Shown here one piece after another: positions 1-64,000 of a stretch of DNA of 64,000 nt. Made by a program: the position numbers and the translations under genes. The DNA comes from Desulfomonilia bacterium (lineage in GTDB: Bacteria > Desulfobacterota > Desulfomonilia > UBA1062). The notes beneath the pieces were generated by a model, which saw only the letters and a list, made by a program, of their open reading frames with translations, did not search any database and had not been told where the DNA came from. Location: positions 23,038-87,037 of the forward strand of contig DATCTV010000002.1 of assembly GCA_036567785.1 (NCBI GenBank), written 5' to 3'. How positions within the stretch are numbered: the stretch's first letter is position 1; each line of letters opens with the position of its first letter.

Positions 1-75
1 AAGACTTACTTTAAATTATAAAATTGGTCAGACCAATATTAGATATCCGAGTTGCCAGTCAGGAGGATATTATTT

Positions 76-510
76 ATGCAGTGGATGATCGAAAGCAATA
101 TTCCTTTGGATGAAACATTAAAGGATGCGGTACTTGACAAAATCGAGGAAGGCACATTTTCAATTGATGACCTGCCCGACTTTTTCGCGGTCTTTACACA
201 ACTCTGCAATTGCACCGAAGACATCCAGGACGAGGTCGAAGGCTTCAACAGAAAGTTCCAGTACAGGATCGACGGTAAGCCCTATGCCTGGATGAAGGTT
301 GAAAACCTTAAATTCTCAATGGGCTCCGGTGAAATTGATTCTCCGGATATAACGCTGGACATGAGTTCATCCCTTGCCGTCGGAATATTCTCGGGCGCAG
401 TGGACCCCACCGCCGCATACATGAACGGAGAACTCAAGGTTGACGGAATAATAAACGACGCCCTGGCCTTCAGAACCATCCTGGACATAGTTCAGGATGA
501 ACTCGAATAA
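76..510 (+). CDS. SCP2 (sterol-carrier) domain-like protein
   Basis: ATG at 76 is 9 nt after AGGAGG (61-66); the track ORF begins at a TTG at 52. The C-terminal '...NGELKVDGIINDALAFRTIL' resembles the SCP-2 sterol-transfer fold motif. The TAA stop lies just before the next RBS. Confidence 0.5.
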   Translation: MQWMIESNIPLDETLKDAVLDKIEEGTFSIDDLPDFFAVFTQLCNCTEDIQDEVEGFNRKFQYRIDGKPYAWMKVENLKFSMGSGEIDSPDITLDMSSSLAVGIFSGAVDPTAAYMNGELKVDGIINDALAFRTILDIVQDELE

Positions 511-527
511 TCTTTAAGGAGCCGGTT

Positions 528-2795
528 ATGAATCACGTCAGATGCGGAGTCATAGGAGGGGGCGGCGCCTGGAGCTTCCACAGCAATGCCTGCGCCGGAT
601 CCGAACTCATAAAATTCACGGCCATATACGACGTAAACATCAAGCAGGCCCGCAAGATGGCCAGGCGTTATCGCGCAAACGAAATGACAGCCTACGCCAA
701 TCTGGATGAGTTCCTCAAAAGTGATATAGATGCCGTACTTGTTCTCGTGCCGCACATGTATCACGAAGGTATTGTCGCTAAATGTGCCGCTGCCGGCAAA
801 CATATCCTCTGTGAAAAACCAATGGCCACGACTATCGAGGGCTGCGACATGATGATAGAAGCGGCGAAAAAGGCCGGAGTCAAGCTTATGATCGCCGAAA
901 ACCACCGCTTTCTGCCGGCGCACAGATACATTCATGACGCGGTTCAGCAGGGTCTCATCGGAGATGTTCTTCTCGTAAGGGCCTATGAAGGCGTAAACGA
1001 GATACCGGGCCTCAGCATGCCCGACTTCTGGAAGGGCGATCCTGTAAAGGCGGGCGGCGGTTCGTTCATAGATATGGCTGCTCACAAGTTTGCAGCAATC
1101 GAATGGATACTGAACGACAGGGTCGAATCCGTCACTGCGATGCTTGCAAAACAGGCGATTAATCTGCCGGAAAAGGCCGAAGACAATGCTCTGTCTATGG
1201 TGAGGTTTGCAGGCGGCCCCATAGCAGATATCACGGTAAGCTTCACGCAAATTACACCGCCGTTCAACAGCCTGGAAATTTACGGCACAAAAGGCACCAT
1301 ACTCGAAAACCACATGTGGGATAAGCCTGTAAGGATATTCTCTCACCACGAGGCAATGGGTGAAAACAAACAGAAATGGTTCGAACCCGACATTGAGCAC
1401 GAGCCTTTTCCCAGATATTACACCATATCGGTCAAATACGAGGACGAGCATTTCGCCAGATGTATCCTTGAAGACAGGGAGCCCGAGTTCACGCCCGAGG
1501 ATGCAAAGAGCGCGATTACCGGTGTGCTGATGGGATACCTCTCGGCTCATACGGGAAAGGCCGCCACCAGAAATGAACTGCATACGCTTGCAAAGGAGAA
1601 AGGCACCCTATCGCTTCTTGAAGACCTCAACCTGCATATTCCCATAAACAGAAACCTGCCGGAGGTGAAACGCATGAAATCCCTCGGATTCAACAAAAAA
1701 AGGGCTGCCGGGATAATGGAGAAGTACGATCTCGACCTCTTCATAGCCACGTCACCAGTCAACGTATACTATCTTACAGGGCTGCCCGTGCTGCATGCCG
1801 AGTCCAACCCCATCCTTTTCGCGCTCAATAACCAGTACCCCAGCATCGCCATGATGAAGCGCGAAGGTGACGTGATGCTTCTCAACTGGGGACTCTTCAG
1901 GAGTGTTGACGATATCTGCTGGGTGGCCGAGCACAGGGACATAAGTTCCCGGAAGGATGTCAGACGCGAGATATGGTCGAAGATAAAGAAATGGGGTCTC
2001 GTCGGCAAGCGTATCGGTGTCGAGTCGGTTGCACCCAAGTACATAACCGATCATATTGCATACAAGAACCCTGATTCGGAAATCGTCTCTGCCGACGGTG
2101 TAATGTTGGATCTGAGAATAATCAAGACCGAAGAGGAAATAGCCTGCATAGAAAAGGCGACCCTTGTTACCGAGAAGGCGATCACGGCCTGCATTGATGC
2201 CGCTGAAGTAGGCATGACGGACAACGATTTCCTCAAGATAGCACGCAGGGTGTTCGTTGACGAGGGTCTCGTCGGCTGGGACCATCTCACCATGAGCATA
2301 GGCGATTCCGATCCCGAACTCCCCGGCACCGGCAGGGTGGTTAAAAACGGCGACATAGTCCGCTTCGACTTCGGGGGAATTTACAAAGGCTATGTGGCTG
2401 ACGTGAACCGTCATGTAGTCATAGGCGGTGTTCCGGATGAAGCCGCCGGACTTGTTGAGAGGCTTATCCTTCTGCAGGAATATTTCGAAAAGCGCGTAAA
2501 ACCCGGGGTCAGCATAAAAGAGCTTAACGATGAGGCCATAGCCTATTACAAAACCATCAAGCCTGACGGGATGACGTTCGCAGTCGGGCACACCATAGGC
2601 CTTGAATGCGAAGAAACTCACCTTTTCGGTACCATGGGATTTCTTGACAGGACATATGAAAAGGGTATGGTCTTCGAAATAGAGGCATGGGAGAATTTCG
2701 GAAACACCCTCATAGGAGTAGAAGACTGCTACGAGGTTACCGGAGACGGGATAAGGAGAATGACAACGCTTGATAAGCGTATGGTCTCAAAGTAA
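528..2795 (+). CDS. Two-domain fusion: N-terminal Gfo/Idh/MocA-family NAD(P)-dependent oxidoreductase and C-terminal creatinase/prolidase-type M24 metallopeptidase
   Basis: RBS AAGGAG at 513-518, ATG at 528. N-terminus 'VRCGVIGGGGAWSFHSNA' is a Rossmann motif and '...EKP' is the Gfo/Idh/MocA signature. From about residue 380 comes a creatinase_N-like segment, then an M24 'pita-bread' domain. The metal ligands appear intact: 'FDFGGIYKGYVADVNRH', 'GHTIGLECEE', 'FEIEAWEN'. Confidence 0.7.
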   Translation: MNHVRCGVIGGGGAWSFHSNACAGSELIKFTAIYDVNIKQARKMARRYRANEMTAYANLDEFLKSDIDAVLVLVPHMYHEGIVAKCAAAGKHILCEKPMATTIEGCDMMIEAAKKAGVKLMIAENHRFLPAHRYIHDAVQQGLIGDVLLVRAYEGVNEIPGLSMPDFWKGDPVKAGGGSFIDMAAHKFAAIEWILNDRVESVTAMLAKQAINLPEKAEDNALSMVRFAGGPIADITVSFTQITPPFNSLEIYGTKGTILENHMWDKPVRIFSHHEAMGENKQKWFEPDIEHEPFPRYYTISVKYEDEHFARCILEDREPEFTPEDAKSAITGVLMGYLSAHTGKAATRNELHTLAKEKGTLSLLEDLNLHIPINRNLPEVKRMKSLGFNKKRAAGIMEKYDLDLFIATSPVNVYYLTGLPVLHAESNPILFALNNQYPSIAMMKREGDVMLLNWGLFRSVDDICWVAEHRDISSRKDVRREIWSKIKKWGLVGKRIGVESVAPKYITDHIAYKNPDSEIVSADGVMLDLRIIKTEEEIACIEKATLVTEKAITACIDAAEVGMTDNDFLKIARRVFVDEGLVGWDHLTMSIGDSDPELPGTGRVVKNGDIVRFDFGGIYKGYVADVNRHVVIGGVPDEAAGLVERLILLQEYFEKRVKPGVSIKELNDEAIAYYKTIKPDGMTFAVGHTIGLECEETHLFGTMGFLDRTYEKGMVFEIEAWENFGNTLIGVEDCYEVTGDGIRRMTTLDKRMVSK

Positions 2796-2864
2796 TCCGG
2801 CCTACGGAAGGCACCTTGCCTCAAAGAAACGTTATTGAACAGTTGAGATACAAGGAGAGGCTCA

Positions 2865-3998
2865 ATGTCAGGCGGATATGACATGACTTCGACATTAAAC
2901 CTTCTTCCTCTTGCGAAGAATTTCAAAAGGAAGCGCTTCAGCAGCTTCGACCGTACCGGAGGCAATCGGGACTGGATAGTCATAAATCCGGGACAATGCA
3001 CGACAATAGCCGACACTTCCGAAACAGGCTGCATCCGCCACATCTGGTGCACCATCGGCAGGGACAGCATCTCGAACAAGTACGACCGGGCATTTCTGCG
3101 CAGGATAATCATACGCATGTTCTGGGACGGGTCGGACAGACCTGCTGTGGAGGCGCCCATAGGCGACTTCTTCGGCATGGGCCACGGCATATGCAGAAAC
3201 TTCGTCTCCGCCCCTCTTCAGATGAGCCCGGAAAACGGCAGGGGGTTCAACTGCTTCTTTCCCATGCCCTTTTCAAATGGGGCCAGGATAGAAGTGGAAA
3301 ACCAGTGCACACATGAAATATCCCTTTATTATTATATAGACTGGGACTGCCATGACAGTCTCGATGAAAATGCGCTCAGATTTCATGCATCATGGAACCG
3401 TGAGCTGACAAAAGGAATATCTGATAAAGGCGTAGGCGGCATGGAGTTCCAGATGGATGGCGTCAATCTCTCCGATAGAGACAATTACCTCATCCTTGAG
3501 GCCGAAGGCACAGGCCATTATGTGGGTTGCAACATCAATATTCACAACCGCCGCGGCTCGTGGTTCTGGGACTGGCCAGGCGAAGGCGATGACATGATAG
3601 TTGTCGATAACGAGCCCTTCCCTCCCGCAATCCACGGCACAGGCACCGAAGACTATGTGAACATGGCCTTCTGCCCGACGCAATATTACTGTGCGCCGTA
3701 CCACGGGCTGATCATGGGCGGCGGGCCAAACTGGGGAGGAAAGATAACATACTACCGCTACCACGTCCTCGACCCCGTACCGTTTACGAAATCCATCCGG
3801 GTTTCCATTGAACACGGGCATGCGAACCGGAGGTCTGACGACTGGTCAAGCACTGCCTACTGGTATCAGAAGGGTACAGGCAATATCAAAAGGGTACCAG
3901 ACGTTACCAAGAGGCTGCCTCTCAAAAACCAGTATTCAGCGAAAAGGCTTTTCGGAGCCCTTATCATGTGGCCTATCTACCGGCTCTTCTTTTCATGA
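2865..3998 (+). CDS. DUF2961-like protein (glycoside hydrolase family 172-like), tentative
   Basis: RBS AAGGAGAGG at 2852-2860, ATG at 2865. A 377-aa soluble protein with acidic/aromatic-rich beta-type sequence ('WDWPGEGDD', 'HGTGTEDYV'), recognised from memory as DUF2961-like. The family assignment is not verifiable here. Confidence 0.4.
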   Translation: MSGGYDMTSTLNLLPLAKNFKRKRFSSFDRTGGNRDWIVINPGQCTTIADTSETGCIRHIWCTIGRDSISNKYDRAFLRRIIIRMFWDGSDRPAVEAPIGDFFGMGHGICRNFVSAPLQMSPENGRGFNCFFPMPFSNGARIEVENQCTHEISLYYYIDWDCHDSLDENALRFHASWNRELTKGISDKGVGGMEFQMDGVNLSDRDNYLILEAEGTGHYVGCNINIHNRRGSWFWDWPGEGDDMIVVDNEPFPPAIHGTGTEDYVNMAFCPTQYYCAPYHGLIMGGGPNWGGKITYYRYHVLDPVPFTKSIRVSIEHGHANRRSDDWSSTAYWYQKGTGNIKRVPDVTKRLPLKNQYSAKRLFGALIMWPIYRLFFS

Positions 3999-4008
3999 GG
4001 GAGAATTC

Positions 4009-6585
4009 ATGCGGGATGAAACGATCAGTCCACGCAACAAGCGATTGAAGGATATGATCCTCGATGCCCCGTACGAGATATGCATCGAAAGGGCTCGGTA
4101 CTACACAGAATCTTACAGAATGACCGAGGGGCTGCATCCGGCTATCCGGGCGGCAATGGCCTTCGAGCACACCCTCAAGAATATGAGCATATATATCCTC
4201 GATGATGAACAGATCGTCGGCAACCGAACATCAAAGCTTATCGCTGCCGCCATACCTGTCGAGAGAGGCGATATCAATACCGTGCTCGAACTCGATCTCG
4301 ACCTGCTCAGAAAAAGGGAAAGCCAGCCATATGTTATTTCAGATGATGAGGTCAGGGAACTGAGAGAGATCATCCTTCCCTACTGGAAAGGAAAGACTAT
4401 CAGGGTCGAAAGAAGGCGCAAAATGAAGGCTGCGGGCCTTATTTTCATCCCTTCGCTCAGGCCTTCGACACTGAAAGCTCTATATAAGAGCCTCGATTTC
4501 AGAAAGATGAGAAAAATTATCGGGCTCCCCGGAAGGAGTCTATCCGAGATTTCGGATACCCTCGTACGGATTCTGCCCCGGAAGATTGCGGATTTTAAGG
4601 TTCCGTTTTTTAATCCCGTATATGCCGTCAAGGGTCTGCGGGAGGTTCTGCTCAACAATCCTGCCTATGTCATGAATTCCTTCGATGTTCAGGGTCACTT
4701 GATACCTGGCCATAAAAACGTTCTCAGAGAAGGCTTCTCAGGTATCCGCAAAAGGGCTGAAAAGCGGCTTTCTGATTCCGAATTCAAGGGTGACAAAGAA
4801 GGCGCTAATTTTCTTAAGGCCGTAATAATCTGTTGTGATGCAATGAGGGACTTTGCACTGCGCTATTCGGTTGAGGCGGAAAGGCTCGCTGAAAACGCAA
4901 ATGAAGAAAGGAGAAGAGAGCTGCTCTCTATCGCAGAGAGATGCCGCCATGTCCCTTACCATCCGCCGCGGGACTTCAGGGAAGCATTACAAGCCTTCTG
5001 GCTCACTCATATAGCAGCCATAATAAGCTATGGCATGCCCGCCATACTTTCCACAGGCCGCCTTGATTCACATTTCGCATCCTTTTATGAAGAGGACCTT
5101 AAAAAAGGAGCTATTACAAAAGAGCAGGCGACAGAACTAATGGAAGAGCTGCTTATAAAACTAGCATGCAATCTGATATTGCTGCCTTACGGCGGCAAAG
5201 CTACGGGAAACGAACTGGGCTCCGACAACTGCACGCCGACCATAGGCGGGTTGAATCCTGACGGGACCGACGGTACAACGGAAATGACTTATGTCGTTCT
5301 AAATGCAGCCGCCAACGTCAAATCAATGGGCAACAGCTTCTCCATAAGGGTGAGCGAAAAATCACCGCCTGAATACTGGCAGAGAATCATCGACATGTAC
5401 AGGAACACGTCAGGACCTGCCCTGTTCAATGACGAGGTTGTAATCGAGGCGCTTACCCAAACAGGCATGAGAATTGAGGATGCCAGGGATTACGCAATCG
5501 TGGGCTGCGTAGAACCTACAGGCGACGGAAACACGTTCGGCTGCACCTCTGGCAATGACATATCGCTTGTTGCCGCGCTTGAGATGGCCCTCTTAAACGG
5601 CAGGCTCAGGATCATGGGCAAAAGGATCGGACCCGCCACAGGCGATCCTGTATGTTTCAGGACTTTCGATGACTTTTTTGAAGCCTATAAAAAACAGATG
5701 TCATTCATGATCTCGGTCATATCCAGGGCAGTAAACATCAAGGATGAATCGTACCGCAGTTCTCTTCCCTCGCCTTTCATATCGTGCACGCTGACCGGCT
5801 GTATTGAAAATGCCAGAGACATGACGTCAGGCGGCGCAAAATATACCTATTCATCAGTGAGCGGACGCGGCCTCGGCACGGCCGCGGATTCGCTCGCTGC
5901 AATAAAGCATTTTGTCTTCGACGAAAAGGTCTTTTCAATGGATGAGCTCGTCTCGATGCTTGACGTCAACTTCAGGGGTTTCGAAAAGGAACGGGCAATG
6001 CTTAAAAACAGAGGGCCGAGATTCGGTGCCGACATTGATGACGCCGATTTTATTGCTGCTGAGATAAGCTCATATTTCTGCACTGAAGTGGGAAAACAGA
6101 AAAACATCTTCGGCACAATGTTCAGGCCGGGCTTCTTTTCTTACGGTATGCACGTCCTGGACGGTCTTTTCCTGGGTGCTACACCTGACGGGCGGCTTTC
6201 AGGCGAACCTGTCAGCAACAGCTTTTCGCCTTCCAACGGCTCTGAAACGAAAGGCCCGACCGCGGTCATGAAATCCGCCTCGAAAATGAACCATACCCTT
6301 ATTTCAAACGGCAATGCGCTCAACGTCAAATTCCTTCCGTCGATGATCACAGGCAGAGAGCGTGCCGACAGGATGATCTCATTGTTCAAAGGCTATTTCA
6401 GACTTGGCGGCATGGAGATCTCCCCCAACTTCATCTCCAGCGAAATGCTGAGAGAAGCACAGATGAGACCTGAGATGTACCGGGACCTTGTCGTGAGAGT
6501 TTCGGGCTATTCAGCATTCTTTACCGATCTCGGCAGGCCGCTTCAGGACGAGATAATAAGCCGCACGGAATTCGGCGGGCTTTAG
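4009..6585 (+). CDS. Glycyl radical enzyme (PFL2/glycerol-dehydratase-like family), GRE1
   Basis: ATG at 4009 is preceded by GAGGGAG; the track ORF 3808..6585 carries a spurious 5' extension that overlaps the upstream gene. The C-terminal glycyl-radical motif 'RVSGYSAFF' has its Gly codon at 6505-6507. The active-site motif 'VGCVEPTGDG' has its Cys codon at 5506-5508, with Glu at +2 as in 1,2-eliminase-type GREs. Length 858 aa. Confidence 0.85.
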   Translation: MRDETISPRNKRLKDMILDAPYEICIERARYYTESYRMTEGLHPAIRAAMAFEHTLKNMSIYILDDEQIVGNRTSKLIAAAIPVERGDINTVLELDLDLLRKRESQPYVISDDEVRELREIILPYWKGKTIRVERRRKMKAAGLIFIPSLRPSTLKALYKSLDFRKMRKIIGLPGRSLSEISDTLVRILPRKIADFKVPFFNPVYAVKGLREVLLNNPAYVMNSFDVQGHLIPGHKNVLREGFSGIRKRAEKRLSDSEFKGDKEGANFLKAVIICCDAMRDFALRYSVEAERLAENANEERRRELLSIAERCRHVPYHPPRDFREALQAFWLTHIAAIISYGMPAILSTGRLDSHFASFYEEDLKKGAITKEQATELMEELLIKLACNLILLPYGGKATGNELGSDNCTPTIGGLNPDGTDGTTEMTYVVLNAAANVKSMGNSFSIRVSEKSPPEYWQRIIDMYRNTSGPALFNDEVVIEALTQTGMRIEDARDYAIVGCVEPTGDGNTFGCTSGNDISLVAALEMALLNGRLRIMGKRIGPATGDPVCFRTFDDFFEAYKKQMSFMISVISRAVNIKDESYRSSLPSPFISCTLTGCIENARDMTSGGAKYTYSSVSGRGLGTAADSLAAIKHFVFDEKVFSMDELVSMLDVNFRGFEKERAMLKNRGPRFGADIDDADFIAAEISSYFCTEVGKQKNIFGTMFRPGFFSYGMHVLDGLFLGATPDGRLSGEPVSNSFSPSNGSETKGPTAVMKSASKMNHTLISNGNALNVKFLPSMITGRERADRMISLFKGYFRLGGMEISPNFISSEMLREAQMRPEMYRDLVVRVSGYSAFFTDLGRPLQDEIISRTEFGGL

Positions 6586-6586
6586 C

Positions 6587-7288
6587 ATGAAGAGAATCTT
6601 GTTTTTTCCCTTATTACTCCTGTTTCTGTCTTGTCCGGTATTGACTTACTCAGCGGACCTTGACCCGCAGAAGGGCGACACCGGATGGATACTGAAATCG
6701 AATGGAAAGGACTACAAGACCTATTACAGAAAAAGAGAAGGCTCCTCCACTCAGGAAGTCCTTCTTGTAGGGATGACGGACAGAAGACCGGAAAAGGTAA
6801 TCGCCGCAATAACGGACTACGGACATTTTCCCGAATTCATGCCTTATGTGAAATACACCAGGCTCGTCCATTCGGAACGCAAATCCGAGGATGTCTTGAT
6901 CAATTATGTTTTTACATACCTTGATGTACCCATACCTTTTGTTTCATCAAGGTTCTATAACCTGAGATATACCGACGTTTACAATTATAAGGGCATACCC
7001 GGCATGTTCAGGTCAGACTGGGTGCTCGAAAAAGGTCCTTACAGGAAACTACCGACCGACCCTGACATCAGGGATTTCCTGAGCGATCCCGAAAGTGCAG
7101 TCGAGACGACGTTCAATCAGGGCTATTTCCTGATCGAGCCCGTGGACGAACTTCTCAGGACGCGAATCACATATTATGTCTGGACAAATCCCGGCGGCAG
7201 CCTCCCGCCATCGGCAGTAAATATTGCAAACACGGTGGCCCTGCCCGGGCTGCTTGAGGCGATTACGAAAAGGGCATCAAAATATTGA
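6587..7288 (+). CDS. Secreted START/SRPBCC (Bet v1-like) lipid-binding domain protein
   Basis: ATG at 6587, 1 nt after the GRE1 stop, which suggests translational coupling. N-terminal signal peptide 'ILFFPLLLLFLSCPVLTYSA'. The C-terminal '...YYVWTNPGGSLPPSAVNIAN...' resembles the START-domain C-terminus. Confidence 0.55.
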   Translation: MKRILFFPLLLLFLSCPVLTYSADLDPQKGDTGWILKSNGKDYKTYYRKREGSSTQEVLLVGMTDRRPEKVIAAITDYGHFPEFMPYVKYTRLVHSERKSEDVLINYVFTYLDVPIPFVSSRFYNLRYTDVYNYKGIPGMFRSDWVLEKGPYRKLPTDPDIRDFLSDPESAVETTFNQGYFLIEPVDELLRTRITYYVWTNPGGSLPPSAVNIANTVALPGLLEAITKRASKY

Positions 7289-7365
7289 TCAAAGACATCA
7301 GTATTTCTTCGAACCTCATCCTTTCAGTCGAAGAGCAATCAGATAAATTTTTAATTTTTTAGATA

Positions 7366-7406
7366 TTGACTTTGTATATTTTATTTCTATATAGATTCTA
7401 TATAGC
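7366..7406 (+). promoter_or_regulatory. Putative sigma70 promoter with tandem palindromic operator upstream of padR
   Basis: TTGACT at 7366-7371, then 17 nt, then TATATA at 7389-7394. The -10 lies inside a perfect palindrome TCTATATAGA (7386-7395), which repeats immediately in tandem (7397-7405). This is the usual geometry of an autoregulatory operator. Confidence 0.45.
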
Positions 7407-7432
7407 TAAGACTATTTAAAATCGGAGGGTTG

Positions 7433-7990
7433 ATGTCGCTGAATTATGCAGTTCTGGGTCTTCTCCAATACCGTGACATGCACGGATACCGCATCAAGGA
7501 ACATCTTGAAAATAATTTCGGTCATATGTGGTCGGTCAACTTCGGCCAGATTTATCCCATATTGAAAGACCTTGAGAAGAAGGGACTCATCAGGATGGCC
7601 AAAGTATCATCTGCAAGCAATCAGGGACCTCAACGCAAACTTTATTCAATAACTGAAAAAGGCCGCGAGGAATTTTTAAAATGGCTCAAGGAGCCCGCTG
7701 ACAAATCAATGCTTCTGCGTGATCCTTTTCTTCTGAAATTCGCATTTTTCGGGTTCGGCGGGCCTGAAGATGCATTGAGAATAATCGACAATCAGATTGC
7801 ATCCTATGAAGCTCAACTTGAAAGGCGTATGAGCAATTCCATAAGATGGGATAACCAGGGGCCGTACGTCAAGCTCCTGTCCAACCTCGGTGTCACATTT
7901 AATGAAATGTATCTCGAATGGCTGAAAGCGGCCAGAAAGCAGATCGAAGAAAACATATCAGATAAGGATTATTTTGCATTGGGTATTTGA
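7433..7990 (+). CDS. PadR-family transcriptional regulator
   Basis: GGAGGG at 7424-7429, ATG at 7433; the track starts at a TTG at 7430. The N-terminal wHTH 'LNYAVLGLLQYRDMHGYRIKEHLE...GQIYPILKDLEKKGLI' is PadR-typical. Confidence 0.8.
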   Translation: MSLNYAVLGLLQYRDMHGYRIKEHLENNFGHMWSVNFGQIYPILKDLEKKGLIRMAKVSSASNQGPQRKLYSITEKGREEFLKWLKEPADKSMLLRDPFLLKFAFFGFGGPEDALRIIDNQIASYEAQLERRMSNSIRWDNQGPYVKLLSNLGVTFNEMYLEWLKAARKQIEENISDKDYFALGI

Positions 7991-8146
7991 AATCTCCCTG
8001 AAGCAAAAATCATTCGTGATGGTACATCTCATCAGGGAGCCACGGAAATACGGGAAGAACGTGCCCCAAACATAAGCCTCAACGAAAATGCAGCAGATGA
8101 CGCTTTAAATGAATAGAGAGTCATAAAGCACGGAAGGAGGTTTAAT

Positions 8147-9142
8147 ATGGAGTTTTCCGGTATCACCCTTGTAACGGGAGCTGCGGGTTTCATGGGCAGC
8201 CACCTTGTTGAATACCTCGCTAAAAAGGGCGTCCGGGTCCGTGCCAGCGCAAGACCCAGGAAAGACCTTTCCTTTTTTGAGAATCTGGGCGTTGAATACG
8301 TCGCCGCAGACCTTACAAAACCAGAGACAATACCGCCACTGTTCAAGGGAGGTGTGGACCGTATTTTTCACCTTGGCGCCATCTGCAATTTCTCGACACC
8401 TTATGAAAAGCTTTATCCGACCAATGTGCTAGGTGTCGATCTTATTACGACGGAAGCGGCCAAGGCCGGCGTAAAATGCTATGTCCATGTCGGTTCCACA
8501 AGTGTTTACGGATATTACAAGGGTACCCCTTTCAGGGAAGACGGGCCGAGAGACCCTCAGGACAGTTACGGAAGGAGCAAGCGCGACGGTGAAGACGTAA
8601 TCTGGCGCAAGATTAAAGAGGGCTTCCCCGCAATCATAACAAGACCCTGCACGGTTTACGGCCCCCGCTGCAATGACGGAGCGGGCAAGGCCTTTTCCAG
8701 ACCCACATCGATCACGGCAATACCCGGAAGCGGCCGCCAGCTGCTTTCAAATATCAGAGCCGAAGATGTCGCAGCTGCAGTAGAACACCTTTCGCACATG
8801 GAAAGCGCCATAGGGCAAGCCTACAATATTGCGGAAGACACCTATCCCTCCATAGGCGAGGCGCTTACGCTCGCTGCTGAAACATTCGGCACGAAGCCCC
8901 CAAGCCTGCACCTGCCCCTGTGGCTGATAAAGGCGGTTGCCAGAATCGACGGTGCTGTTTCTGCAAAAAAAGGCAAAATCCCGGACCTTGAATATGATGC
9001 GGTCAAATACCTTTATTATGATTATGTCGTGGATAACTCAAAGCTCAAGGCAACGGGCTATAAGCTTATTTATCCGGATTTCAGACTGTCAATGGCTCAG
9101 ATGAAGGAATGGTACCGGAATCAATCCGGATCCGCCAGATAA
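8147..9142 (+). CDS. NAD-dependent epimerase/dehydratase family protein (extended SDR)
   Basis: RBS GGAGG at 8135-8139, ATG at 8147. Motif 'ITLVTGAAGFMGSHLVEYL' is the GxxGxxG of the extended-SDR epimerase family. Confidence 0.75.
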   Translation: MEFSGITLVTGAAGFMGSHLVEYLAKKGVRVRASARPRKDLSFFENLGVEYVAADLTKPETIPPLFKGGVDRIFHLGAICNFSTPYEKLYPTNVLGVDLITTEAAKAGVKCYVHVGSTSVYGYYKGTPFREDGPRDPQDSYGRSKRDGEDVIWRKIKEGFPAIITRPCTVYGPRCNDGAGKAFSRPTSITAIPGSGRQLLSNIRAEDVAAAVEHLSHMESAIGQAYNIAEDTYPSIGEALTLAAETFGTKPPSLHLPLWLIKAVARIDGAVSAKKGKIPDLEYDAVKYLYYDYVVDNSKLKATGYKLIYPDFRLSMAQMKEWYRNQSGSAR

Positions 9143-9161
9143 ATTAACAAGGGAGGTTATA

Positions 9162-9983
9162 ATGGGAAATGTTGTTGTAATAACAGGTCTTGCAGACGGA
9201 ATGGGAAGGCATGTCGCAAAATTGCTTGCAGAAAAGGATTACACAATAGCCGGTTTTGATATGGACGCAAAAGGAATCGAATCTCTCAAGAAAGAACTCG
9301 GCGACAAGCACTACCTTATCACGCTCGATATCACCGACAGAGCAGGCATACTTGATTTCAGGGATGAGGTACTCAAAAGATACGGCATGGTCGATACGGT
9401 ACTCTCAAATGTCGGCATCGGATTTTTCGGCCCGTTCGAAGAGGTAAGCCTTGAAAAGGCGCTTAAATGCCTCGAAATAAATGTGATAGGTGCAGCCGCA
9501 ATCTTTCAGGCGTTCATTCCCTCGATGAGAAAGCGGGGATGCGGTAAACTTATTGCAATGTCTTCCCTTGTCGGACGCATACCCTTCCCCTTTGAATCCA
9601 TTTACTCGGCAAGCAAATTTGCAGTGACCGGGATGGTGCTTTCACTGAAGCACGAAGTCGAACCTTTCGGCATTAGTGTAGGTCTTATAGAGCCCGCGCA
9701 GGTCTCCACCACGTTTGCCGCAAAGATCCATTTCCTTCCGCCTGAAGGTTCGCCTTACCGCGACCGGGTCAGGAGGTTCATCGATCGCGACAACGAATTG
9801 ATTAAAACCGCCCCTACTCCTGAATTTGCTGCAAAAAAGATAGTAAAGGTCGTAACATCTGACAAGCCGAAGATATTCAACCAGATAGACGCCGGCAGCG
9901 GGTTCCTTCAGATGCTGAACCGTTTCCTGCCGGTAAATATCAGGGATAAGATACTGGTAAGCTACATGCATATAAAAGTTTGA
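9162..9983 (+). CDS. Short-chain dehydrogenase/reductase (classical SDR)
   Basis: RBS GGGAGG, ATG at 9162. 'VVVITGLADGMGRH' is the cofactor-binding site; 'YSASKFAV' is the catalytic YxxxK. Confidence 0.75.
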   Translation: MGNVVVITGLADGMGRHVAKLLAEKDYTIAGFDMDAKGIESLKKELGDKHYLITLDITDRAGILDFRDEVLKRYGMVDTVLSNVGIGFFGPFEEVSLEKALKCLEINVIGAAAIFQAFIPSMRKRGCGKLIAMSSLVGRIPFPFESIYSASKFAVTGMVLSLKHEVEPFGISVGLIEPAQVSTTFAAKIHFLPPEGSPYRDRVRRFIDRDNELIKTAPTPEFAAKKIVKVVTSDKPKIFNQIDAGSGFLQMLNRFLPVNIRDKILVSYMHIKV

Positions 9984-10020
9984 AAAAACACTCTCACACA
10001 GATTTATTAAGGGGGACGAC

Positions 10021-12399
10021 ATGCGAAATACAAACGCGGCATTAAAACTTGAAGAAACGAGGGTCCAGAGGCTGAGAAACAGGATCATACTGGCGCCCCA
10101 GGAGGTCTGCATAGAACGGGCAAGGTATCTGACCGAATCCATGCGCAGAAACTGGGACCGCCACCCCCTTGAGCGCATCAGTCTTGCCCTTGAAAACATA
10201 CTCAGGAATATCAGCGTCATCATAAGGGAAGATGAAATCATAGTGGGGTGCCGGACAAAGAAACTCAAAGGCGCACCTTTATTCCCCGAAAACAAGTCCC
10301 GCTGGATTGAAGGCGACCTTGACGCGTTCGACCAGAGACAGTTGCAGCGAGCCCTTATCACCGAAGCCGAAAAGAACGAAATGCGTGAGAGCATCCTTCC
10401 CTTCTGGAAGGGCAGATGCGTCGAAGATGTCATGGAAAGTGTCATGCCTGAAGACGTCATGGAAGACATGGACAAATATATCTTCACAATGATGCTCGAG
10501 ATCAATTACGGGATAGGACACTTTACCATGAACCATGAAAAGGTCCTGGCAAAAGGGCTTAAAGGCATAATTGCAGAGGCCGCGGAAAAGTTTGATTCAT
10601 TGAGCCTGGATGAAAGGAAATCGGAAAAAGGGATATTCTATGAGTCCATGATACGTTCGATGAAGGCGGCTATCCTTTTTGCCAACCGCTACAGCATACT
10701 GGCAAGGGAGATGTCCGCACAAGAGACCGACAAGGAGCGTGCTGAAGAACTACGGGAAATAGCCCGTGTATGCAGCCGGGTTCCGGAAAATCCTGCGCAG
10801 ACATTCCATGAGGCCGTGCAAAGCGTATATTTCATCCATCTGATCGCGCAGATCGAATCAGGCGGCAACTCAATCTCTCTGGGACGCATCGACCAGATAC
10901 TGTATCCTTATTACATGAAGGACAAAGAGGCCGGAAATATAACGGCCCAGCGTGCTCGGGAACTCCTGTCTCTGCTATTTATTAAGACCAACGAGATATG
11001 GAATGTACTGGAAGAGGCATTCATCCCCGGAGGTGAAGGCACTGAAGGCAAGACTACTCAGAACGTGACCGTGGGCGGTATGGGCATCGACGGAAATGAC
11101 GCCACGAACGAACTCAGTATGATAGGTCTTGATGCATATGCAGACATCAGGACTGTTCAGCCGAATTTCGGGGTCAGGATATGCAGAAAAACACCGAAGC
11201 CGTTTTTCAAAAAAGCCATCGATTATGCCAGGGACGGTGTTCTCATGCATTTCTTCAATGACGAGGCCATTGTCGAGAACCTTGTCCTCGCGGGACATAC
11301 CCTTGAAGACGCCCGAAATTATGGAGTAGTCGGGTGTCTTGAGCCGAGTGCGTCCGGCAAGAATTTCGGCTCCACCTTCGCTGTGCAGTTCAACGGTGTA
11401 AAATGCGTAGAACTAGCCCTTTCCAACGGTGTAGACAATATATTCGGTTATCAATCCGGGCCCGAGACAGGAGACCCGGCACAATTCAAAAGCTTCGACG
11501 ATGTATGGAATGCATATGACACGCAGATGAACCATTTCATTAATCAGATGGTGAAAGGCATGGCCGTGCTTGACAAATCGATTGCCGAAAACGTGCCCTC
11601 TCCTTTTGCATCGGCCATGGTCGAAGGTCCGATGGACAAGGGGATCGACCTCACAAAGGGAGGCGCCGTCTATAACTCGACAGGCGTTCAGCTCATGGGT
11701 TTCGCCAATACGGCAGACAGCTTATATTCCATCAAAAAGGCTATATTCGAAGACAGGAAATATACCATCGGGCAGCTCTCGGAATGGCTTTCCACTGACT
11801 GGCAGGATGCCGAACCGAAGCGCAGCTATTTCCTGAAAAAGATCAAAAAATACGGCAACGACATCGACGAGGTGGATGAAATGGCGATCAGGGTTGCGAA
11901 TCATTTCTGCGACACGCTCAAAAAATATAAGAATTACAGGGGCGGCTCCTTCTGGCCCGGGATATTCTCGGTCGGGTTCCATATAAGCTTCGGTGCATTC
12001 TCGGCTGCTTCACCTGATGGAAGACATGCAGGCGATGTGCTCGGCAACGGCATTACCCCTACAACCGGAAACGCCGTTTCTGGACCTACCGCCATGATGA
12101 ATTCAGTGGCGAAACTCCCGCTTAAAAGAATATTCAACGGCGCGAACCTGAACATCCGTTTCCAGGGCAAAAAGATAGGCACCGAAAATCTGCTTTCTCT
12201 TGTGAGGACATATTTCAACAGGGGCGGAATGCAGGTCCAGTTCAACATGGTCGATTCCGCAACACTCAGAAAGGCGCAGAAGAACCCGGAAAAATATGCT
12301 GACCTGTTTGTCAGGGTAAGCGGCTATTCAGCTGAGTTTACGGGCCTTTCCGAAATCGCCCAGAACGAGATCATAAGCAGGACAGAATACGATCTTTAA
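10021..12399 (+). CDS. Glycyl radical enzyme (PFL2/glycerol-dehydratase-like family), GRE2
   Basis: RBS AAGGGGG, ATG at 10021. C-terminal 'RVSGYSAEF' with Gly codon at 12322-12324. Active-site 'VGCLEPSASG' with Cys codon at 11335-11337 and Glu at +2. The N-terminus 'VCIERARYLTES' is paralogous to GRE1 'ICIERARYYTES'. Length 792 aa. Confidence 0.85.
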   Translation: MRNTNAALKLEETRVQRLRNRIILAPQEVCIERARYLTESMRRNWDRHPLERISLALENILRNISVIIREDEIIVGCRTKKLKGAPLFPENKSRWIEGDLDAFDQRQLQRALITEAEKNEMRESILPFWKGRCVEDVMESVMPEDVMEDMDKYIFTMMLEINYGIGHFTMNHEKVLAKGLKGIIAEAAEKFDSLSLDERKSEKGIFYESMIRSMKAAILFANRYSILAREMSAQETDKERAEELREIARVCSRVPENPAQTFHEAVQSVYFIHLIAQIESGGNSISLGRIDQILYPYYMKDKEAGNITAQRARELLSLLFIKTNEIWNVLEEAFIPGGEGTEGKTTQNVTVGGMGIDGNDATNELSMIGLDAYADIRTVQPNFGVRICRKTPKPFFKKAIDYARDGVLMHFFNDEAIVENLVLAGHTLEDARNYGVVGCLEPSASGKNFGSTFAVQFNGVKCVELALSNGVDNIFGYQSGPETGDPAQFKSFDDVWNAYDTQMNHFINQMVKGMAVLDKSIAENVPSPFASAMVEGPMDKGIDLTKGGAVYNSTGVQLMGFANTADSLYSIKKAIFEDRKYTIGQLSEWLSTDWQDAEPKRSYFLKKIKKYGNDIDEVDEMAIRVANHFCDTLKKYKNYRGGSFWPGIFSVGFHISFGAFSAASPDGRHAGDVLGNGITPTTGNAVSGPTAMMNSVAKLPLKRIFNGANLNIRFQGKKIGTENLLSLVRTYFNRGGMQVQFNMVDSATLRKAQKNPEKYADLFVRVSGYSAEFTGLSEIAQNEIISRTEYDL

Positions 12400-12417
12400 A
12401 TCAACCGGAGTAAAATT

Positions 12418-13353
12418 ATGAGCAAGGTAATGACCATAAAGGACGCCGTCGAGAAAAATATAAATAACGGCGATTTTCTTTTCATAGGGGGCTACGTATG
12501 CAGGCCTCCTTTCTCTGCAGTCCATGAAATAATCCGGCAGCATAAAACAGATTTGACGATTGCCCGAAGCAACGCCGCCGATGACTTTGACATGCTGATA
12601 GGCGCCGGCTGCGTCAAGAGGTTCATATCGACGTTCATCTCGTTAGGGCTTTACGGGCTGGCCAGATGCTACAGGCGCTCGATAGAAAAAGGCATCCCGA
12701 ACAAGATTGAACTCGAGGAATACACGAATCTCTCTCTTCCCATGATGTTCATGGCCGGAGCAATGGGCATGCCGTTCGTTCCTGTGAAGGACATGGTGGG
12801 AACCGATATGATGAAGATAAGATCTTTCATGGGCGAAAACAAATACAGGATGATAGATTCGCCTTTTGACGGAAAACCTGTCATGCTTGTCCCTGCGCTT
12901 AATCCCGATGTCGCGATAATCCATGTCCAGCAGGCCGATGAAAACGGCAACGCACAGATGTGGGGCATAGGCGGCGATTGCAAATGGGGGGCGAATGCGG
13001 CAAAAAAGGTCATAGTAACCTGTGAGAGGATTATCAGCCGTGAAACCATCGGCAAAGACCCGTCAAGGACAATAGTCCCCGCATTCAAGGTAGCAGCGGT
13101 CTGTGAGGAGCCGTTCGGCGCACACCCCGGTTATACGCCGGGATTCTATGACGTGGACTTCTCATTCGGCTATGTCTATCAGCAGGCAACAAACACCGTC
13201 GAAGGTTTTCAGTCATTCCTTGACGAATGGGTTTTTGGTGTCAAGGACAGAAACGAGTATATCCAGCATTATATCAACAGGTTCGGTTTCGCCCAGTATA
13301 AAAAGCTTCAGGCCAGATTCGATTACGGTTATCCCGTAAGTTATTCGTATTAG
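12418..13353 (+). CDS. Family-I CoA-transferase subunit A (glutaconate CoA-transferase GctA-like)
   Basis: ATG at 12418 after GGAG. Length and sequence fit the 3-oxoacid/glutaconate CoA-transferase alpha subunit ('FIGGYVCRPPFSAVHEIIRQ', 'VPALNPDVAIIHVQQADENGN'). Confidence 0.7.
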   Translation: MSKVMTIKDAVEKNINNGDFLFIGGYVCRPPFSAVHEIIRQHKTDLTIARSNAADDFDMLIGAGCVKRFISTFISLGLYGLARCYRRSIEKGIPNKIELEEYTNLSLPMMFMAGAMGMPFVPVKDMVGTDMMKIRSFMGENKYRMIDSPFDGKPVMLVPALNPDVAIIHVQQADENGNAQMWGIGGDCKWGANAAKKVIVTCERIISRETIGKDPSRTIVPAFKVAAVCEEPFGAHPGYTPGFYDVDFSFGYVYQQATNTVEGFQSFLDEWVFGVKDRNEYIQHYINRFGFAQYKKLQARFDYGYPVSYSY

Positions 13354-13364
13354 GAGAATGAATT

Positions 13365-14165
13365 ATGAGTGAACATCCGAATGATTATATAAAGCCTGAA
13401 CTCATGGCATGCTGTGGAGCACGTCATATCAGGGACAATGATGTGGTTATAGTCGGCACCGGATTTCCGACGATGGCCGCCAATATTGCAAAACACACGC
13501 ATGCGCCCAATGCAACCATGATGCAGGAATCAGGTGTTTTTGATGCACGCCCGGCAAGGCCAGCGCTTTCAGTCGGCGACCCGTGTCTCAATCCCGGGGC
13601 TGCAATGGTTGGGGGGCTTATCGAAGTGATGGGCATGTTCCTCCAGGGCGGATGGGTTGACTGCGGATTTCTTTCAGGGGCACAGGTGGACAAGTTCGGC
13701 AACATCAATACCACGGTAATCGGCGACTATAATAAACCCAAAAGCAGGCTTCCCGGTTCAGGAGGAGCCAATCCGATAGGAGCGCTTGCGAAAAGGGTCC
13801 TTATCATTGCACTTCATGATAAAAGAAGCCTTGCCGAACGCGTTGATTTCATAACGACACCAGGCTATCTGGATGGTCCCGGGGCACGCGAGAAATGGGG
13901 GCTGCCTCCTGACACAGGTCCCGAGGTCATAGTCACGAACAAGGCCGTGATGCATTTCGATAAAGACACAAAAGAGGCGTACCTTACGAGCTGGCATCCG
14001 GACACAAACATCGACGAGGTTGTAAGCCTCACTCCATGGAAGCTCAAGGTGTCGGATGACGCACACGAAACCGAGCCGCCCACGGCTGAAGAGCTGAGGG
14101 TTCTTAGGGAGGTCCTCGATCCGTTTCGAATGATCAAGATATATGAAAAACGAGGCTACATCTGA
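13365..14165 (+). CDS. Family-I CoA-transferase subunit B (GctB-like)
   Basis: RBS TAGGAG, ATG at 13365. 'SGAQVDKFGNINTTVIG...GSGGANPIG' is the beta-subunit signature region of the two-subunit CoA-transferases. Confidence 0.7.
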   Translation: MSEHPNDYIKPELMACCGARHIRDNDVVIVGTGFPTMAANIAKHTHAPNATMMQESGVFDARPARPALSVGDPCLNPGAAMVGGLIEVMGMFLQGGWVDCGFLSGAQVDKFGNINTTVIGDYNKPKSRLPGSGGANPIGALAKRVLIIALHDKRSLAERVDFITTPGYLDGPGAREKWGLPPDTGPEVIVTNKAVMHFDKDTKEAYLTSWHPDTNIDEVVSLTPWKLKVSDDAHETEPPTAEELRVLREVLDPFRMIKIYEKRGYI

Positions 14166-14337
14166 TGCGAATCTCTGGAACTTTGCATTTCATTGTCGCT
14201 CCTAGTCTCGTCATTGCAGCGTACGTCATGTACGCCTCATTCCTCGACTTCGTCGCTCCTCGAAATGCTTTGTTCCAAAGCTCCGCACATTTTAATAATA
14301 AAACAAGTCTTTAGCTGAATGTTTATGGGAGGGGAAA

Positions 14338-15705
14338 ATGAATGAGACAAGGATTCTTGCTGATTTCTGTTATGAGCTCAAACTTAAGGATGTCCCTGAA
14401 GAAATCGTGCATAAGGCCAAGTTATGCCTTCTGGATTATGTCGCAAACATCTACGGCTCTCTTGAACTCGATGCCGTCAAATCGGTGGTAACGTATATGC
14501 GTTCGCTGGGATGCGACGGCCCTGCTTCAGCGCTCGGATGCGGGTTTAAAACATCCATACCCGGCGCCGCTTTCATCAACGGAACGACTGCGGAGGCCAT
14601 AGAGGCGCAGGACGGCCTGAGGTTCGGGGGTAACCACCCCGTATGCGCGGTCATGCCAGCTGCATTCGCTCTCGGAGAGACGAACAATTCATCAGGCACC
14701 CAACTTCTGGAAGCAATCATCGTGGGTTACGAGGCGGCCGACCGTGCAGCAGCGTCCATGCACCCGTATCATACACTTTCGGGATTCCTACCCACGGGCA
14801 CCTGCGGGACGTTCGGCGCGGCCGCTGCTGCGGCTAAGCTTTTGAAGCTCGATCAGGCAGGTATGCTAAATGCATTGGGCAATGCCGGTTACCTTCTTCC
14901 CATTTCCATGGCCGAACAGCTCATGGGGGGATATACGATAAAGATTGTACAGGGAGGACAGGCGGCCAGCGCAGGCATCACGGCGGCAGGACTAGCAGCA
15001 CAAGGTATCACAGGATGCCCCGAGGTACTTGAAGGGTCGTCATTGAAAGGCGGTTTCACTCAGATAACATCCAAGGTCGACCCGAAACCGGAACGCATAA
15101 CCGAAAGGCTCGGCGAACATTTCACCATTGAAGATCTTTACTTCAAACCGTTTACCGCCTGCCGCCATACGCACGGTGCCGCACAGGCTACACTCGGACT
15201 TTTGAGGGACAACAGGTTCTCCGCCGACGAAGTCGAAAGAGTTGACGTCTCCACATACGGCATGGCTGAAGTGGCGGTCGGCAAGGGCATGCCTGAAAAC
15301 GGCACGATTGTGTCCGCCCAGTTCTCCATTCCCTATGTCGTTGCAGCCTGCCTGATCGACAATGAACTCGGTCCGCTGCAGCTCACGGAAAAGCGCATCA
15401 CCGGTTCAGACGTGCTTGCACTGTCAAAAAAGGTATTTGTCAAGGCCGATGACGAGCTTAATAAAATCTATCCGGACAAGACCTCCAGCAGGGTAGAGAT
15501 AACCCTTAAAAGCGGAGAAAAGTTATCGAAGCAGGTCGATATTCCCAAAGGGGATCCCAGAGACCCCATGGATCAAAACGACCTTGTTGAAAAGATCAGG
15601 AGGTTTGCAGGCAATCGATTCGAATCGAGGATAGACAAGGTCTCATCCATGATAATGGATATTGAGAATCTGAAAGACATAAAGGCCCTTGCAGAGGCCA
15701 TATAA
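14338..15705 (+). CDS. MmgE/PrpD-family protein (2-methylcitrate dehydratase / cis-aconitate decarboxylase superfamily)
   Basis: RBS GGGAGGGG, ATG at 14338. Length 455 aa. The N-terminal 'ILADFCYELKLKDVPEEIVHKAKLCLLDYVAN' is MmgE/PrpD-typical. Confidence 0.75.
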   Translation: MNETRILADFCYELKLKDVPEEIVHKAKLCLLDYVANIYGSLELDAVKSVVTYMRSLGCDGPASALGCGFKTSIPGAAFINGTTAEAIEAQDGLRFGGNHPVCAVMPAAFALGETNNSSGTQLLEAIIVGYEAADRAAASMHPYHTLSGFLPTGTCGTFGAAAAAAKLLKLDQAGMLNALGNAGYLLPISMAEQLMGGYTIKIVQGGQAASAGITAAGLAAQGITGCPEVLEGSSLKGGFTQITSKVDPKPERITERLGEHFTIEDLYFKPFTACRHTHGAAQATLGLLRDNRFSADEVERVDVSTYGMAEVAVGKGMPENGTIVSAQFSIPYVVAACLIDNELGPLQLTEKRITGSDVLALSKKVFVKADDELNKIYPDKTSSRVEITLKSGEKLSKQVDIPKGDPRDPMDQNDLVEKIRRFAGNRFESRIDKVSSMIMDIENLKDIKALAEAI

Positions 15706-15721
15706 TAAAAACAAGGAGTAC

Positions 15722-16891
15722 ATGATGGATTTCAACCTTAACGACGAACAGAGGATGCTCATTCAGACACTTCGAACAATGGGGGAACGCGAAAAATTCA
15801 GAGACCTTGCCAAGCACATAGATGCAACCGGCGAGTTTCCTTATCACCTGATGCCGAAATATGCAGAGATGGGGCTTCTAGGCATGACTCTGTCCACTGA
15901 ATACGGAGGCGGCGGACAGCCTGGAATCAACGCAATTCTCGCCATAGAGGAACTGGCGAAATTCTCCCCCATGATAGCTGCGCCCGTATTCGAATCCAAT
16001 GTAGGCCCTGTGAGGGTAATAGACATATTCGGTACTGAAGAGCAGAAGCGCTCCATCATTCCCGATGTATGCAGGGGAGAGAAGAGCGTTTCGGTATGCA
16101 TGACCGAACCTGCGGTCGGTTCCGACCTGACCGCGCTGGGAACAACTGTCGTTGAAGACGGCGACGACTATATCCTGAATGGCCGCAAGACATTCATTAC
16201 AGGAGGCGGACATGCCAGCCATTACATGGTGTACACCAGGTTCGGAGACGTAAAGGGATATAAGGGAATAGGAGGAATCATCGTCGAGAAAGGCATGCCG
16301 GGCTTCACATTCGGCAAGCAGGAAGAATTCATGGGCCTAAGGGGTATGCCTTCTTGCGACCTCATCTTCGAAGACGTAAGGGTGCCAAAGAAAAACGTCG
16401 TTATCGGCCAGGGCGACTTTACCAAACTCATGACCACATTCGATATAGAACGCTGCGGCAACTCCGCAATGTGCCTGGGCGTAGCCGCAGGCGCCCTGGA
16501 AGAGGCCAAAAACTATGCAATGCAGCGTAACGCCTTCGGACGTCCGATCTGCGAATTCCAGGCCATCCAGTTCATGACGGTCGATATGGCCATGAAGCTC
16601 GATGCGGCAAGGCTGCTTGTATATCGCGCAGCGTGCGGCGCTGGACAGGGTCTTCCTTCCGTTTACGAGGCCTCGATGGGCAAGTGCTTTGCCAACGAGA
16701 TGGTTATAGAGGTGACGAACACGGCCATGCAGATTCTGGGAGGCTACGGATACAGCAAAGAATTCCCGGTCGAAAGGATGCTCAGGGACGGCCGGGCATG
16801 GTGCGTTGCAGGGGGTACGGTGCAGATGCTCCGCATCACATTGGCTTCTTTCCTTTACGGCAGACGCTTCGACCAGAGAAAAGGGAAATAA
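15722..16891 (+). CDS. Acyl-CoA dehydrogenase (classical, about 389 aa)
   Basis: AGGAG at 15714-15718; ATG at 15722 or 15725. Motifs 'CMTEPAVGSD' and 'QILGGYGYSKEFPVERMLRDGRA' are ACAD-typical. The C-terminal region includes the catalytic glutamate. Confidence 0.8.
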   Translation: MMDFNLNDEQRMLIQTLRTMGEREKFRDLAKHIDATGEFPYHLMPKYAEMGLLGMTLSTEYGGGGQPGINAILAIEELAKFSPMIAAPVFESNVGPVRVIDIFGTEEQKRSIIPDVCRGEKSVSVCMTEPAVGSDLTALGTTVVEDGDDYILNGRKTFITGGGHASHYMVYTRFGDVKGYKGIGGIIVEKGMPGFTFGKQEEFMGLRGMPSCDLIFEDVRVPKKNVVIGQGDFTKLMTTFDIERCGNSAMCLGVAAGALEEAKNYAMQRNAFGRPICEFQAIQFMTVDMAMKLDAARLLVYRAACGAGQGLPSVYEASMGKCFANEMVIEVTNTAMQILGGYGYSKEFPVERMLRDGRAWCVAGGTVQMLRITLASFLYGRRFDQRKGK

Positions 16892-16894
16892 ATA

Positions 16895-17042
16895 AGTGGT
16901 GAGTTAAGAGTGGTGAGAAACAAATCAAAAAAGATTTCCTTATTTATGCTGGATTCCAAATGACATGCAGAGCCGTAGTCATTTAGATTGAAGCGAGAAA
17001 TCTTTTTTCTTGGCTTTTTCTCACCACTCACTGCCCACCACT
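16895..17042. repeat. MITE-like / long structured-RNA-like nested inverted repeat in intergenic region
   Basis: Outer arms 'AGTGGTGAGttaagAGTGGTGAGAAA' (16895-16920) and 'TTTCTCACCACTcactgcCCACCACT' (17017-17042). Inner arms 'aaaaaagatttcc' (about 16928-16940) and 'gaaatctttttt' (about 16996-17008). About 100 bp lies between the outer arms. Confidence 0.4.
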
Positions 17043-17072
17043 CATAACCAATAATTTTTGGGGAGGATTTAA

Positions 17073-17510
17073 ATGAGCCAGTATTATAAGGACATTGACG
17101 ATCTTTACAGGATTTACGGGTACTTTCTGGACAGGATTCTGAGGGACGAGAAAATCGGCCCCAAGATGTCAAAGGCGGGTATCATAATCAAATTCATCTA
17201 TACCGAGCCTGACGGAGAGATAACGATCGATCTGAAAAACCCGCCGAATAAGCCCGGCCTTTATGGAAGCTTCTATATGGGACCGTGCAGTCTGAAGGAG
17301 GATGTCTGGTCAAAGCAGACGGCGGATCATTCGCACCGTTTCTGGCACGGAATCGAAAACCCGATCGCATCGGTCGCAAAAGGAAAGGTAAGACAGGGCG
17401 GCAAGGTCACCGCAATGCTCAAACTGCTCCCGGTTGTAAGACCTGCATTCAAGATGTTCCCGGTAGCCCTTAAAGAGATGGGGCTCGAGCACCTTATTGT
17501 TACAAAATAA
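17073..17510 (+). CDS. Small protein, possibly SCP2-like lipid/sterol-carrier fold
   Basis: RBS GGGGAGG at 17060-17066, ATG at 17073. Length 145 aa. The C-terminal 'GKVTAMLKLLPVVRPAFKMF' is weakly SCP2-like. Call tentative. Confidence 0.4.
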   Translation: MSQYYKDIDDLYRIYGYFLDRILRDEKIGPKMSKAGIIIKFIYTEPDGEITIDLKNPPNKPGLYGSFYMGPCSLKEDVWSKQTADHSHRFWHGIENPIASVAKGKVRQGGKVTAMLKLLPVVRPAFKMFPVALKEMGLEHLIVTK

Positions 17511-17517
17511 ATAAAAT

Positions 17518-17541
17518 CCCCCGGGAAATAATTTCCGGGGG
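17518..17541 (+). terminator. Putative intrinsic terminator hairpin
   Basis: CCCCCGGGAAAT-a-ATTTCCGGGGG near-perfect palindrome 8 nt after the TAA at 17508-17510. The trailing sequence is only moderately U-rich. Confidence 0.5.
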
Positions 17542-17635
17542 CAACTCAATTATTTCTCACGGCTTGACAGCCGGAGCTTGAAGAAATCCTTGTCATTCCT
17601 CTTGTAAACGCCATGAGCTTTTGCTAAGAGGTTAA

Positions 17636-18711
<1,076 letters not shown>

Positions 18712-18712
<1 letters not shown>

Positions 18713-19527
18713 TGAAGGACCACGGGCGGATAGTAATCTATATTGCCACAGCCGTTATCGTAATTCTTCTCATATCGTCAGGACATGTAAGAAATACCCT
18801 GTACGGCCTTCCCGGAGTGAGGGAAGGTTTTTACTGGATTCAGGGTGCAGTCAAAGCCCCGTTTGTCTTTACATCCGGGATTTTCAATAATTATCTAAAT
18901 CTTGTGGGTACGAAAAAGGAAAATGCGGCGCTTAAAAAAAAGATTGCCTTGATATCTGCTCAGGAAATGGTTTCACGTGATATCAGAAACGAGAATGACA
19001 GGCTGAGAAGGCTGCTTGACCTTAAGCAGGCATGGCCTTATGTGGAACTTAACGGGGCCGAGATTATAGCCCAGGACATATCACTCATGTACAAAACGGT
19101 TATCCTGGATAAAGGCTCAAAAAAAGGCTTTCATGTGGATATGCCGGTAATTGTTCCACAGGGACTGGTCGGCAGGGTAATTTCGGTTTCTGCCGACACG
19201 TCACAGGTTTTGCTCATAACCGATGTCAACAGCGCCGTACCGGCGATAGTTGAAAACAGCAGGATAAAAGGTATTATAAAAGGTCTTGGGAACGGCAAGC
19301 TTAGCTTCGATTATGTCAGAAGCGATGAAGAGATAAAGATCGGGGACAGGATAATTACATCGGGACTGCTGGAAATTTTCCCCAAAGGGCTGCTTATAGG
19401 CACCGTAAGGTCGATAAAGAGACTTGAATATAAAATGTTCGCAGAGATTATCGTCGAGCCCTTTGTAAGATTCGACACGACCGAGGAGGTATTCGGAGTT
19501 GGAAGGGTTCTGGAAAAAAAGCGCTAG
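18712..19527 (+). CDS. mreC: Rod-shape-determining protein MreC
   Basis: ATG at 18712 overlaps the mreB TGA (TGATG). N-terminal TM helix, coiled-coil, and C-terminal beta domain ('PQGLVGRVISVSADTSQVLLITD'). Confidence 0.8.
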
Positions 19528-19981
19528 CCTGACGCTCTTAGCAGTCATCTCGGTGATTTTCCAGATCATGGTATTCCCATGGATTTCATCAGATCTCAGG
19601 ATAGACCTGCTGTTATGCCTTGTAATATCCCTGTGCATATTCTGCCGGTTCCACTACGGTCTGGTCTTCGTGCTTATCATGTCATATGTGCTGCAGGCAT
19701 TCAGCGGCGCCAGGGCCGGATTTCTGCCGTTCTGTTACCTGGGTTCATTTATGCTGCTGGATATCATAAGAAACATCCTTTTTCTTGACAGCATAGCTGC
19801 ACAGATGGTTCTTTCTTTTGTACTTTGCATATTTATCAACTTGAGCGCTGTTCTTTTTTCGGACATGCTGATCTCTGATGTCAGATGGATTCCAGTTATC
19901 ACAGGTTCAATCCTGACGGCCTTCATCTGCCCATTTATCATAAAACTCAGCAGGCGTATTCTGGTGAACCATGAAAATTAG
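19499..19981 (+). CDS. mreD: Rod-shape-determining protein MreD (polytopic membrane protein)
   Basis: Sits between mreC and mrdA and is hydrophobic throughout. Likely TTG start at 19499, 10 nt after GAGGAGG; the start is uncertain. Confidence 0.6.
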   Translation: MEGFWKKSASLTLLAVISVIFQIMVFPWISSDLRIDLLLCLVISLCIFCRFHYGLVFVLIMSYVLQAFSGARAGFLPFCYLGSFMLLDIIRNILFLDSIAAQMVLSFVLCIFINLSAVLFSDMLISDVRWIPVITGSILTAFICPFIIKLSRRILVNHEN

Positions 19982-21785
19982 CTACTCAGGTTCATCTGTT
20001 GAAGAGGAGTTCAGGAAAAAATCGAGAATCCTGATTGTCGTTATCGGACTTCTCTTTGCAGCCATCCTTCTGGGACTGTTCAACATGCAGATACTTAAAA
20101 GAAGGCAATATGAGGAACAGGCGGCAAACAACAGGCTTCGATTTATGGAGATAAGGGCTCCGAGGGGCAGGATCATGGACAGAAACAGGGTAATCCTTGC
20201 CGACAACAGGCCGTCATACAGCATTGTCGTGATTCCCGAAGACATTACAGATATCAAAACAATTGCACCGAATCTTGCAAAACTTCTGGGCAGCGACCCT
20301 AAGGAAATCGAGGATAAGTTTACCAAGGCCCTCTCAAAACCATTCGAGGCAGCCTATATTGCCAGAGATATCCCTTTTGAAAAAATGGCCAGAGTGGAAA
20401 TGGAGCTTGTCAACCTCCCCGGTATATCGATAGAGGCCGAGAGCGAGCGTGACTATGTATACAGCGATCTGCTTTCACATACTCTAGGTTACCTCGGAGA
20501 GATATCCGACAAAGAGCTGAAAGACCCGGATAAGGCGAATTACAGAAAAGGCGATCTTGTCGGCAGGTCTGGCGTTGAAGCAGCATGTGAGAAAGATTTA
20601 AGAGGAATCAAAGGACAGATAGCCTTCGAGGTTGACGCAAAGGGCAGAAAGTTGAGGATTGTAAGAGAACGCCCCCCTCAAAAGGGAAAGGACATCGTCC
20701 TCACAATAGATTCAAGACTTCAGGCCAAGGCCCGGGATGCACTCGGAGACAAGACCGGTGCCGTTGTCGTTATGGTCCCGTCAACCGGAGAAATTCTTGC
20801 GATGGCAAGTTCTCCAAGCTTCGACCCTGCAATATTTCTTACCCCGATGACCTCGGCCATGTGGAAGGAAGTGGTTGACAATCCGAAACACCCCCTTGAA
20901 AACAGGGCATTAAGGGGACAGTATGCACCGGGCTCGATATTCAAGGTTCTCATCTCCTTTGCAGGTCTGAAAGAAGGGGTGATAAAACCGGAGCAGACAG
21001 TTTTTTGCAGCGGAAAATTCAGTCTGGGAAACAGGGATTTCATGTGCTGGAAAAAGACAGGGCACGGCAATGTAAACTTTCTGAAAGGCCTGGGCGAATC
21101 ATGTGACATATATTTTTATACCAAAGGCCTTGAACTCGGGATCGACAGGATCGCCCGGTATGCAATCGACATGGGATTCGGCAGAAAGACTGGGATAGAA
21201 TTGAATGATACGACCGGAATTATCCCTTCAAGGGAATGGAAAATGAAACGGTTTCACAAGGGATGGCTCCACGGGGAGACCGTTAACGCCTCGATAGGTC
21301 AGGGTTATGTCATGGTCACGCCGATCCAGGTCGCAAAGGTCATGAGCGCCGTCGTAAACGGCGGCAGGGTTATGGTGCCGCACATACTTACCTCCACACC
21401 CCAGAAAGTCGAGATGCTTCTGAACCTTCCGGATTCACAGCTCAATATAATCAAAAACGCACTCAAGCATGTCGTGGAGGGTGACAGGGGCACAGCGAAG
21501 GTACTTCAGGACCCCATGTTTTCAATAGGAGGAAAAACGGGTTCGGCTCAGGTGGCAAAGGTAATCAGGTCAAAGAGAGGAGATGAATCGGACATACCAT
21601 ATAAGATGAGAGACCATGCATGGTTCTTCGGAGTCTCCCCTGTGAATACACCGGAAATTGTTGTCGTCGCCATAGTGGAGCACGGAGGGCACGGCGGAAG
21701 TGTCGCCGCTCCGATTGTAGGAGAGATAATAAAGGAATATTACTTCCTGAAGGGATACAAAAGTGGGCAGGGTCTCGGATCTTAA
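19971..21785 (+). CDS. mrdA: Penicillin-binding protein 2 (peptidoglycan D,D-transpeptidase MrdA)
   Basis: N-terminal TM anchor, PBP dimerisation domain and transpeptidase motifs (SxxK context 'GSIFK', 'SCD'?, 'KTGSAQ' = KTG). Conserved mreBCD-mrdA-rodA order. Confidence 0.85.
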   Translation: MKISYSGSSVEEEFRKKSRILIVVIGLLFAAILLGLFNMQILKRRQYEEQAANNRLRFMEIRAPRGRIMDRNRVILADNRPSYSIVVIPEDITDIKTIAPNLAKLLGSDPKEIEDKFTKALSKPFEAAYIARDIPFEKMARVEMELVNLPGISIEAESERDYVYSDLLSHTLGYLGEISDKELKDPDKANYRKGDLVGRSGVEAACEKDLRGIKGQIAFEVDAKGRKLRIVRERPPQKGKDIVLTIDSRLQAKARDALGDKTGAVVVMVPSTGEILAMASSPSFDPAIFLTPMTSAMWKEVVDNPKHPLENRALRGQYAPGSIFKVLISFAGLKEGVIKPEQTVFCSGKFSLGNRDFMCWKKTGHGNVNFLKGLGESCDIYFYTKGLELGIDRIARYAIDMGFGRKTGIELNDTTGIIPSREWKMKRFHKGWLHGETVNASIGQGYVMVTPIQVAKVMSAVVNGGRVMVPHILTSTPQKVEMLLNLPDSQLNIIKNALKHVVEGDRGTAKVLQDPMFSIGGKTGSAQVAKVIRSKRGDESDIPYKMRDHAWFFGVSPVNTPEIVVVAIVEHGGHGGSVAAPIVGEIIKEYYFLKGYKSGQGLGS

Positions 21786-22857
21786 GGAAAATATAGACTG
21801 GGGGCTGCTTGCTATCCTGGCCGCACTGCTTATCTGCGGACTGGTTACACTGTTCAGCGCAACTCATCTCACACACGACACAACATTCATCAGGCAACTT
21901 ATCTGGACCGGTGGCGGACTGACAGCCATGGTACTGATAATGCTGTTCATAGACTATCGCTGGCTTCTTAAACTTGCCTGGCCATTATACATAATCATCG
22001 TGATACTGCTTGTTGCAGTGTTCGGTGCGGGCAAAGAGGTTATGGGAGCCAGACGATGGATACCTCTGGGCTTCTTCAACATGCAGCCTTCGGAACTTGC
22101 AAAGATCATGGTTATAATATGGGTCAGCTACTGGGGATCAAAAAAAGACAGCACTGTCGATTATGATTTCAGAGACCTCATCCCCCCCCTTCTTGTTCTC
22201 ATTTTGCCCATCATGCTCATACTCCTTGAACCTGATCTAGGGACCGCCTGCCTCACCGGTCTCATCTGTGCAGGCATGTTTCTGATGCTTGGCATAAGAA
22301 AATCCACACTTATCAAAACAGGTGCCGTATTGATCTGCATAATGCCCCTTTCATGGTTTCTACTGAAGGAGTATCAGCGGCAGAGAATCCTCACCTTTCT
22401 CGACCCTGAACTGGACCCTCTAGGCAAAGGCTATCATGCGATACAATCCAAGATCGCTGTCGGTTCGGGCGGGTTATACGGCAAAGGTTTTCTTCACGGA
22501 ACACAGACACAGCTTAAATTCCTGCCCGAGCATCACACCGATTTCATTTTCTCCGTAATCGCAGAAGAATGGGGTTTTGCAGGCTGCACCCTCATCATTG
22601 TCCTTTATTTCCTTCTTGCCGCTCAGATAATAACAACCGGCCTCAAGACAAAAGACCGGTTCGGCGCTTTGCTCTGTTTCGGAATAGCGCTTTTTATAAG
22701 CCTTCATGCCTTCATAAACATCGCCATGACCATGGGCATGTTCCCTGTCGTAGGAGTTCCCCTTCCCTTCATAAGCTATGGCGGTTCATTCATGTTCATC
22801 AACCTGTGCTGCATCGGCATCGTTCTGAGCGTCTCATGGAGAAAATCGATGTTCTGA
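21763..22857 (+). CDS. rodA: Peptidoglycan glycosyltransferase RodA (FtsW/RodA/SpoVE family)
   Basis: GTG at 21763 overlaps the mrdA end. Ten-TM protein with 'GSGGLYGKGF' and 'PEHHTDFIFSVIAEEWGF' SEDS-family motifs. Confidence 0.85.
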   Translation: MGRVSDLKENIDWGLLAILAALLICGLVTLFSATHLTHDTTFIRQLIWTGGGLTAMVLIMLFIDYRWLLKLAWPLYIIIVILLVAVFGAGKEVMGARRWIPLGFFNMQPSELAKIMVIIWVSYWGSKKDSTVDYDFRDLIPPLLVLILPIMLILLEPDLGTACLTGLICAGMFLMLGIRKSTLIKTGAVLICIMPLSWFLLKEYQRQRILTFLDPELDPLGKGYHAIQSKIAVGSGGLYGKGFLHGTQTQLKFLPEHHTDFIFSVIAEEWGFAGCTLIIVLYFLLAAQIITTGLKTKDRFGALLCFGIALFISLHAFINIAMTMGMFPVVGVPLPFISYGGSFMFINLCCIGIVLSVSWRKSMF

Positions 22858-22866
22858 ACCTTTCAT

Positions 22867-25800
22867 TCAGGCTGCGGTAACATCCCCCCTGTTTTTAACC
22901 TGTCTGGCATGATCGGTCGCAAGCACAAGATACATGGACGGCACCACGAAAAGGGTGAACAGTGTCCCAACTGAAAGCCCCGTCGCAATAACAAGCCCCA
23001 TGTTATACCGGCTTTCAGCACCCGCTCCATCCGCAAGCAGCAGTGGTATGACTCCCAGCACCATGGCCGCCGTTGTCATGAGGATAGGCCTCAAGCGAAT
23101 TCCGGCAGCCATTTCTATGGCTTCTCGCTTCGAATGGCCCTGCTTTTGAAGGTTGTTGGCAAATTCGACAATTAATATGCCGTGTTTGCTGATCAGGCCT
23201 ATCAGAGTGACAAGTCCGACTTCGGTATAGATGTTGAGGCTTGCACCGCCCACTCCGAGGTTGATGAAAATCATGGCCCCGCATATGGACATGGGCACGG
23301 TGATGAGTATGATGACGGGATCTCTGAAACTCTCGAACTGTGCGGAAAGCGCAAGGAAAATGATTATGAGCGCAAAAAAGAACGTGACTGCCAGCGCGCT
23401 GGATTCCTGAACGAACTGCCTGCAGGGACCGGAATAGTCAACGGCATAGGACTGAGGCAGAAGTTTGTCTGATAGGCCCTTGAGATATTTAAGTGCTTCG
23501 CCCTGTGTCACGCCTGGAAGAGTAACTCCTGAAATTGTAGCGGCATTCTGCTGCTGGAAGTGATTTAGCGCCTCGGGAACGGTATTTGTCTCAAGGCTGA
23601 CAACTGTCGAGAGAGGGACGCTTCCGCCTTTGCCGGTTTCTATATAGTAGTTGTTCAGCTGGTCCGAGTTGAGGCGGTATCTCTGCTGGATTTGCGGTAT
23701 GACCTTGTATGAACGGCCTTCCATGGAAAAATAGTTTACATATCCGCCGCCAAGCAATGCCGAAAGCGCATATCCGATATCCTTCATGGAGAGCCCCAGC
23801 TGGGAGGCCATATCCCTGTCGATGATAACACTGGTCTGGGGAAGGTCGTATTTAAGGTCATTATCGAGGAACATGAACATTCCGCTTGCCTGGGCCTCTT
23901 TCATGAAATTGTTTGAAATTTCTTCGAGACGTTCAAACGGATCGGTTGTCTTTATCACGAACTGTATCGGCATTCCCCTGCTGCCTGGGAGTGCGGGGGG
24001 AATAAATGCAACCGCCTTCACTCCCGCTATCTTATCAAGTTCATTCTGAATTACGGGTAGAAGCTGCATTGATGTCTTATTTCTTTCATCCCAGGGTTTG
24101 AGCACCATGCCCGTAAAAGACATTCCGGGCATATCCGCCTGAAACAACCTGTCAAATTCATCATGTTTCTGAAGGTCCTTGAATATCGCCTCAGCATAAA
24201 GAGTTCTCTGGTTTATAGTGGCGTCCGGTGAAGGTGTTGAAATAGCCATGAAGAAGCCCTGGTCTTCCGTGGGTGCAAGTTCCGACTTTGATGTCATGAC
24301 AAGGAAATACAGGCTCCCGATAATGATAACTGCGAACACAAGAACGACCGGTATGTAATTTAGTGATGAGTTCAGAAGGTGTTCATACTTTTTTCTGAGC
24401 GACTCGAACTTCGAATCCAGATAACGGACAAACCTGTCCTGAATGCCGTTTCTAGTGGCGTCGTGGGGCTTGAGCATCCTTGAACACATCATGGGAGACA
24501 GCGTAAGAGCGATAATGCCGGATATGGTGACCGCACCTACAAGCGTGAATGCGAATTCCGTGAAAAGCGCTCCTGTAAGGCCGCCCATGAAACCAACCGG
24601 TATGTAAACCGCAATGAGAACGACCGTCATGACGATGATGGGGTTTGCAAGTTCCCGAGCAGCCTGTATCGCTGCATCGAAGGGTTTCATGCCCTGTTCC
24701 AGGTGTCTGTCGACATTTTCGACAATGATGATTGCATCGTCCACAACAAGACCGATTCCCAGGACAAGTGCGAGGAGGGTCAGTAGATTTATCGAGAATC
24801 CGAGGATAAGCATCAGGGTGAAAGCGCCAATAAGTGAAAGAGGAATCGTGACAGTCGGTATCAGGACCGTCCTGAACGATCCCAGGAACAGGAACACGAC
24901 AATGGTCACAATGATCAGGGCCTCGATCAGTGACTTGATAACCTCGTTTATGGAACTGTTAATGTATACAGTAGCATCATATGCAATCTGAGCCTTAAGC
25001 CCTTCGGGAAGCTGGGTCTGTATATCGGGAAAGACCTTTTTGACCCTTCCGATGACCTGGAGAAGATTGGCCGTAGGAGCAATCTTTATTCCCAGGAAAA
25101 CACCCTTCTCTCCGTTCAGGGTCACGGCCGATTCATAATCCTCTGCTCCAAGGGTAACCTTGCCGACATCCGAAAGCCTGACCACCGCCCCGTTCTGCTC
25201 CTTGACGATCATGTTCCTGAATTCTTCAAGAGATTTGAGATTAGTCGTGGCCGTAAGATCAACCTGGACCATTAGACCCTTGGTCTGTCCTATGGCTGAA
25301 AGATAGTCATTGGCGCCAAGGACATTCCACACATCGGTGGGGGTGAGAGAGTATGCTGCGAGCTTCTCGGGATCAAGCCAGATTCTCATCGCAAAAGATT
25401 TGCCTCCCATGATCTCGACTGTTTGAACGCCTTCGACAGCCTGCAGCTGAGGCTGAACGACCCTTATCAGATAGTCGGTTATCTTGTTGAGCGGCATGGT
25501 CTTGCTGGAAAAGGTGATTATCATGGAATCGATCGTTTCACCGACGGCGATCTCGATTACAGGGCGCTGTGCGTCCTGTGGAAGCTGGTTCATGACCGCA
25601 TTGACCTTGGTATTGATCTCGGTAAGGACTTTTCCCGAATCGGAATTGAGCCTTAAATTCGCAGTTATTACGCTTGTGCTCTGTCTGCTTTCTGATGTCA
25701 TGTAGTCTATACCGTTCGCCTGGGCAATGGAGTTTTCAAGCGGTGTGGTGATGAAACCGGCCACAAGTTCGGGATCAGCCCCGGTGTAAACAGTCGTTAC

Positions 25801-25962
25801 CGTCACCACAGCATTTTCGGTTCTGGGAAACTGCAGTACGGGCAGCATGTTTATTGAGCGCAGACCGAGTACAAGAATAAAAAGACTTATGACTATAGCC
25901 AGAACAGGGCGGCGTATGAATATGTCTGTAAATTTCATCAGAGTCTGCCCGTTATTCGTCAA
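22867..25962 (-). CDS. RND efflux permease (AcrB/MdtB/HAE1 family)
   Basis: 1031 aa, 12-TM architecture with two large periplasmic loops. The N-terminal 'FIRRPVLAIVISLFILVLG' is the classic AcrB start. Confidence 0.9.
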   Translation of the reverse strand: MTNNGQTLMKFTDIFIRRPVLAIVISLFILVLGLRSINMLPVLQFPRTENAVVTVTTVYTGADPELVAGFITTPLENSIAQANGIDYMTSESRQSTSVITANLRLNSDSGKVLTEINTKVNAVMNQLPQDAQRPVIEIAVGETIDSMIITFSSKTMPLNKITDYLIRVVQPQLQAVEGVQTVEIMGGKSFAMRIWLDPEKLAAYSLTPTDVWNVLGANDYLSAIGQTKGLMVQVDLTATTNLKSLEEFRNMIVKEQNGAVVRLSDVGKVTLGAEDYESAVTLNGEKGVFLGIKIAPTANLLQVIGRVKKVFPDIQTQLPEGLKAQIAYDATVYINSSINEVIKSLIEALIIVTIVVFLFLGSFRTVLIPTVTIPLSLIGAFTLMLILGFSINLLTLLALVLGIGLVVDDAIIIVENVDRHLEQGMKPFDAAIQAARELANPIIVMTVVLIAVYIPVGFMGGLTGALFTEFAFTLVGAVTISGIIALTLSPMMCSRMLKPHDATRNGIQDRFVRYLDSKFESLRKKYEHLLNSSLNYIPVVLVFAVIIIGSLYFLVMTSKSELAPTEDQGFFMAISTPSPDATINQRTLYAEAIFKDLQKHDEFDRLFQADMPGMSFTGMVLKPWDERNKTSMQLLPVIQNELDKIAGVKAVAFIPPALPGSRGMPIQFVIKTTDPFERLEEISNNFMKEAQASGMFMFLDNDLKYDLPQTSVIIDRDMASQLGLSMKDIGYALSALLGGGYVNYFSMEGRSYKVIPQIQQRYRLNSDQLNNYYIETGKGGSVPLSTVVSLETNTVPEALNHFQQQNAATISGVTLPGVTQGEALKYLKGLSDKLLPQSYAVDYSGPCRQFVQESSALAVTFFFALIIIFLALSAQFESFRDPVIILITVPMSICGAMIFINLGVGGASLNIYTEVGLVTLIGLISKHGILIVEFANNLQKQGHSKREAIEMAAGIRLRPILMTTAAMVLGVIPLLLADGAGAESRYNMGLVIATGLSVGTLFTLFVVPSMYLVLATDHARQVKNRGDVTAA

Positions 25963-27079
25963 CCGGCTCCGGAGATGCCTGGTTCGAAATCGTTACGGCG
26001 TTGTTGATCTCCACCGGAGTGTTGTTTTTCAGCTTGTTCTGCCCAGATGTAACCACCGTATCTCCTTTTTTTACACCATCAAGTATCGCCACCTGATCGC
26101 CTCTCTTATCGCCTGCATCTATAAAGCTTTGTTTTACCATCAGCTGCGGGTTGCCATTAGCATCCTTGCCCTGAATGACTATATAAACATAATCTCCATA
26201 GGGGTTATATGTTATCGCGGTCTGTGGAATCGTGATCAGATTCTGTTTCGTTCCGATCTCCACGCTTGCAGTAGCGAACATTCCGGGCAGAAGCTTCTTC
26301 TCCGGATTTCTGATTCTCGCCCTTACCGGAACATTCCTTGTACTTTCATCCACCTTCGGGTTTATTGATGAGACCTCACCTGCAAATGTTTCTTCAGGGA
26401 ATGCGTCCACCTTCACGCTTATTTTCTGTCCGACCTTGAGTTTGCTTATGCTTTTCTGAGGAAGAAAAAAGTCTATGAATATAGGGTCAAGGGCCTGGAG
26501 CGTTACAACCTTCTGCCCGGGACTTATATATTGACCAAGATTGATTGCCCTGATGCCAAGCCTGCCGTCGAAAGGTGCCCTCAGAAATTTCTTTTCAACC
26601 ATGGCCTTCTGCTCTGCGACCTGAGACTGCGCGCTTTTCAGGCTGGCCGTATCCGCATCGATAGTAGCCTGACTCACGGCCTGGACCTTGAACTGCTCCC
26701 TGTCCCGTGTAAGTGTCTTTCTTGCAAGGTCTTCCATGGCCTTTAAAGATTCAAGTCTTGCAATATCCGCATCCGCATTCAATTCGACAAGCAGTTCTCC
26801 TTTTTTCACGTCCCGTCCCGATTTGAAATATATCTCTTTTACAATGCCGTTAACTTCAGGGGCGATATCGGCCCCGAGCACTGCAGTAAGCGTTCCGACT
26901 GCAATGAAATGGGGCTGCCATTCCATGAAATCCGCCTTATAGGTTGACACGGTCTGCTTCTGCTGCCCCTGGCCGGCCATGTATTTTTTGATCATTCTGG
27001 ACTTGAATGCCTGATAGCCGAATATCCCGCCGAAAAGGACGGCAAGACATATTATCATAATGATCATGCGTTTTTTCAT
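25952..27079 (-). CDS. RND efflux periplasmic adaptor (membrane fusion protein, HlyD/AcrA-like)
   Basis: Signal/TM segment, coiled-coil hairpin, lipoyl and beta-barrel segments. Overlaps the pump gene by 11 nt. Confidence 0.85.
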   Translation of the reverse strand: MKKRMIIMIICLAVLFGGIFGYQAFKSRMIKKYMAGQGQQKQTVSTYKADFMEWQPHFIAVGTLTAVLGADIAPEVNGIVKEIYFKSGRDVKKGELLVELNADADIARLESLKAMEDLARKTLTRDREQFKVQAVSQATIDADTASLKSAQSQVAEQKAMVEKKFLRAPFDGRLGIRAINLGQYISPGQKVVTLQALDPIFIDFFLPQKSISKLKVGQKISVKVDAFPEETFAGEVSSINPKVDESTRNVPVRARIRNPEKKLLPGMFATASVEIGTKQNLITIPQTAITYNPYGDYVYIVIQGKDANGNPQLMVKQSFIDAGDKRGDQVAILDGVKKGDTVVTSGQNKLKNNTPVEINNAVTISNQASPEPVDE

Positions 27080-28608
27080 TTCTGTTTCTCCTTGTATTTA
27101 ACTTCTTCCTTTGCCTTTGAATTGTCATGATTATTTACTCCGGTGCTGTCAGGCCCGGAGTTTTCGCGATTCCACCAGCCGCCTCCAAGAGACTGGAAAA
27201 GCGCGGCTGTATCAGCATACCTTCTGGCCTGCGCTTCGATCATGCTCATCTGTGCCTTGTTGTACCCGATTTGAGATATAAGAAGGCTTATGTAGTTCAC
27301 GGCACCGAGCTCGAACTGCTTTATTGTCAGGTCAAGGTTCTGTCTGGCTGCAAGTTCGGATTCCTGGTAATTTTTAAGCACCCTTGCATCCGTTTCCAGA
27401 GCCCTCAATGTATCCGCCACGTTTGAAAAAGCATTCAACACTGTCTGTTTGTAAAGTGATGACGCCTGATCATAGGCTGCAATCGCGCTTCTTCTTTGGG
27501 CAGTAAGCTGTCCTGCATGAAAGAGTGGCTGAAGCAGGTTTGCGCCCAGATTCCAGACCGTGCTCTGTCCTGCGAACAGAAGATCTGTCCCTATTGCCTG
27601 AGTGCCGTATCCCGCCCCGATTGTAATCTGCGGATAGAGGTTGGCGGTAGCAACACCCACACCTGCGCATGCCTGATGGAGCAATGCTTCGGAAGCCTGG
27701 ATGTCAGGCCGCTGCCTTACGAGAGATGAAGGGATCGAAACGGGCAGATCCACGGGCAACGTCAGCGACTCCAGAGTGAATGACGGGAGCTTGTTGTCTG
27801 TCGGAAACTGTCCGGTCAACACCGACAGGGCATGTCTTGTTACGCTGAGTTCCTTCTCAAGCTCCGGGAGGCTAGCCTTTGTTGCCGACAGTTCGCTCTG
27901 CTGCAACAAAACGGAAGCCTTTAGTCCTGCGCCTAAAATAAACTGGCTGTTTACCACATCAAGCTGCTTCTGTTCTGCGGCAATCATCTCTTTTGTAGAT
28001 TCTATCTGAGCCCTCAGCATGGCCTCGCGAATGGCTGTGGTTACTATGTTCGAGGTAAGCGTGAGATAGGCTGCCTCATACTGATAACGCTGATAGTCGA
28101 CTTTTGCCTGATAGGCTTCTATCTGCCGGCGGTTTGCGCCGAACAGGTCCAGCGTATATGTAACACCGACAGATGCATTGTAGAGCGTATACAGGCTTGC
28201 CTGTCCCATCCCGGTATTTCCCGAAGTCTGCTGGCGGTTTATGCCGAGCGTTCCGTCTATACCCGGATACAGGAGCCCCCCCTTTATCGCTTTCAGGTCC
28301 TCCTGTGCACCTTTCAATGCATATTCGGCTGCAGCCAGTGTGGGGTTGTCCCTGACGGCCCTTTCGATAAGGCCGTTCAGCTCATCCGAGTGAAACAGTG
28401 TCCACCACTGTGCGGGCAGGTCCTGAGCAAACCTGAAATTCTGAACCTGTCCCCCGGTTACCGGGGCACTCTCGGTTTTCTCAGGCACTTTCAAATCGGA
28501 ATAAGCCGGCGGCAGTTCTGTGCCGGGTGATTTGAAATCCGGTCCCACTGCACAGCCTGAAGCAGAAACAAGAAGAAGAAACATCAAACAACCCAGAATT
28601 TTTTTCAT
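27076..28608 (-). CDS. Outer-membrane efflux lipoprotein (TolC/NodT family)
   Basis: Lipobox 'LVSASGCAV', two-repeat coiled-coil/beta structure. Overlaps the MFP gene by 4 nt. Confidence 0.85.
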   Translation of the reverse strand: MKKILGCLMFLLLVSASGCAVGPDFKSPGTELPPAYSDLKVPEKTESAPVTGGQVQNFRFAQDLPAQWWTLFHSDELNGLIERAVRDNPTLAAAEYALKGAQEDLKAIKGGLLYPGIDGTLGINRQQTSGNTGMGQASLYTLYNASVGVTYTLDLFGANRRQIEAYQAKVDYQRYQYEAAYLTLTSNIVTTAIREAMLRAQIESTKEMIAAEQKQLDVVNSQFILGAGLKASVLLQQSELSATKASLPELEKELSVTRHALSVLTGQFPTDNKLPSFTLESLTLPVDLPVSIPSSLVRQRPDIQASEALLHQACAGVGVATANLYPQITIGAGYGTQAIGTDLLFAGQSTVWNLGANLLQPLFHAGQLTAQRRSAIAAYDQASSLYKQTVLNAFSNVADTLRALETDARVLKNYQESELAARQNLDLTIKQFELGAVNYISLLISQIGYNKAQMSMIEAQARRYADTAALFQSLGGGWWNRENSGPDSTGVNNHDNSKAKEEVKYKEKQK

Positions 28609-28623
28609 TATTTCATTCTCGCT

Positions 28624-29250
28624 TTATTCTTTATGTGAATTTTCATCTTTTGGTTCAAGTCCTCTCATAAGTGTTTGTATTACCCCTTTCAGTTCCATCT
28701 CAGCCTCATGCCTGTCAGGGTCGAGCCCGAGAAACCAGTCATTCATGCCGGAACGCAAGCTGTATGCAACCAATATCCTGGCGGCCATATCAGGGTTGAT
28801 ATCCCTGTTAACACGGCCCAGACGCTGTTCAGCCGATAGATATATGGCAATGCCCTCAATTTCTTTTTTCGGTCCTATATCCTTGAGTTTTATTATTTCA
28901 CGCATGCGTTCACGAATGCCATTGTCTGCAAAGGCCGAACTCGCCAGGGGCGCAATGCTGTACTGGACTTTGTATGTAATAATCATCATGTTTTCGAGAT
29001 TTTCGGCAACCGTATTCAACCCGATACTTGCCGGCAGCTTTTCGACGGCATCCCGAATATCATTAATATGCTGCTCGATAACCTCATGAATAAGTTCCGC
29101 CTTGTCTTTGAAATAATGGTAAATCAGTCCTTCTGCAACACCGGCCTCACGCGCTATCATGCGCGTTGTAAGCCTGGCCACTCCGTTTGATTCAAGGAGT
29201 TGCTCGGTAACATTAATAAGTTTCTGTTTGGTTGTAATCAATTTCTCCAT
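28624..29250 (-). CDS. TetR/AcrR-family transcriptional repressor (efflux operon regulator)
   Basis: The N-terminal HTH 'LLESNGVARLTTRMIAREAGVAEGLIYHYFKDK' is TetR-typical. It is the first gene of the minus-strand efflux operon. Confidence 0.8.
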   Translation of the reverse strand: MEKLITTKQKLINVTEQLLESNGVARLTTRMIAREAGVAEGLIYHYFKDKAELIHEVIEQHINDIRDAVEKLPASIGLNTVAENLENMMIITYKVQYSIAPLASSAFADNGIRERMREIIKLKDIGPKKEIEGIAIYLSAEQRLGRVNRDINPDMAARILVAYSLRSGMNDWFLGLDPDRHEAEMELKGVIQTLMRGLEPKDENSHKE

Positions 29251-29270
29251 ACAACAGCCCTAAATATATT

Positions 29271-29310
29271 ATTGAGCGATTGCTCAATATAATTAATCAA
29301 TCGCTCAATC
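29271..29310. promoter_or_regulatory. Putative TetR operator: imperfect palindrome plus extra half-site
   Basis: ATTGAGCGATTGCTCAAT (29271-29288, 16/18 palindromic). The half-site CAATCGCTCAAT recurs at 29298-29309. Lies 21-60 nt upstream of the minus-strand tetR start. Confidence 0.45.
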
Positions 29311-29442
29311 GAAGTCAACAATTTATTTTATTTTCAAAGTCTTTCGGCAGATAGCCTAAATAAATTAAATATTTAAAATTTATTTTTATCATAAAAAAAT
29401 GGATATTATTCAAATCAATACTATTCAGACTTATTTTCGTTC

Positions 29443-29495
29443 TTGACATACAGTATGCCAGACATAATAATATACAATAATGAAGTTTCATTATT
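29443..29495 (+). promoter_or_regulatory. Putative promoter and operator for the plus-strand TetR gene and the large operon
   Basis: TTGACA at 29443-29448, then 17 nt, then AATAAT at 29466-29471. Immediately followed by the perfect palindrome AATAATGAA-g-TTCATTATT (29476-29495). Confidence 0.4.
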
Positions 29496-29579
29496 TTATA
29501 TTGCAGTCTTTCATGAGCCGCATCTGAGACAGAGTCATTATCTTCAAAATAATTGAATTTCAGCGTTAAAGGAGATTCC

Positions 29580-30278
29580 GTGCCCAAGATCTCGGATGCA
29601 AGAAGGCAGGAGACACTCGATAAGATCGAACGGTCGGCATCTGAGCTTTTCAGCAAACAGGGATTTCACAACACCCAGGTCATGGACATAGTAAAGGCCG
29701 TGGGCATTTCGGCGGGCACCTTCTATTTATACTTCAAGGACAAGCGCGATCTTTTCAAAAAGATAACCGGCGGCAGTTTCAGAAATTTGCGAGACTATCT
29801 TATAGACCTCAGGCGTCCTGTAAACATATGGGAACGCTCCGAACGGGAACTGAAACTCAAGGAAACATATACGGCTCTATTCGATTACGTGGATTCCAAT
29901 CCTGAACTCATTCTCATGCTTCTCAGGGGAAGCTATGGTGTAGATGAAGATTTTGACGCCAGTTCATGGTTTTCCTTCAACAGCTGGGCGCATGACCTTG
30001 CCGAGGATGTGCAGAACTGGCTTGACCTGGGCATCATATCGGGAATCGATCCCATGATATTCGGTCATGCGGTAGTCGGTATGGCCATGCAGGTCATACA
30101 CAGCTATATCGTGGAAAAACAGTTTACGCGGGAAAAGGCCATAGATGCAATAATCCGCATGAACATGTCCATGTTCGACACCTACATGACCAGTGCGGGC
30201 AGAGACCTTCTCCGAAAGTCCGGTCCGCATGCCGCGGTAGTTGATACCGAAAAGAGTTCCCCTTCCAGCGTGAAATGA
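29580..30278 (+). CDS. TetR-family transcriptional regulator
   Basis: AAAGGAG at 29568-29574, GTG at 29580; the track's ATG at 29553 lacks an RBS. HTH 'FSKQGFHNTQVMDIVKAVGISAGTFYLYFKDKRDLF'. Confidence 0.75.
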   Translation: MPKISDARRQETLDKIERSASELFSKQGFHNTQVMDIVKAVGISAGTFYLYFKDKRDLFKKITGGSFRNLRDYLIDLRRPVNIWERSERELKLKETYTALFDYVDSNPELILMLLRGSYGVDEDFDASSWFSFNSWAHDLAEDVQNWLDLGIISGIDPMIFGHAVVGMAMQVIHSYIVEKQFTREKAIDAIIRMNMSMFDTYMTSAGRDLLRKSGPHAAVVDTEKSSPSSVK

Positions 30279-30324
30279 AGACGAAAATATAAAAATGGTA
30301 TTTTAAAAATATCAGGGAGGTTGC

Positions 30325-31557
30325 ATGAAAAAAAATCTTGACGGGCTCTTTCTCTTCCCTCAGCAATGGGTGGACGTCGAGGCCAGGCGTTTTGCCGCTA
30401 CCGCCCGGCAATGGGCGGACAAAGAGATTATTTCCAGGCGGCTCGATTATCAGAAGGACTATGATACCCTTTTCACACTCATGCGCAAAAAACTCATGGA
30501 CGATATAGGCTTTGAACGCCTGGTGCTTCCTGAGGAAAACGGGGGATACGGCTGGAACAGCCCTGCAAGCGCTCCCGGCATTCTTACTGTATTCACCGAG
30601 ATAGGCCGTGCTGATGCGGCAATCGGATTCACCGCCGCAGTTAAATATGCGATATTCGCCGTAATATCCATGAAACCCAATATCGACAAGGACCTGTGCG
30701 ACAAACTGGCACCGCTCTACTGCGGGGATACACTCAAGAACATTGCCCTCATACTTCCATCGGCCGGATCAGCAGGAACGGATACACCTCTTTTTCACGG
30801 CCGGTCAATCGGGGCTTCACTGAGACCTTCGGGAGACGGATTCATTCTTAACGGTTCAGCACTCCGTCCTGTCGGGCCAGGCTATGATGCCGATCTCTTC
30901 GGGATTGTGGCAGCGGATACAGGCGGCAAAACATGCCTGGCATTCATTCCTGCCGATTTGAAGGGTGTAATAAAAGATCATCCGATAAAGACCACCGGTC
31001 TCAACGGATTTAAAAATACCGACGTAACCTTCAAAGATGTCAGGATACCCGGGAGCTTGGTTGTCATGCGTAATAGCGCAATAAACGAACTTTACTGTTG
31101 GCTTAACCTCCTCCTTGGGGGCACAAGCCTGGGGGCTACTATGAACTTCTTTGAAATCCTCTCGGACTGGTCCGAAAACAGGACGATAAAGGGAAGTTCG
31201 ATCATGAAGGATAATCCGTTGTGCGCGTCAGTCCTTGCGGCCGTCGCGGATGAAATAGCCTGTGTCCGTCTCAATGCATACAGCCTGGCCCATATCATGG
31301 CCAGCTCGGAAGACATCGGCGGACCTGATGTATATACCTTTGCACAAATGCTTGGCTCACGCATACAGCAGTCCTGCATGAACGCTATAAACAGGGGTAT
31401 GGAACTCATGGGTTCCGCCGGGTATTCCAAAGAATGGCATGTTGAAAAACACTGGCGTGACATAAAGACCATCCAGTCATATCTGTGCGGCACCGGATCG
31501 GATGTGCCGGTCAAGATGGATATCGCCCGTTTCTTCTTTGACTTGAAGGAGGTCTGA
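30325..31557 (+). CDS. Atypical acyl-CoA dehydrogenase-like protein (ACAD fold, divergent)
   Basis: RBS GGGAGG, ATG at 30325. The C-terminal 'GSAGYSKEWHVEKHWRDIKTIQ' matches the ACAD C-terminal helix-domain motif but lacks the usual 'IYEGT'. The N-terminus is unlike classical ACADs. Confidence 0.65.
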   Translation: MKKNLDGLFLFPQQWVDVEARRFAATARQWADKEIISRRLDYQKDYDTLFTLMRKKLMDDIGFERLVLPEENGGYGWNSPASAPGILTVFTEIGRADAAIGFTAAVKYAIFAVISMKPNIDKDLCDKLAPLYCGDTLKNIALILPSAGSAGTDTPLFHGRSIGASLRPSGDGFILNGSALRPVGPGYDADLFGIVAADTGGKTCLAFIPADLKGVIKDHPIKTTGLNGFKNTDVTFKDVRIPGSLVVMRNSAINELYCWLNLLLGGTSLGATMNFFEILSDWSENRTIKGSSIMKDNPLCASVLAAVADEIACVRLNAYSLAHIMASSEDIGGPDVYTFAQMLGSRIQQSCMNAINRGMELMGSAGYSKEWHVEKHWRDIKTIQSYLCGTGSDVPVKMDIARFFFDLKEV

Positions 31558-31559
31558 TT

Positions 31560-32834
31560 ATGCGGCACTTTGATGAATTTTCGGTTTCACTGGAACATGT
31601 ATCGCCGATGGAGAAGCACCTTCGCCGTATCGTGCGAAACTGGGCTGAAAAAGAGGTCATGCCCAACCGCCGCAGATATGACGAAGACTGGAAGGAACAT
31701 ACTATCATCGAACCTGCATTCGACAAGCTCATGGCGGGTCTGGGCATGCAGAAGGCGCTGTTTCCCGAAGAGCTTGGCGGCTGGGGGATAGGACACTCGG
31801 ATTATGTCTTCCGCATCTGTTATGCATTGAGCGAAGAGATCGGGCGTGCCGACACTGCCATTGCAGTAGCCTTCCTTGTGACCCTCTGGCCCCTTACAAC
31901 CATTCTTGTCGAGCCTCATGTCAACATGCGTCTGGCCCGTGAACTTGCACCCATATTCTGCAATGCGAAAAAGGCCGTCTTCTCCGCTCTCACAATGACC
32001 GAACCGCAGGGTGGCGCAGACATAGAAAACATGGGCCTGCTTGGCGGCAGGACGCTTCGCACCACCGCACGTCTTGAAGGCGACGAATGGGTGATAAACG
32101 GCCACAAGCTCTGGCCCACAAACTCCGGGGGCGTCTCAAAGCTCTTCGGGGTTCCATGCACTACAAAACCCGGCTCCAGCGACAAAAACGACTTTGCGAT
32201 CATATTCGTACCGACCGACCTCCCCGGAGTGAGCGAGGGAAACCCCTATGAAAAGGCCGGCATGGCTGCGGACAAGAACAGCGACATCTGGTTCGACAAT
32301 GTCCGCGTCCCGTCATGGTACCGTGCACACGGCCCGGGCCTTGACGCCCAGACCTTTGCCGAAATCATCCCCTGGGGACAGATAGCCAGCATCGGATTCA
32401 TGACCGGGGCCATGCTCAACCTGTACGAAAGGCTCTATGAATTTGTCTCGACCCGCACTTACAATAACCGCCCCCTGAAAGAGAATGACGCCATCGCCGG
32501 GGTCATAGGCCGCATTGCCGGCGACATAGATATATGCCGCATCCTGGGGTATGAAACCGCCTGCATCGGAGACCGCAGAAACAAGGCCTATGGCAGGCCG
32601 ATACACGACGAGGAGGTAATTGCAAAAGTACGCAACATAAAGGACTTCGTCTCTGACAGGACGGTCGAAAACTTCGGCCGCGCAATGGATGTGCTGGGCG
32701 TCTACGGTGCCGATAGGGACTGGGATATTGAGAAGCACTGGCGCGATGTCAAGATCATCCAGCTCTGGATGGGCGGCAAACAACTCTGCCAGATGGAAGC
32801 GGCCCGCTATTATTTCAACTGCGAAACCCTGTGA
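31560..32834 (+). CDS. Atypical acyl-CoA dehydrogenase-like protein, paralog of the previous gene
   Basis: RBS GAAGGAGG, ATG at 31560, 3 nt after the upstream stop. C-terminal 'GVYGADRDWDIEKHWRDVKIIQLWMGG'. Paralogous to 30325-31557. Confidence 0.65.
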   Translation: MRHFDEFSVSLEHVSPMEKHLRRIVRNWAEKEVMPNRRRYDEDWKEHTIIEPAFDKLMAGLGMQKALFPEELGGWGIGHSDYVFRICYALSEEIGRADTAIAVAFLVTLWPLTTILVEPHVNMRLARELAPIFCNAKKAVFSALTMTEPQGGADIENMGLLGGRTLRTTARLEGDEWVINGHKLWPTNSGGVSKLFGVPCTTKPGSSDKNDFAIIFVPTDLPGVSEGNPYEKAGMAADKNSDIWFDNVRVPSWYRAHGPGLDAQTFAEIIPWGQIASIGFMTGAMLNLYERLYEFVSTRTYNNRPLKENDAIAGVIGRIAGDIDICRILGYETACIGDRRNKAYGRPIHDEEVIAKVRNIKDFVSDRTVENFGRAMDVLGVYGADRDWDIEKHWRDVKIIQLWMGGKQLCQMEAARYYFNCETL

Positions 32835-32859
32835 TTAAATGCGGCATGTGGAGGTAATC

Positions 32860-33267
32860 ATGTCAGAAGAAAAAAGCCGGTTTGCGGCAGGCAGTATATT
32901 ATCAGAGTTATTGAAGAAGCCTGGATTCAAGGATGATGTAAGGGATGCGCTCAAAAGCATCGACCCGGATGCAGGGCGCGAACTGGTGAGAACCTTTTTA
33001 TGGCAGGATCTGGAATTCAGCCTGGGTCTGATGGGAGGCCTGCCGGCCATAGCCAATACCTTTATCCGGGCTATTGATGAACTCCTTATCGAGATAAATG
33101 AAAAATATCCCATGGAACTCCTTAAAGGCTTTGCAGATTCGCTCATTAAAGATACCGACACCGAATCCCTCGGGCGGGCACTCAGGAATGCCCGCCCCTA
33201 TATTGACGCCCTGGGGCCCATTTTTAAAAAGGCCTGGCAGGACGCACGAGATGGAGAGAGAACATGA
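32860..33267 (+). CDS. Hypothetical alpha-helical protein, paralog family member 1
   Basis: GGAGG at 32850-32854, ATG at 32860; the track's ATG at 32839 lacks an RBS. Shares 'ELVRTFLWQDLEFSLGLMGGLP' with the next gene ('SLVRTILWQDIEVVFGVMGALP'). Confidence 0.5.
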   Translation: MSEEKSRFAAGSILSELLKKPGFKDDVRDALKSIDPDAGRELVRTFLWQDLEFSLGLMGGLPAIANTFIRAIDELLIEINEKYPMELLKGFADSLIKDTDTESLGRALRNARPYIDALGPIFKKAWQDARDGERT

Positions 33268-33881
33268 GCGGAATAATCAAAGAACTTATCAAGAGTCCGT
33301 TTATCAAGGGCATGATCAGGAGAAGGCTTAAGGAAATCACGCCAGAAGAGGCCCGCTCCCTTGTCAGAACGATCCTATGGCAGGACATCGAGGTCGTTTT
33401 CGGTGTAATGGGCGCCCTGCCCTCCTGTATCAATGCCGCAGCAGCAGCCATGGGCACACTTGCTCATGAGCTTAAGGCAAAGGTCTCGCCTGAAATGTCA
33501 AAAGGATTTGCCATGAGCATCATTCAAGACATCGATACAGCCATCATCAAAGACAGCACACATGCATTGGCAGAACTTTCGGGCAGCATAATAGAAGCAT
33601 CGCCCGAACTCAAAAATTTCATAATCGATAAGTTGCCGGGGATAATCGCCACAGGCATAAATTCAACTGCATCCGGAATAAACAAGCTCTGCAAAGAAGA
33701 CCCGGCATTGATTGGCAGCTTTGTCAATTCATTGGCCGGCAGTCTTGACAAGCAGGCTCTGAACGAGGCCACTCTCAATATCACTGAAGCCTTCCTCGAC
33801 ACGGGGCCCGGTCTTGCCGGCTGGACACTGAAGCTCATCAAGCGCCGTGCTTCAAAGCGTTTCAAGCGTACGGGCAAGTAA
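33264..33881 (+). CDS. Hypothetical alpha-helical protein, paralog family member 2
   Basis: ATG at 33264 overlaps the upstream stop (ATGA); RBS GGAGAGA. 205 aa, no recognisable domain. Ends with a basic tail 'KLIKRRASKRFKRTGK'. Confidence 0.55.
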   Translation: MSGIIKELIKSPFIKGMIRRRLKEITPEEARSLVRTILWQDIEVVFGVMGALPSCINAAAAAMGTLAHELKAKVSPEMSKGFAMSIIQDIDTAIIKDSTHALAELSGSIIEASPELKNFIIDKLPGIIATGINSTASGINKLCKEDPALIGSFVNSLAGSLDKQALNEATLNITEAFLDTGPGLAGWTLKLIKRRASKRFKRTGK

Positions 33882-33919
33882 ATTTATTGAAGAATAAAAT
33901 TAAAGGGGGTCTTCCTGCA

Positions 33920-35218
33920 ATGAACAGAAGCAATTATCAAGACCAGATCAATGAGATTACAGGCCGCATCGGCGCCGGAATTCTGCATGCGGGATGCACG
34001 GCTCGCATTTTCGCCGCTGTGGCCGGAAATATCATCAATAGCTGGTCAGGTGCGAGTGCAATAAAAAAGAAGGTGACATCACCTCTTACATACCTGATCG
34101 CAAAGATCCAGAAAAACAATAAGCATGTAATATCCGCTCATAAAGCATCCATACCGGCGGATGCCGCCAGACTCATCACCCTCTTTGCAATAATGTTCAA
34201 CAATACTCATCCGAAAGGTCAGACCGTTGAAAATTCCAATGATGGCGCAGCTATAAAGGCCTTTATCGAAAACCTAGACTTCGGAGAGATCATGGAGATG
34301 GCCGAGAAATCTGACCCGTGCATCCTTAAAGCCATTCGGTCCTTCAATGATGAGATATGGAAATATCCCGCCAAGGTCGGATCTCTTATAGCGACTGTTA
34401 TTGCGTTAATGAACACTACGTTAAAGGCTTTCCGTGAACTGCTCCTTCCTATCGAGCAAACCATCGGACCGGACCTTCTGGCAGACATGCTGCTTTCGGT
34501 TATCCGGGGGCTTGACGGTTCACAGACTGCAAAACTCGTAAATACCGCAGGAGAGGTCATCAGAAGGCTGCATACAGGGAGCCTTCTCCTGGGCAAAGGC
34601 GGCAAGCCCCTGTTGCAGCACTATCTGACAGACCTTCTTAAAAACTGCTTTTCCGGACTCGACCATGAACTCATGAAAAAGCTGCACATAATCTTCTCGG
34701 AAGACCTCCTGAGCATTGCAAATGCAGTATCCGATGCAAAGAATGACAATCCCGGGATCATTCTGTCATCTCTGGCTTCAATGGGGTCGGTGCAGAATTC
34801 CCGTGTCAGGGCCAAATCCCGCAGATTGCGCATTTATGAGGATATAGATCAAAGAGATTTCAATACCGCCATCTCTGAGAGCATATCCGATCTCGACTCA
34901 TACGAAATCGCAGAACTCGTAAACGGCCTGTGCAGGGTCTTCAACAGAGTCCATTCTGTAAAGCCTGATATCGTCAATTCTCTTGCCTGCGGAATTGTGG
35001 ATTCAATAGACCCCGGAGAAACAGAGAAAACTCTCAAGTGGCTCATTCCCGGTCTGGTACAGGCCGTCAAACCGCTTGCTCCTGCAATCATGCCGGAGAT
35101 TATCCGCGGACTGAGTGAGCTTATCAGACCTGATGGCGGATATCAGAGTTCAGAACAGACCGGGGCGATCAGAGAACTCAGGGAGGCGATTGCCCTTGCC
35201 GCCGGAGGTGATGAATGA
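33920..35218 (+). CDS. Hypothetical alpha-helical protein (433 aa), possibly a distant relative of the two preceding genes
   Basis: AAAGGGGG at 33902-33909, ATG at 33920; the track begins at a TTG at 33887. No recognisable motifs. Its stop overlaps the next start. Confidence 0.5.
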   Translation: MNRSNYQDQINEITGRIGAGILHAGCTARIFAAVAGNIINSWSGASAIKKKVTSPLTYLIAKIQKNNKHVISAHKASIPADAARLITLFAIMFNNTHPKGQTVENSNDGAAIKAFIENLDFGEIMEMAEKSDPCILKAIRSFNDEIWKYPAKVGSLIATVIALMNTTLKAFRELLLPIEQTIGPDLLADMLLSVIRGLDGSQTAKLVNTAGEVIRRLHTGSLLLGKGGKPLLQHYLTDLLKNCFSGLDHELMKKLHIIFSEDLLSIANAVSDAKNDNPGIILSSLASMGSVQNSRVRAKSRRLRIYEDIDQRDFNTAISESISDLDSYEIAELVNGLCRVFNRVHSVKPDIVNSLACGIVDSIDPGETEKTLKWLIPGLVQAVKPLAPAIMPEIIRGLSELIRPDGGYQSSEQTGAIRELREAIALAAGGDE

Positions 35219-36348
35219 TCGACAAACTTAAATCAGCCGCGACATCCCTCGAGAATGAATTTCTCGTCAAATGGAAAAATAAAGGCAGGTCGGTCATGGG
35301 CTACACATGCACCTTCATACCTGAAGAGATAATGCACGCGGCAGGCCTGCTTCCGTACCGGATCAGGGGCATAGGAACCACGTCGCTTTCTATCGGCGAC
35401 TCATATTTCGGACCTGTCAACTGCAGCTTTCCCAAGTGCATGCTGCAGCTCGCCGGCATAAATGCCTACAAATTCCTTGACGGCGCCATAATCTCCAACG
35501 GCTGCGACTCCATGCGCAGGCTCGAAGAATGCTGGAGAAAGGCCGGCGATGACTATCCCGGCATACTTCCCGGATATTATGAGTTCTTCTCGGTGCCGCA
35601 CAAGGCAGTTGACTACAGCATCGACTTCTTCACTGAAGAGCTTCAGGACATGATTGCAACTATCGAGAATCATTTCGGGAAAAAAATCGAAGAGTCTGAC
35701 CTCAGGAAATCGATCAGACTCTATAACACCGGAAGAAAGCTCCTAAAAAATCTCGATGAGCTGAGATACGGCTGCAATACGCCAATCACCGGAGAAGATG
35801 CGCTCTCGATACTTATTGCCGGCCATGCAATCCCCAGAGAGGACTTCAACCGCATCCTGAAAAGAATACTGGCTGCGCTAGAAAAGGCGCCTCATCTCAC
35901 GGAAGGGAAAAAACGCATCATGCTCATCGGAAGCGCAAGCGACGATCTGGACTTCATCAGGGTAATCGAAGAGGCGGGCGCGGTGGTGGTGGCGGATACC
36001 GTATGCTTCGGCTCGAGACTTCATGCAAGCCTTGTTGACGAAACAGACGAGCCTGTTCACGCCCTTGCCTCCCATTATCTCAGCAACAGCATATGCCCGC
36101 GAATGCTGGGCAATTATAAAGACAGGAGATCCTACATCAGGGACATCGTAAAAAAGGCTGATGTCGACGGTCTCATTCTTCAGAATATAAGGTTCTGCGA
36201 CCTGCACGGTTCGGAAAACGGCGTCCTTGAAAGGGACTTCGAGGCCGAAGGCATACCCTGCATGAGGCTAGAAAGGGAATACGGTCCGCTGGTCGAAACC
36301 GGCCGGATAAGAATGCGCGTGGATGCGTTCATGGAAAGAATTTCTTAA
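35215..36348 (+). CDS. 2-hydroxyacyl-CoA dehydratase / benzoyl-CoA reductase family subunit (HgdB / BcrC / BzdN-like)
   Basis: GGAGGTG precedes ATG at 35215, which overlaps the upstream stop. 'VMGYTCTFIPEEIMHAAGLLPYRIRG' is the hallmark N-terminal motif of the HgdB/BcrC family. 377 aa. Confidence 0.75.
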   Translation: MIDKLKSAATSLENEFLVKWKNKGRSVMGYTCTFIPEEIMHAAGLLPYRIRGIGTTSLSIGDSYFGPVNCSFPKCMLQLAGINAYKFLDGAIISNGCDSMRRLEECWRKAGDDYPGILPGYYEFFSVPHKAVDYSIDFFTEELQDMIATIENHFGKKIEESDLRKSIRLYNTGRKLLKNLDELRYGCNTPITGEDALSILIAGHAIPREDFNRILKRILAALEKAPHLTEGKKRIMLIGSASDDLDFIRVIEEAGAVVVADTVCFGSRLHASLVDETDEPVHALASHYLSNSICPRMLGNYKDRRSYIRDIVKKADVDGLILQNIRFCDLHGSENGVLERDFEAEGIPCMRLEREYGPLVETGRIRMRVDAFMERIS

Positions 36349-36360
36349 GGAGGACCAGGA

Positions 36361-36603
36361 ATGTGTCAGAACGACAGGGAAGAAATTGCAATGGAAGTCC
36401 TTTGCGGCATCGCCATGGATGACGCCAGGATGGTTGCGGAACGCCAGCGTGCGATCGATGCGCTCACTCTGTTTCAGGCGGATGCGCTTAAGTCTCTCGA
36501 ATATATCGCACGCCGTACCGACTTGGATATCCTGAGAGAGCGCGCAAGGCTCTACATCGATAGAATAAAATCAGGGGCCGTCCTCAGCATGACCTCGGTT
36601 TGA
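36361..36603 (+). CDS. Small hypothetical protein (80 aa) inside the operon
   Basis: Strong RBS TAAGGAGG at 36347-36354, ATG at 36361. No homology recognised. Confidence 0.4.
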   Translation: MCQNDREEIAMEVLCGIAMDDARMVAERQRAIDALTLFQADALKSLEYIARRTDLDILRERARLYIDRIKSGAVLSMTSV

Positions 36604-36616
36604 AAGGTATGGGCAT

Positions 36617-38026
36617 ATGAAAAAGGAAACGCGCGAATATAACTATGACTGGATGCTCTGGAGCATCTTCAATGCCGGGAGCAAGGCCCTTGACGGGACC
36701 ATCAAGGAATTTGGCGGACTTGTAAAGGTCATGCCGAACTTCTCGCCTGTCATCAACAATTTTCTCAGGCACGGCGAACCGGGTAAGCTGTTCCTCAAGA
36801 TGATCAGCGAATATACGAACGACATTATGACGGCGCATAAAGAGGGGAAAAAATTGTGCCTCGGTACATTTGTTACGGCCAAGCATCTCTTCTTCTCGTT
36901 CGACAATGTGGTTCCTGTATGGGCCGAACCACTGACGGTGTTCGGGACGCTCGGTTTTCGTAAAGGGACTTCTGAGTACATGGACTACTGCTGCGAGGTG
37001 GGGTTTACTGAAACTTCCTGCTCTGCCCAACGCGGATCAATCGGTGCGGTTCTGGCTGGTCTTACTGAAAAGCCCGATTTCGTCATATGCACCGCACCCG
37101 GCATATGCGATACGAATGCAAACGCCGTGCAGTTCCTATCATCGTACCTCGACCTGCCCTTCTTCCAGTGCAACTTCCCGGCAAAGCTCACGGGAGACCG
37201 GATCAATGAATACCACCACCGTGACTTCAAGGCGCTCATTTCATTTATCGAAGAACAGTCAGGTTCGCGTCTGAATGTGGAAAAGCTCAAGGATATTCTG
37301 GAAGAACAGCGGCATCAGGATGAGATCACCGATGAGCTCTATGATCTCATCAGGCTTAAGCCATGCCCACTGCCGCCTATATTCATACTCATGATGTACG
37401 CCGGAAGACTTACGATGTCCGGCCGAAAATCGTACACAGCCGTGCTCGAATCCATGCTCGGGGTCGTGAAGGAGAATGCCGCCCGGGGTCATGCAGGAAC
37501 GGCATCGAAGAAAGAGCGGGCCCGGCTTCTCATGTGTTATATCGATCATTACACTACAGATGCGAGATTCTGGGAATGGCTGGACTCCGAGGATATAAGC
37601 CTCATGCCATCCCTCATATTCAGTTTCTGGAACAAGGGGGTAAACTATGCAGAGGGCCGTGCTGAAGAAAGCTACGGCGTCATAGACACCTCGAGCCTTG
37701 ATACCATGATAGACTCGCTTGCTGACATCAATTCGCGCATGCCCATGATCAAACAGTTGAGGGGGCCGTATGACGCACCTGGAATGTGGCGCGATGATCT
37801 TCTCTGCATGGCTAAAATCATGGACCCGGATTTTATGGTCTATATCGGAAGCATGGGATGCCGGAACAGCTGGGGAGTCAATAAACTGCTCCAGCGCGAC
37901 TGCGAACGCGAGGGCATTCCCACGATGCTTCTCTTCGCAGATGCATTCGACGACAGGGTTGCTTCCTGGGAGCACTGCATAGACAAGATCAGCGAGTTCA
38001 TGCATGTCAGAGGCATAAGGTCATGA
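36617..38026 (+). CDS. 2-hydroxyacyl-CoA dehydratase / benzoyl-CoA reductase family subunit (HgdA / BcrB / BzdO-like)
   Basis: 469 aa. 'GSMGCRNSWGVNKLLQRDCEREGIPTMLLFADAFDD' matches the C-terminal conserved region of the HgdA family. Conserved Cys residues that could ligate a cluster are present. Confidence 0.75.
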   Translation: MKKETREYNYDWMLWSIFNAGSKALDGTIKEFGGLVKVMPNFSPVINNFLRHGEPGKLFLKMISEYTNDIMTAHKEGKKLCLGTFVTAKHLFFSFDNVVPVWAEPLTVFGTLGFRKGTSEYMDYCCEVGFTETSCSAQRGSIGAVLAGLTEKPDFVICTAPGICDTNANAVQFLSSYLDLPFFQCNFPAKLTGDRINEYHHRDFKALISFIEEQSGSRLNVEKLKDILEEQRHQDEITDELYDLIRLKPCPLPPIFILMMYAGRLTMSGRKSYTAVLESMLGVVKENAARGHAGTASKKERARLLMCYIDHYTTDARFWEWLDSEDISLMPSLIFSFWNKGVNYAEGRAEESYGVIDTSSLDTMIDSLADINSRMPMIKQLRGPYDAPGMWRDDLLCMAKIMDPDFMVYIGSMGCRNSWGVNKLLQRDCEREGIPTMLLFADAFDDRVASWEHCIDKISEFMHVRGIRS

Positions 38027-38805
38027 TAGCTGCAGGCTGCGATGTAGGTTCGCTCACCACCAAGGCGGTCATACTCAACAACACGCGAATCATAAGCCAT
38101 GCCCTTATCCCTTCAACCTTCGACCCTGCAAAATCCGCAGAAGAGGTGATGGAAAAGGCCCTTTCCACGGCCGGACTTCAAATGAAGGATATCGGGTTCT
38201 GCGTGGGCACCGGTTACGGACGGGAACGCATTCCTTTCGTGCACAAGTCGGTCTCGGAGATAGCCTGCCATGCCAGGGGCGCGCATTGGCTGCTGCCTTC
38301 GGTGCGCACCGTCATTGACGTGGGCGGCCAGGACTGCAAGGCAACCCGTCTCGATGAGAAAGGCAATATCGTCAGATTTTTTACCAATGACAAATGTGCA
38401 TCAGGAACCGGGCGCTTCCTCGAGGTAATGGCTGGTATTCTCGGACTCGATCTCAAGGAGCTGGGGGATATTTCAGTGCAGGCCCGTAACCCCGTAACCC
38501 TTGCAGCCACATGTACGGTCTGGGCGCAGGCCGAGGTGATCATGCACCTCAACAATAAAACCCCGAAGGCTGATCTGGCGGCAGGCATCAATGACGCCAT
38601 GGCGGCGAGGATCGCGATCCTGGCAAAATCGGCAGGCCTCGAAAAGGATGTCTGCATGACTGGCGGTGTGGCCAAAAACACGGGCGTTATAGAGGCAATG
38701 GAAAAGCAGCTTAATGTCCCGATACGCAGGCTCAGGGTCGATCCCCAGGTCATAGGCGCCCTGGGCGCGGCCATCTTTGCCAGAGAAAAAATGGGAGGCG
38801 GATAA
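38023..38805 (+). CDS. BadF/BadG/BcrA/BcrD-type ATPase (HgdC-like activator / BCR ATPase subunit)
   Basis: ATG at 38023 overlaps the upstream TGA. 'AAGCDVGSLTTKAVIL' (ASKHA phosphate-1), 'DVGGQDCKA', 'NDKCASGTGRFLE'. The Cys-Cys pair that bridges the [4Fe-4S] cluster is present. Confidence 0.8.
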   Translation: MIAAGCDVGSLTTKAVILNNTRIISHALIPSTFDPAKSAEEVMEKALSTAGLQMKDIGFCVGTGYGRERIPFVHKSVSEIACHARGAHWLLPSVRTVIDVGGQDCKATRLDEKGNIVRFFTNDKCASGTGRFLEVMAGILGLDLKELGDISVQARNPVTLAATCTVWAQAEVIMHLNNKTPKADLAAGINDAMAARIAILAKSAGLEKDVCMTGGVAKNTGVIEAMEKQLNVPIRRLRVDPQVIGALGAAIFAREKMGGG

Positions 38806-39590
38806 TGTTTGCTGCAGGCTGTGATGTCGGCTCATTAAGCGCGAAAGCGGTCATCATGAAGGATGATGAAATACTCGCCACCGAGGTGATATTTTCCAAG
38901 CCTGACCCGGGTGACTCGGCCCGGACAGTCATGGAGAATGCCCTCATCAAGGCGGGTATTTCTTTAAACGATATCGGATACTGCATCGGCACCGGCTATG
39001 GAAGAAACTCCATTCCCTTTGCCGACAGCGTCGAGTCCGAAATCACGTGTCACGGAAAAGGGGCGCAGTGGCTCATGCCTGACGTGCGCATGGTGATTGA
39101 CATAGGCGGTCAGGATGCCAAGGCAATCAGGCTGGACGATACCGGAAAGGTGGTCCGTTTCGCATATAATGACCGCTGCGCATCGGGTACTGGCAGGTTC
39201 CTGGAGGTGATGGCGGCTGCAATGGGGATAAGGCTCGAAGACATGGGTATGATATCCGCGCAGGGAAGGAACCCTGTCGCCATATCAAATCAGTGCGTGG
39301 TCTTTGCCGAAACAGAGATCATATCACTTGTAAATGCCGGCAAGGACCTGGCCGACATAGTGAGCGGCCTGCACAAGGCACTGGCCCACAGGGTGGCGTC
39401 GCTTGCCCATGGAGTGGAACTCGATAAACGACTCACCATGACCGGTGGTGTGGCTAAAAACCGGGGCATGTTTCTTGCCCTGCAGGAGGCGCTCGGGGTG
39501 GATATCACCCCCGTTGAAGCCGACCCGCAGATTATCGGCGCCCTCGGAGCGGCTGTTCTGGCACGTACGAAAGTGAACGGGGCCGGATAG
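38805..39590 (+). CDS. BadF/BadG/BcrA/BcrD-type ATPase, second tandem paralog
   Basis: RBS GGGAGGCGG, ATG at 38805. 'AAGCDVGSLSAKAVIM', 'DIGGQDAKA', 'NDRCASGTGRFLE'. Paralogous to the previous gene; two different ATPase subunits, as in class I BCR. Confidence 0.8.
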   Translation: MFAAGCDVGSLSAKAVIMKDDEILATEVIFSKPDPGDSARTVMENALIKAGISLNDIGYCIGTGYGRNSIPFADSVESEITCHGKGAQWLMPDVRMVIDIGGQDAKAIRLDDTGKVVRFAYNDRCASGTGRFLEVMAAAMGIRLEDMGMISAQGRNPVAISNQCVVFAETEIISLVNAGKDLADIVSGLHKALAHRVASLAHGVELDKRLTMTGGVAKNRGMFLALQEALGVDITPVEADPQIIGALGAAVLARTKVNGAG

Positions 39591-40336
39591 TGTCTGAGAT
39601 GGAACTCTTTACGGATACCATCGCAGCTGTAAGGTCATTTGTGGCGCAGTCATCTGCCATAAAATCCTGGAAAGAGGACTCCTCATGCCTTTGGCCTTCC
39701 GGCGGAAGCCGCAACATTGTCCTCAAAGACGACACCGGGCTCGAACTTGGCAGTCCTGAAATGGATTCCGTGAGCTGCCTTTTGTGGACACAGGACAAAA
39801 GCCTGGTTGAAGACGGCAGGATAACCGTTATCGGGCGTGATTTTCCTGAATGCAAAGATGAAAGCCTGCCCTTCGGCAAGGTAGTCATAGCAGGAGTCGA
39901 AGGCTTCAACGAGGATAACGCCTATGAGAGGCACAAGGATATGGATTTTCTGCGTTATGATCTTGACCTCAAGGGCTTCATGCTGCGTGCAGCTTCACAG
40001 TTCATGCGCGAATGGTGCCGCATCAGCAGGGATGCGCTGCAAAAAGGCTTCTCTGCACTTATACTGGGTTCGGCCCTGATGCGGCTCTTTCGAGCGCAAC
40101 CATTTGTCAAATCGGTAGAGGTCATCTACCTTACTTCCAGCACCGAAGATATACTCAGGCTCAGGGAAATAACGACGCCTGCGGAAATGATCATTGCCGC
40201 AATGAACAAGATGGCCGTTGAGATGGATTTCGAATGCGACAGCTGCGATTACAGGACTGTCTGCGATGATGCGACCCAGCTCAAGAGCATGCGCGAGAGC
40301 CTGATGAAAAAATCAGTGGAGGCGGCCCGTGGCTGA
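39590..40336 (+). CDS. Hypothetical protein with C-terminal Cys cluster (CDSCDYRTVCDD)
   Basis: GTG at 39590 overlaps the upstream TAG; an alternative ATG lies at 39599. 248 aa; possible metal-binding motif 'DFECDSCDYRTVCDD'. Confidence 0.5.
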   Translation: MSEMELFTDTIAAVRSFVAQSSAIKSWKEDSSCLWPSGGSRNIVLKDDTGLELGSPEMDSVSCLLWTQDKSLVEDGRITVIGRDFPECKDESLPFGKVVIAGVEGFNEDNAYERHKDMDFLRYDLDLKGFMLRAASQFMREWCRISRDALQKGFSALILGSALMRLFRAQPFVKSVEVIYLTSSTEDILRLREITTPAEMIIAAMNKMAVEMDFECDSCDYRTVCDDATQLKSMRESLMKKSVEAARG

Positions 40337-41090
40337 AACCGGAATAATAGCGCTTTGCGGCAAGGGCGGCGTGGGCAAGACTTCGGTATCGGCCATTATG
40401 GTGAAGCTTCTGGCGAAAAAGCATCACGCAAAGATACTCGCAATCGACGCCGACCCGGCAGTGGGTCTGGCCACAGCACTTGGCGTAAGTGTAATGAGGA
40501 CGGTGAATGATATCCGCAATGATCTCATCTCGAACCTTAAAAACGGCGGTAAGGACCGCGAGACTATAAGAAATCTCGATTACGAGGTGTTCGGTGCCCT
40601 CAAGGAGCAGGACGGTTACGCCCTGCTTGCCATAGGAAGACCCGAGGATGAAGGGTGTTTCTGCCGCGTGAATTCCCTTCTGAAAGACATCATCCGTGAC
40701 CTTGCAGGAAATTTCGATATTGTCCTCATCGACGGCGAGGCCGGGATAGAACAGATCAACCGCCGGGTAATGAAGACTGTCGATCATCTGGTACTTGTTT
40801 CTGATACTTCGGCAAAAGGCATCAATGTGGCCAATACCGTTGCTTCGGTTGCCAAAGACAGAAACGCGGTTGATTTCAGCGATATCGGCCTCATCCTAAA
40901 CAGGGTGAGAAGCGAAACGGAAGTCATGGATATCGGCACCAGGACCAGCCTCAGCATACTGGGCGCAATCGGTGAAGACGAGTTTATCAGGGATTACGAT
41001 TTCAGAGGCATCCCCCTTGCCGGCATACCTGATACCTCGCCCTCGGTGACTGCGGTTAACGGCATCCTTGAAAAAATGCACATTATTTGA
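40329..41090 (+). CDS. CooC/AcsF-like MinD-superfamily P-loop ATPase (metallocentre maturation-type)
   Basis: GTG at 40329. Deviant Walker A 'CGKGGVGKTS' right at the N-terminus, and a 'GCFC' Cys-X-Cys motif at about residue 108, as in the nickel-insertion ATPase CooC. Confidence 0.65.
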   Translation: MAETGIIALCGKGGVGKTSVSAIMVKLLAKKHHAKILAIDADPAVGLATALGVSVMRTVNDIRNDLISNLKNGGKDRETIRNLDYEVFGALKEQDGYALLAIGRPEDEGCFCRVNSLLKDIIRDLAGNFDIVLIDGEAGIEQINRRVMKTVDHLVLVSDTSAKGINVANTVASVAKDRNAVDFSDIGLILNRVRSETEVMDIGTRTSLSILGAIGEDEFIRDYDFRGIPLAGIPDTSPSVTAVNGILEKMHII

Positions 41091-41103
41091 AGAGGAGCCT
41101 TTC

Positions 41104-42237
41104 ATGGCAGAAAAGACCTCAATACTGAAAGAATTCGATAAGCTCCTTGAGACCCCTTTGAACCATCTGGTCGAACAGGCTGCTTCGAACGGCCGCATTC
41201 CTATTGGATATTCCTGCTCCTTTGTGCCCGAAGCACTTCTGATGGCGGACAGGCTTTTCCCGGTGAGGCTTCAGGCCCCGGGCATTGCGGGCACCGAGAT
41301 TGCTGACAATTATCTTTCAAGCCTGACATGCTCTTACACACGAAGCCTTCTCGAATTCGCGATTGACGGCCGCTATGACCTTATAAAGGGATGGGTTTTT
41401 GTGCCTTCATGCGCACACATGCAGCGTCTTTACGACAACCTGGATTATCTCACAAAACCCGCATTCAATCACATCCTCGATGTCCCGCGCAAGGTGAACG
41501 AAGCGGCGATTGCATGGCAGGCCGATGAACTGAGGATACTCTCCCGGCGGCTTGCATCACATTTCGATATCGACATGAGCGACGCCGCGCTTATGAAGGC
41601 AATCGCTGAGTGGAACGAATTTTCAGCAGAAATCGAATCGATTGGTGAACTCAGGAAAAACCCTGAACCTCCCCTGACCGGAGCGGAGTTCCACCGCATC
41701 GTAATGGCGTCTCTTGCATCACCCAGGGATTTGATAATGCCTTACATAAGAGAACTGCGCACCGAAATCGAAAAACGGACCGAGCGGAAAAAATACCGGG
41801 CCAGACTGATGCTGGCAGGCTCTCACCTGCATGATCCTGAATTCATAAGGATCATCGAATCGCAGGGAGGCCTCGTCGTTGCCGACAGGATATGCACAGG
41901 CTCAATCCCCGGGCTCATGCCTGTCATATCCGATGGTGATCCCGTAAGGGCTCTTGCCGAACACACTTTCAGAAAAACCCTTTGTCCCCGGATGATGGAG
42001 AATTTCGACCTCAGGCTTAAGAATATTGTCGAAACCGTTAAAGAATACAGGGTGGACGGTGTAGTAATCGAGATAATCAAGTTCTGCGACCTCTGGGGGG
42101 TTGATTCCATGCCTCTTGTAAGGTCACTGCGTGCACAGGGTATTCCCGTGCTCAAACTCGAGCGCGAATACCGTCAGGGAGGAGAAGGACAACTGCGCAC
42201 CAGGGTGCAGGCCTTCATCGAAAGCATGGGAAAATGA
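41104..42237 (+). CDS. Second HgdB/BcrC-family subunit
   Basis: GAGGAG at 41092-41097, ATG at 41104; the track starts at 41068 without an RBS. 'IPIGYSCSFVPEALLMADRLFPVRLQ' parallels 35215-36348. C-terminal 'QLRTRVQAFIESMGK'. Confidence 0.7.
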   Translation: MAEKTSILKEFDKLLETPLNHLVEQAASNGRIPIGYSCSFVPEALLMADRLFPVRLQAPGIAGTEIADNYLSSLTCSYTRSLLEFAIDGRYDLIKGWVFVPSCAHMQRLYDNLDYLTKPAFNHILDVPRKVNEAAIAWQADELRILSRRLASHFDIDMSDAALMKAIAEWNEFSAEIESIGELRKNPEPPLTGAEFHRIVMASLASPRDLIMPYIRELRTEIEKRTERKKYRARLMLAGSHLHDPEFIRIIESQGGLVVADRICTGSIPGLMPVISDGDPVRALAEHTFRKTLCPRMMENFDLRLKNIVETVKEYRVDGVVIEIIKFCDLWGVDSMPLVRSLRAQGIPVLKLEREYRQGGEGQLRTRVQAFIESMGK

Positions 42238-42277
42238 AAATCATAAAAATGCGTTTACAAAGAATCTGAGGCGAAAA

Positions 42278-43591
42278 ATGGGACATCTCGCAGGCAAGGA
42301 CATATTCAACAAAGTCGGCAATAAAATCGACAGCCTTCATGTTCGTTGTACGAATAATGATAACCTCAGAGAAATTGCAAGGGCCCTTTTTACCGAAGAA
42401 GAGGCCGGGGTTTTTGTAAAGCTGCCTTATGTATTTTCCACTCTTGAAAGGATTCACAAGATCACAGGGCTTCCGGAAAAGCATCTTGAACACATGCTGA
42501 ATGGTCTCAGCGGCAAAGGGCTTGTCGTAGATATATGGGCCAATGGCCGCTATCATTACATGCCCTCCCCCATGATAATAGGCATCTTCGAGTTCACCAT
42601 GATGCGCACCGGCAAAGACAGCAGGCCAGATGAATGGGGGCCTCTCTTTTACAGGTACCTTGAAAACCCGGACAGCATTTATAATGTCAATCTGGGTGAC
42701 GGCCAGTTCATGTCTCCCGCACGGGTACTGCCCAATGACGAATCCACCCTGCCCGATGAATACACCCGCATCCTCGATTATGAATCGGCTGCAAGCATAA
42801 CTGAAAGGGCCTCACTTTGCGCAGTAGGATTGTGCTCGTGCCGGCATGAAAAGCTTCATGCCGGAGTCAAAACATGTGACCTGCCGCTCGATACCTGCGC
42901 CAGCTTCGGTTGGGCCGCCGATTACCTCATCCGGCACAATATGGCCAGAAAGGTCTCCGCATCCGAAATGAAGGAGACACTGGCGCTGTCCGGAAAGAAG
43001 GGTCTCGTGCTCTGCGCGGACAATGTCAGGTGGAATGTGACCTTTATCTGTCAGTGCTGCTCATGCTGCTGCAACCTGCTGAGAGGCATTACGAAACACG
43101 GTTATCCCAATACCGTTGTCACCTCAAGCTTCATCGCAAATGTAATGAGCGACAACTGCAACGGTTGCTCGAAATGCGAAAAGGCATGCCCGGTGAACGC
43201 GATAACAATGCTTGAAGACGGGTCATCTTCTGTTCCAAAAACAAAAAAGGCCTCTGTCAATGAGGATTTTTGCCTGGGATGCGGCGTATGCACACTTCTT
43301 TGCAAAACAAAATGCCTGACGCTTAAAAAGCGAACAAGCCGTTTCATTCATCCAGAGACGACATTTGAAAGAGTTATCCTACAGTGCCTTGAACGCGGAA
43401 CGCTGCAGAACCAGATATTCGATAACCCTGAAAGCCTGACGCAAACCTTCATGCGCGGGCTCATAAAAGGTTTTCTGAAGCTCGTTCCGGCCAGACAGAT
43501 CGAGATGAGCGAAACTCTGAGATCGGCCTTCCTTGCATCTGCAAGGCTCATCGTAAGAATTCAGGGCAAGGGATGGATAACAGAGATTTAA
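42278..43591 (+). CDS. Poly-cysteine iron-sulfur protein with two ferredoxin-type CxxCxxCxxxCP motifs
   Basis: GAGG, then ATG at 42278; the track's 5' extension overlaps the previous gene. Motifs 'CNGCSKCEKACP' and 'CLGCGVCTLLC', plus Cys-dense 'CQCCSCCCN' and 'CAVGLCSCRHEKLHAGVKTCDLPLDTC'. Probable electron-transfer partner. Confidence 0.6.
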   Translation: MGHLAGKDIFNKVGNKIDSLHVRCTNNDNLREIARALFTEEEAGVFVKLPYVFSTLERIHKITGLPEKHLEHMLNGLSGKGLVVDIWANGRYHYMPSPMIIGIFEFTMMRTGKDSRPDEWGPLFYRYLENPDSIYNVNLGDGQFMSPARVLPNDESTLPDEYTRILDYESAASITERASLCAVGLCSCRHEKLHAGVKTCDLPLDTCASFGWAADYLIRHNMARKVSASEMKETLALSGKKGLVLCADNVRWNVTFICQCCSCCCNLLRGITKHGYPNTVVTSSFIANVMSDNCNGCSKCEKACPVNAITMLEDGSSSVPKTKKASVNEDFCLGCGVCTLLCKTKCLTLKKRTSRFIHPETTFERVILQCLERGTLQNQIFDNPESLTQTFMRGLIKGFLKLVPARQIEMSETLRSAFLASARLIVRIQGKGWITEI

Positions 43592-43631
43592 GAGAAACAT
43601 GAAATATAAACTATGATCACCGGGAGGAGAT

Positions 43632-44429
43632 ATGGCGAAGAAGTACTTCGGCGGCTGTGATGTGGGTTCGACAACTGGCAAGGTCGTTATCCTTGATGAA
43701 GACGGCTCGATCGCCGCGACTATTATCATACCCAGCGAGATCGACCCTGAACTTACATCAAAGCTGGCGCTTGAAAAAGCCTGCGCACAGGTTCCGGGCC
43801 TTGGCGCATACACTGAACTGGCCTATCTGGTGGGCACCGGCTACGGCAGGAACGAGGTCGTATTCGCCGATGAGAATGTCTCGGAGATCAGCTGCCATGC
43901 CATGGGCGCTTTTTTCTGCGACCCGGAGATCAAGACCATCGTGGACATAGGCGGGCAGGATGTCAAAACCATAGCACTGGATGGCGACGGCTCGGTGCTG
44001 GAATTCGCCATGAACGACAAATGCGCTGCAGGAACGGGACGCTTCTTCGAGGCGATGAGCCGGATATTCCGCATGGACCTCGACGAGTTCTCCCGGCTCT
44101 CCCTGAACGCGGTAAAATCAATACCCGTAACGGCTCAGTGCAGCGTCTTTGCCGAAAGCGAGGTGATCAGCCTTTTAGCCAGGCGCAATCCGCCTGAAGA
44201 TATAGCTGCAGGCATACAGACTTCCGTGGCAAAACGCTGTTTCACCCTCCTCAAGAGAATCGGGATGAACCCCAGGATAACCGTAACCGGAGGCTGCGCC
44301 AAAAACCAGGGCCTCATAAAAGCTCTCACAAAAATAATTGATATGGATGTGACCCGGCTCTCCGTTGACCCGCAGATCATCGGCGCCCTCGGTGCGGCGG
44401 TCTTTGCAAGAAGAAAGGGGATGTCCTGA
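43632..44429 (+). CDS. BadF/BadG/BcrA/BcrD-type ATPase (HgdC-like activase), third copy
   Basis: RBS GGGAGGAG, ATG at 43632. 'FGGCDVGSTTGKVVIL', 'DIGGQDVKT', 'NDKCAAGTGRFFE'. Confidence 0.8.
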   Translation: MAKKYFGGCDVGSTTGKVVILDEDGSIAATIIIPSEIDPELTSKLALEKACAQVPGLGAYTELAYLVGTGYGRNEVVFADENVSEISCHAMGAFFCDPEIKTIVDIGGQDVKTIALDGDGSVLEFAMNDKCAAGTGRFFEAMSRIFRMDLDEFSRLSLNAVKSIPVTAQCSVFAESEVISLLARRNPPEDIAAGIQTSVAKRCFTLLKRIGMNPRITVTGGCAKNQGLIKALTKIIDMDVTRLSVDPQIIGALGAAVFARRKGMS

Positions 44430-45988
44430 TGATGAGCGTCCTTAAAGGGGAGTACGCGAAAGGAGTAAAAATGGGGATAAGGAAAAACATAACTCAAATA
44501 AAAGCCCTTATTAAAATTCTGCCCGGACTGATCAAGGGTCTCATGCAGAATACCCTGGCAGGCTATCTCGTTAATGCAGCGAACCTCAGGGATGCATCAG
44601 TCTATGTAAAATACTGGTCGCTCAACTGGATCTTTATCCTCAGACTCGGCCTTATGCTGCTTGTTAAAAAAGGGCCTCTCGGGCTTGTGCGCGTTATTCT
44701 CAATTCCCCCTGGGTGCTTATCCTCTTAAGGGTGAACGGCCTGTGCTGCAGGCTTGCCAGAGGAAGGAGCGGCATATATCTCGAGGCCATCTGCACAACG
44801 GTTCATACCATAACCATGACCCTGGAAGAGCAGCTTGAAGATATATTCCTTGACCATGATAACCTTGTAGTCAACGAGGACCTTGTGCCGACCGATATAG
44901 TCCGCGCGATGGGACTCAAGGCCTGGCTTCTGGAGGCCATGGGAATACTGCTTCCGATTCTTGCACCGGAGGCGGATCTCAGATACATCGACGAGGCGGA
45001 AAACGCTGGCATCAACCCCGATGCATGCAGCCTGCCCAAGGCTACAGTCGGCATGGTCCTCAAGGGGCATATGCCGAGCGGGGTAGCCCTTGTCAGTTCG
45101 AACATGCCATGCGATGCGGGAGCGGCTTCATATTCCCTTATCCAGCAGGAGCTCAAGGTGCCTATCTACAGGCTGGATGTGCCTTTTAACTTCTACAACG
45201 AACGTGCGGAAAAGCACTTTGCAGGAGATCTGAAAGACATGATAGCGTGGCTTGAGGAAAATACTCCCGGCCGCATGGACTGGAAACGCCTGCGTGAGAT
45301 ATGCGAGGGGCGAAACAGGATGCGCGAACTTGAGCTGGAGCTGTGGGATCTTATCAGGATCCGTCCGGCGCCTCTGGCCGGCGAGGCGGTTATATTGAGC
45401 CATCTCTGGCATTTCAACCTGATGCCCGGACACAAGACCGCAATCAGACACTATGAAAATCTTGTAAGGCTCGCGAAAAAAAATCTCGAACAGGGCATCC
45501 CCGCAACCAAAAACGAAAGATACCGTGCAGTCCTGTGGAATCCTCCCTTCTGCCAGTTCATCGACCTTCTGAACTGGGCTGAACGCACTTATGGGCTCAC
45601 GCTCATCAACGACAGCATGACGTACAACAGACACAGGGCAATCGACACCTCCACCCCGGATTCAATGCTCCTTGGTCTGGCCAGTACAATCATGCAGGGG
45701 CCCATGGTAAGGCACACCAGGGGGCCGGCCGAAAACTATCTGGATGATATCTTCCGCATGTACAAGCAGTTTGACCTGGATATGGTCTGGATAGCGAATC
45801 ATGTCGGATGCAAGACCGGGCAGGCGATGAACGGGATCCTCCGCGAAAGATGCCGTGCCATGAAAATACCGCTTCTTATCCTTGATTATGACCTGCTGGA
45901 TAACCGTATCGTATCGCATGAAGGCATGATGAATCAGGTGGAGCATTTCATGGAGAACGTCATGAAGGCAAAGCGGCTTGATCAATAG
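44429..45988 (+). CDS. Second HgdA/BcrB-family subunit with atypical hydrophobic N-terminal extension
   Basis: ATG at 44429 overlaps the upstream TGA. The C-terminal 380 aa parallel 36617-38026 ('CSLPKATVGMVLKGHMP...', 'IANHVGCKTGQAMN...'). The first roughly 130 aa, with two hydrophobic stretches, are unusual. The start is uncertain. Confidence 0.65.
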   Translation: MMSVLKGEYAKGVKMGIRKNITQIKALIKILPGLIKGLMQNTLAGYLVNAANLRDASVYVKYWSLNWIFILRLGLMLLVKKGPLGLVRVILNSPWVLILLRVNGLCCRLARGRSGIYLEAICTTVHTITMTLEEQLEDIFLDHDNLVVNEDLVPTDIVRAMGLKAWLLEAMGILLPILAPEADLRYIDEAENAGINPDACSLPKATVGMVLKGHMPSGVALVSSNMPCDAGAASYSLIQQELKVPIYRLDVPFNFYNERAEKHFAGDLKDMIAWLEENTPGRMDWKRLREICEGRNRMRELELELWDLIRIRPAPLAGEAVILSHLWHFNLMPGHKTAIRHYENLVRLAKKNLEQGIPATKNERYRAVLWNPPFCQFIDLLNWAERTYGLTLINDSMTYNRHRAIDTSTPDSMLLGLASTIMQGPMVRHTRGPAENYLDDIFRMYKQFDLDMVWIANHVGCKTGQAMNGILRERCRAMKIPLLILDYDLLDNRIVSHEGMMNQVEHFMENVMKAKRLDQ

Positions 45989-46059
45989 ACTCGTTCAGAT
46001 GAACTTGACTTTAGACAAGAAATCCCATATTGATAAGCATTATCAATATGGAGAATTTT

Positions 46060-46566
46060 ATGAAAGCAAAATCCGTCAAGGAAACTTCATTGTCAATGTC
46101 ACACCTCATGACCCCGCAGGATGCCAATATCGCGGGCAATGTTCACGGAGGCGTCATAATGAAACTTATCGACGATGCAGCCGGTACTGTGGCTGCAAGG
46201 CATTCGACAGGAAATGCTGTTACGGCATCAATCGACAGGCTGAGCTTCTTCAGCCCTGTTTTCATAGGGAACCTCCTTACATTAAGGGCAAGCATCAACC
46301 ATGTCGGCAGGACTTCAATGGAAATAGGAGTAAGGGTCGAGGCTGAAGACATCTTCACCGGTGTTGTCAGACATACAGCATCGGCTTATCTCACTTTTGT
46401 GGCTCTGGATGAAAATTTGAAACCGAAAGAAATCCCGGGGTTGATACTGGAAAACGATAACGAGAACAGACGCTACCGCGAAGCCATTGCAAGAAGACAA
46501 AACCGTCTGAATGAAAGAAAAAAGGAGGAAGCCTGCCAGAAAGGCCCGGATTCATGCAGTCTATGA
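46060..46566 (+). CDS. Acyl-CoA thioesterase (hotdog fold, YciA-like)
   Basis: ATG at 46060 is 6 nt after GGAG. '[28 protein letters not shown]' is the hotdog thioesterase active-site region. Confidence 0.7.
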
Positions 46567-46917
46567 TTTTTTTTCAAGTTTTTTAAGACCCCATGCCTGG
46601 CGCGATTTGTCGCATTTCTCCTCGGGCAGACCGTCCGCCCATGAAAAAGGTATATCCCGGCAGACCTGTGGACGTCTCTCATAAATAGTGCAGCGGACCG
46701 CCTTGCCTATTTCTCCTTCAAGTGCAATGCATCTGGGTTCCGGGCGGTTCGTGCCTTTCATAACGGCCCTGAAATCGTTCAGCTTTTCTGTAAGCCCTGC
46801 AGGCACACCGCCCTCTTTTGCATCGTCGCATTCACCCCAGTAAAAAGATACCCTGAAATATGCACAGCAAGCACCGCATGCAAGACACGGATTATATTCT
46901 TCTCTTTTTTCTTTCAT
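46561..46917 (-). CDS. YkgJ-family (CxxCxxCC) zinc/iron-chelating Cys-cluster protein
   Basis: '[19 protein letters not shown]' matches the UPF0153/YkgJ CxxCxxCC motif. Convergent with the thioesterase, overlapping it by 6 nt. Confidence 0.65.
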
Positions 46918-47059
46918 AACAAGAGGCTCATTAGACTATATCCATAAGCATAATCAAGCACGATCAGAACGCATGATATAATTATCTAAAGTAGATTATG
47001 GAATAATCCGTTATAACCATTATGGATTCAAAAGGTTTAAAGGTTTTCAGGAGGTTTCA

Positions 47060-48454
47060 ATGAAGACTAGAATCGGCAGTATCAATGCACTGTACCCGAT
47101 GCCTGTCGTTCTTGTAGGAGCCCTTGTCGGCGGTAAACCAAACTTTATCACCGTCGCACATGTAGGGATATTGAATGCCAGTGCTCCCCACCTCGTATCC
47201 ATAGGTCTGGGAAAAGTACATTTTACCAACAAGGGCATAAAGGAAAACAGGACATTCAGTATAAACATCCCTTCAGAGGATATGATGCGCAAGGTCGACT
47301 ACGCCGGTCTTGTTTCAGGGAAAAAAACCGACAAATCAAATCTCTTTGACATAACCACGGGTGAACTCGGAACCGCGCCCATGATAAACGAATGCCCGGT
47401 ATCCATGGAGTGCAAGGTGGTAAACATTATAGAGCTCCCCACTCATGATGTTTTCATTGGAGAAATAACATCTACATATTCCGATGAATCGGTAATGAAA
47501 GGCACCCGCATAGACATCGGCAAGATACGCCCCATTCTTTTCGATATGGCAAGTCGTATGTATTATTCACTGGGACGTCCCATCGGCAATTGCTGGGATG
47601 AAAAGAACAGAACCCTTTTCGAGGAAGAGCTTCAGAACAGGGGTGAAGAAAAAACATACAAATGGAACGCACATGATTATGCCAGAAATTCCTCGGTCCA
47701 GAAGGCGTTCGGGGTCGAATTGATCGAGAAGATGCAGTTGAAAGGCAATGAATCCATCCTTGATATCGGCTGCGGCGACGGCAAGCTCACCGAAATGATC
47801 GCCGAAAGGATACCTGACGGTCATGTAATCGGCATAGACAATTCCCCGGACATGATCAGCTATGCGAAGGAAACCTATTCAAACATCCGTAACCTCAAGT
47901 TCATGCAGGTCGATGCCCAGAAGATGCTCTTTGACGATACCTTCGATATAGCTTTTTCAAATGCGGCGCTTCACTGGGTGAAAGACCACAAGGCGCTTCT
48001 TGCAGGTGTCAAGAAAGGGCTCAAACCTGGCGGCAGGATCCTTTTCCAGATGGGTGGCAGGGGCAATGTAAACGAAATCATGGCGGCGATTACAGAGACC
48101 ATATCATTGCCTGAATGGAAGGAATATTTCAAGGATACAGGCTCCCCTTATAATTTTTACGGGCCTGACGAGTACCGCATGCTTCTCAAACATGCCGGTC
48201 TTGAACCGGTCAGGATGGAGCTTATCCCCAAAGAAATGAAGTTTGATTCAAGAGACGGCCTTGTAAGCTGGGTTAGGACTACCTGTCTCCCCTACACTCT
48301 TATCGTCCCTGAAGACAGGAGAGACGCCTTTATCGAAGGCATCGTTGAACTGTATCTGTCAAAAAATCCGGCCGATATTGACGGAACCATTCACCTGAAG
48401 GCCGTAAGACTTGAGATAGAAGCGACAAAACCGATTTCCAACGGCTTGATTTGA
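47060..48454 (+). CDS. Fusion of flavin-reductase-like FMN-binding domain and class I SAM-dependent methyltransferase (Tam-like)
   Basis: RBS AGGAGG, ATG at 47060. The N-terminal approximately 190 aa have a flavin-reductase-like split-barrel signature ('LYPMPVVLVGALVGGKPNFITVAHVG'). The C-terminal domain 'ILDIGCGDGKLTEMIAE...AFSNAALHWV' is a SAM methyltransferase motif I/post-I. Confidence 0.65.
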   Translation: MKTRIGSINALYPMPVVLVGALVGGKPNFITVAHVGILNASAPHLVSIGLGKVHFTNKGIKENRTFSINIPSEDMMRKVDYAGLVSGKKTDKSNLFDITTGELGTAPMINECPVSMECKVVNIIELPTHDVFIGEITSTYSDESVMKGTRIDIGKIRPILFDMASRMYYSLGRPIGNCWDEKNRTLFEEELQNRGEEKTYKWNAHDYARNSSVQKAFGVELIEKMQLKGNESILDIGCGDGKLTEMIAERIPDGHVIGIDNSPDMISYAKETYSNIRNLKFMQVDAQKMLFDDTFDIAFSNAALHWVKDHKALLAGVKKGLKPGGRILFQMGGRGNVNEIMAAITETISLPEWKEYFKDTGSPYNFYGPDEYRMLLKHAGLEPVRMELIPKEMKFDSRDGLVSWVRTTCLPYTLIVPEDRRDAFIEGIVELYLSKNPADIDGTIHLKAVRLEIEATKPISNGLI

Positions 48455-48528
48455 AGACCGGGCCTGCAGCAGTCTGCAGCCGGTATATTTTAATTAATAA
48501 AAATTTATTTTAAATGGAGGGGTGAAGT

Positions 48529-50163
48529 ATGAACATGTTCGGCAGATTTACAGTTAATGCGATTTTATTTGCGGTATTTTTAATTCCTTCTGCGGCTTAT
48601 CCGGCAAAATCCAAGTTCTCCATCTGGACAAAAGAAGAGATTTCAGCTCTGCCTGAAAGCTTCTTAACAGCTCAAAAAAATACTGAAAGGCAATGGAATT
48701 CATACAGGGACTCCATATCAAAGGCATACAAGTCGGAATACGGCAACGATATCAACAGCGGGTTTGACCTCTTTCTCAAAGAACAGGGCCTGCCTAAAAT
48801 GGCGAATTCGAATGTATTGGAGTCAAAGAACCTGGGCCGTCCTACCGATATCGTATGGATTGAAGGGAAGCAGGCAAAGGCATTTTCCGGCCAGCCTGTA
48901 TTTTCTTTGAAGATCCTTTCCTTCAGGGAAAACAGGCTTCACATAATCCCGGCTGACATCATCGAATTCACAAAAGACGGAAAAATTGTGCTTCCATTCG
49001 GTCCGGAAGCCAACATGAAGGATGCCGACGGGGTCTTGAGCGATAATGACAGGATATTCTTTATGGCAATGGATGCAGGCCACCGTATAAACCGGGATAT
49101 CATAACATCCGCATACAGAAATATCGGGGCAATCCAGGAAATCGAGATATCTTCACCTTCCGAAAAGGAAAAAGCCTGGGTATATCTCGTCTCGTTTACA
49201 TCCGATATACCGAAATGCGGTTTTGACCTTGTCAGCCTTTTCCCTGATGCATCAGTAATTTACACCCCGTACATGTTCATTCAGGCAAGACCTCAGAAGA
49301 ACGGCGGCAGGATATACCCCACAGTCAATGTATGTTCATGGCTTATAAGCCCCGAGGCGGGCGGCACGATGGCAGATGTGCATAACAGGTTTTATATCAA
49401 TATTGCCATGGCATACCGCATGGGAATAACCAAAACGCAGGATCAGGATGCATTCGATCTGAGATGGCGCGCCTGGTATGACGGACAGGTAATAGGCATG
49501 ATACGCGTCTCCTGGAAGCTTTCCACACCACTAGGAATCGGCGCCCCCACGATTTTTACCGATGTCCTTATCACTCCTTTTACATTGCGCGACGAGAACT
49601 TCATTGCAACCCCCTTTGATCCTGGAATAATAATTAAAACCTATACGCAAAGCATTGGTGAAGACCTTAACCGCACAGTGCTCTCTCCCGACTCCAGGCC
49701 TGCCCTCATACTGACATCCGCGAATAAAAAAGGCTGTGCAGTCGAAGGAAAGATGAAGTCTTCCGAGGTCATTGAAGAGAAGAAGGGGACGAAAAGCTAT
49801 CTCTGGCATGCCCTGACCTCCCAGTTCGGATCGATGTGCGTTATCAGCGGCCTCAATCCTTTTCTTTCCGAATATGCGAAATTCAGGCTTGAATATTTCG
49901 ACGGTGCAAACAATCCCGGAAGATATATGTACGATCTTGAGCTTTCAAATTTCAAGAACCGCCAGGAAAACATGTATATCGAGTGGAATGTGCTGCCGTT
50001 CTTTAATGAAAACAACAAGCTTGATATGAAAATGCTTGACCTGGTGCTCAAGCATGCCGGCAACCCCCTGAGCATAAAAACCGGCATGGAGCAGCCGGTT
50101 CAGCTGCCCCAATTTACCCATATACCCAATATAAAGAATGAGATGAAAAACTATAAGTACTAG
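48529..50163 (+). CDS. Hypothetical secreted protein (544 aa)
   Basis: RBS GGAGGGG, ATG at 48529. Signal peptide 'ILFAVFLIPSAAYPA'. No recognised domain. Confidence 0.5.
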   Translation: MNMFGRFTVNAILFAVFLIPSAAYPAKSKFSIWTKEEISALPESFLTAQKNTERQWNSYRDSISKAYKSEYGNDINSGFDLFLKEQGLPKMANSNVLESKNLGRPTDIVWIEGKQAKAFSGQPVFSLKILSFRENRLHIIPADIIEFTKDGKIVLPFGPEANMKDADGVLSDNDRIFFMAMDAGHRINRDIITSAYRNIGAIQEIEISSPSEKEKAWVYLVSFTSDIPKCGFDLVSLFPDASVIYTPYMFIQARPQKNGGRIYPTVNVCSWLISPEAGGTMADVHNRFYINIAMAYRMGITKTQDQDAFDLRWRAWYDGQVIGMIRVSWKLSTPLGIGAPTIFTDVLITPFTLRDENFIATPFDPGIIIKTYTQSIGEDLNRTVLSPDSRPALILTSANKKGCAVEGKMKSSEVIEEKKGTKSYLWHALTSQFGSMCVISGLNPFLSEYAKFRLEYFDGANNPGRYMYDLELSNFKNRQENMYIEWNVLPFFNENNKLDMKMLDLVLKHAGNPLSIKTGMEQPVQLPQFTHIPNIKNEMKNYKY

Positions 50164-50172
50164 GAAACATAT

Positions 50173-51375
50173 ATGGACATTAAAGACCTGATTACGAATC
50201 TTGAAGACTGGAAGATGAGCTGCCTGATAGAAACAACCTCCGAATTCGGCGCATCTGCCGCGGTCATGTACAGATTCGACAATGATATGTTTGTGTTCGA
50301 AATGGGCTGGCCTAGAGACCTGCCTGACTTTCTTCTCAAGCTCGACATTTCCCGTTCGCACCCCAGGGCCCTTGAAAAGCTGAAAACCAATTTTCCCTAT
50401 GCGGAAAGCATCGATATGTACCCTCACGATTTGAAGGAGATTCTCTTTTCAAACGGAACGAAGGAGATGCTTTTCACTCCGATCTTCATCAATAACAGGC
50501 TCTGGGGATGCCTTTGCATCATATATAAGGAAAACCGGCTGCACATCAATCATATCCCTGCAGCAACCGTGATAGCGGACAGGATTGCAAGACAGTTTAA
50601 CCTTTACGATCTTGCTCATAAATCGAAAGAAGCTGATGACAGACTGAGAACCTTTCTTGAACTGATCGGAGAGGCCTATTGCACAATCAATGAAGACGGC
50701 ATCATAACCAGTATCGCCGACAATATTGCACATTTCAATGATATGAAAAAGGAGGATATGGTCGGACAGAACTTCCTTAACTTCATTCATCCGGAAGACC
50801 ATTCACGGATATTGAAGATAGTTGACATGTCAAAGCTCGGCAAAATAAACACGGAAGGCAGACTTCGGATCAGAGGCGGCAACTGGATATGGTGCAAGGC
50901 GTACTTCATGCCCATATTCGAGACCTGTGACGGCAACAAGATTTTCAGGGGTAACATCATAGTGATGATTTATATCCACGATCTCAAGACCCAGATTCTT
51001 GAGATGACCTCATCCCTTAATGAATATGAAGCATTCTTTACAAATATGGAGGCGGCCTTTATGTTCCTGGATCAGGATTATAATATCTTCAAGGCCTCAC
51101 CCCAATGTTCGCGGCTGATCGGTTATGAACAGGCTTATATTCTTGGAAAATGCATGAAGGATATAATCCACCCTGAAGACATCGATAAACTTCCTGTGTT
51201 TTCAGACGAAACATCCTACAGGTTCATTGTTCCAGGCGGATGCCGGCTCCTTATGAATGACGGGACATACAGGCCGTTTTTATGTGAATTCGGACCATGT
51301 TCTATCGGAACGGGCGGCATAGTATATCCGCTCATTATCAAGAAGACAGGTGCAACACAGGGAAATGGAACATGA
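50173..51375 (+). CDS. PAS/GAF-like sensor-domain protein without recognisable output domain
   Basis: ATG at 50173. The internal repeats are PAS-like ('INEDGIITSIADNIAHFNDMKKEDMVGQNFLNFIHPED', 'IGYEQAYILGKCMKDIIHPEDI'). Tentative. Confidence 0.45.
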   Translation: MDIKDLITNLEDWKMSCLIETTSEFGASAAVMYRFDNDMFVFEMGWPRDLPDFLLKLDISRSHPRALEKLKTNFPYAESIDMYPHDLKEILFSNGTKEMLFTPIFINNRLWGCLCIIYKENRLHINHIPAATVIADRIARQFNLYDLAHKSKEADDRLRTFLELIGEAYCTINEDGIITSIADNIAHFNDMKKEDMVGQNFLNFIHPEDHSRILKIVDMSKLGKINTEGRLRIRGGNWIWCKAYFMPIFETCDGNKIFRGNIIVMIYIHDLKTQILEMTSSLNEYEAFFTNMEAAFMFLDQDYNIFKASPQCSRLIGYEQAYILGKCMKDIIHPEDIDKLPVFSDETSYRFIVPGGCRLLMNDGTYRPFLCEFGPCSIGTGGIVYPLIIKKTGATQGNGT

Positions 51376-51483
51376 TGCATTCATCATGAATGTGCATCAC
51401 CATGACCCCGATTCCGGATACTCCCGTTACAATACCTGATAAAATAAGCCTTGAATTTTTGATATTCTGATATATCTGAAGGC

Positions 51484-52137
51484 ATGGAAAGAAAATTCCA
51501 CAAGGTCACGTTTGACAGAATACCCGAGGAAAAGCGCGAGCGCATACTGGCCGCTTCGCTTATTGAATTTGCGGCTAACGGATTCAAAGGCACAAATGTC
51601 AGCACCATAGCCAGAGCGGCAGGCATAAGCATAGGCGCGGTTTACAAGTATTTCCCGTCAAAGGAAGACCTCTTCATGACCGTTATCGATTACGGTTATC
51701 AGGACCTCGATAAAGTGCTCCTTGAGATCGTAGGCCATGAAGGCGACATCTTTGATAAAATTGAACGCATCCTAAGGGCCGCAATAAATTATTCAAGGGA
51801 AAAGCCCCAGGTGATACAGGTTTATCTGCACTGTACAACCGAAGGGCTGCCGGAGCTCGCCAAAAAAATGTCCCAGAAGATAGAAACCATATCCGCCAGA
51901 TATTACAGAGAGCTTGTCGCAGAGGCTTCCCGAAGCGGGGTCATAGCACCAGATATCGATGAAGGGGCCGCAGCCTTTTTCCTTGACAGCCTGTTTCTTA
52001 TCTTCCAGTTTTCCTATGCCTGTACATACTATAACGAGCGCATGCAGATCTTTGCAGGCCTCAGCGCCGATGACGACGAAACCATGATAAGCCGCTTCAT
52101 GCAGTTCGTAAAAAAAGGCCTTGGCGCGAAGTTTTGA
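51484..52137 (+). CDS. TetR-family transcriptional regulator
   Basis: ATG at 51484. HTH 'RILAASLIEFAANGFKGTNVSTIARAAGISIGAVYKYFPSKEDLF'. Confidence 0.75.
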   Translation: MERKFHKVTFDRIPEEKRERILAASLIEFAANGFKGTNVSTIARAAGISIGAVYKYFPSKEDLFMTVIDYGYQDLDKVLLEIVGHEGDIFDKIERILRAAINYSREKPQVIQVYLHCTTEGLPELAKKMSQKIETISARYYRELVAEASRSGVIAPDIDEGAAAFFLDSLFLIFQFSYACTYYNERMQIFAGLSADDDETMISRFMQFVKKGLGAKF

Positions 52138-52265
52138 ATATCCTTGTTTCAGCCGACCTGGACAATATGGCAACTGATATAGTCATTCGTACGACACTTT
52201 CTTTAATGGAAATTTCTGAATATTTTCTGGGTTCAGCAAGAATTTTTAAATTATAATTTTTCCGG

Positions 52266-53156
52266 TCAGGGTTTAACTGCCATAATCTTTAACCTGTGGC
52301 CCAGCAATGTATGTCTTACAACCCGATCTGTTACCTTCTCAATAGGCTTTATAATCTTATCTTGAAGCAGTTCAAACTTTGTCCTGTCTTTGTTATGATG
52401 CTTCGGAGCCAAATGAGTTCCTTTTGTCTGTATACTTATGATTTCAAAACCGGCTTCATTAAGCATTCTCTTTAGGGTCTCAGGCGAAAAAAGGTATATA
52501 TGGTCATCCCCTCCGAAATATTGCCATTTTTTACCGCACATCTTCACCGAGATTGAATCGATATTCGGTGTGGACAGGACAAACAGCCCTCCAGGCCTAA
52601 GAATTCTGAAGATTTCTGAAACAACACGTTTCGGATCGGACAGATGCTCAATGACATTATTGAGTCTTGCTACATCAAAATGATTTTCCTGCAGATAGGT
52701 ATCCTCGACAGGCTTGGTATGAACAGGGAAAAATTTACGGGCGTATTCTGCAATGGTTTCAACTATTTCAATCCCTTCGGGGTAATTCCAGCCTGTATCT
52801 CTTGCTGCTTTGAGAAATCCACCTGTTCCGCATCCGATATCGATGATATGCCCTTTTGTTTTATATTTCAGATATCCTCTGGCTTCCCTTTGAAGTCTGA
52901 GCATTCTTTTGCCGGAGTAATCAATTTGCGCAGTTTCATTAATCCCGTCATGCTCGCTGATGAAATTATTCCCAATTATGTTCTGGTTATTGATTATATC
53001 ATCAAGCCTGGGATTAACGTAAACCAGCCCGCAGATTTTACACTTTACATGACTGAACCCGTCTTTTTCAAAAACAAGCTCAGTATTGTCAGCCCCACAT
53101 AGATTGCACCTGACATATGACATGTTTGATTCAGACTCTTTGTTATGTAAATCCAT
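52266..53156 (-). CDS. Class I SAM-dependent methyltransferase with N-terminal zinc-ribbon
   Basis: 'CNLCGADN...CKICGLVY' is a 4-Cys ribbon. 'IIDIGCGTGGFLKAARD' is motif I; 'LRPGGLFVLSTPN' is motif III. Confidence 0.7.
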   Translation of the reverse strand: MDLHNKESESNMSYVRCNLCGADNTELVFEKDGFSHVKCKICGLVYVNPRLDDIINNQNIIGNNFISEHDGINETAQIDYSGKRMLRLQREARGYLKYKTKGHIIDIGCGTGGFLKAARDTGWNYPEGIEIVETIAEYARKFFPVHTKPVEDTYLQENHFDVARLNNVIEHLSDPKRVVSEIFRILRPGGLFVLSTPNIDSISVKMCGKKWQYFGGDDHIYLFSPETLKRMLNEAGFEIISIQTKGTHLAPKHHNKDRTKFELLQDKIIKPIEKVTDRVVRHTLLGHRLKIMAVKP

Positions 53157-53342
53157 TTAGTATCTATCCTTTATTGAATTAATTTGATTATAATAATTAT
53201 GATCAATAGTATTAATTTCTTAACACTTATCTCATTGAAAATATACCTAATTATAAAAAGGGATTGGCTTCTATATGTTAAAAAAGAAGCCAATCCTCAA
53301 AATCTTTAAAAAATATTTGTTGAAAAAACTTTAATACAAATA

Positions 53343-54548
53343 CTAGTATTCCTTGATAGGATTACACTTTAACAAATGTCCAGCGTTATCAACATAAGAA
53401 CTATGCCCTGTACCTCCTGCAAAGCCTGTAATAACGTTTCCTGGTGGACAACATATTGTTTGAAATATATTAGCATTGGTGTCAATGATAGTAGAATTTT
53501 CATAATCAATATAAAGATTATAGTTTGATGTGAAATACCTTGATAGTATATCGTGTGGTAAATTGTACCAACGACTGTGACCAAAACCACCAGACAAGCC
53601 AATCATAACATAATTATAAGGCACAAGAGTAAGATCCCATGTATCAACGCCAGTACTTTGTCTATAGGGATCATATTTGAGAGATATGTTTATATCAGGT
53701 CTGTTAGGTGATACTATTTTACAGCATTTAATTTTATGTGGAGAATTATCTCCATCACAATGCCCCATTCCTTGTCTGATTCCTGATAGAACATATCCAT
53801 CAGGACACTTGGTCATTTCATCTGTATCAACCCCAGTATCAATCTCAACACAATCAGAATATACAAAATCAGGTTGAGGTGTCTTGATAAAAATCTCAGA
53901 CTGACCTCCTGTCCATTTTAATGATAAACGAGGATTCTTGGTGGGGTCCATTGGTGTTTTCCAAATTACTTCACCAAGACTTACTGTTACATTGTAGGGT
54001 TTTATTGTAATTCCCAAATGTGGGAATATGATTTTATCGTCTTGCACAATTGATGCTTTCATATCATCCTTATGTTGAGCATCATACAAATCAAAATTAA
54101 AACCTTGAAATTTTACAGGGTTAGGATATGCATATGGAATAACTGTATCAGGTTCTGTTAAACAAATCCATGGTTTTATTTCAGGAGGGTCGCAACGATT
54201 AGGAAATCGATTGTATCTTATTAGCTGTACTTGTTGTTTTGTCCTTTCTGCAACAAAATCAACAGAACACATAAATTCCATGCCTACAGCCATTGTTGTT
54301 TCATTCAATAATTTCCTTAAATCTTCTGCAATTTGTTTAGATAATGTGGTTCCCATTTTTTCAAATCGATCAATAGCTTTAATCAAAGTATCTTCCCATT
54401 GATCAGGCCATCTATCAAGAGTAGCAATAAGATCATTTAATGCATCCAACTCCCCGCATGCTGTTAATGAAAATCCTGTTACAATAACCATTGAAACAAT
54501 AATAAACTTTGAAATTCCAGATTTAATTTTATTCAAACTCAACATCAT
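53343..54548 (-). CDS. Hypothetical lipoprotein with three internal 'G-x-G-H-S/C' repeats, in a low-GC islet
   Basis: Lipobox 'FSLTACGE'. The repeats are 'YVLSGIRQGMGHCDGDN', 'YVMIGLSGGFGHSRWYN', 'NVITGFAGGTGHSSYVDN'. GC is clearly lower than the flanking sequence, and the flanking intergenic regions are extremely AT-rich. Confidence 0.5.
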   Translation of the reverse strand: MMLSLNKIKSGISKFIIVSMVIVTGFSLTACGELDALNDLIATLDRWPDQWEDTLIKAIDRFEKMGTTLSKQIAEDLRKLLNETTMAVGMEFMCSVDFVAERTKQQVQLIRYNRFPNRCDPPEIKPWICLTEPDTVIPYAYPNPVKFQGFNFDLYDAQHKDDMKASIVQDDKIIFPHLGITIKPYNVTVSLGEVIWKTPMDPTKNPRLSLKWTGGQSEIFIKTPQPDFVYSDCVEIDTGVDTDEMTKCPDGYVLSGIRQGMGHCDGDNSPHKIKCCKIVSPNRPDINISLKYDPYRQSTGVDTWDLTLVPYNYVMIGLSGGFGHSRWYNLPHDILSRYFTSNYNLYIDYENSTIIDTNANIFQTICCPPGNVITGFAGGTGHSSYVDNAGHLLKCNPIKEY

Positions 54549-54698
54549 ATGAAACCTCCTTAATTATATTTTATTTTATATCATAATATTAATAACATAT
54601 AATTATTTTTTATTCTATGCTAAAATCAATTAAAAGATTTATTTCTAAACATATTTATCTATCTGGTTTTAAATCTATGAACCTAACAATAAACCAGC

Positions 54699-55718
54699 CT
54701 ACCAATCTTTTACGATTACGCCTATTCCCAGGCTGTTGTCGAAATGGTCATAATCGATCAGGCTCTGACCATATCCGGCAAAGTATTGCACATAGCCGTT
54801 TATGGAGTGAACCAGTGGAAAACTCAGATCCAGTTCGAGGCCGCTTCTGTTGTCATTAAGCTTCAGGTTGTTGCGAAACATGAGACCGACGGCCCAGTCT
54901 TTGTAGTGATAACCCATAACTATCTCGCCATGCCCCAGATAGTCGATTATGTCGGGATTGTCGTCATCGTCTTCATTCTCTGGAATACGCAGCCATGTTT
55001 TGAGCACCAGGTCGAAAGGCCCGCGTTCGAATCCGAAATTGGCGACTATGCGGTTCCAGCTTCTGGAAAGAGACCCGCCCAGCCCGTTGGACTGGTGATC
55101 GAAACCCACCTGGATGAATCTGTTCCTCATGATGCCAAAAATATCCGCATCCATCCTGTAGTTTATTAGAATCTCGGGCTCGTAATTTGTCTCAAGAAAA
55201 GGACATGACTCGCTTGTGTTGTAAAGTTGCCAGAAGCTCAACTGCGTATAGCCGAACCAGAGGTCAGCCTTACTCTTGAACATGCTTTCCCAGAGCTTGA
55301 CCTTGAGGCTCAACTGGAATTTAACCTCTTCGTTCTGCATGTCGAAATTCGGAAAGGCCTTTTTATAGGGTTCGGTGTTCGGATTGAAGTTGTAGTCCAG
55401 AAGGAGAATGTAGTTTGCCCTGTGGGTCATTATTGCAAAGGGATTTTTTCTGCTCTCCTCATCGAGCTGCCATTTTTTCGAGAGATAGCTTATTTGTTTT
55501 TGGGACTCTTGCGTCATGGCTGTTGCTTTCTCACTGTCTGCAGACACCTCCGGCTTGAGCCTGGCTTTTTCATCATAGCAGTTAAGCCTTGCCTTATCAT
55601 CAGTGATTGCCGCACAGGAATCGGGGTTCTCATCAGCCATGACGAGTACCGGCAACCCCGTCACCATAAGCAGGCATGTCAGAAAGATTGTCCTTGAAAG
55701 ATTTTTGCAACGGATCAT
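54699..55718 (-). CDS. pldA: Outer-membrane phospholipase A (OMPLA)
   Basis: ATG (reverse complement) at 55718, with GAGAGGG RBS. Signal peptide present. 'GFDHQSNGLGGSLSRSWNRI' contains the catalytic His-x-Ser-Asn triad motif of PldA. Confidence 0.75.
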   Translation of the reverse strand: MIRCKNLSRTIFLTCLLMVTGLPVLVMADENPDSCAAITDDKARLNCYDEKARLKPEVSADSEKATAMTQESQKQISYLSKKWQLDEESRKNPFAIMTHRANYILLLDYNFNPNTEPYKKAFPNFDMQNEEVKFQLSLKVKLWESMFKSKADLWFGYTQLSFWQLYNTSESCPFLETNYEPEILINYRMDADIFGIMRNRFIQVGFDHQSNGLGGSLSRSWNRIVANFGFERGPFDLVLKTWLRIPENEDDDDNPDIIDYLGHGEIVMGYHYKDWAVGLMFRNNLKLNDNRSGLELDLSFPLVHSINGYVQYFAGYGQSLIDYDHFDNSLGIGVIVKDW

Positions 55719-55917
55719 TTCGCCCTCTCATCAATCGTCCCTGCAAAAGGAACAGGCTCAAAAATTAATAAAGTAATACCTGTTACCCTGCGTATAACAA
55801 TTCGATTAACAGGCAAAGAGGGGGCTTTTCAAGGTCAATATCAAAAATAGCGGTGACAGAACGAATTTACATCAATCAGAGAAATTACAAACTTTTTAAA
55901 ACAAGGACTGTAAGAAA

Positions 55918-55952
55918 AGTAGCTGGAGACCTTTTTCAGGGTCTCCAGCTAC
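55918..55952 (-). terminator. Rho-independent terminator downstream of the 55964-58063 gene
   Basis: Perfect 14-bp stem AGTAGCTGGAGACC / GGTCTCCAGCTACT with a 7-nt loop. On the minus strand it is followed by TTTTCTT. Sits 12 nt after the stop codon. Confidence 0.65.
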
Positions 55953-55963
55953 TGTTGAACTTT

Positions 55964-58063
55964 CTATAAACCAAATGCGTGACCTGCAGCTTCCTGGCCG
56001 TTATATCTCACCGTAACCGTTCCTGCACCTATAGTCTTGTTGACGACTGGCAGGTTTATATTCGTAAATGTGCCCGCATAATTGCCGGTGAAGGCAAGAT
56101 TCCCTGTAAACGTGCCGTTGAAGCTTGTATTGACTGTACCGGAAACCGTACCGTTAATGATAATCCTCCTGTTTCCAGTACAATCCACCGAGTGTAGCGC
56201 CGTTATGTAGATAAGAGAATCCACATAATTTGTGAATATTACCTTGATGAGCCCGCTCAATCCGCTTAGAGCAACGGTAAAGTGCACATTCCCGTCGCCG
56301 CAGGTATCATAATAGGTTTCGTCCGTACCTATGTTCGGGTTAGGATCCTGTATCATTACCCTTGCAAGAGGCGCACCCGCCGCAAGCTTTGCCACCATGT
56401 AGAATTCCTCGAGAGTGTAATCGATGCGACCCTCGTCATAGCTGCTGAGAATGCTGTTTGTATATGATGGCGATGTGCTGCATGCCTTCACCTTGTAGTA
56501 TTTGAAGTTCTTGAAGTCGTTCATGATCGGACGGGCAATCAGCTCATAGGCATCAATGTTTGCAGCGGTAAGATCGGTCGGCAGGTCGGGCAGAGTTAGC
56601 GTCTCCGTCTGCATATCGTCATAGGTTGTTGTCGGAGCATCCACCGTTCCAATGAGGTTGTATGTGCCTATCGGTGAATCGGCGCGGTAGATCTCATACT
56701 TGCCCGCATTGGCCACGGCATTCCATGTTATCCTCACCCTGTCGTTCAGATTATGGTTAAGGAGCGGGTTCGTAACCGAGGTCAATATGACATCGGAAGC
56801 CTTGACGTTCTGCGGAGCAGGCAATTCCTGGGCGCATACACCGCTTGAAATTATCAGTTGAACGGTTGACCCCGGAGTCACCATCGTACCCGGGGCAGGA
56901 GACTGGCTGATCACACCACCTGCCGGAATACTGTTGCTGCACGTTGAACTTGTGCTGCATACAAAGCCTGCTGCCGTCACATCGTCGCAGCTCGCCGCAT
57001 CAGGTACGGGAACCGTGCAACGGCCGTTCGAGAGGATCAGGTTGACTGTGGAGCCGTATGTTAAACCTGTACCCGGCGGCGGACTGATTCCTATCACTCC
57101 GCCCTGAGGAACTTCGTCGCTGCAATAGAACACCCTGTTGCATATGAGTCCGGCGGCAGTTATTTCCTCGCAGGTTGTTGCGTCAGGAACCGTTGCACCA
57201 CACAATCCGGTTGAAATTGCCAGCTGTATTGTAGAACCGGGAAGCACCATAGCCCCTGCCTCAGGTGACTGGGTTATTACATAGCCTGCCGGCACCGTGT
57301 TGCTGCAGAGCCTGGTCCTGCTGCATACGAATCCGGCTTCCTCGACATCATCACAGCTTGTTACTATCGGGACCGGCTTCTCTATGGTGCAGGGACCCGT
57401 CGAGATCAGAAGACTCACGGTGGTGCCGGGCTGAACCATGGTACCTGCTGGTGGAGACTGCCTGATCACGATTCCTGCAGGAATCGACGGACTGCAGCTC
57501 TGCTGGATCTCGCAAACAAGTCCGGCGGCAGTTATGTCCGAACATCCGATGGCGGCAGGCACCTCAACCTCGTTCGAGCAGATGCCGCTCGAAATGGTGA
57601 GAGTCACTGTTGCTCCCGCAGGCGCGTAAATCCCTGCTTTTGGCGACTGGCTGATCACGGTCCCCTTAGGATAAGTATCGCTGCAGTTCTGCACCTTGGA
57701 GCAGACAAGGCCTGCGTTTACTATATCGTCGCAGTTATTGGCGGCCGGAACTACAGAGGGAGGCAGTTTCACGATGACCTTCCATGTTCGTTCTGCATTT
57801 ACCACAAAAATTGACTTCACCTTGATTTCGTATGTGCCCAGACCGTAATCCATGCTGTTGAATGTAAATACGGCCTGAGTCGCGCCGGATACCGGTGCAT
57901 CGTTCACATACCACTGGTAGGTCCCAAGGCCTTTCACATTGAACGTCTGGGTACTTCCCCATGTAAGCGGGATATTGCCCTCGGGCGGCGAGGACGAGAA
58001 TATGCACCCGGCCAAAAGAACCAGCGGCATCATGATCAGAATGAGCTTCATGTTTCGCTGCAT
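55964..58063 (-). CDS. Surface lipoprotein: N-terminal Ig-like module, five Cys-rich PASTA-like repeats, Fn3-like domain, C-terminal beta domain
   Basis: The true start is the ATG (reverse complement) at 58063, 7 nt after AAGGAG; the track's 23 aa further upstream lack an RBS. Lipobox 'LLAGC'. Five repeats of about 62 aa each, e.g. 'C..I..AGLVC.....CS...P.G.VI.QSP.AG..V.PG.TV.L.IS.G.C', match the PASTA consensus tail. 'RVRITWNAVANAGKYEIYRA' is Fn3-like. Confidence 0.6.
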   Translation of the reverse strand: MQRNMKLILIMMPLVLLAGCIFSSSPPEGNIPLTWGSTQTFNVKGLGTYQWYVNDAPVSGATQAVFTFNSMDYGLGTYEIKVKSIFVVNAERTWKVIVKLPPSVVPAANNCDDIVNAGLVCSKVQNCSDTYPKGTVISQSPKAGIYAPAGATVTLTISSGICSNEVEVPAAIGCSDITAAGLVCEIQQSCSPSIPAGIVIRQSPPAGTMVQPGTTVSLLISTGPCTIEKPVPIVTSCDDVEEAGFVCSRTRLCSNTVPAGYVITQSPEAGAMVLPGSTIQLAISTGLCGATVPDATTCEEITAAGLICNRVFYCSDEVPQGGVIGISPPPGTGLTYGSTVNLILSNGRCTVPVPDAASCDDVTAAGFVCSTSSTCSNSIPAGGVISQSPAPGTMVTPGSTVQLIISSGVCAQELPAPQNVKASDVILTSVTNPLLNHNLNDRVRITWNAVANAGKYEIYRADSPIGTYNLIGTVDAPTTTYDDMQTETLTLPDLPTDLTAANIDAYELIARPIMNDFKNFKYYKVKACSTSPSYTNSILSSYDEGRIDYTLEEFYMVAKLAAGAPLARVMIQDPNPNIGTDETYYDTCGDGNVHFTVALSGLSGLIKVIFTNYVDSLIYITALHSVDCTGNRRIIINGTVSGTVNTSFNGTFTGNLAFTGNYAGTFTNINLPVVNKTIGAGTVTVRYNGQEAAGHAFGL
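56824..57757 (-). repeat. Five tandem PASTA-like coding repeats, about 186 bp each
   Basis: Periodic protein repeats with conserved Cys positions and a 'G.VI.QSP.AG' core. Confidence 0.5.
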
Positions 58064-58176
58064 ATCATGTCTCCTTTTAATGATGATCTTTATTATCCCG
58101 GGGCTTTTCCGACGCCCCTCACATTGCCTCAAACATCAGGGAAGGAGTATTCATCCCTCCCTGATAACTCATATTA

Positions 58177-60645
58177 TTAATCCCAGACTGTGACAGAGAT
58201 GTCATCGAACCACATGGCATGGGGCACCCAGGTGGCGCCGCCGTTGCCGTTGAGCCTGAAATTAAGGTTTGTTACGATCTTGTTTGCAGTCCAAGAATAC
58301 TGGGTCCAGAAATTTGTACCTTCATAATTTACCCGTATTGTATCACCCTCGAAAAGACCGGAAGCAAGGCTCGGGAACTTGTCATATATCGGAGTGACTG
58401 CATAAAAGGACACCGAGTAGATATATCTCCCCGAATAGTTGGTCAGCTTGTGCCACCCGGAACCACAGTCGCCCAGGAAATTGTTGCAGTCCTTCATCCT
58501 GTATCCATAGCTCCCGGAATTCTTTTCATCAGTCGTTGTCCCTACCGGTCCCATGACCCCGTAGCTCGTAAGCACCCAAGTGTTGCCTGCACTGTCGTTC
58601 AGGGACCCGCCCTCGAAACCGGTTGTATATGTTGCCTGCGGCGTGGTGAATGTGACGGTATCGACGCTGCTGTTAATCGTTCCGTCGTCCACGACCAGGC
58701 TTATCACATAGGTTCCCGGTACATCCAGGGTTATTACCGGATTGACCGTCAGCGGGTTTGATATGATTGCTGAGCTGCCTGACGGTTTTGTGGTGAGTGT
58801 CCATGTATAATGCAGCGTGTCTTCAGGGTCGAGGTCGGAAGAGCCTGATCCGTTAAGCTGCACCACCCTGTTCGCAAAGCGAACTGACTGATTGGCGCCG
58901 GCCTCGGCCACAGGGGTGTTATTTGTCGCGTTTATCTGCACGGTATCCTGCAGACTGTAGTCCTCGCCGTCATATACCACGAGTCCCAGTGTGTATATGC
59001 CCTTCCTGTCAGGCGTAAATGTCGGATTGTATATTGCCGGATTGGAGAACGAGGCGGTGCTTCCTGCCGGGGCCGTGACAACCGTCCACGCATAGGTAAG
59101 CGTATCCCCGTCAAGGTCCGAGCCGTTGCCGCTAAGCTGCACCAGATGATTATTGAGTATGTTGACGTCGATTCCCGCTTCCGCCACGGGAACATGATTT
59201 GTGGTCGTTACAGTGACAGTGTCGGGAACACTCGAGATGTTCTCGTCGTCCTTAACAGTGAGGCTGAAGGTGTAGATGCCCTTCTTGTCAGGCGTGAATG
59301 TCGGGGTCACTGCAGTCGAGCTTGAGAGTGTAGCCGTACTCCCATCAGGACGTCCGGTTATTGTCCACGCATAGGTCAGCGGGTCGCCGTCCGGGTCATA
59401 GCTGGCACTGCCGTTGAGCTGTGCCGTCTGGGTGAACGGGATGGTGATGGGATTGCCGGCCACTGCAACCGGTGTGTGGTTCGAGCAGGTGACCGTTACA
59501 GTGTCTTCAGCAGTGAGATCGCCGTCGGTGACGACCAGCTTGATCACGTATCCGCCCTTCTTGTCAGGCGTAAAGGTCGGCTTGTCGCTCGTGGGGTTGA
59601 CGATCTGCGCGTTACTGCCGCTCGGCCTGTTGATTACAGTCCATGTATAGGTCAGCGGCGTACCGTCAGGGTCGGTGCTTAAGCTGCCGTCAAGATTTGC
59701 CGTGCCGCCAACGTCGGAGATCGTTATGTCATCTCCAGCATGAGCGACAGGTGCCGTGTTGAAGACTTCGATGATTACAGTGTCTATACCGCTATTGAAT
59801 GTGCCGTCGTTTACGACCAGCCTTATTGTATAAACTCCTTTCCTGTCCGGCATGAAACTGGGATTGACACTGGTCGGGTCCACCAGCGTAGCACCGCTGC
59901 CCGCAGGCATGGTCTCCATCGACCATTGATAAGTCAGCGGGTCATGTTCGGGATCGCTGCTGGCGCTGCCGTCGAGAAGCACGACGTTGCCGAACAGGAC
60001 TCTCTGGTCAGGACCTGCATTGGCAGTCGGCGGGAAGAAACTCGTACCGACATTAATGACAACTGCATCGGCCGCGCTGTTCTGCTCGCCGTCGTTTACT
60101 ATAAGCCGGATTGTGTATGCACCTTCCTTGTCAGGGGTAAAGCTCGGGTTTACGGTATATTGGCCAACAAGTTCCGCAGAACTGCCCGCCGGCCTGGATA
60201 CCATGCTCCATAGATAGACCAGAGAATGGGCCTCGGGATCCGAGCTTGCGCTGCCGTCAAGATAGACGTTGTTGCCGAAATAAACATTCTGATCAGGACC
60301 TGCATTTGCGATCGGAGGCATGTTGTAGTAGACCTCGACCGTCCATTCCTTTGTCAGTATCTTGTTCTGGAGCTGATCCTTGGTCTGAACCCTGAACTTG
60401 TTAGTACCCTTGTCAAGTACTTCCGCAATATAGGTGTAGGATGATCCTGAGACCCCGCTTAAGAGGGTATCGTTCTTATACCATTCATAGGGGCCGTTCA
60501 TCGCACCGTTCACTTTGAACGTCTGCGATTCGCCAACCTTCAATGTAATGACTGAAGTCGTCGATGGACTTACTGACATGATGCAGCCGCTCAACCACAA
60601 GGCCGTTAAAAACAGCGTGGCCAACACCAAATAGCATCTCTTCAT
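58177..60645 (-). CDS. Surface lipoprotein with N-terminal Ig-like module, six PKD-like (K319L-type) repeats and a conserved about 154-aa C-terminal domain
   Basis: Start is the ATG (reverse complement) at 60645, 5 nt after AGGAGG. Lipobox 'WLSGC'. Repeats of about 93 aa with the pattern 'P.A.AG.DQ....LDGS.S.DP...L.Y.W.......GS.A.L.....P.F.PD..G.Y...L.V.DG'. The C-terminal domain ('GFEGGSLNDSAGNTW...HAMWFDDISVTVWD') is shared with the next gene. Confidence 0.65.
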   Translation of the reverse strand: MKRCYLVLATLFLTALWLSGCIMSVSPSTTSVITLKVGESQTFKVNGAMNGPYEWYKNDTLLSGVSGSSYTYIAEVLDKGTNKFRVQTKDQLQNKILTKEWTVEVYYNMPPIANAGPDQNVYFGNNVYLDGSASSDPEAHSLVYLWSMVSRPAGSSAELVGQYTVNPSFTPDKEGAYTIRLIVNDGEQNSAADAVVINVGTSFFPPTANAGPDQRVLFGNVVLLDGSASSDPEHDPLTYQWSMETMPAGSGATLVDPTSVNPSFMPDRKGVYTIRLVVNDGTFNSGIDTVIIEVFNTAPVAHAGDDITISDVGGTANLDGSLSTDPDGTPLTYTWTVINRPSGSNAQIVNPTSDKPTFTPDKKGGYVIKLVVTDGDLTAEDTVTVTCSNHTPVAVAGNPITIPFTQTAQLNGSASYDPDGDPLTYAWTITGRPDGSTATLSSSTAVTPTFTPDKKGIYTFSLTVKDDENISSVPDTVTVTTTNHVPVAEAGIDVNILNNHLVQLSGNGSDLDGDTLTYAWTVVTAPAGSTASFSNPAIYNPTFTPDRKGIYTLGLVVYDGEDYSLQDTVQINATNNTPVAEAGANQSVRFANRVVQLNGSGSSDLDPEDTLHYTWTLTTKPSGSSAIISNPLTVNPVITLDVPGTYVISLVVDDGTINSSVDTVTFTTPQATYTTGFEGGSLNDSAGNTWVLTSYGVMGPVGTTTDEKNSGSYGYRMKDCNNFLGDCGSGWHKLTNYSGRYIYSVSFYAVTPIYDKFPSLASGLFEGDTIRVNYEGTNFWTQYSWTANKIVTNLNFRLNGNGGATWVPHAMWFDDISVTVWD
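58642..60318 (-). repeat. Six tandem PKD-like coding repeats, about 280 bp each
   Basis: Periodic protein repeats; see the CDS call. Confidence 0.55.
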
Positions 60646-60793
60646 TGTATCCTCCTGCATTTGATTTTTTTTCATGCCGCCCTATTGGAGGCATGTTAAT
60701 TCCTTCCTAACAATCCAAAATTTCTGTTTCAAAAAATCTTTAACCGGTTACAAAAAGGGAAAGCCTGTGCCTTCCCCTTTTACCAAGCTGAAT

Positions 60794-63700
60794 CTAATTC
60801 CATAGAGTTACACTTATATCATCGAACCACATGGCATGTGGTAACCAGGCGCCACCCCCGTTGCCGTTGAGCAGGAAATTAATATCTGTTACTACCCGGT
60901 TTGGAGCCCATGAATACTGCGTGTAGAAGTTGACGCCGGTATATGCGACCCTCTGTGTAGCCCCCTCGTACAGACCGGCTGCAAGATTCGGAAACTTGTC
61001 GTATGTTGGTGTAACAGCCCAGTATGACACCGATATCACGAATCTGCCTGTATAATTGGTCAATTTATGCCAGCCTGACCCGCAGTCACCCAGGAAATTG
61101 TTGCAGTCTTTCATCCTGTAGCTGTAGCTTCCTGTATGGGCTTCTGCATCATAAGCCCCGACAGGACCCATGATCCCGTATGAGGTTGGAGTCCATGCAT
61201 TGCCGCCGCTGTCGTTCAGGGAGCCGCCCTCGAAACCGGTGGTGTAAGTGGCCTGTGACGTGGTGAGCGAGACGGTATCAGCTGCACTGTTCGTCTCGCC
61301 GTCGTTGACCGTAAGGCTGATCACGTATGTGCCGGGCAGATCCAGAGTAATAGTCGGATTAACTACGGTTGTACTGGAAAGGACTGCAGAGCTTCCTGAC
61401 GGACTCGATGTAACTGACCAGCTGTAGGTAAGCGGGTCGTTGTCAAGGTCGGAGCTGCCGCTTCCGTTGAGCTGGACCGTGCGGTTCGCATACCTTATTG
61501 CGGTCTGATTGGCGCCTGCTTCAGCTGTCGGAGCGAAGTTTGCCTGTCTGGTGAGTATCATCGTATCAATGGTGTAGGTCGTGCCGTCATAGACCTGGAG
61601 CTGAATTGTGTAGACTCCTCCCTTGTCCGGCTTGAAGGTTGCGCCGTTAAGGCTTTCCGGGTTGGAGATGACGGCTGTGCTGCCGGAAGGCGCTGAAAAG
61701 ACCGACCACATATAAGATAACGAGTCACCGTCAGGGTCGGAGGCGGTTCCGCTGAGGCTTGCTGTAACGCCCTTGTTGATTGTCTGGTCGTTACCGGCCC
61801 ATGCATAAGGTGCACGATTGGGAACGGTAATGCTCATACTGTCAGGAGAACTGTATTGCACGCCGTCATCAACGACAAGCTGTATCACATATGTGCCCTT
61901 CATATCCGGCGTGAACGTGGGCTTCATGACATATCTGTTTGAAAGCACGGCCGCACTTCCGGCTGGCGCAGAGGTTATGGTCCACACGAAATTGAGCGGC
62001 TGGCTTTCCGGGTCGTAGCTGGCACTTCCGTCCAGCTGCGCCGTTGTACCGAGATAGATGCTGTTCTGGTCCGGGCCAGCCGAAGCAACTGGCAGGTTAT
62101 TATAGACCGTCAGCATGACGGTATCCTCTCCTGAAAGATCGCCGTCGCTCACGATCATTCTGAACACATACACGCCTATGACATCGGGAGTAAAAGTCGG
62201 GTTAAGAATTGCAGGATTTGACAGCGCAGCAGAGCTTCCATAAGGGGCTGAAACGATTGACCAGGAAACGGTAAGCGGCGAACCCTCGGTGTCCATACCA
62301 CTGCCGCTGAGCTGGACTGCCTGACCTCCGCCGGTAAAGAACAGATCAATGTTGTCCCCTGCCTCGGCTGTCGGGGCATTGTTGTACACCACCAGCTTGA
62401 CTGTATCAGCCACACTGTCGTCTTCACCGTCATTTACGATCAGCTGGAATACATATTCGCCCTTCATGTCCGGCAGGAATGTAGGGTTTGCTATCGCTGG
62501 GTTGGAGAGCACAGCAGAGCTGCCCTCAGGCCTTGAGAGAATTGTCCACGAATATGCTAGCGGGTCACCGTCAAGATCGGTTCCACTCCCGTTAAGCTGA
62601 GCCGTGAAATCGGGGAAGGCAATGGACTGGTCATCACCCGCCTCGACCGTTGGCGCATGGTTTGTGATGCTTATGATGAACGTGTCGGGCGCACTCACAA
62701 GTTCGCCGTCGCTCACGATCAGCTGCACCGTGTATCTTCCTTTCTTGTCCGGGGTGAACTGCGGATTGATAATCGCCGGATTTGAAATCAAAGCCGTGCT
62801 GCCTGCAGGCCTTGATATGATGGACCATGAATAGGTAAGAGTATCTCCGTCAGGATCATGGCTCAGGTTGCCGTTCATGTGCACGGTGGTGCCCAGCGAT
62901 ATGGTGATATCGGAGCCTGCCTCGGCAACCGGAACGTTGTTCGAGGATGTCAGCGTCACTGTATCCTCGCCTGAAAGATCGCCGTCGCTCACGATCAGCT
63001 TGAAGACGTATGAGCCTTTCCTGTCCGGTGTGAAGCTGGGCTTCGCGGCGGTATCATTGGATAGTGCAGCAAGGCTCCCAGCAGGTTTTGAGATGATAAG
63101 CCACAGATAGGTTACCGGGGTGCCGTCCGGGTCGTTGCTGAGGCTGCCGTCAAGTGTTGCAGTGCCTCCGAACGGAATCGTCATGTCGGTCCCGGCATCA
63201 GCAACAGGCGCGTTGTTGAAAACGTAAATGTCCATTGTATCCTGTCCGCTGGTAAGCACACCGTCAGAAACTGTCAGTCCTATTACGTAATGTCCCTTCC
63301 TGTCCGGCGTGAAGCTGGGTGTCTTGCCGGAAGGATCAGATATCTGAGCAATGCTGCCGTCAGGCTTTGAAATAATCGACCAGGCATAGCTTAATGGTTC
63401 ATTTTCCGGGTCTGAACTCAGACTGCCGTCCAGGTTAACGGTCGATCCCAGCAGAACTGTCTGGTCAGGACCTGCATTTGCAGACGGCGGGAAGTTGCTG
63501 AGATAAGCGGTTATTGTCACGGTATCCGAGGCAGATTTCTCACCGTCGCTCACGAAGAGTATCAAGGTGTAGCCTCCTGCTATGTCAGGTTTAAAGGTTG
63601 GTCTTGCTGCAGTCGGGTCTGAAAGGGAGACCGTGCTGCCTGCAGGTTTTGCCGTGAAGTACCATGTATATGTCAGCGGCATGTCTTCGGGGTCAGAGCT

Positions 63701-64000
63701 CAGGCTGCCGTCAAGCTGAACAGTTGTCCCGAGAAGGATGTTCTGGTCATTGCCGGCCTCTGCGACAGGCGGCAGGTTTCTGATTACTTCAACCGTCCAT
63801 GACACGGCAAGGGTCTGATTGGTCATGCTGTCCACGGTCTGTACCATGAGGGTGAATTTGCCCACATCCCCGTTGACCGCGGTGTATGTATATGAGGAGG
63901 CGGTGGATACACTGACGAGTCTGGTGTCCTTGTACCACCTGTATTGTCCGTTTAGCGAACCCGTCACTTTGAAGGTTTTGCTCTCGCCCACCTTAAGAGT
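60794..64000 (-). CDS. Paralogous surface protein with at least 9 PKD-like repeats and the same C-terminal domain; N-terminus lies beyond the window
   Basis: The ORF is open to the window edge. The track's 'M' at 63991 is an internal GTG (Val) within '...TLKVGESKTFKV', which matches the N-terminal Ig-like module of the neighbouring gene. The C-terminal domain 'GFEGGSLNDSGGNAW...HAMWFDDISVTLWN' is paralogous to that of 58177-60645. Confidence 0.65.
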   Translation of the reverse strand, partial: TLKVGESKTFKVTGSLNGQYRWYKDTRLVSVSTASSYTYTAVNGDVGKFTLMVQTVDSMTNQTLAVSWTVEVIRNLPPVAEAGNDQNILLGTTVQLDGSLSSDPEDMPLTYTWYFTAKPAGSTVSLSDPTAARPTFKPDIAGGYTLILFVSDGEKSASDTVTITAYLSNFPPSANAGPDQTVLLGSTVNLDGSLSSDPENEPLSYAWSIISKPDGSIAQISDPSGKTPSFTPDRKGHYVIGLTVSDGVLTSGQDTMDIYVFNNAPVADAGTDMTIPFGGTATLDGSLSNDPDGTPVTYLWLIISKPAGSLAALSNDTAAKPSFTPDRKGSYVFKLIVSDGDLSGEDTVTLTSSNNVPVAEAGSDITISLGTTVHMNGNLSHDPDGDTLTYSWSIISRPAGSTALISNPAIINPQFTPDKKGRYTVQLIVSDGELVSAPDTFIISITNHAPTVEAGDDQSIAFPDFTAQLNGSGTDLDGDPLAYSWTILSRPEGSSAVLSNPAIANPTFLPDMKGEYVFQLIVNDGEDDSVADTVKLVVYNNAPTAEAGDNIDLFFTGGGQAVQLSGSGMDTEGSPLTVSWSIVSAPYGSSAALSNPAILNPTFTPDVIGVYVFRMIVSDGDLSGEDTVMLTVYNNLPVASAGPDQNSIYLGTTAQLDGSASYDPESQPLNFVWTITSAPAGSAAVLSNRYVMKPTFTPDMKGTYVIQLVVDDGVQYSSPDSMSITVPNRAPYAWAGNDQTINKGVTASLSGTASDPDGDSLSYMWSVFSAPSGSTAVISNPESLNGATFKPDKGGVYTIQLQVYDGTTYTIDTMILTRQANFAPTAEAGANQTAIRYANRTVQLNGSGSSDLDNDPLTYSWSVTSSPSGSSAVLSSTTVVNPTITLDLPGTYVISLTVNDGETNSAADTVSLTTSQATYTTGFEGGSLNDSGGNAWTPTSYGIMGPVGAYDAEAHTGSYSYRMKDCNNFLGDCGSGWHKLTNYTGRFVISVSYWAVTPTYDKFPNLAAGLYEGATQRVAYTGVNFYTQYSWAPNRVVTDINFLLNGNGGGAWLPHAMWFDDISVTLWN
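61259..63770 (-). repeat. At least nine tandem PKD-like coding repeats
   Basis: Starts of successive repeats: 'NLPPVAEAGNDQ', 'NFPPSANAGPDQ', 'NAPVADAGTDM', 'NNVPVAEAGSDI', 'NHAPTVEAGDDQ', 'NNAPTAEAGDNI', 'NNLPVASAGPDQ', 'NRAPYAWAGNDQ', 'NFAPTAEAGANQ'. Confidence 0.55.

Follow-up and report, generated by a model that had tools for sequence, protein, structure and literature searches.

The window analysed here, a stretch of 64,000 nucleotides of contig DATCTV010000002.1 from a Desulfomonilia bacterium (GenBank assembly GCA_036567785.1), carries on its forward strand two modules of genes for a BzdNOPQ-like enzyme, together with a gene pair encoding an ACS-like protein (CdhCL) and an AcsF-like CooC-family ATPase (CooCL) (Table 1). 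The genes that precede the conserved core, among them those for a TetR regulator and two acyl-CoA-dehydrogenase-like proteins, are often syntenic in Desulfomonilia and Syntrophales. The first protein of the core, unk443, has no Pfam match, and its 138 homologs are all annotated as hypothetical, one of them being fused to an SCP2 sterol-carrier domain. Its AF2 model is all-alpha (pLDDT 67), and a Foldseek search of the PDB with this model returned nothing at E<=0.001.

Table 1 Genes in and around the conserved core, with coordinates in the window
Feature	Coordinates	Strand	Remarks
TetR regulator, two acyl-CoA-dehydrogenase-like genes, two small helical proteins (142, 205 aa)	29553..33881	+	Pfam matches, synteny
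unk443, conserved all-helical protein, ~432 aa	33920..35218	+	First gene of conserved core
N1, BzdN-like subunit, 377 aa	35215..36348	+	PF06050 E 1e-84
Small conserved protein between N1 and O1, 80 aa	36361..36603	+	No Pfam match; same position in many loci
O1, BzdO-like subunit, 469 aa	36617..38026	+	PF06050 E 1e-38
BcrAD/BzdQ-type ATPase a, 260 aa	38023..38805	+	PF01869 E 6e-58; TIGR00241 236.8 bits
BcrAD/BzdQ-type ATPase b, 261 aa	38805..39590	+	PF01869 E 1e-57
CdhCL, ACS-like protein	39599..40336	+	245 aa (248 aa from GTG 39590)
CooCL, AcsF-like CooC-family P-loop ATPase	40329..41090	+	GTG start, 253 aa
N2, second BzdN-like subunit, 377 aa from ATG 41104	41104..42237	+	Module 2; PF06050 E 4.5e-84
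Protein with C-terminal 2x[4Fe-4S] ferredoxin domain, ~437 aa from ATG 42278	42278..43591	+	Fer4 matches at 336-400
Third BcrAD-type ATPase, 265 aa	43632..44429	+	Module 2; PF01869 E 1.3e-55
O2, second BzdO-like subunit, 519 aa	44429..45988	+	Module 2; PF06050 E 1.6e-57; PDB match to BzdO E 5.6e-7

The first-pass annotation of the locus took the genes flanking the pair to be of the HGD-D type, and Pfam and NCBIfam place them in the HGD-D and BcrAD families. N1 aligns with BzdN (8s02_B) with an E-value of 9e-40, and six of its cysteines (C32, C70, C97, C264, C294 and C328), which correspond to the [8Fe-9S] double-cubane ligands of BzdN (Cys36, Cys73, Cys100, Cys263, Cys293 and Cys327), are kept in 56–57 of 57 sequences. 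O1 gives weak PDB matches to DCCP and BzdO (26–34 bits); C135, C164 and C415 lie opposite the [4Fe-4S] ligand positions of BzdO (Cys95, Cys128 and Cys380) and are kept in 61–62 of 62 sequences. In module 2, N2 aligns with BzdN (E 9.5e-30) and retains the six cysteines in 42–43 of 43 sequences, while the ferredoxin-domain protein, whose raw open reading frame runs from 42131, has homologs of 436 aa. The NCBIfam double_cubane and bzdN models match N1 at 170 and 148 bits, both below cut-off, and equivalog level to Bzd is not reached for bzdN (cut-off 454), bzdO (23 versus 449 bits) or bzdQ (199 versus 380 bits). No recognisable motif of extra metal ligands marking a heterometal site was found in N1, O1 or the BcrAD ATPases, and the further conserved cysteines and histidines are few (C75, C106 and C349 in N1; C125, C307 and H311 in O1). 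Judged by these comparisons, the module-1 reductase genes form a clade of their own within the BCR/HAD/DCCP superfamily and encode a predicted ATP-driven system that is uncharacterised.

The pair is closely joined to the genes on either side. The stop codon of BcrAD ATPase b (TAG, 39588-39590) lies 8 nt before the CdhCL ATG at 39599, and the CdhCL stop (TGA, 40334-40336) follows the CooCL GTG at 40329 with an overlap of 8 nt, GGAGG being found at 40318-40322. CooCL ends with a stop at 41088-41090, and the next HGD-D gene most likely starts from ATG 41104, with AGGAG (41092-41096) ahead of it, rather than from the TTG at 41068 used in the raw open reading frame. The raw open reading frame of the ACS-like gene (39590-40336, 248 aa from GTG) contains FECDSCDYRTVCDD; homologs begin at MELF, which makes ATG 39599 the likely start and gives a protein of 245 aa.

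CdhCL is composed of an ACS A2 (middle, CoA-binding) domain, a linker helix and a C-terminal CxxCx5C motif, in which the opening cysteines of the cubane motif of the A-cluster survive. Residues 43-184 match Pfam PF03598 CdhC (E 2.3e-12), and the NCBIfam ACS models score 36–50 bits against cut-offs of 355–809. The middle domains of CdhC and AcsB were matched in a PDB sequence search. The AF2 model of CdhCL (pLDDT 85, with low confidence in the cysteine region at pLDDT 54–65) retrieved only ACS structures among its top 23 Foldseek matches (best E 1.4e-10, TM 0.55–0.59). Finally, hhalign aligned CdhCL with A. noterae AcsB 310-490 at 91% probability and paired FECDSC with YSCNLC; in both the hhalign and MAFFT alignments the CxxC coincides with AcsB C485/C488, ligands one and two of the cubane. 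By these four independent lines of evidence the protein is ACS-derived, a truncated acetyl-CoA synthase, where it had initially been described as a generic Cys-cluster protein ending in its cysteine motif. The motif is not the C-terminus, as 23 residues follow it before the protein ends, and these contain no CGC. A Pfam search did not find the A3 domain (PF19436), and the A1 domain is likewise absent; CdhCL is not an ACS.

The three C-terminal cysteines are kept in 78 of 79 orthologs (39–81% identity), and CxxCx5C in 118 of 121 full-length family representatives taken from 50%-identity clusters. These three are the only invariant cysteines. At a further position, C140 (C143 of the 248-aa frame), 41 of the 79 orthologs have Cys but 37 have Ser, and the residue was dropped for this reason as the fourth ligand of a four-Cys cluster common to the family. 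The CoA-stacking Trp is invariant within the orthologous group only and not across the wider family.

The CooCL frame (40329-41090) reads MAETGIIALCGKGGVGKTS. It contains GKGGVGKT (residues 11-18), DADP (40-43), EGCFCRVNS (108-116, including C110-F-C112) and the Walker B region LIDGEAGIEQ, so that the deviant Walker A reported at its start and the CFC reported about 100 residues in are both confirmed. Across 73 orthologs (48–82% identity) there is no variation in GKGGVGKT, DADP or C110/C112. The motifs of CooCL and CdhCL, being invariant or near-invariant across divergent orthologs, are selected and not there by chance. The deviant Walker A GKGGxGK[ST], with its signature Lys in second position, is a feature of the CooC/AcsF family (PMC9164220, PMC6006190), and homologs of CooCL carry the JGI name 'CO dehydrogenase maturation factor'. 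The best PDB match is CooC1 (3kje, E 4e-16, 62.5 bits), as against 44.1 bits for MinD and 32.5 bits for ArsA, with the CFC of CooCL in register with the CYC of CooC1, that is, with Cys112 and Cys114, the ligands of a single Zn or Ni ion in the dimer interface (PMC6006190).

Within the family, the comparison was made with two references from a single genome, a replicon of the acetogen A. noterae with a full Wood-Ljungdahl cluster that was the sole CooC-type match in the plasmid collection; by blastp, CooCL scores 138 bits against its acsF-position paralog, 80.5 bits against its CODH-side CooC and 72.8 bits against CooC1. All 73 orthologs prefer the paralog beside acsDCEB (median 133 bits) over the CODH-side CooC (82 bits). 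The same preference is seen in two 40%-identical ATPase partners of distant CdhCL family members, which retain GCYC. The acsF gene clusters with acsBCDE in 14 acetogens (PMC5039349), and AcsF is described as a CooC-type ATPase that inserts nickel into the ACS A-cluster (Gregg et al. 2016, as cited in PMC10134865). We therefore assign CooCL to the CooC family (COG3640) and, on pairwise similarity scores, to an AcsF-like subtype, in line with the original placement of the ATPase with CooC/AcsF and apart from MinD, ParA and Mrp.

Two other assignments of the ATPase were weighed. CooCL gives generic CbiA and AAA_31 Pfam matches, and its top named NCBIfam models are those of MinD (57 and 50 bits, far below cut-offs), as might befit a MinD/ParA-type positioning or assembly ATPase with structural cysteines and no metal role; however, the CXC is invariant at the metal site of CooC1 and the CooC1 and AcsF-type scores exceed those of MinD, which makes such a function very improbable. 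CooCL might also transfer electrons in an ATP-dependent way, like NifH/BchL, or carry Fe-S clusters, like Mrp/NBP35, holding a bridging [4Fe-4S] on its CxC and passing electrons or whole clusters to CdhCL. This is distinctly unlikely, though it would suit a system otherwise built around low-potential ATP-driven electron transfer: the SIMIBI/MinD fold class is shared, and CooCL matches Fer4_NifH (PF00142) weakly (27.3 bits, cut-off 25) and DPOR BchL at 32 bits, but the similarity to CooC/AcsF is far stronger, the NUBPL/Mrp model PF10609 gives 19.2 bits (cut-off 27.1) over residues 6-42 only, MrpORP gives 17.6 bits (cut-off 450), and the CXC of CooC1 holds a single Zn or Ni ion (PMC6006190).

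The linkage of the pair to HGD-D and BcrAD genes, noted initially for this locus, is conserved across phyla. CooCL lies directly next to the CdhCL gene in 66 of 76 loci and within 2 kb downstream in 73, and BcrAD ATPase b is the upstream neighbour of the CdhCL gene in 60. Where at least 6.5 kb of sequence was available, unk443 is found upstream (55 of 56 loci); in a converse sampling that started from unk443, the pair was present in 16 of 17 loci. The conserved unit is composed of the helical protein, the BzdN-like and BzdO-like subunits, two BcrAD ATPases, CdhCL and CooCL, and the second reductase module is optional: among 56 loci with at least 5 kb of room downstream, it follows, with N2, in 34 and is absent from 22 though the pair stays. 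The pair, first defined by its place between two modules, is accordingly the 3′ end of module 1. At least 95 species-level genomes carry it, drawn from Desulfomonilia, Syntrophales, Desulfobacterales and Spirochaetota, and the locus set also includes a Bacillota MAG. The enzyme system is common in anaerobic digesters, peat and sediments. In distant relatives the unit has shrunk to BcrAD-BcrAD-CdhCL-CooCL, and the pair is kept in four of six distant CdhCL family contexts, two distant members having no adjacent ATPase. The pair may be dispensable or replaceable, since one locus (L116) has an intact core and only a 32-aa ATPase remnant in place of the pair, and the ATPase is missing from three others (L035, L048 and L068). 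One sub-lineage has its CdhCL and CooCL genes separated by an inserted corrinoid protein and methyltransferase-like gene.

Both members of the pair descend from Wood-Ljungdahl components, and the Wood-Ljungdahl pathway is common in many of the host lineages (Desulfobacterales, Syntrophales); the adjacency could then be non-functional, with the pair serving a canonical CODH/ACS elsewhere in the genome or decaying as a Wood-Ljungdahl remnant. Against this stand the overlap of the CdhCL stop with the CooCL start, the synteny in 73 of 76 loci from all the lineages named above, the strongly purifying conservation (70% mean column identity over 20 sequences) and the size of the distinct CdhCL family, with at least 167 clusters at 50% identity (E<=1e-30), all of ~240 aa. 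Neither the window cluster nor the inspected loci, by their gene lists, showed a Prismane/CODH or ACS_CODH_B_C gene. We give a non-functional adjacency hardly any credence.

A maturation role for the enzyme core itself, which generalises the proposal of the first-pass annotation, is a further possibility. The pair would then be a maturation machine for the [8Fe-9S] cluster of N1, the aqua-[4Fe-4S] cluster of O1 or the bridging cluster of the BcrAD ATPases, in which CdhCL would be only a scaffold or adaptor and CooCL would join clusters together or insert them, in the way NifH acts on the nitrogenase P-cluster. The conserved position of the pair at the 3′ end of the module-1 operon, the retention of all six double-cubane cysteines in N1 and the shrinkage of the unit to the BcrAD genes and the pair are all consistent with such a role, for which NifH in nitrogenase maturation offers a precedent as a double-function maturase (Merrouch et al., PMC6006190). 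However, a bzdNO plasmid alone sufficed to produce BzdNO with [8Fe-9S] and [4Fe-4S]-OH2 in E. coli (PMC11971306), a host with a DCCP-type protein of its own, YjiM (PMC7317905). The dedicated double-cubane assembly role proposed in the first-pass annotation is consequently not specifically supported, and we found no positive evidence for it. Moreover, the six-Cys subunit N2 has no second pair of its own, the pair persists in the loci from which module 2 is absent, and our full-text literature search found no such factors reported for characterised BCR, HAD and DCCP systems. Overall, we consider maturation of the core somewhat unlikely. The same search found no paper tying CooC, AcsF or CdhC to benzoyl-CoA reductase or 2-hydroxyglutaryl-CoA dehydratase enzymes, which upholds the earlier statement that CooC-family ATPases have not been described with them.

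CdhCL is an ACS middle-domain homolog and CooCL is AcsF-like, and the pair therefore looks like a co-opted AcsF-ACS chaperone-client couple. We tentatively favor this as the most likely reading, with the couple supplying a metal- or Fe-S-bearing subunit or adaptor to the BzdNOPQ-like enzyme. By homology, CooCL is predicted to dimerise on nucleotide binding and to hold a metal between two Cys-x-Cys motifs at the dimer interface. Its first client may be CdhCL itself, which would be the ACS remnant that persists once A1 and nearly the whole of A3 are gone, with its three cysteines as a remnant of the cubane site. At the expense of ATP, CooCL would load this three-Cys site with a metal centre or remodel one there; the centre could be a [4Fe-4S] cluster with one open iron, or a Ni or Fe ion. 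Once loaded, CdhCL would serve the enzyme encoded just upstream as an additional metallo-subunit or as an adaptor for docking, where it may transfer electrons to the two BcrAD ATPases or bind the CoA part of the substrate. The analysis shows homology, conserved motifs, coupled genes and synteny across phyla; in this scheme we infer the identity of the metal, the status of CdhCL as client and its role in the enzyme.

An unlikely extension would make CdhCL a new kind of CoA-thioester-binding metallo-subunit. The A2 surface would hold CoA through W139 and R141 and present the acyl end to what is left of the A-cluster, a [4Fe-4S] on three cysteines with one site open; a metal coming from the CxC of CooCL, or shared with that motif, might complete it. 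The inserted corrinoid protein and methyltransferase-like gene of the one sub-lineage would fit a methyl-transfer link in this scheme. If correct, ACS-type organometallic or thioester chemistry would be joined to an ATP-driven BCR-type reductase in a new acyl-CoA pathway.

The pair is a conserved, previously undescribed accessory unit in a BCR-like system, found in about 100 anaerobe genomes. To our knowledge, the only role described for CooC and AcsF ATPases is nickel insertion into CODH and ACS, and ACS domains are known only from Wood-Ljungdahl and acetoclastic machinery. Here the AcsF and ACS lineages form a conserved, translationally coupled pair inside operons for an ATP-driven radical/low-potential BCR/HAD/DCCP reductase. 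Should the pair turn out to mature a metal centre, or to form one, some BCR-type enzymes would need a dedicated metallochaperone, or would carry an additional ACS-derived metal site, and either outcome would be new for both fields. More broadly, the result points to a whole uncharacterised enzyme system.

This system shares with BzdNOPQ, a benzoyl-CoA reductase of class I, and with the double-cubane protein DCCP plus its reductase DCCP-R a four-part layout of a six-Cys N subunit, a three-Cys O subunit and two BcrAD ATPases, but its genes score far below the NCBIfam equivalog cut-offs and O1 is very divergent. BCR, HAD and DCCP systems have not been described with its extra partners, namely the 432-aa helical protein, the 80-aa protein, the ACS-like protein and the AcsF-like protein. 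CdhCL shares the fold of the AcsB/CdhC A2 domain, with detectable sequence homology over ~170 residues. Trp405 and Arg407 of the acetyl-CoA binding surface of ACS correspond to W139 and R141, whereas Arg383 and His386, linked to acetyl transfer, are Asp and Leu in the aligned CdhCL. ACS has both A1 and A3, which CdhCL lacks, and its cubane cysteines are spaced CxxCx8Cx9C as opposed to CxxCx5C; of the A. noterae AcsB ligands C485/488/497/507 and C574-G-C576, CdhCL has neither the A3 four-Cys motif in full nor the Cys-Gly-Cys nickel ligands. The NifH of nitrogenase P-cluster maturation is comparable by analogy only: it too is a SIMIBI-class ATPase dimer working on its partner's paired cubanes, but it bears its own [4Fe-4S] on other cysteine positions, and its homology to CooCL is at fold-class level only (27 bits to PF00142). 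CooC1 of Carboxydothermus hydrogenoformans (3kje/3kji), the nickel-insertion ATPase of the CODH C-cluster, aligns with CooCL at GKGGVGKT, DxDP, CXC and the Walker B region and is nearly equal in length (254 versus 253 aa), but it is only ~27% identical, scores below the AcsF-type reference (72.8 versus 138 bits) and has its counterpart here in an operon with no CODH gene nearby. AcsF differs from CooCL in context, as the partner of CooCL is without the nickel-binding part of ACS, the operon is without CODH, CFeSP and full ACS genes and encodes a BCR/HAD-type enzyme, and nickel insertion by CooCL is only putative; nevertheless, CooCL is 32.5% identical to the acsF-position paralog (138 bits), has the GC[FY]C.VN motif, the deviant Walker A and the CXC in common with it, and is encoded by a gene that adjoins and overlaps one derived from ACS.

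The ATPase CooCL and the ACS-like protein CdhCL encoded before it (together, the pair) lie within one closely packed plus-strand array spanning 29.5-46.6 kb, as defined by ORFs and Pfam/NCBIfam models. They are preceded by the other genes of module 1, which run from a helical protein of ~432 aa through the BzdN-like N1 and BzdO-like O1 to ATPases a and b, and are followed by module 2, from N2 to O2. The database copy nearest to CdhCL is 100% identical and labelled as a Desulfomonilia MAG. The first-pass annotation had reported a deviant Walker A and a Cys-X-Cys motif in CooCL, and both are present in the 253-aa ORF (GKGGVGKT, residues 11-18; C110-F-C112). It had also described the preceding ORF as ending in a Cys cluster; the ORF does contain FECDSCDYRTVCDD, with 23 residues lying C-terminal of the motif, and its start is probably ATG 39599 (245 aa) since homologs begin at MELF. 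The tight coupling proposed for the pair and its flanking genes is evident at each junction: the ATPase b stop (TAG 39588-39590) lies 8 nt upstream of the CdhCL ATG, the CdhCL stop (TGA 40334-40336) overlaps the CooCL start (GTG 40329) by 8 nt with GGAGG at 40318-40322, and ATG 41104 of N2, with AGGAG in front, is found 13 nt beyond the CooCL stop (41088-41090). The ferredoxin-domain protein, as a raw ORF (42131-43591), shares ~100 nt with the end of N2; judged by its 436-aa homologs, it probably begins at ATG 42278. Its ~300 N-terminal residues are without a Pfam match, and in Desulfobacterales loci its homolog lies immediately 5′ of the CdhCL gene.

Features of the window, by position on the forward strand
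Feature	Position	Strand	Remark
Two glycyl-radical enzymes	3808-6585, 10021-12399		PFL-like and Gly_radical domains
Two CoA-transferase subunits, MmgE/PrpD protein, acyl-CoA dehydrogenase	12418-16891		Adjoining the glycyl-radical enzymes
TetR regulator	29553-30278	+	
Two acyl-CoA-dehydrogenase-like genes	30325-31557, 31560-32834	+	
Two small helical proteins	32839-33267, 33264-33881	+	142 and 205 aa
Helical protein	33920-35218	+	~432 aa
HGD-D protein N1	35215-36348	+	
80-aa protein	36361-36603	+	
HGD-D protein O1	36617-38026	+	
Two BcrAD/BadFG ATPases (a, b)	38023-38805, 38805-39590	+	
ACS-like protein (CdhCL)	39599-40336	+	
CooC-family ATPase (CooCL)	40329-41090	+	
HGD-D protein N2	41104-42237	+	
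Ferredoxin-domain protein	42278-43591	+	
Third BcrAD ATPase (ATPc)	43632-44429	+	
HGD-D protein O2	44429-45988	+	
4HBT thioesterase	46030-46566	+	
Small CxxCxxCC protein (PF03692)	46561-46917	-	Just 3′ of the array
Flavin-reductase-like/SAM methyltransferase fusion	47060-48454		464 aa; just 3′ of the array
Low-GC stretch	52000-56000	-	GC 0.37-0.40, ~0.50 elsewhere

CdhCL, annotated by NCBI as hypothetical, is a truncated ACS, as indicated by the agreement of family models, PDB sequence matches, fold and profile alignment. Pfam PF03598 (CdhC) matches residues 43-184 (E 2.3e-12), NCBIfam ACS models cover the same stretch at 36-50 bits, far under their cut-offs, and the PDB sequence matches fall in the CdhC and AcsB middle domains. 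Every PDB match of the AlphaFold model (pLDDT 85, pTM 0.83) is an ACS structure, with 23 matches at E≤0.001 (best 1.4e-10, TM 0.55-0.59). When the family alignment was compared with Acetoanaerobium noterae AcsB by hhalign, positions 45-222 corresponded to AcsB 310-490 (probability 91%), and DFECDSC was paired with FYSCNLC. The spacing of C485, C488, C497, C507 and C574-G-C576 in this AcsB is precisely that known for the ligands of the A-cluster. MAFFT gave the same pairing for the first two cysteines and placed the third opposite a later cubane cysteine. What CdhCL retains of ACS is A2, the linker helix and three cysteines left over from the cubane site; the A1 domain and the nickel ligands are absent, and almost nothing of A3 remains.

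The structure of C. autoethanogenum ACS with acetyl-CoA shows the ligand bound mainly by A2, its adenine stacking against Trp405 (bioRxiv 10.1101/2024.08.05.606187). A. noterae AcsB shares the numbering of this structure at Arg383, His386, Gly399 and Trp405. W139 and R141 of CdhCL are the counterparts of ACS Trp405 and Arg407 in the alignment, whereas no like residues lie opposite Arg383 and His386. W139 is invariant in 79 orthologs, and across the wider family only R141 remains conserved. The three C-terminal cysteines, C213, C216 and C222, are the only universal ones (78/79 orthologs, 39-81% identity), the sole exception being a contig-end fragment; residue 140 is Cys in 41 of the 79 and Ser in 37. 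A profile run against 1.84 billion cluster representatives recovered 656 relatives at E≤0.001, with 167 of them reaching E≤1e-30. Lengths fall within 225-270 aa for nearly all of the 150 listed relatives, CxxCx5C occurs in 118 of 121 full-length ones, and together they form a sizeable, distinct, unnamed family.

The top match for CooCL among all PDB sequences is CooC1 from C. hydrogenoformans (3kje; 62.5 bits, E 4e-16). Residues 7-250 of CooCL align to 3-249 of CooC1, and the Walker B region is in register, as are GKGGVGKT, D(A/G)DP and C-x-C-R-x-NS. MinD proteins rank after it at ≤44 bits, which upholds the earlier placement of the ATPase with CooC rather than MinD. Pfam and NCBIfam hold no CooC-specific model, and matches there were to generic CbiA or MinD, below cut-off; the JGI label of close homologs is 'CO dehydrogenase maturation factor'. 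The subtype references were CooC1 and one A. noterae replicon, the sole plasmid-collection match, whose locus L141 is a complete Wood-Ljungdahl cluster. One of its CooC paralogs comes after CODH, the other immediately 5′ of acsD-acsC-acsE-acsB; because acsF was always clustered with acsBCDE in 14 acetogens (PMC5039349), the latter paralog occupies the acsF position. CooCL scored 138 bits (32.5% identity) against the acsF-position paralog, 80.5 bits against the CODH-side CooC and 72.8 bits against CooC1, the medians of its 73 orthologs being 133, 82 and 71 bits. All 73 favoured the acsF-position paralog, and CooCL is therefore assigned to the CooC family as a probable AcsF-like member, on bit scores against one reference genome and CooC1.

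In CooC1, Zn or Ni is bound at the dimer interface by Cys112 and Cys114 (PMC6006190). None of the 73 CooCL orthologs (48-82% identity) departs from Walker A, DADP or the CXC cysteines C110/C112. C10 (window 40356-40358), directly before the P-loop (ALCGKGGVGKT), is present in 72/73. CooC1, the A. noterae paralogs and one distant partner have Ala or Val instead, and the cysteine is not kept in distant partners.

N1 and N2 match BzdN (8s02_B) at E 9e-40 and E 9.5e-30 respectively, and in both a cysteine occupies each of the six [8Fe-9S] ligand positions (BzdN Cys36/73/100/263/293/327). O1 and O2 align weakly to BzdO and DCCP, with the three [4Fe-4S] cysteines retained. With N1, O1 and two distinct BcrAD ATPases, module 1 matches the BzdNOPQ layout, but its scores to Bzd family models are all far under the equivalog cut-offs, so its enzyme represents a separate clade. 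The acyl-CoA-dehydrogenase-like genes, TetR regulator, thioesterase and helical proteins suggest that the substrate may be an acyl-CoA, possibly a hydrophobic one; P0288, a homolog of the ~432-aa helical protein, is fused with an SCP2 sterol-carrier domain. All three proteins encoded at 32839-35218 are all-helical and without a Pfam match, and the AF2 model of the largest (pLDDT 67) gave no fold match.

The same array was observed in three contexts of CooCL homologs (67-70% identity). A CdhCL-seeded scan of one genome per species found 95 carriers, from which 80 loci, all MAGs, were taken, representing Desulfomonilia, Syntrophales/Smithellaceae, Desulfobacterales, Spirochaetota/Leptospirales and one Bacillota; the proposed linkage to HgdAB-like genes thus recurs across several phyla. 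The CooCL gene is directly 3′ of the CdhCL gene in 66/76 loci with downstream room and within 2 kb in 73/76, and the gene on the 5′ side is ATPase b (60 loci), the ferredoxin-domain gene (11) or O1 (2). The ~432-aa helical gene, as tightly tied to the BCR-like core as the pair, is present in 55/56 loci having at least 6.5 kb upstream. A metagenome scan seeded with this protein found the pair in 16/17 loci having at least 7 kb downstream. The exception, L116, has module 1 intact through ATPase b, no CdhCL gene and a 32-aa CooCL fragment (72% identity, 15401-15496), a natural loss of the pair. CooCL alone is lost in L035, L048 and L068; in L035, ADP-forming acyl-CoA-synthetase-like and radical-SAM-like genes occupy its position. 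These losses show that the pair is not absolutely required everywhere.

The first-pass annotation had set the pair between two enzyme modules, a placement that does not define it, module 2 following in only 34/56 loci having at least 5 kb downstream. Six contexts of distant CdhCL family members include BcrAD-BcrAD-CdhCL-ATPase with HGD-D genes 3-6 kb upstream, HGD-D-CdhCL-ATPase, and two in which CdhCL, preceded in one by BcrAD-HGD-D, has a GKGG ATPase beginning after it; in 2/6 no ATPase adjoins. From the locus counts and distant contexts, the pair is part of module 1 and of BCR/HAD-type systems in general, and is not specific to the inter-module space. In one sub-lineage (L007 10731-12571; also L014, L019, L050) a URO-D/MtaA-like methyltransferase (388 aa) and a B12-binding corrinoid protein (225 aa, DPHDLG motif) are inserted between CdhCL and CooCL, with overlapping stop and start codons. 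The insertion is suggestive, since the methyl group of ACS is normally supplied by a corrinoid protein. Distant B12-binding homologs (~25% identity) are encoded on the other strand, 9-10 kb downstream, in L002/L003 and L022, accompanied in L002/L003 by RACo and URO-D genes.

That CooCL is a NifH- or Mrp-like cluster-carrying ATPase, that the pair serves a distant CODH/ACS, or that CooCL has a non-metal MinD-like role are minor alternatives, disfavoured together by the Pfam/NCBIfam scores, CooC1 match, motif invariance, acsF-position preference and locus synteny. The main rival, in which CooCL is a chaperone with the BCR-like core as its client, we consider rather unlikely. It includes the first-pass proposal of a double-cubane maturation factor, against which count the formation of the [8Fe-9S] and [4Fe-4S]-OH2 clusters of BzdNO in E. 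coli given only a bzdNO plasmid, the DCCP-type YjiM native to E. coli, and the lack of a second pair for N2. ATPase subtype, truncated-ACS identity, motif conservation and genomic linkage are most simply, if tentatively, read as co-option of an AcsF-ACS couple as one unit, with CdhCL as the client serving the BCR-like enzyme. CooCL would still act on its ACS-derived partner, loading or remodeling a metal centre at the Cys3 site, and the loaded CdhCL would work with the BCR-like enzyme as an Fe-S/metal-bearing subunit or adaptor.

Elsewhere in the window, the glycyl-radical/CoA-transferase region, with a DUF2961 gene and a GFO/IDH/MocA-peptidase M24 fusion on its 5′ side, is possibly a further cluster for anaerobic catabolism. 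The flavin-reductase/methyltransferase fusion and the CxxCxxCC protein occupy the same place in L001, and fusion matches do so in L005 and L017. The low-GC stretch, encoding a methyltransferase, a phospholipase A1 and a 401-aa protein that matches no Pfam model, was possibly acquired horizontally.

Full-text literature searches returned no paper tying CooC, AcsF or an ACS fragment to BCR, HAD or DCCP enzymes, and a 2026 survey of CODH contexts handled CooC purely as a CODH maturase (PMC13056359). The present loci place a metallochaperone ATPase in a new enzymatic context, together with a new ACS-derived partner family.
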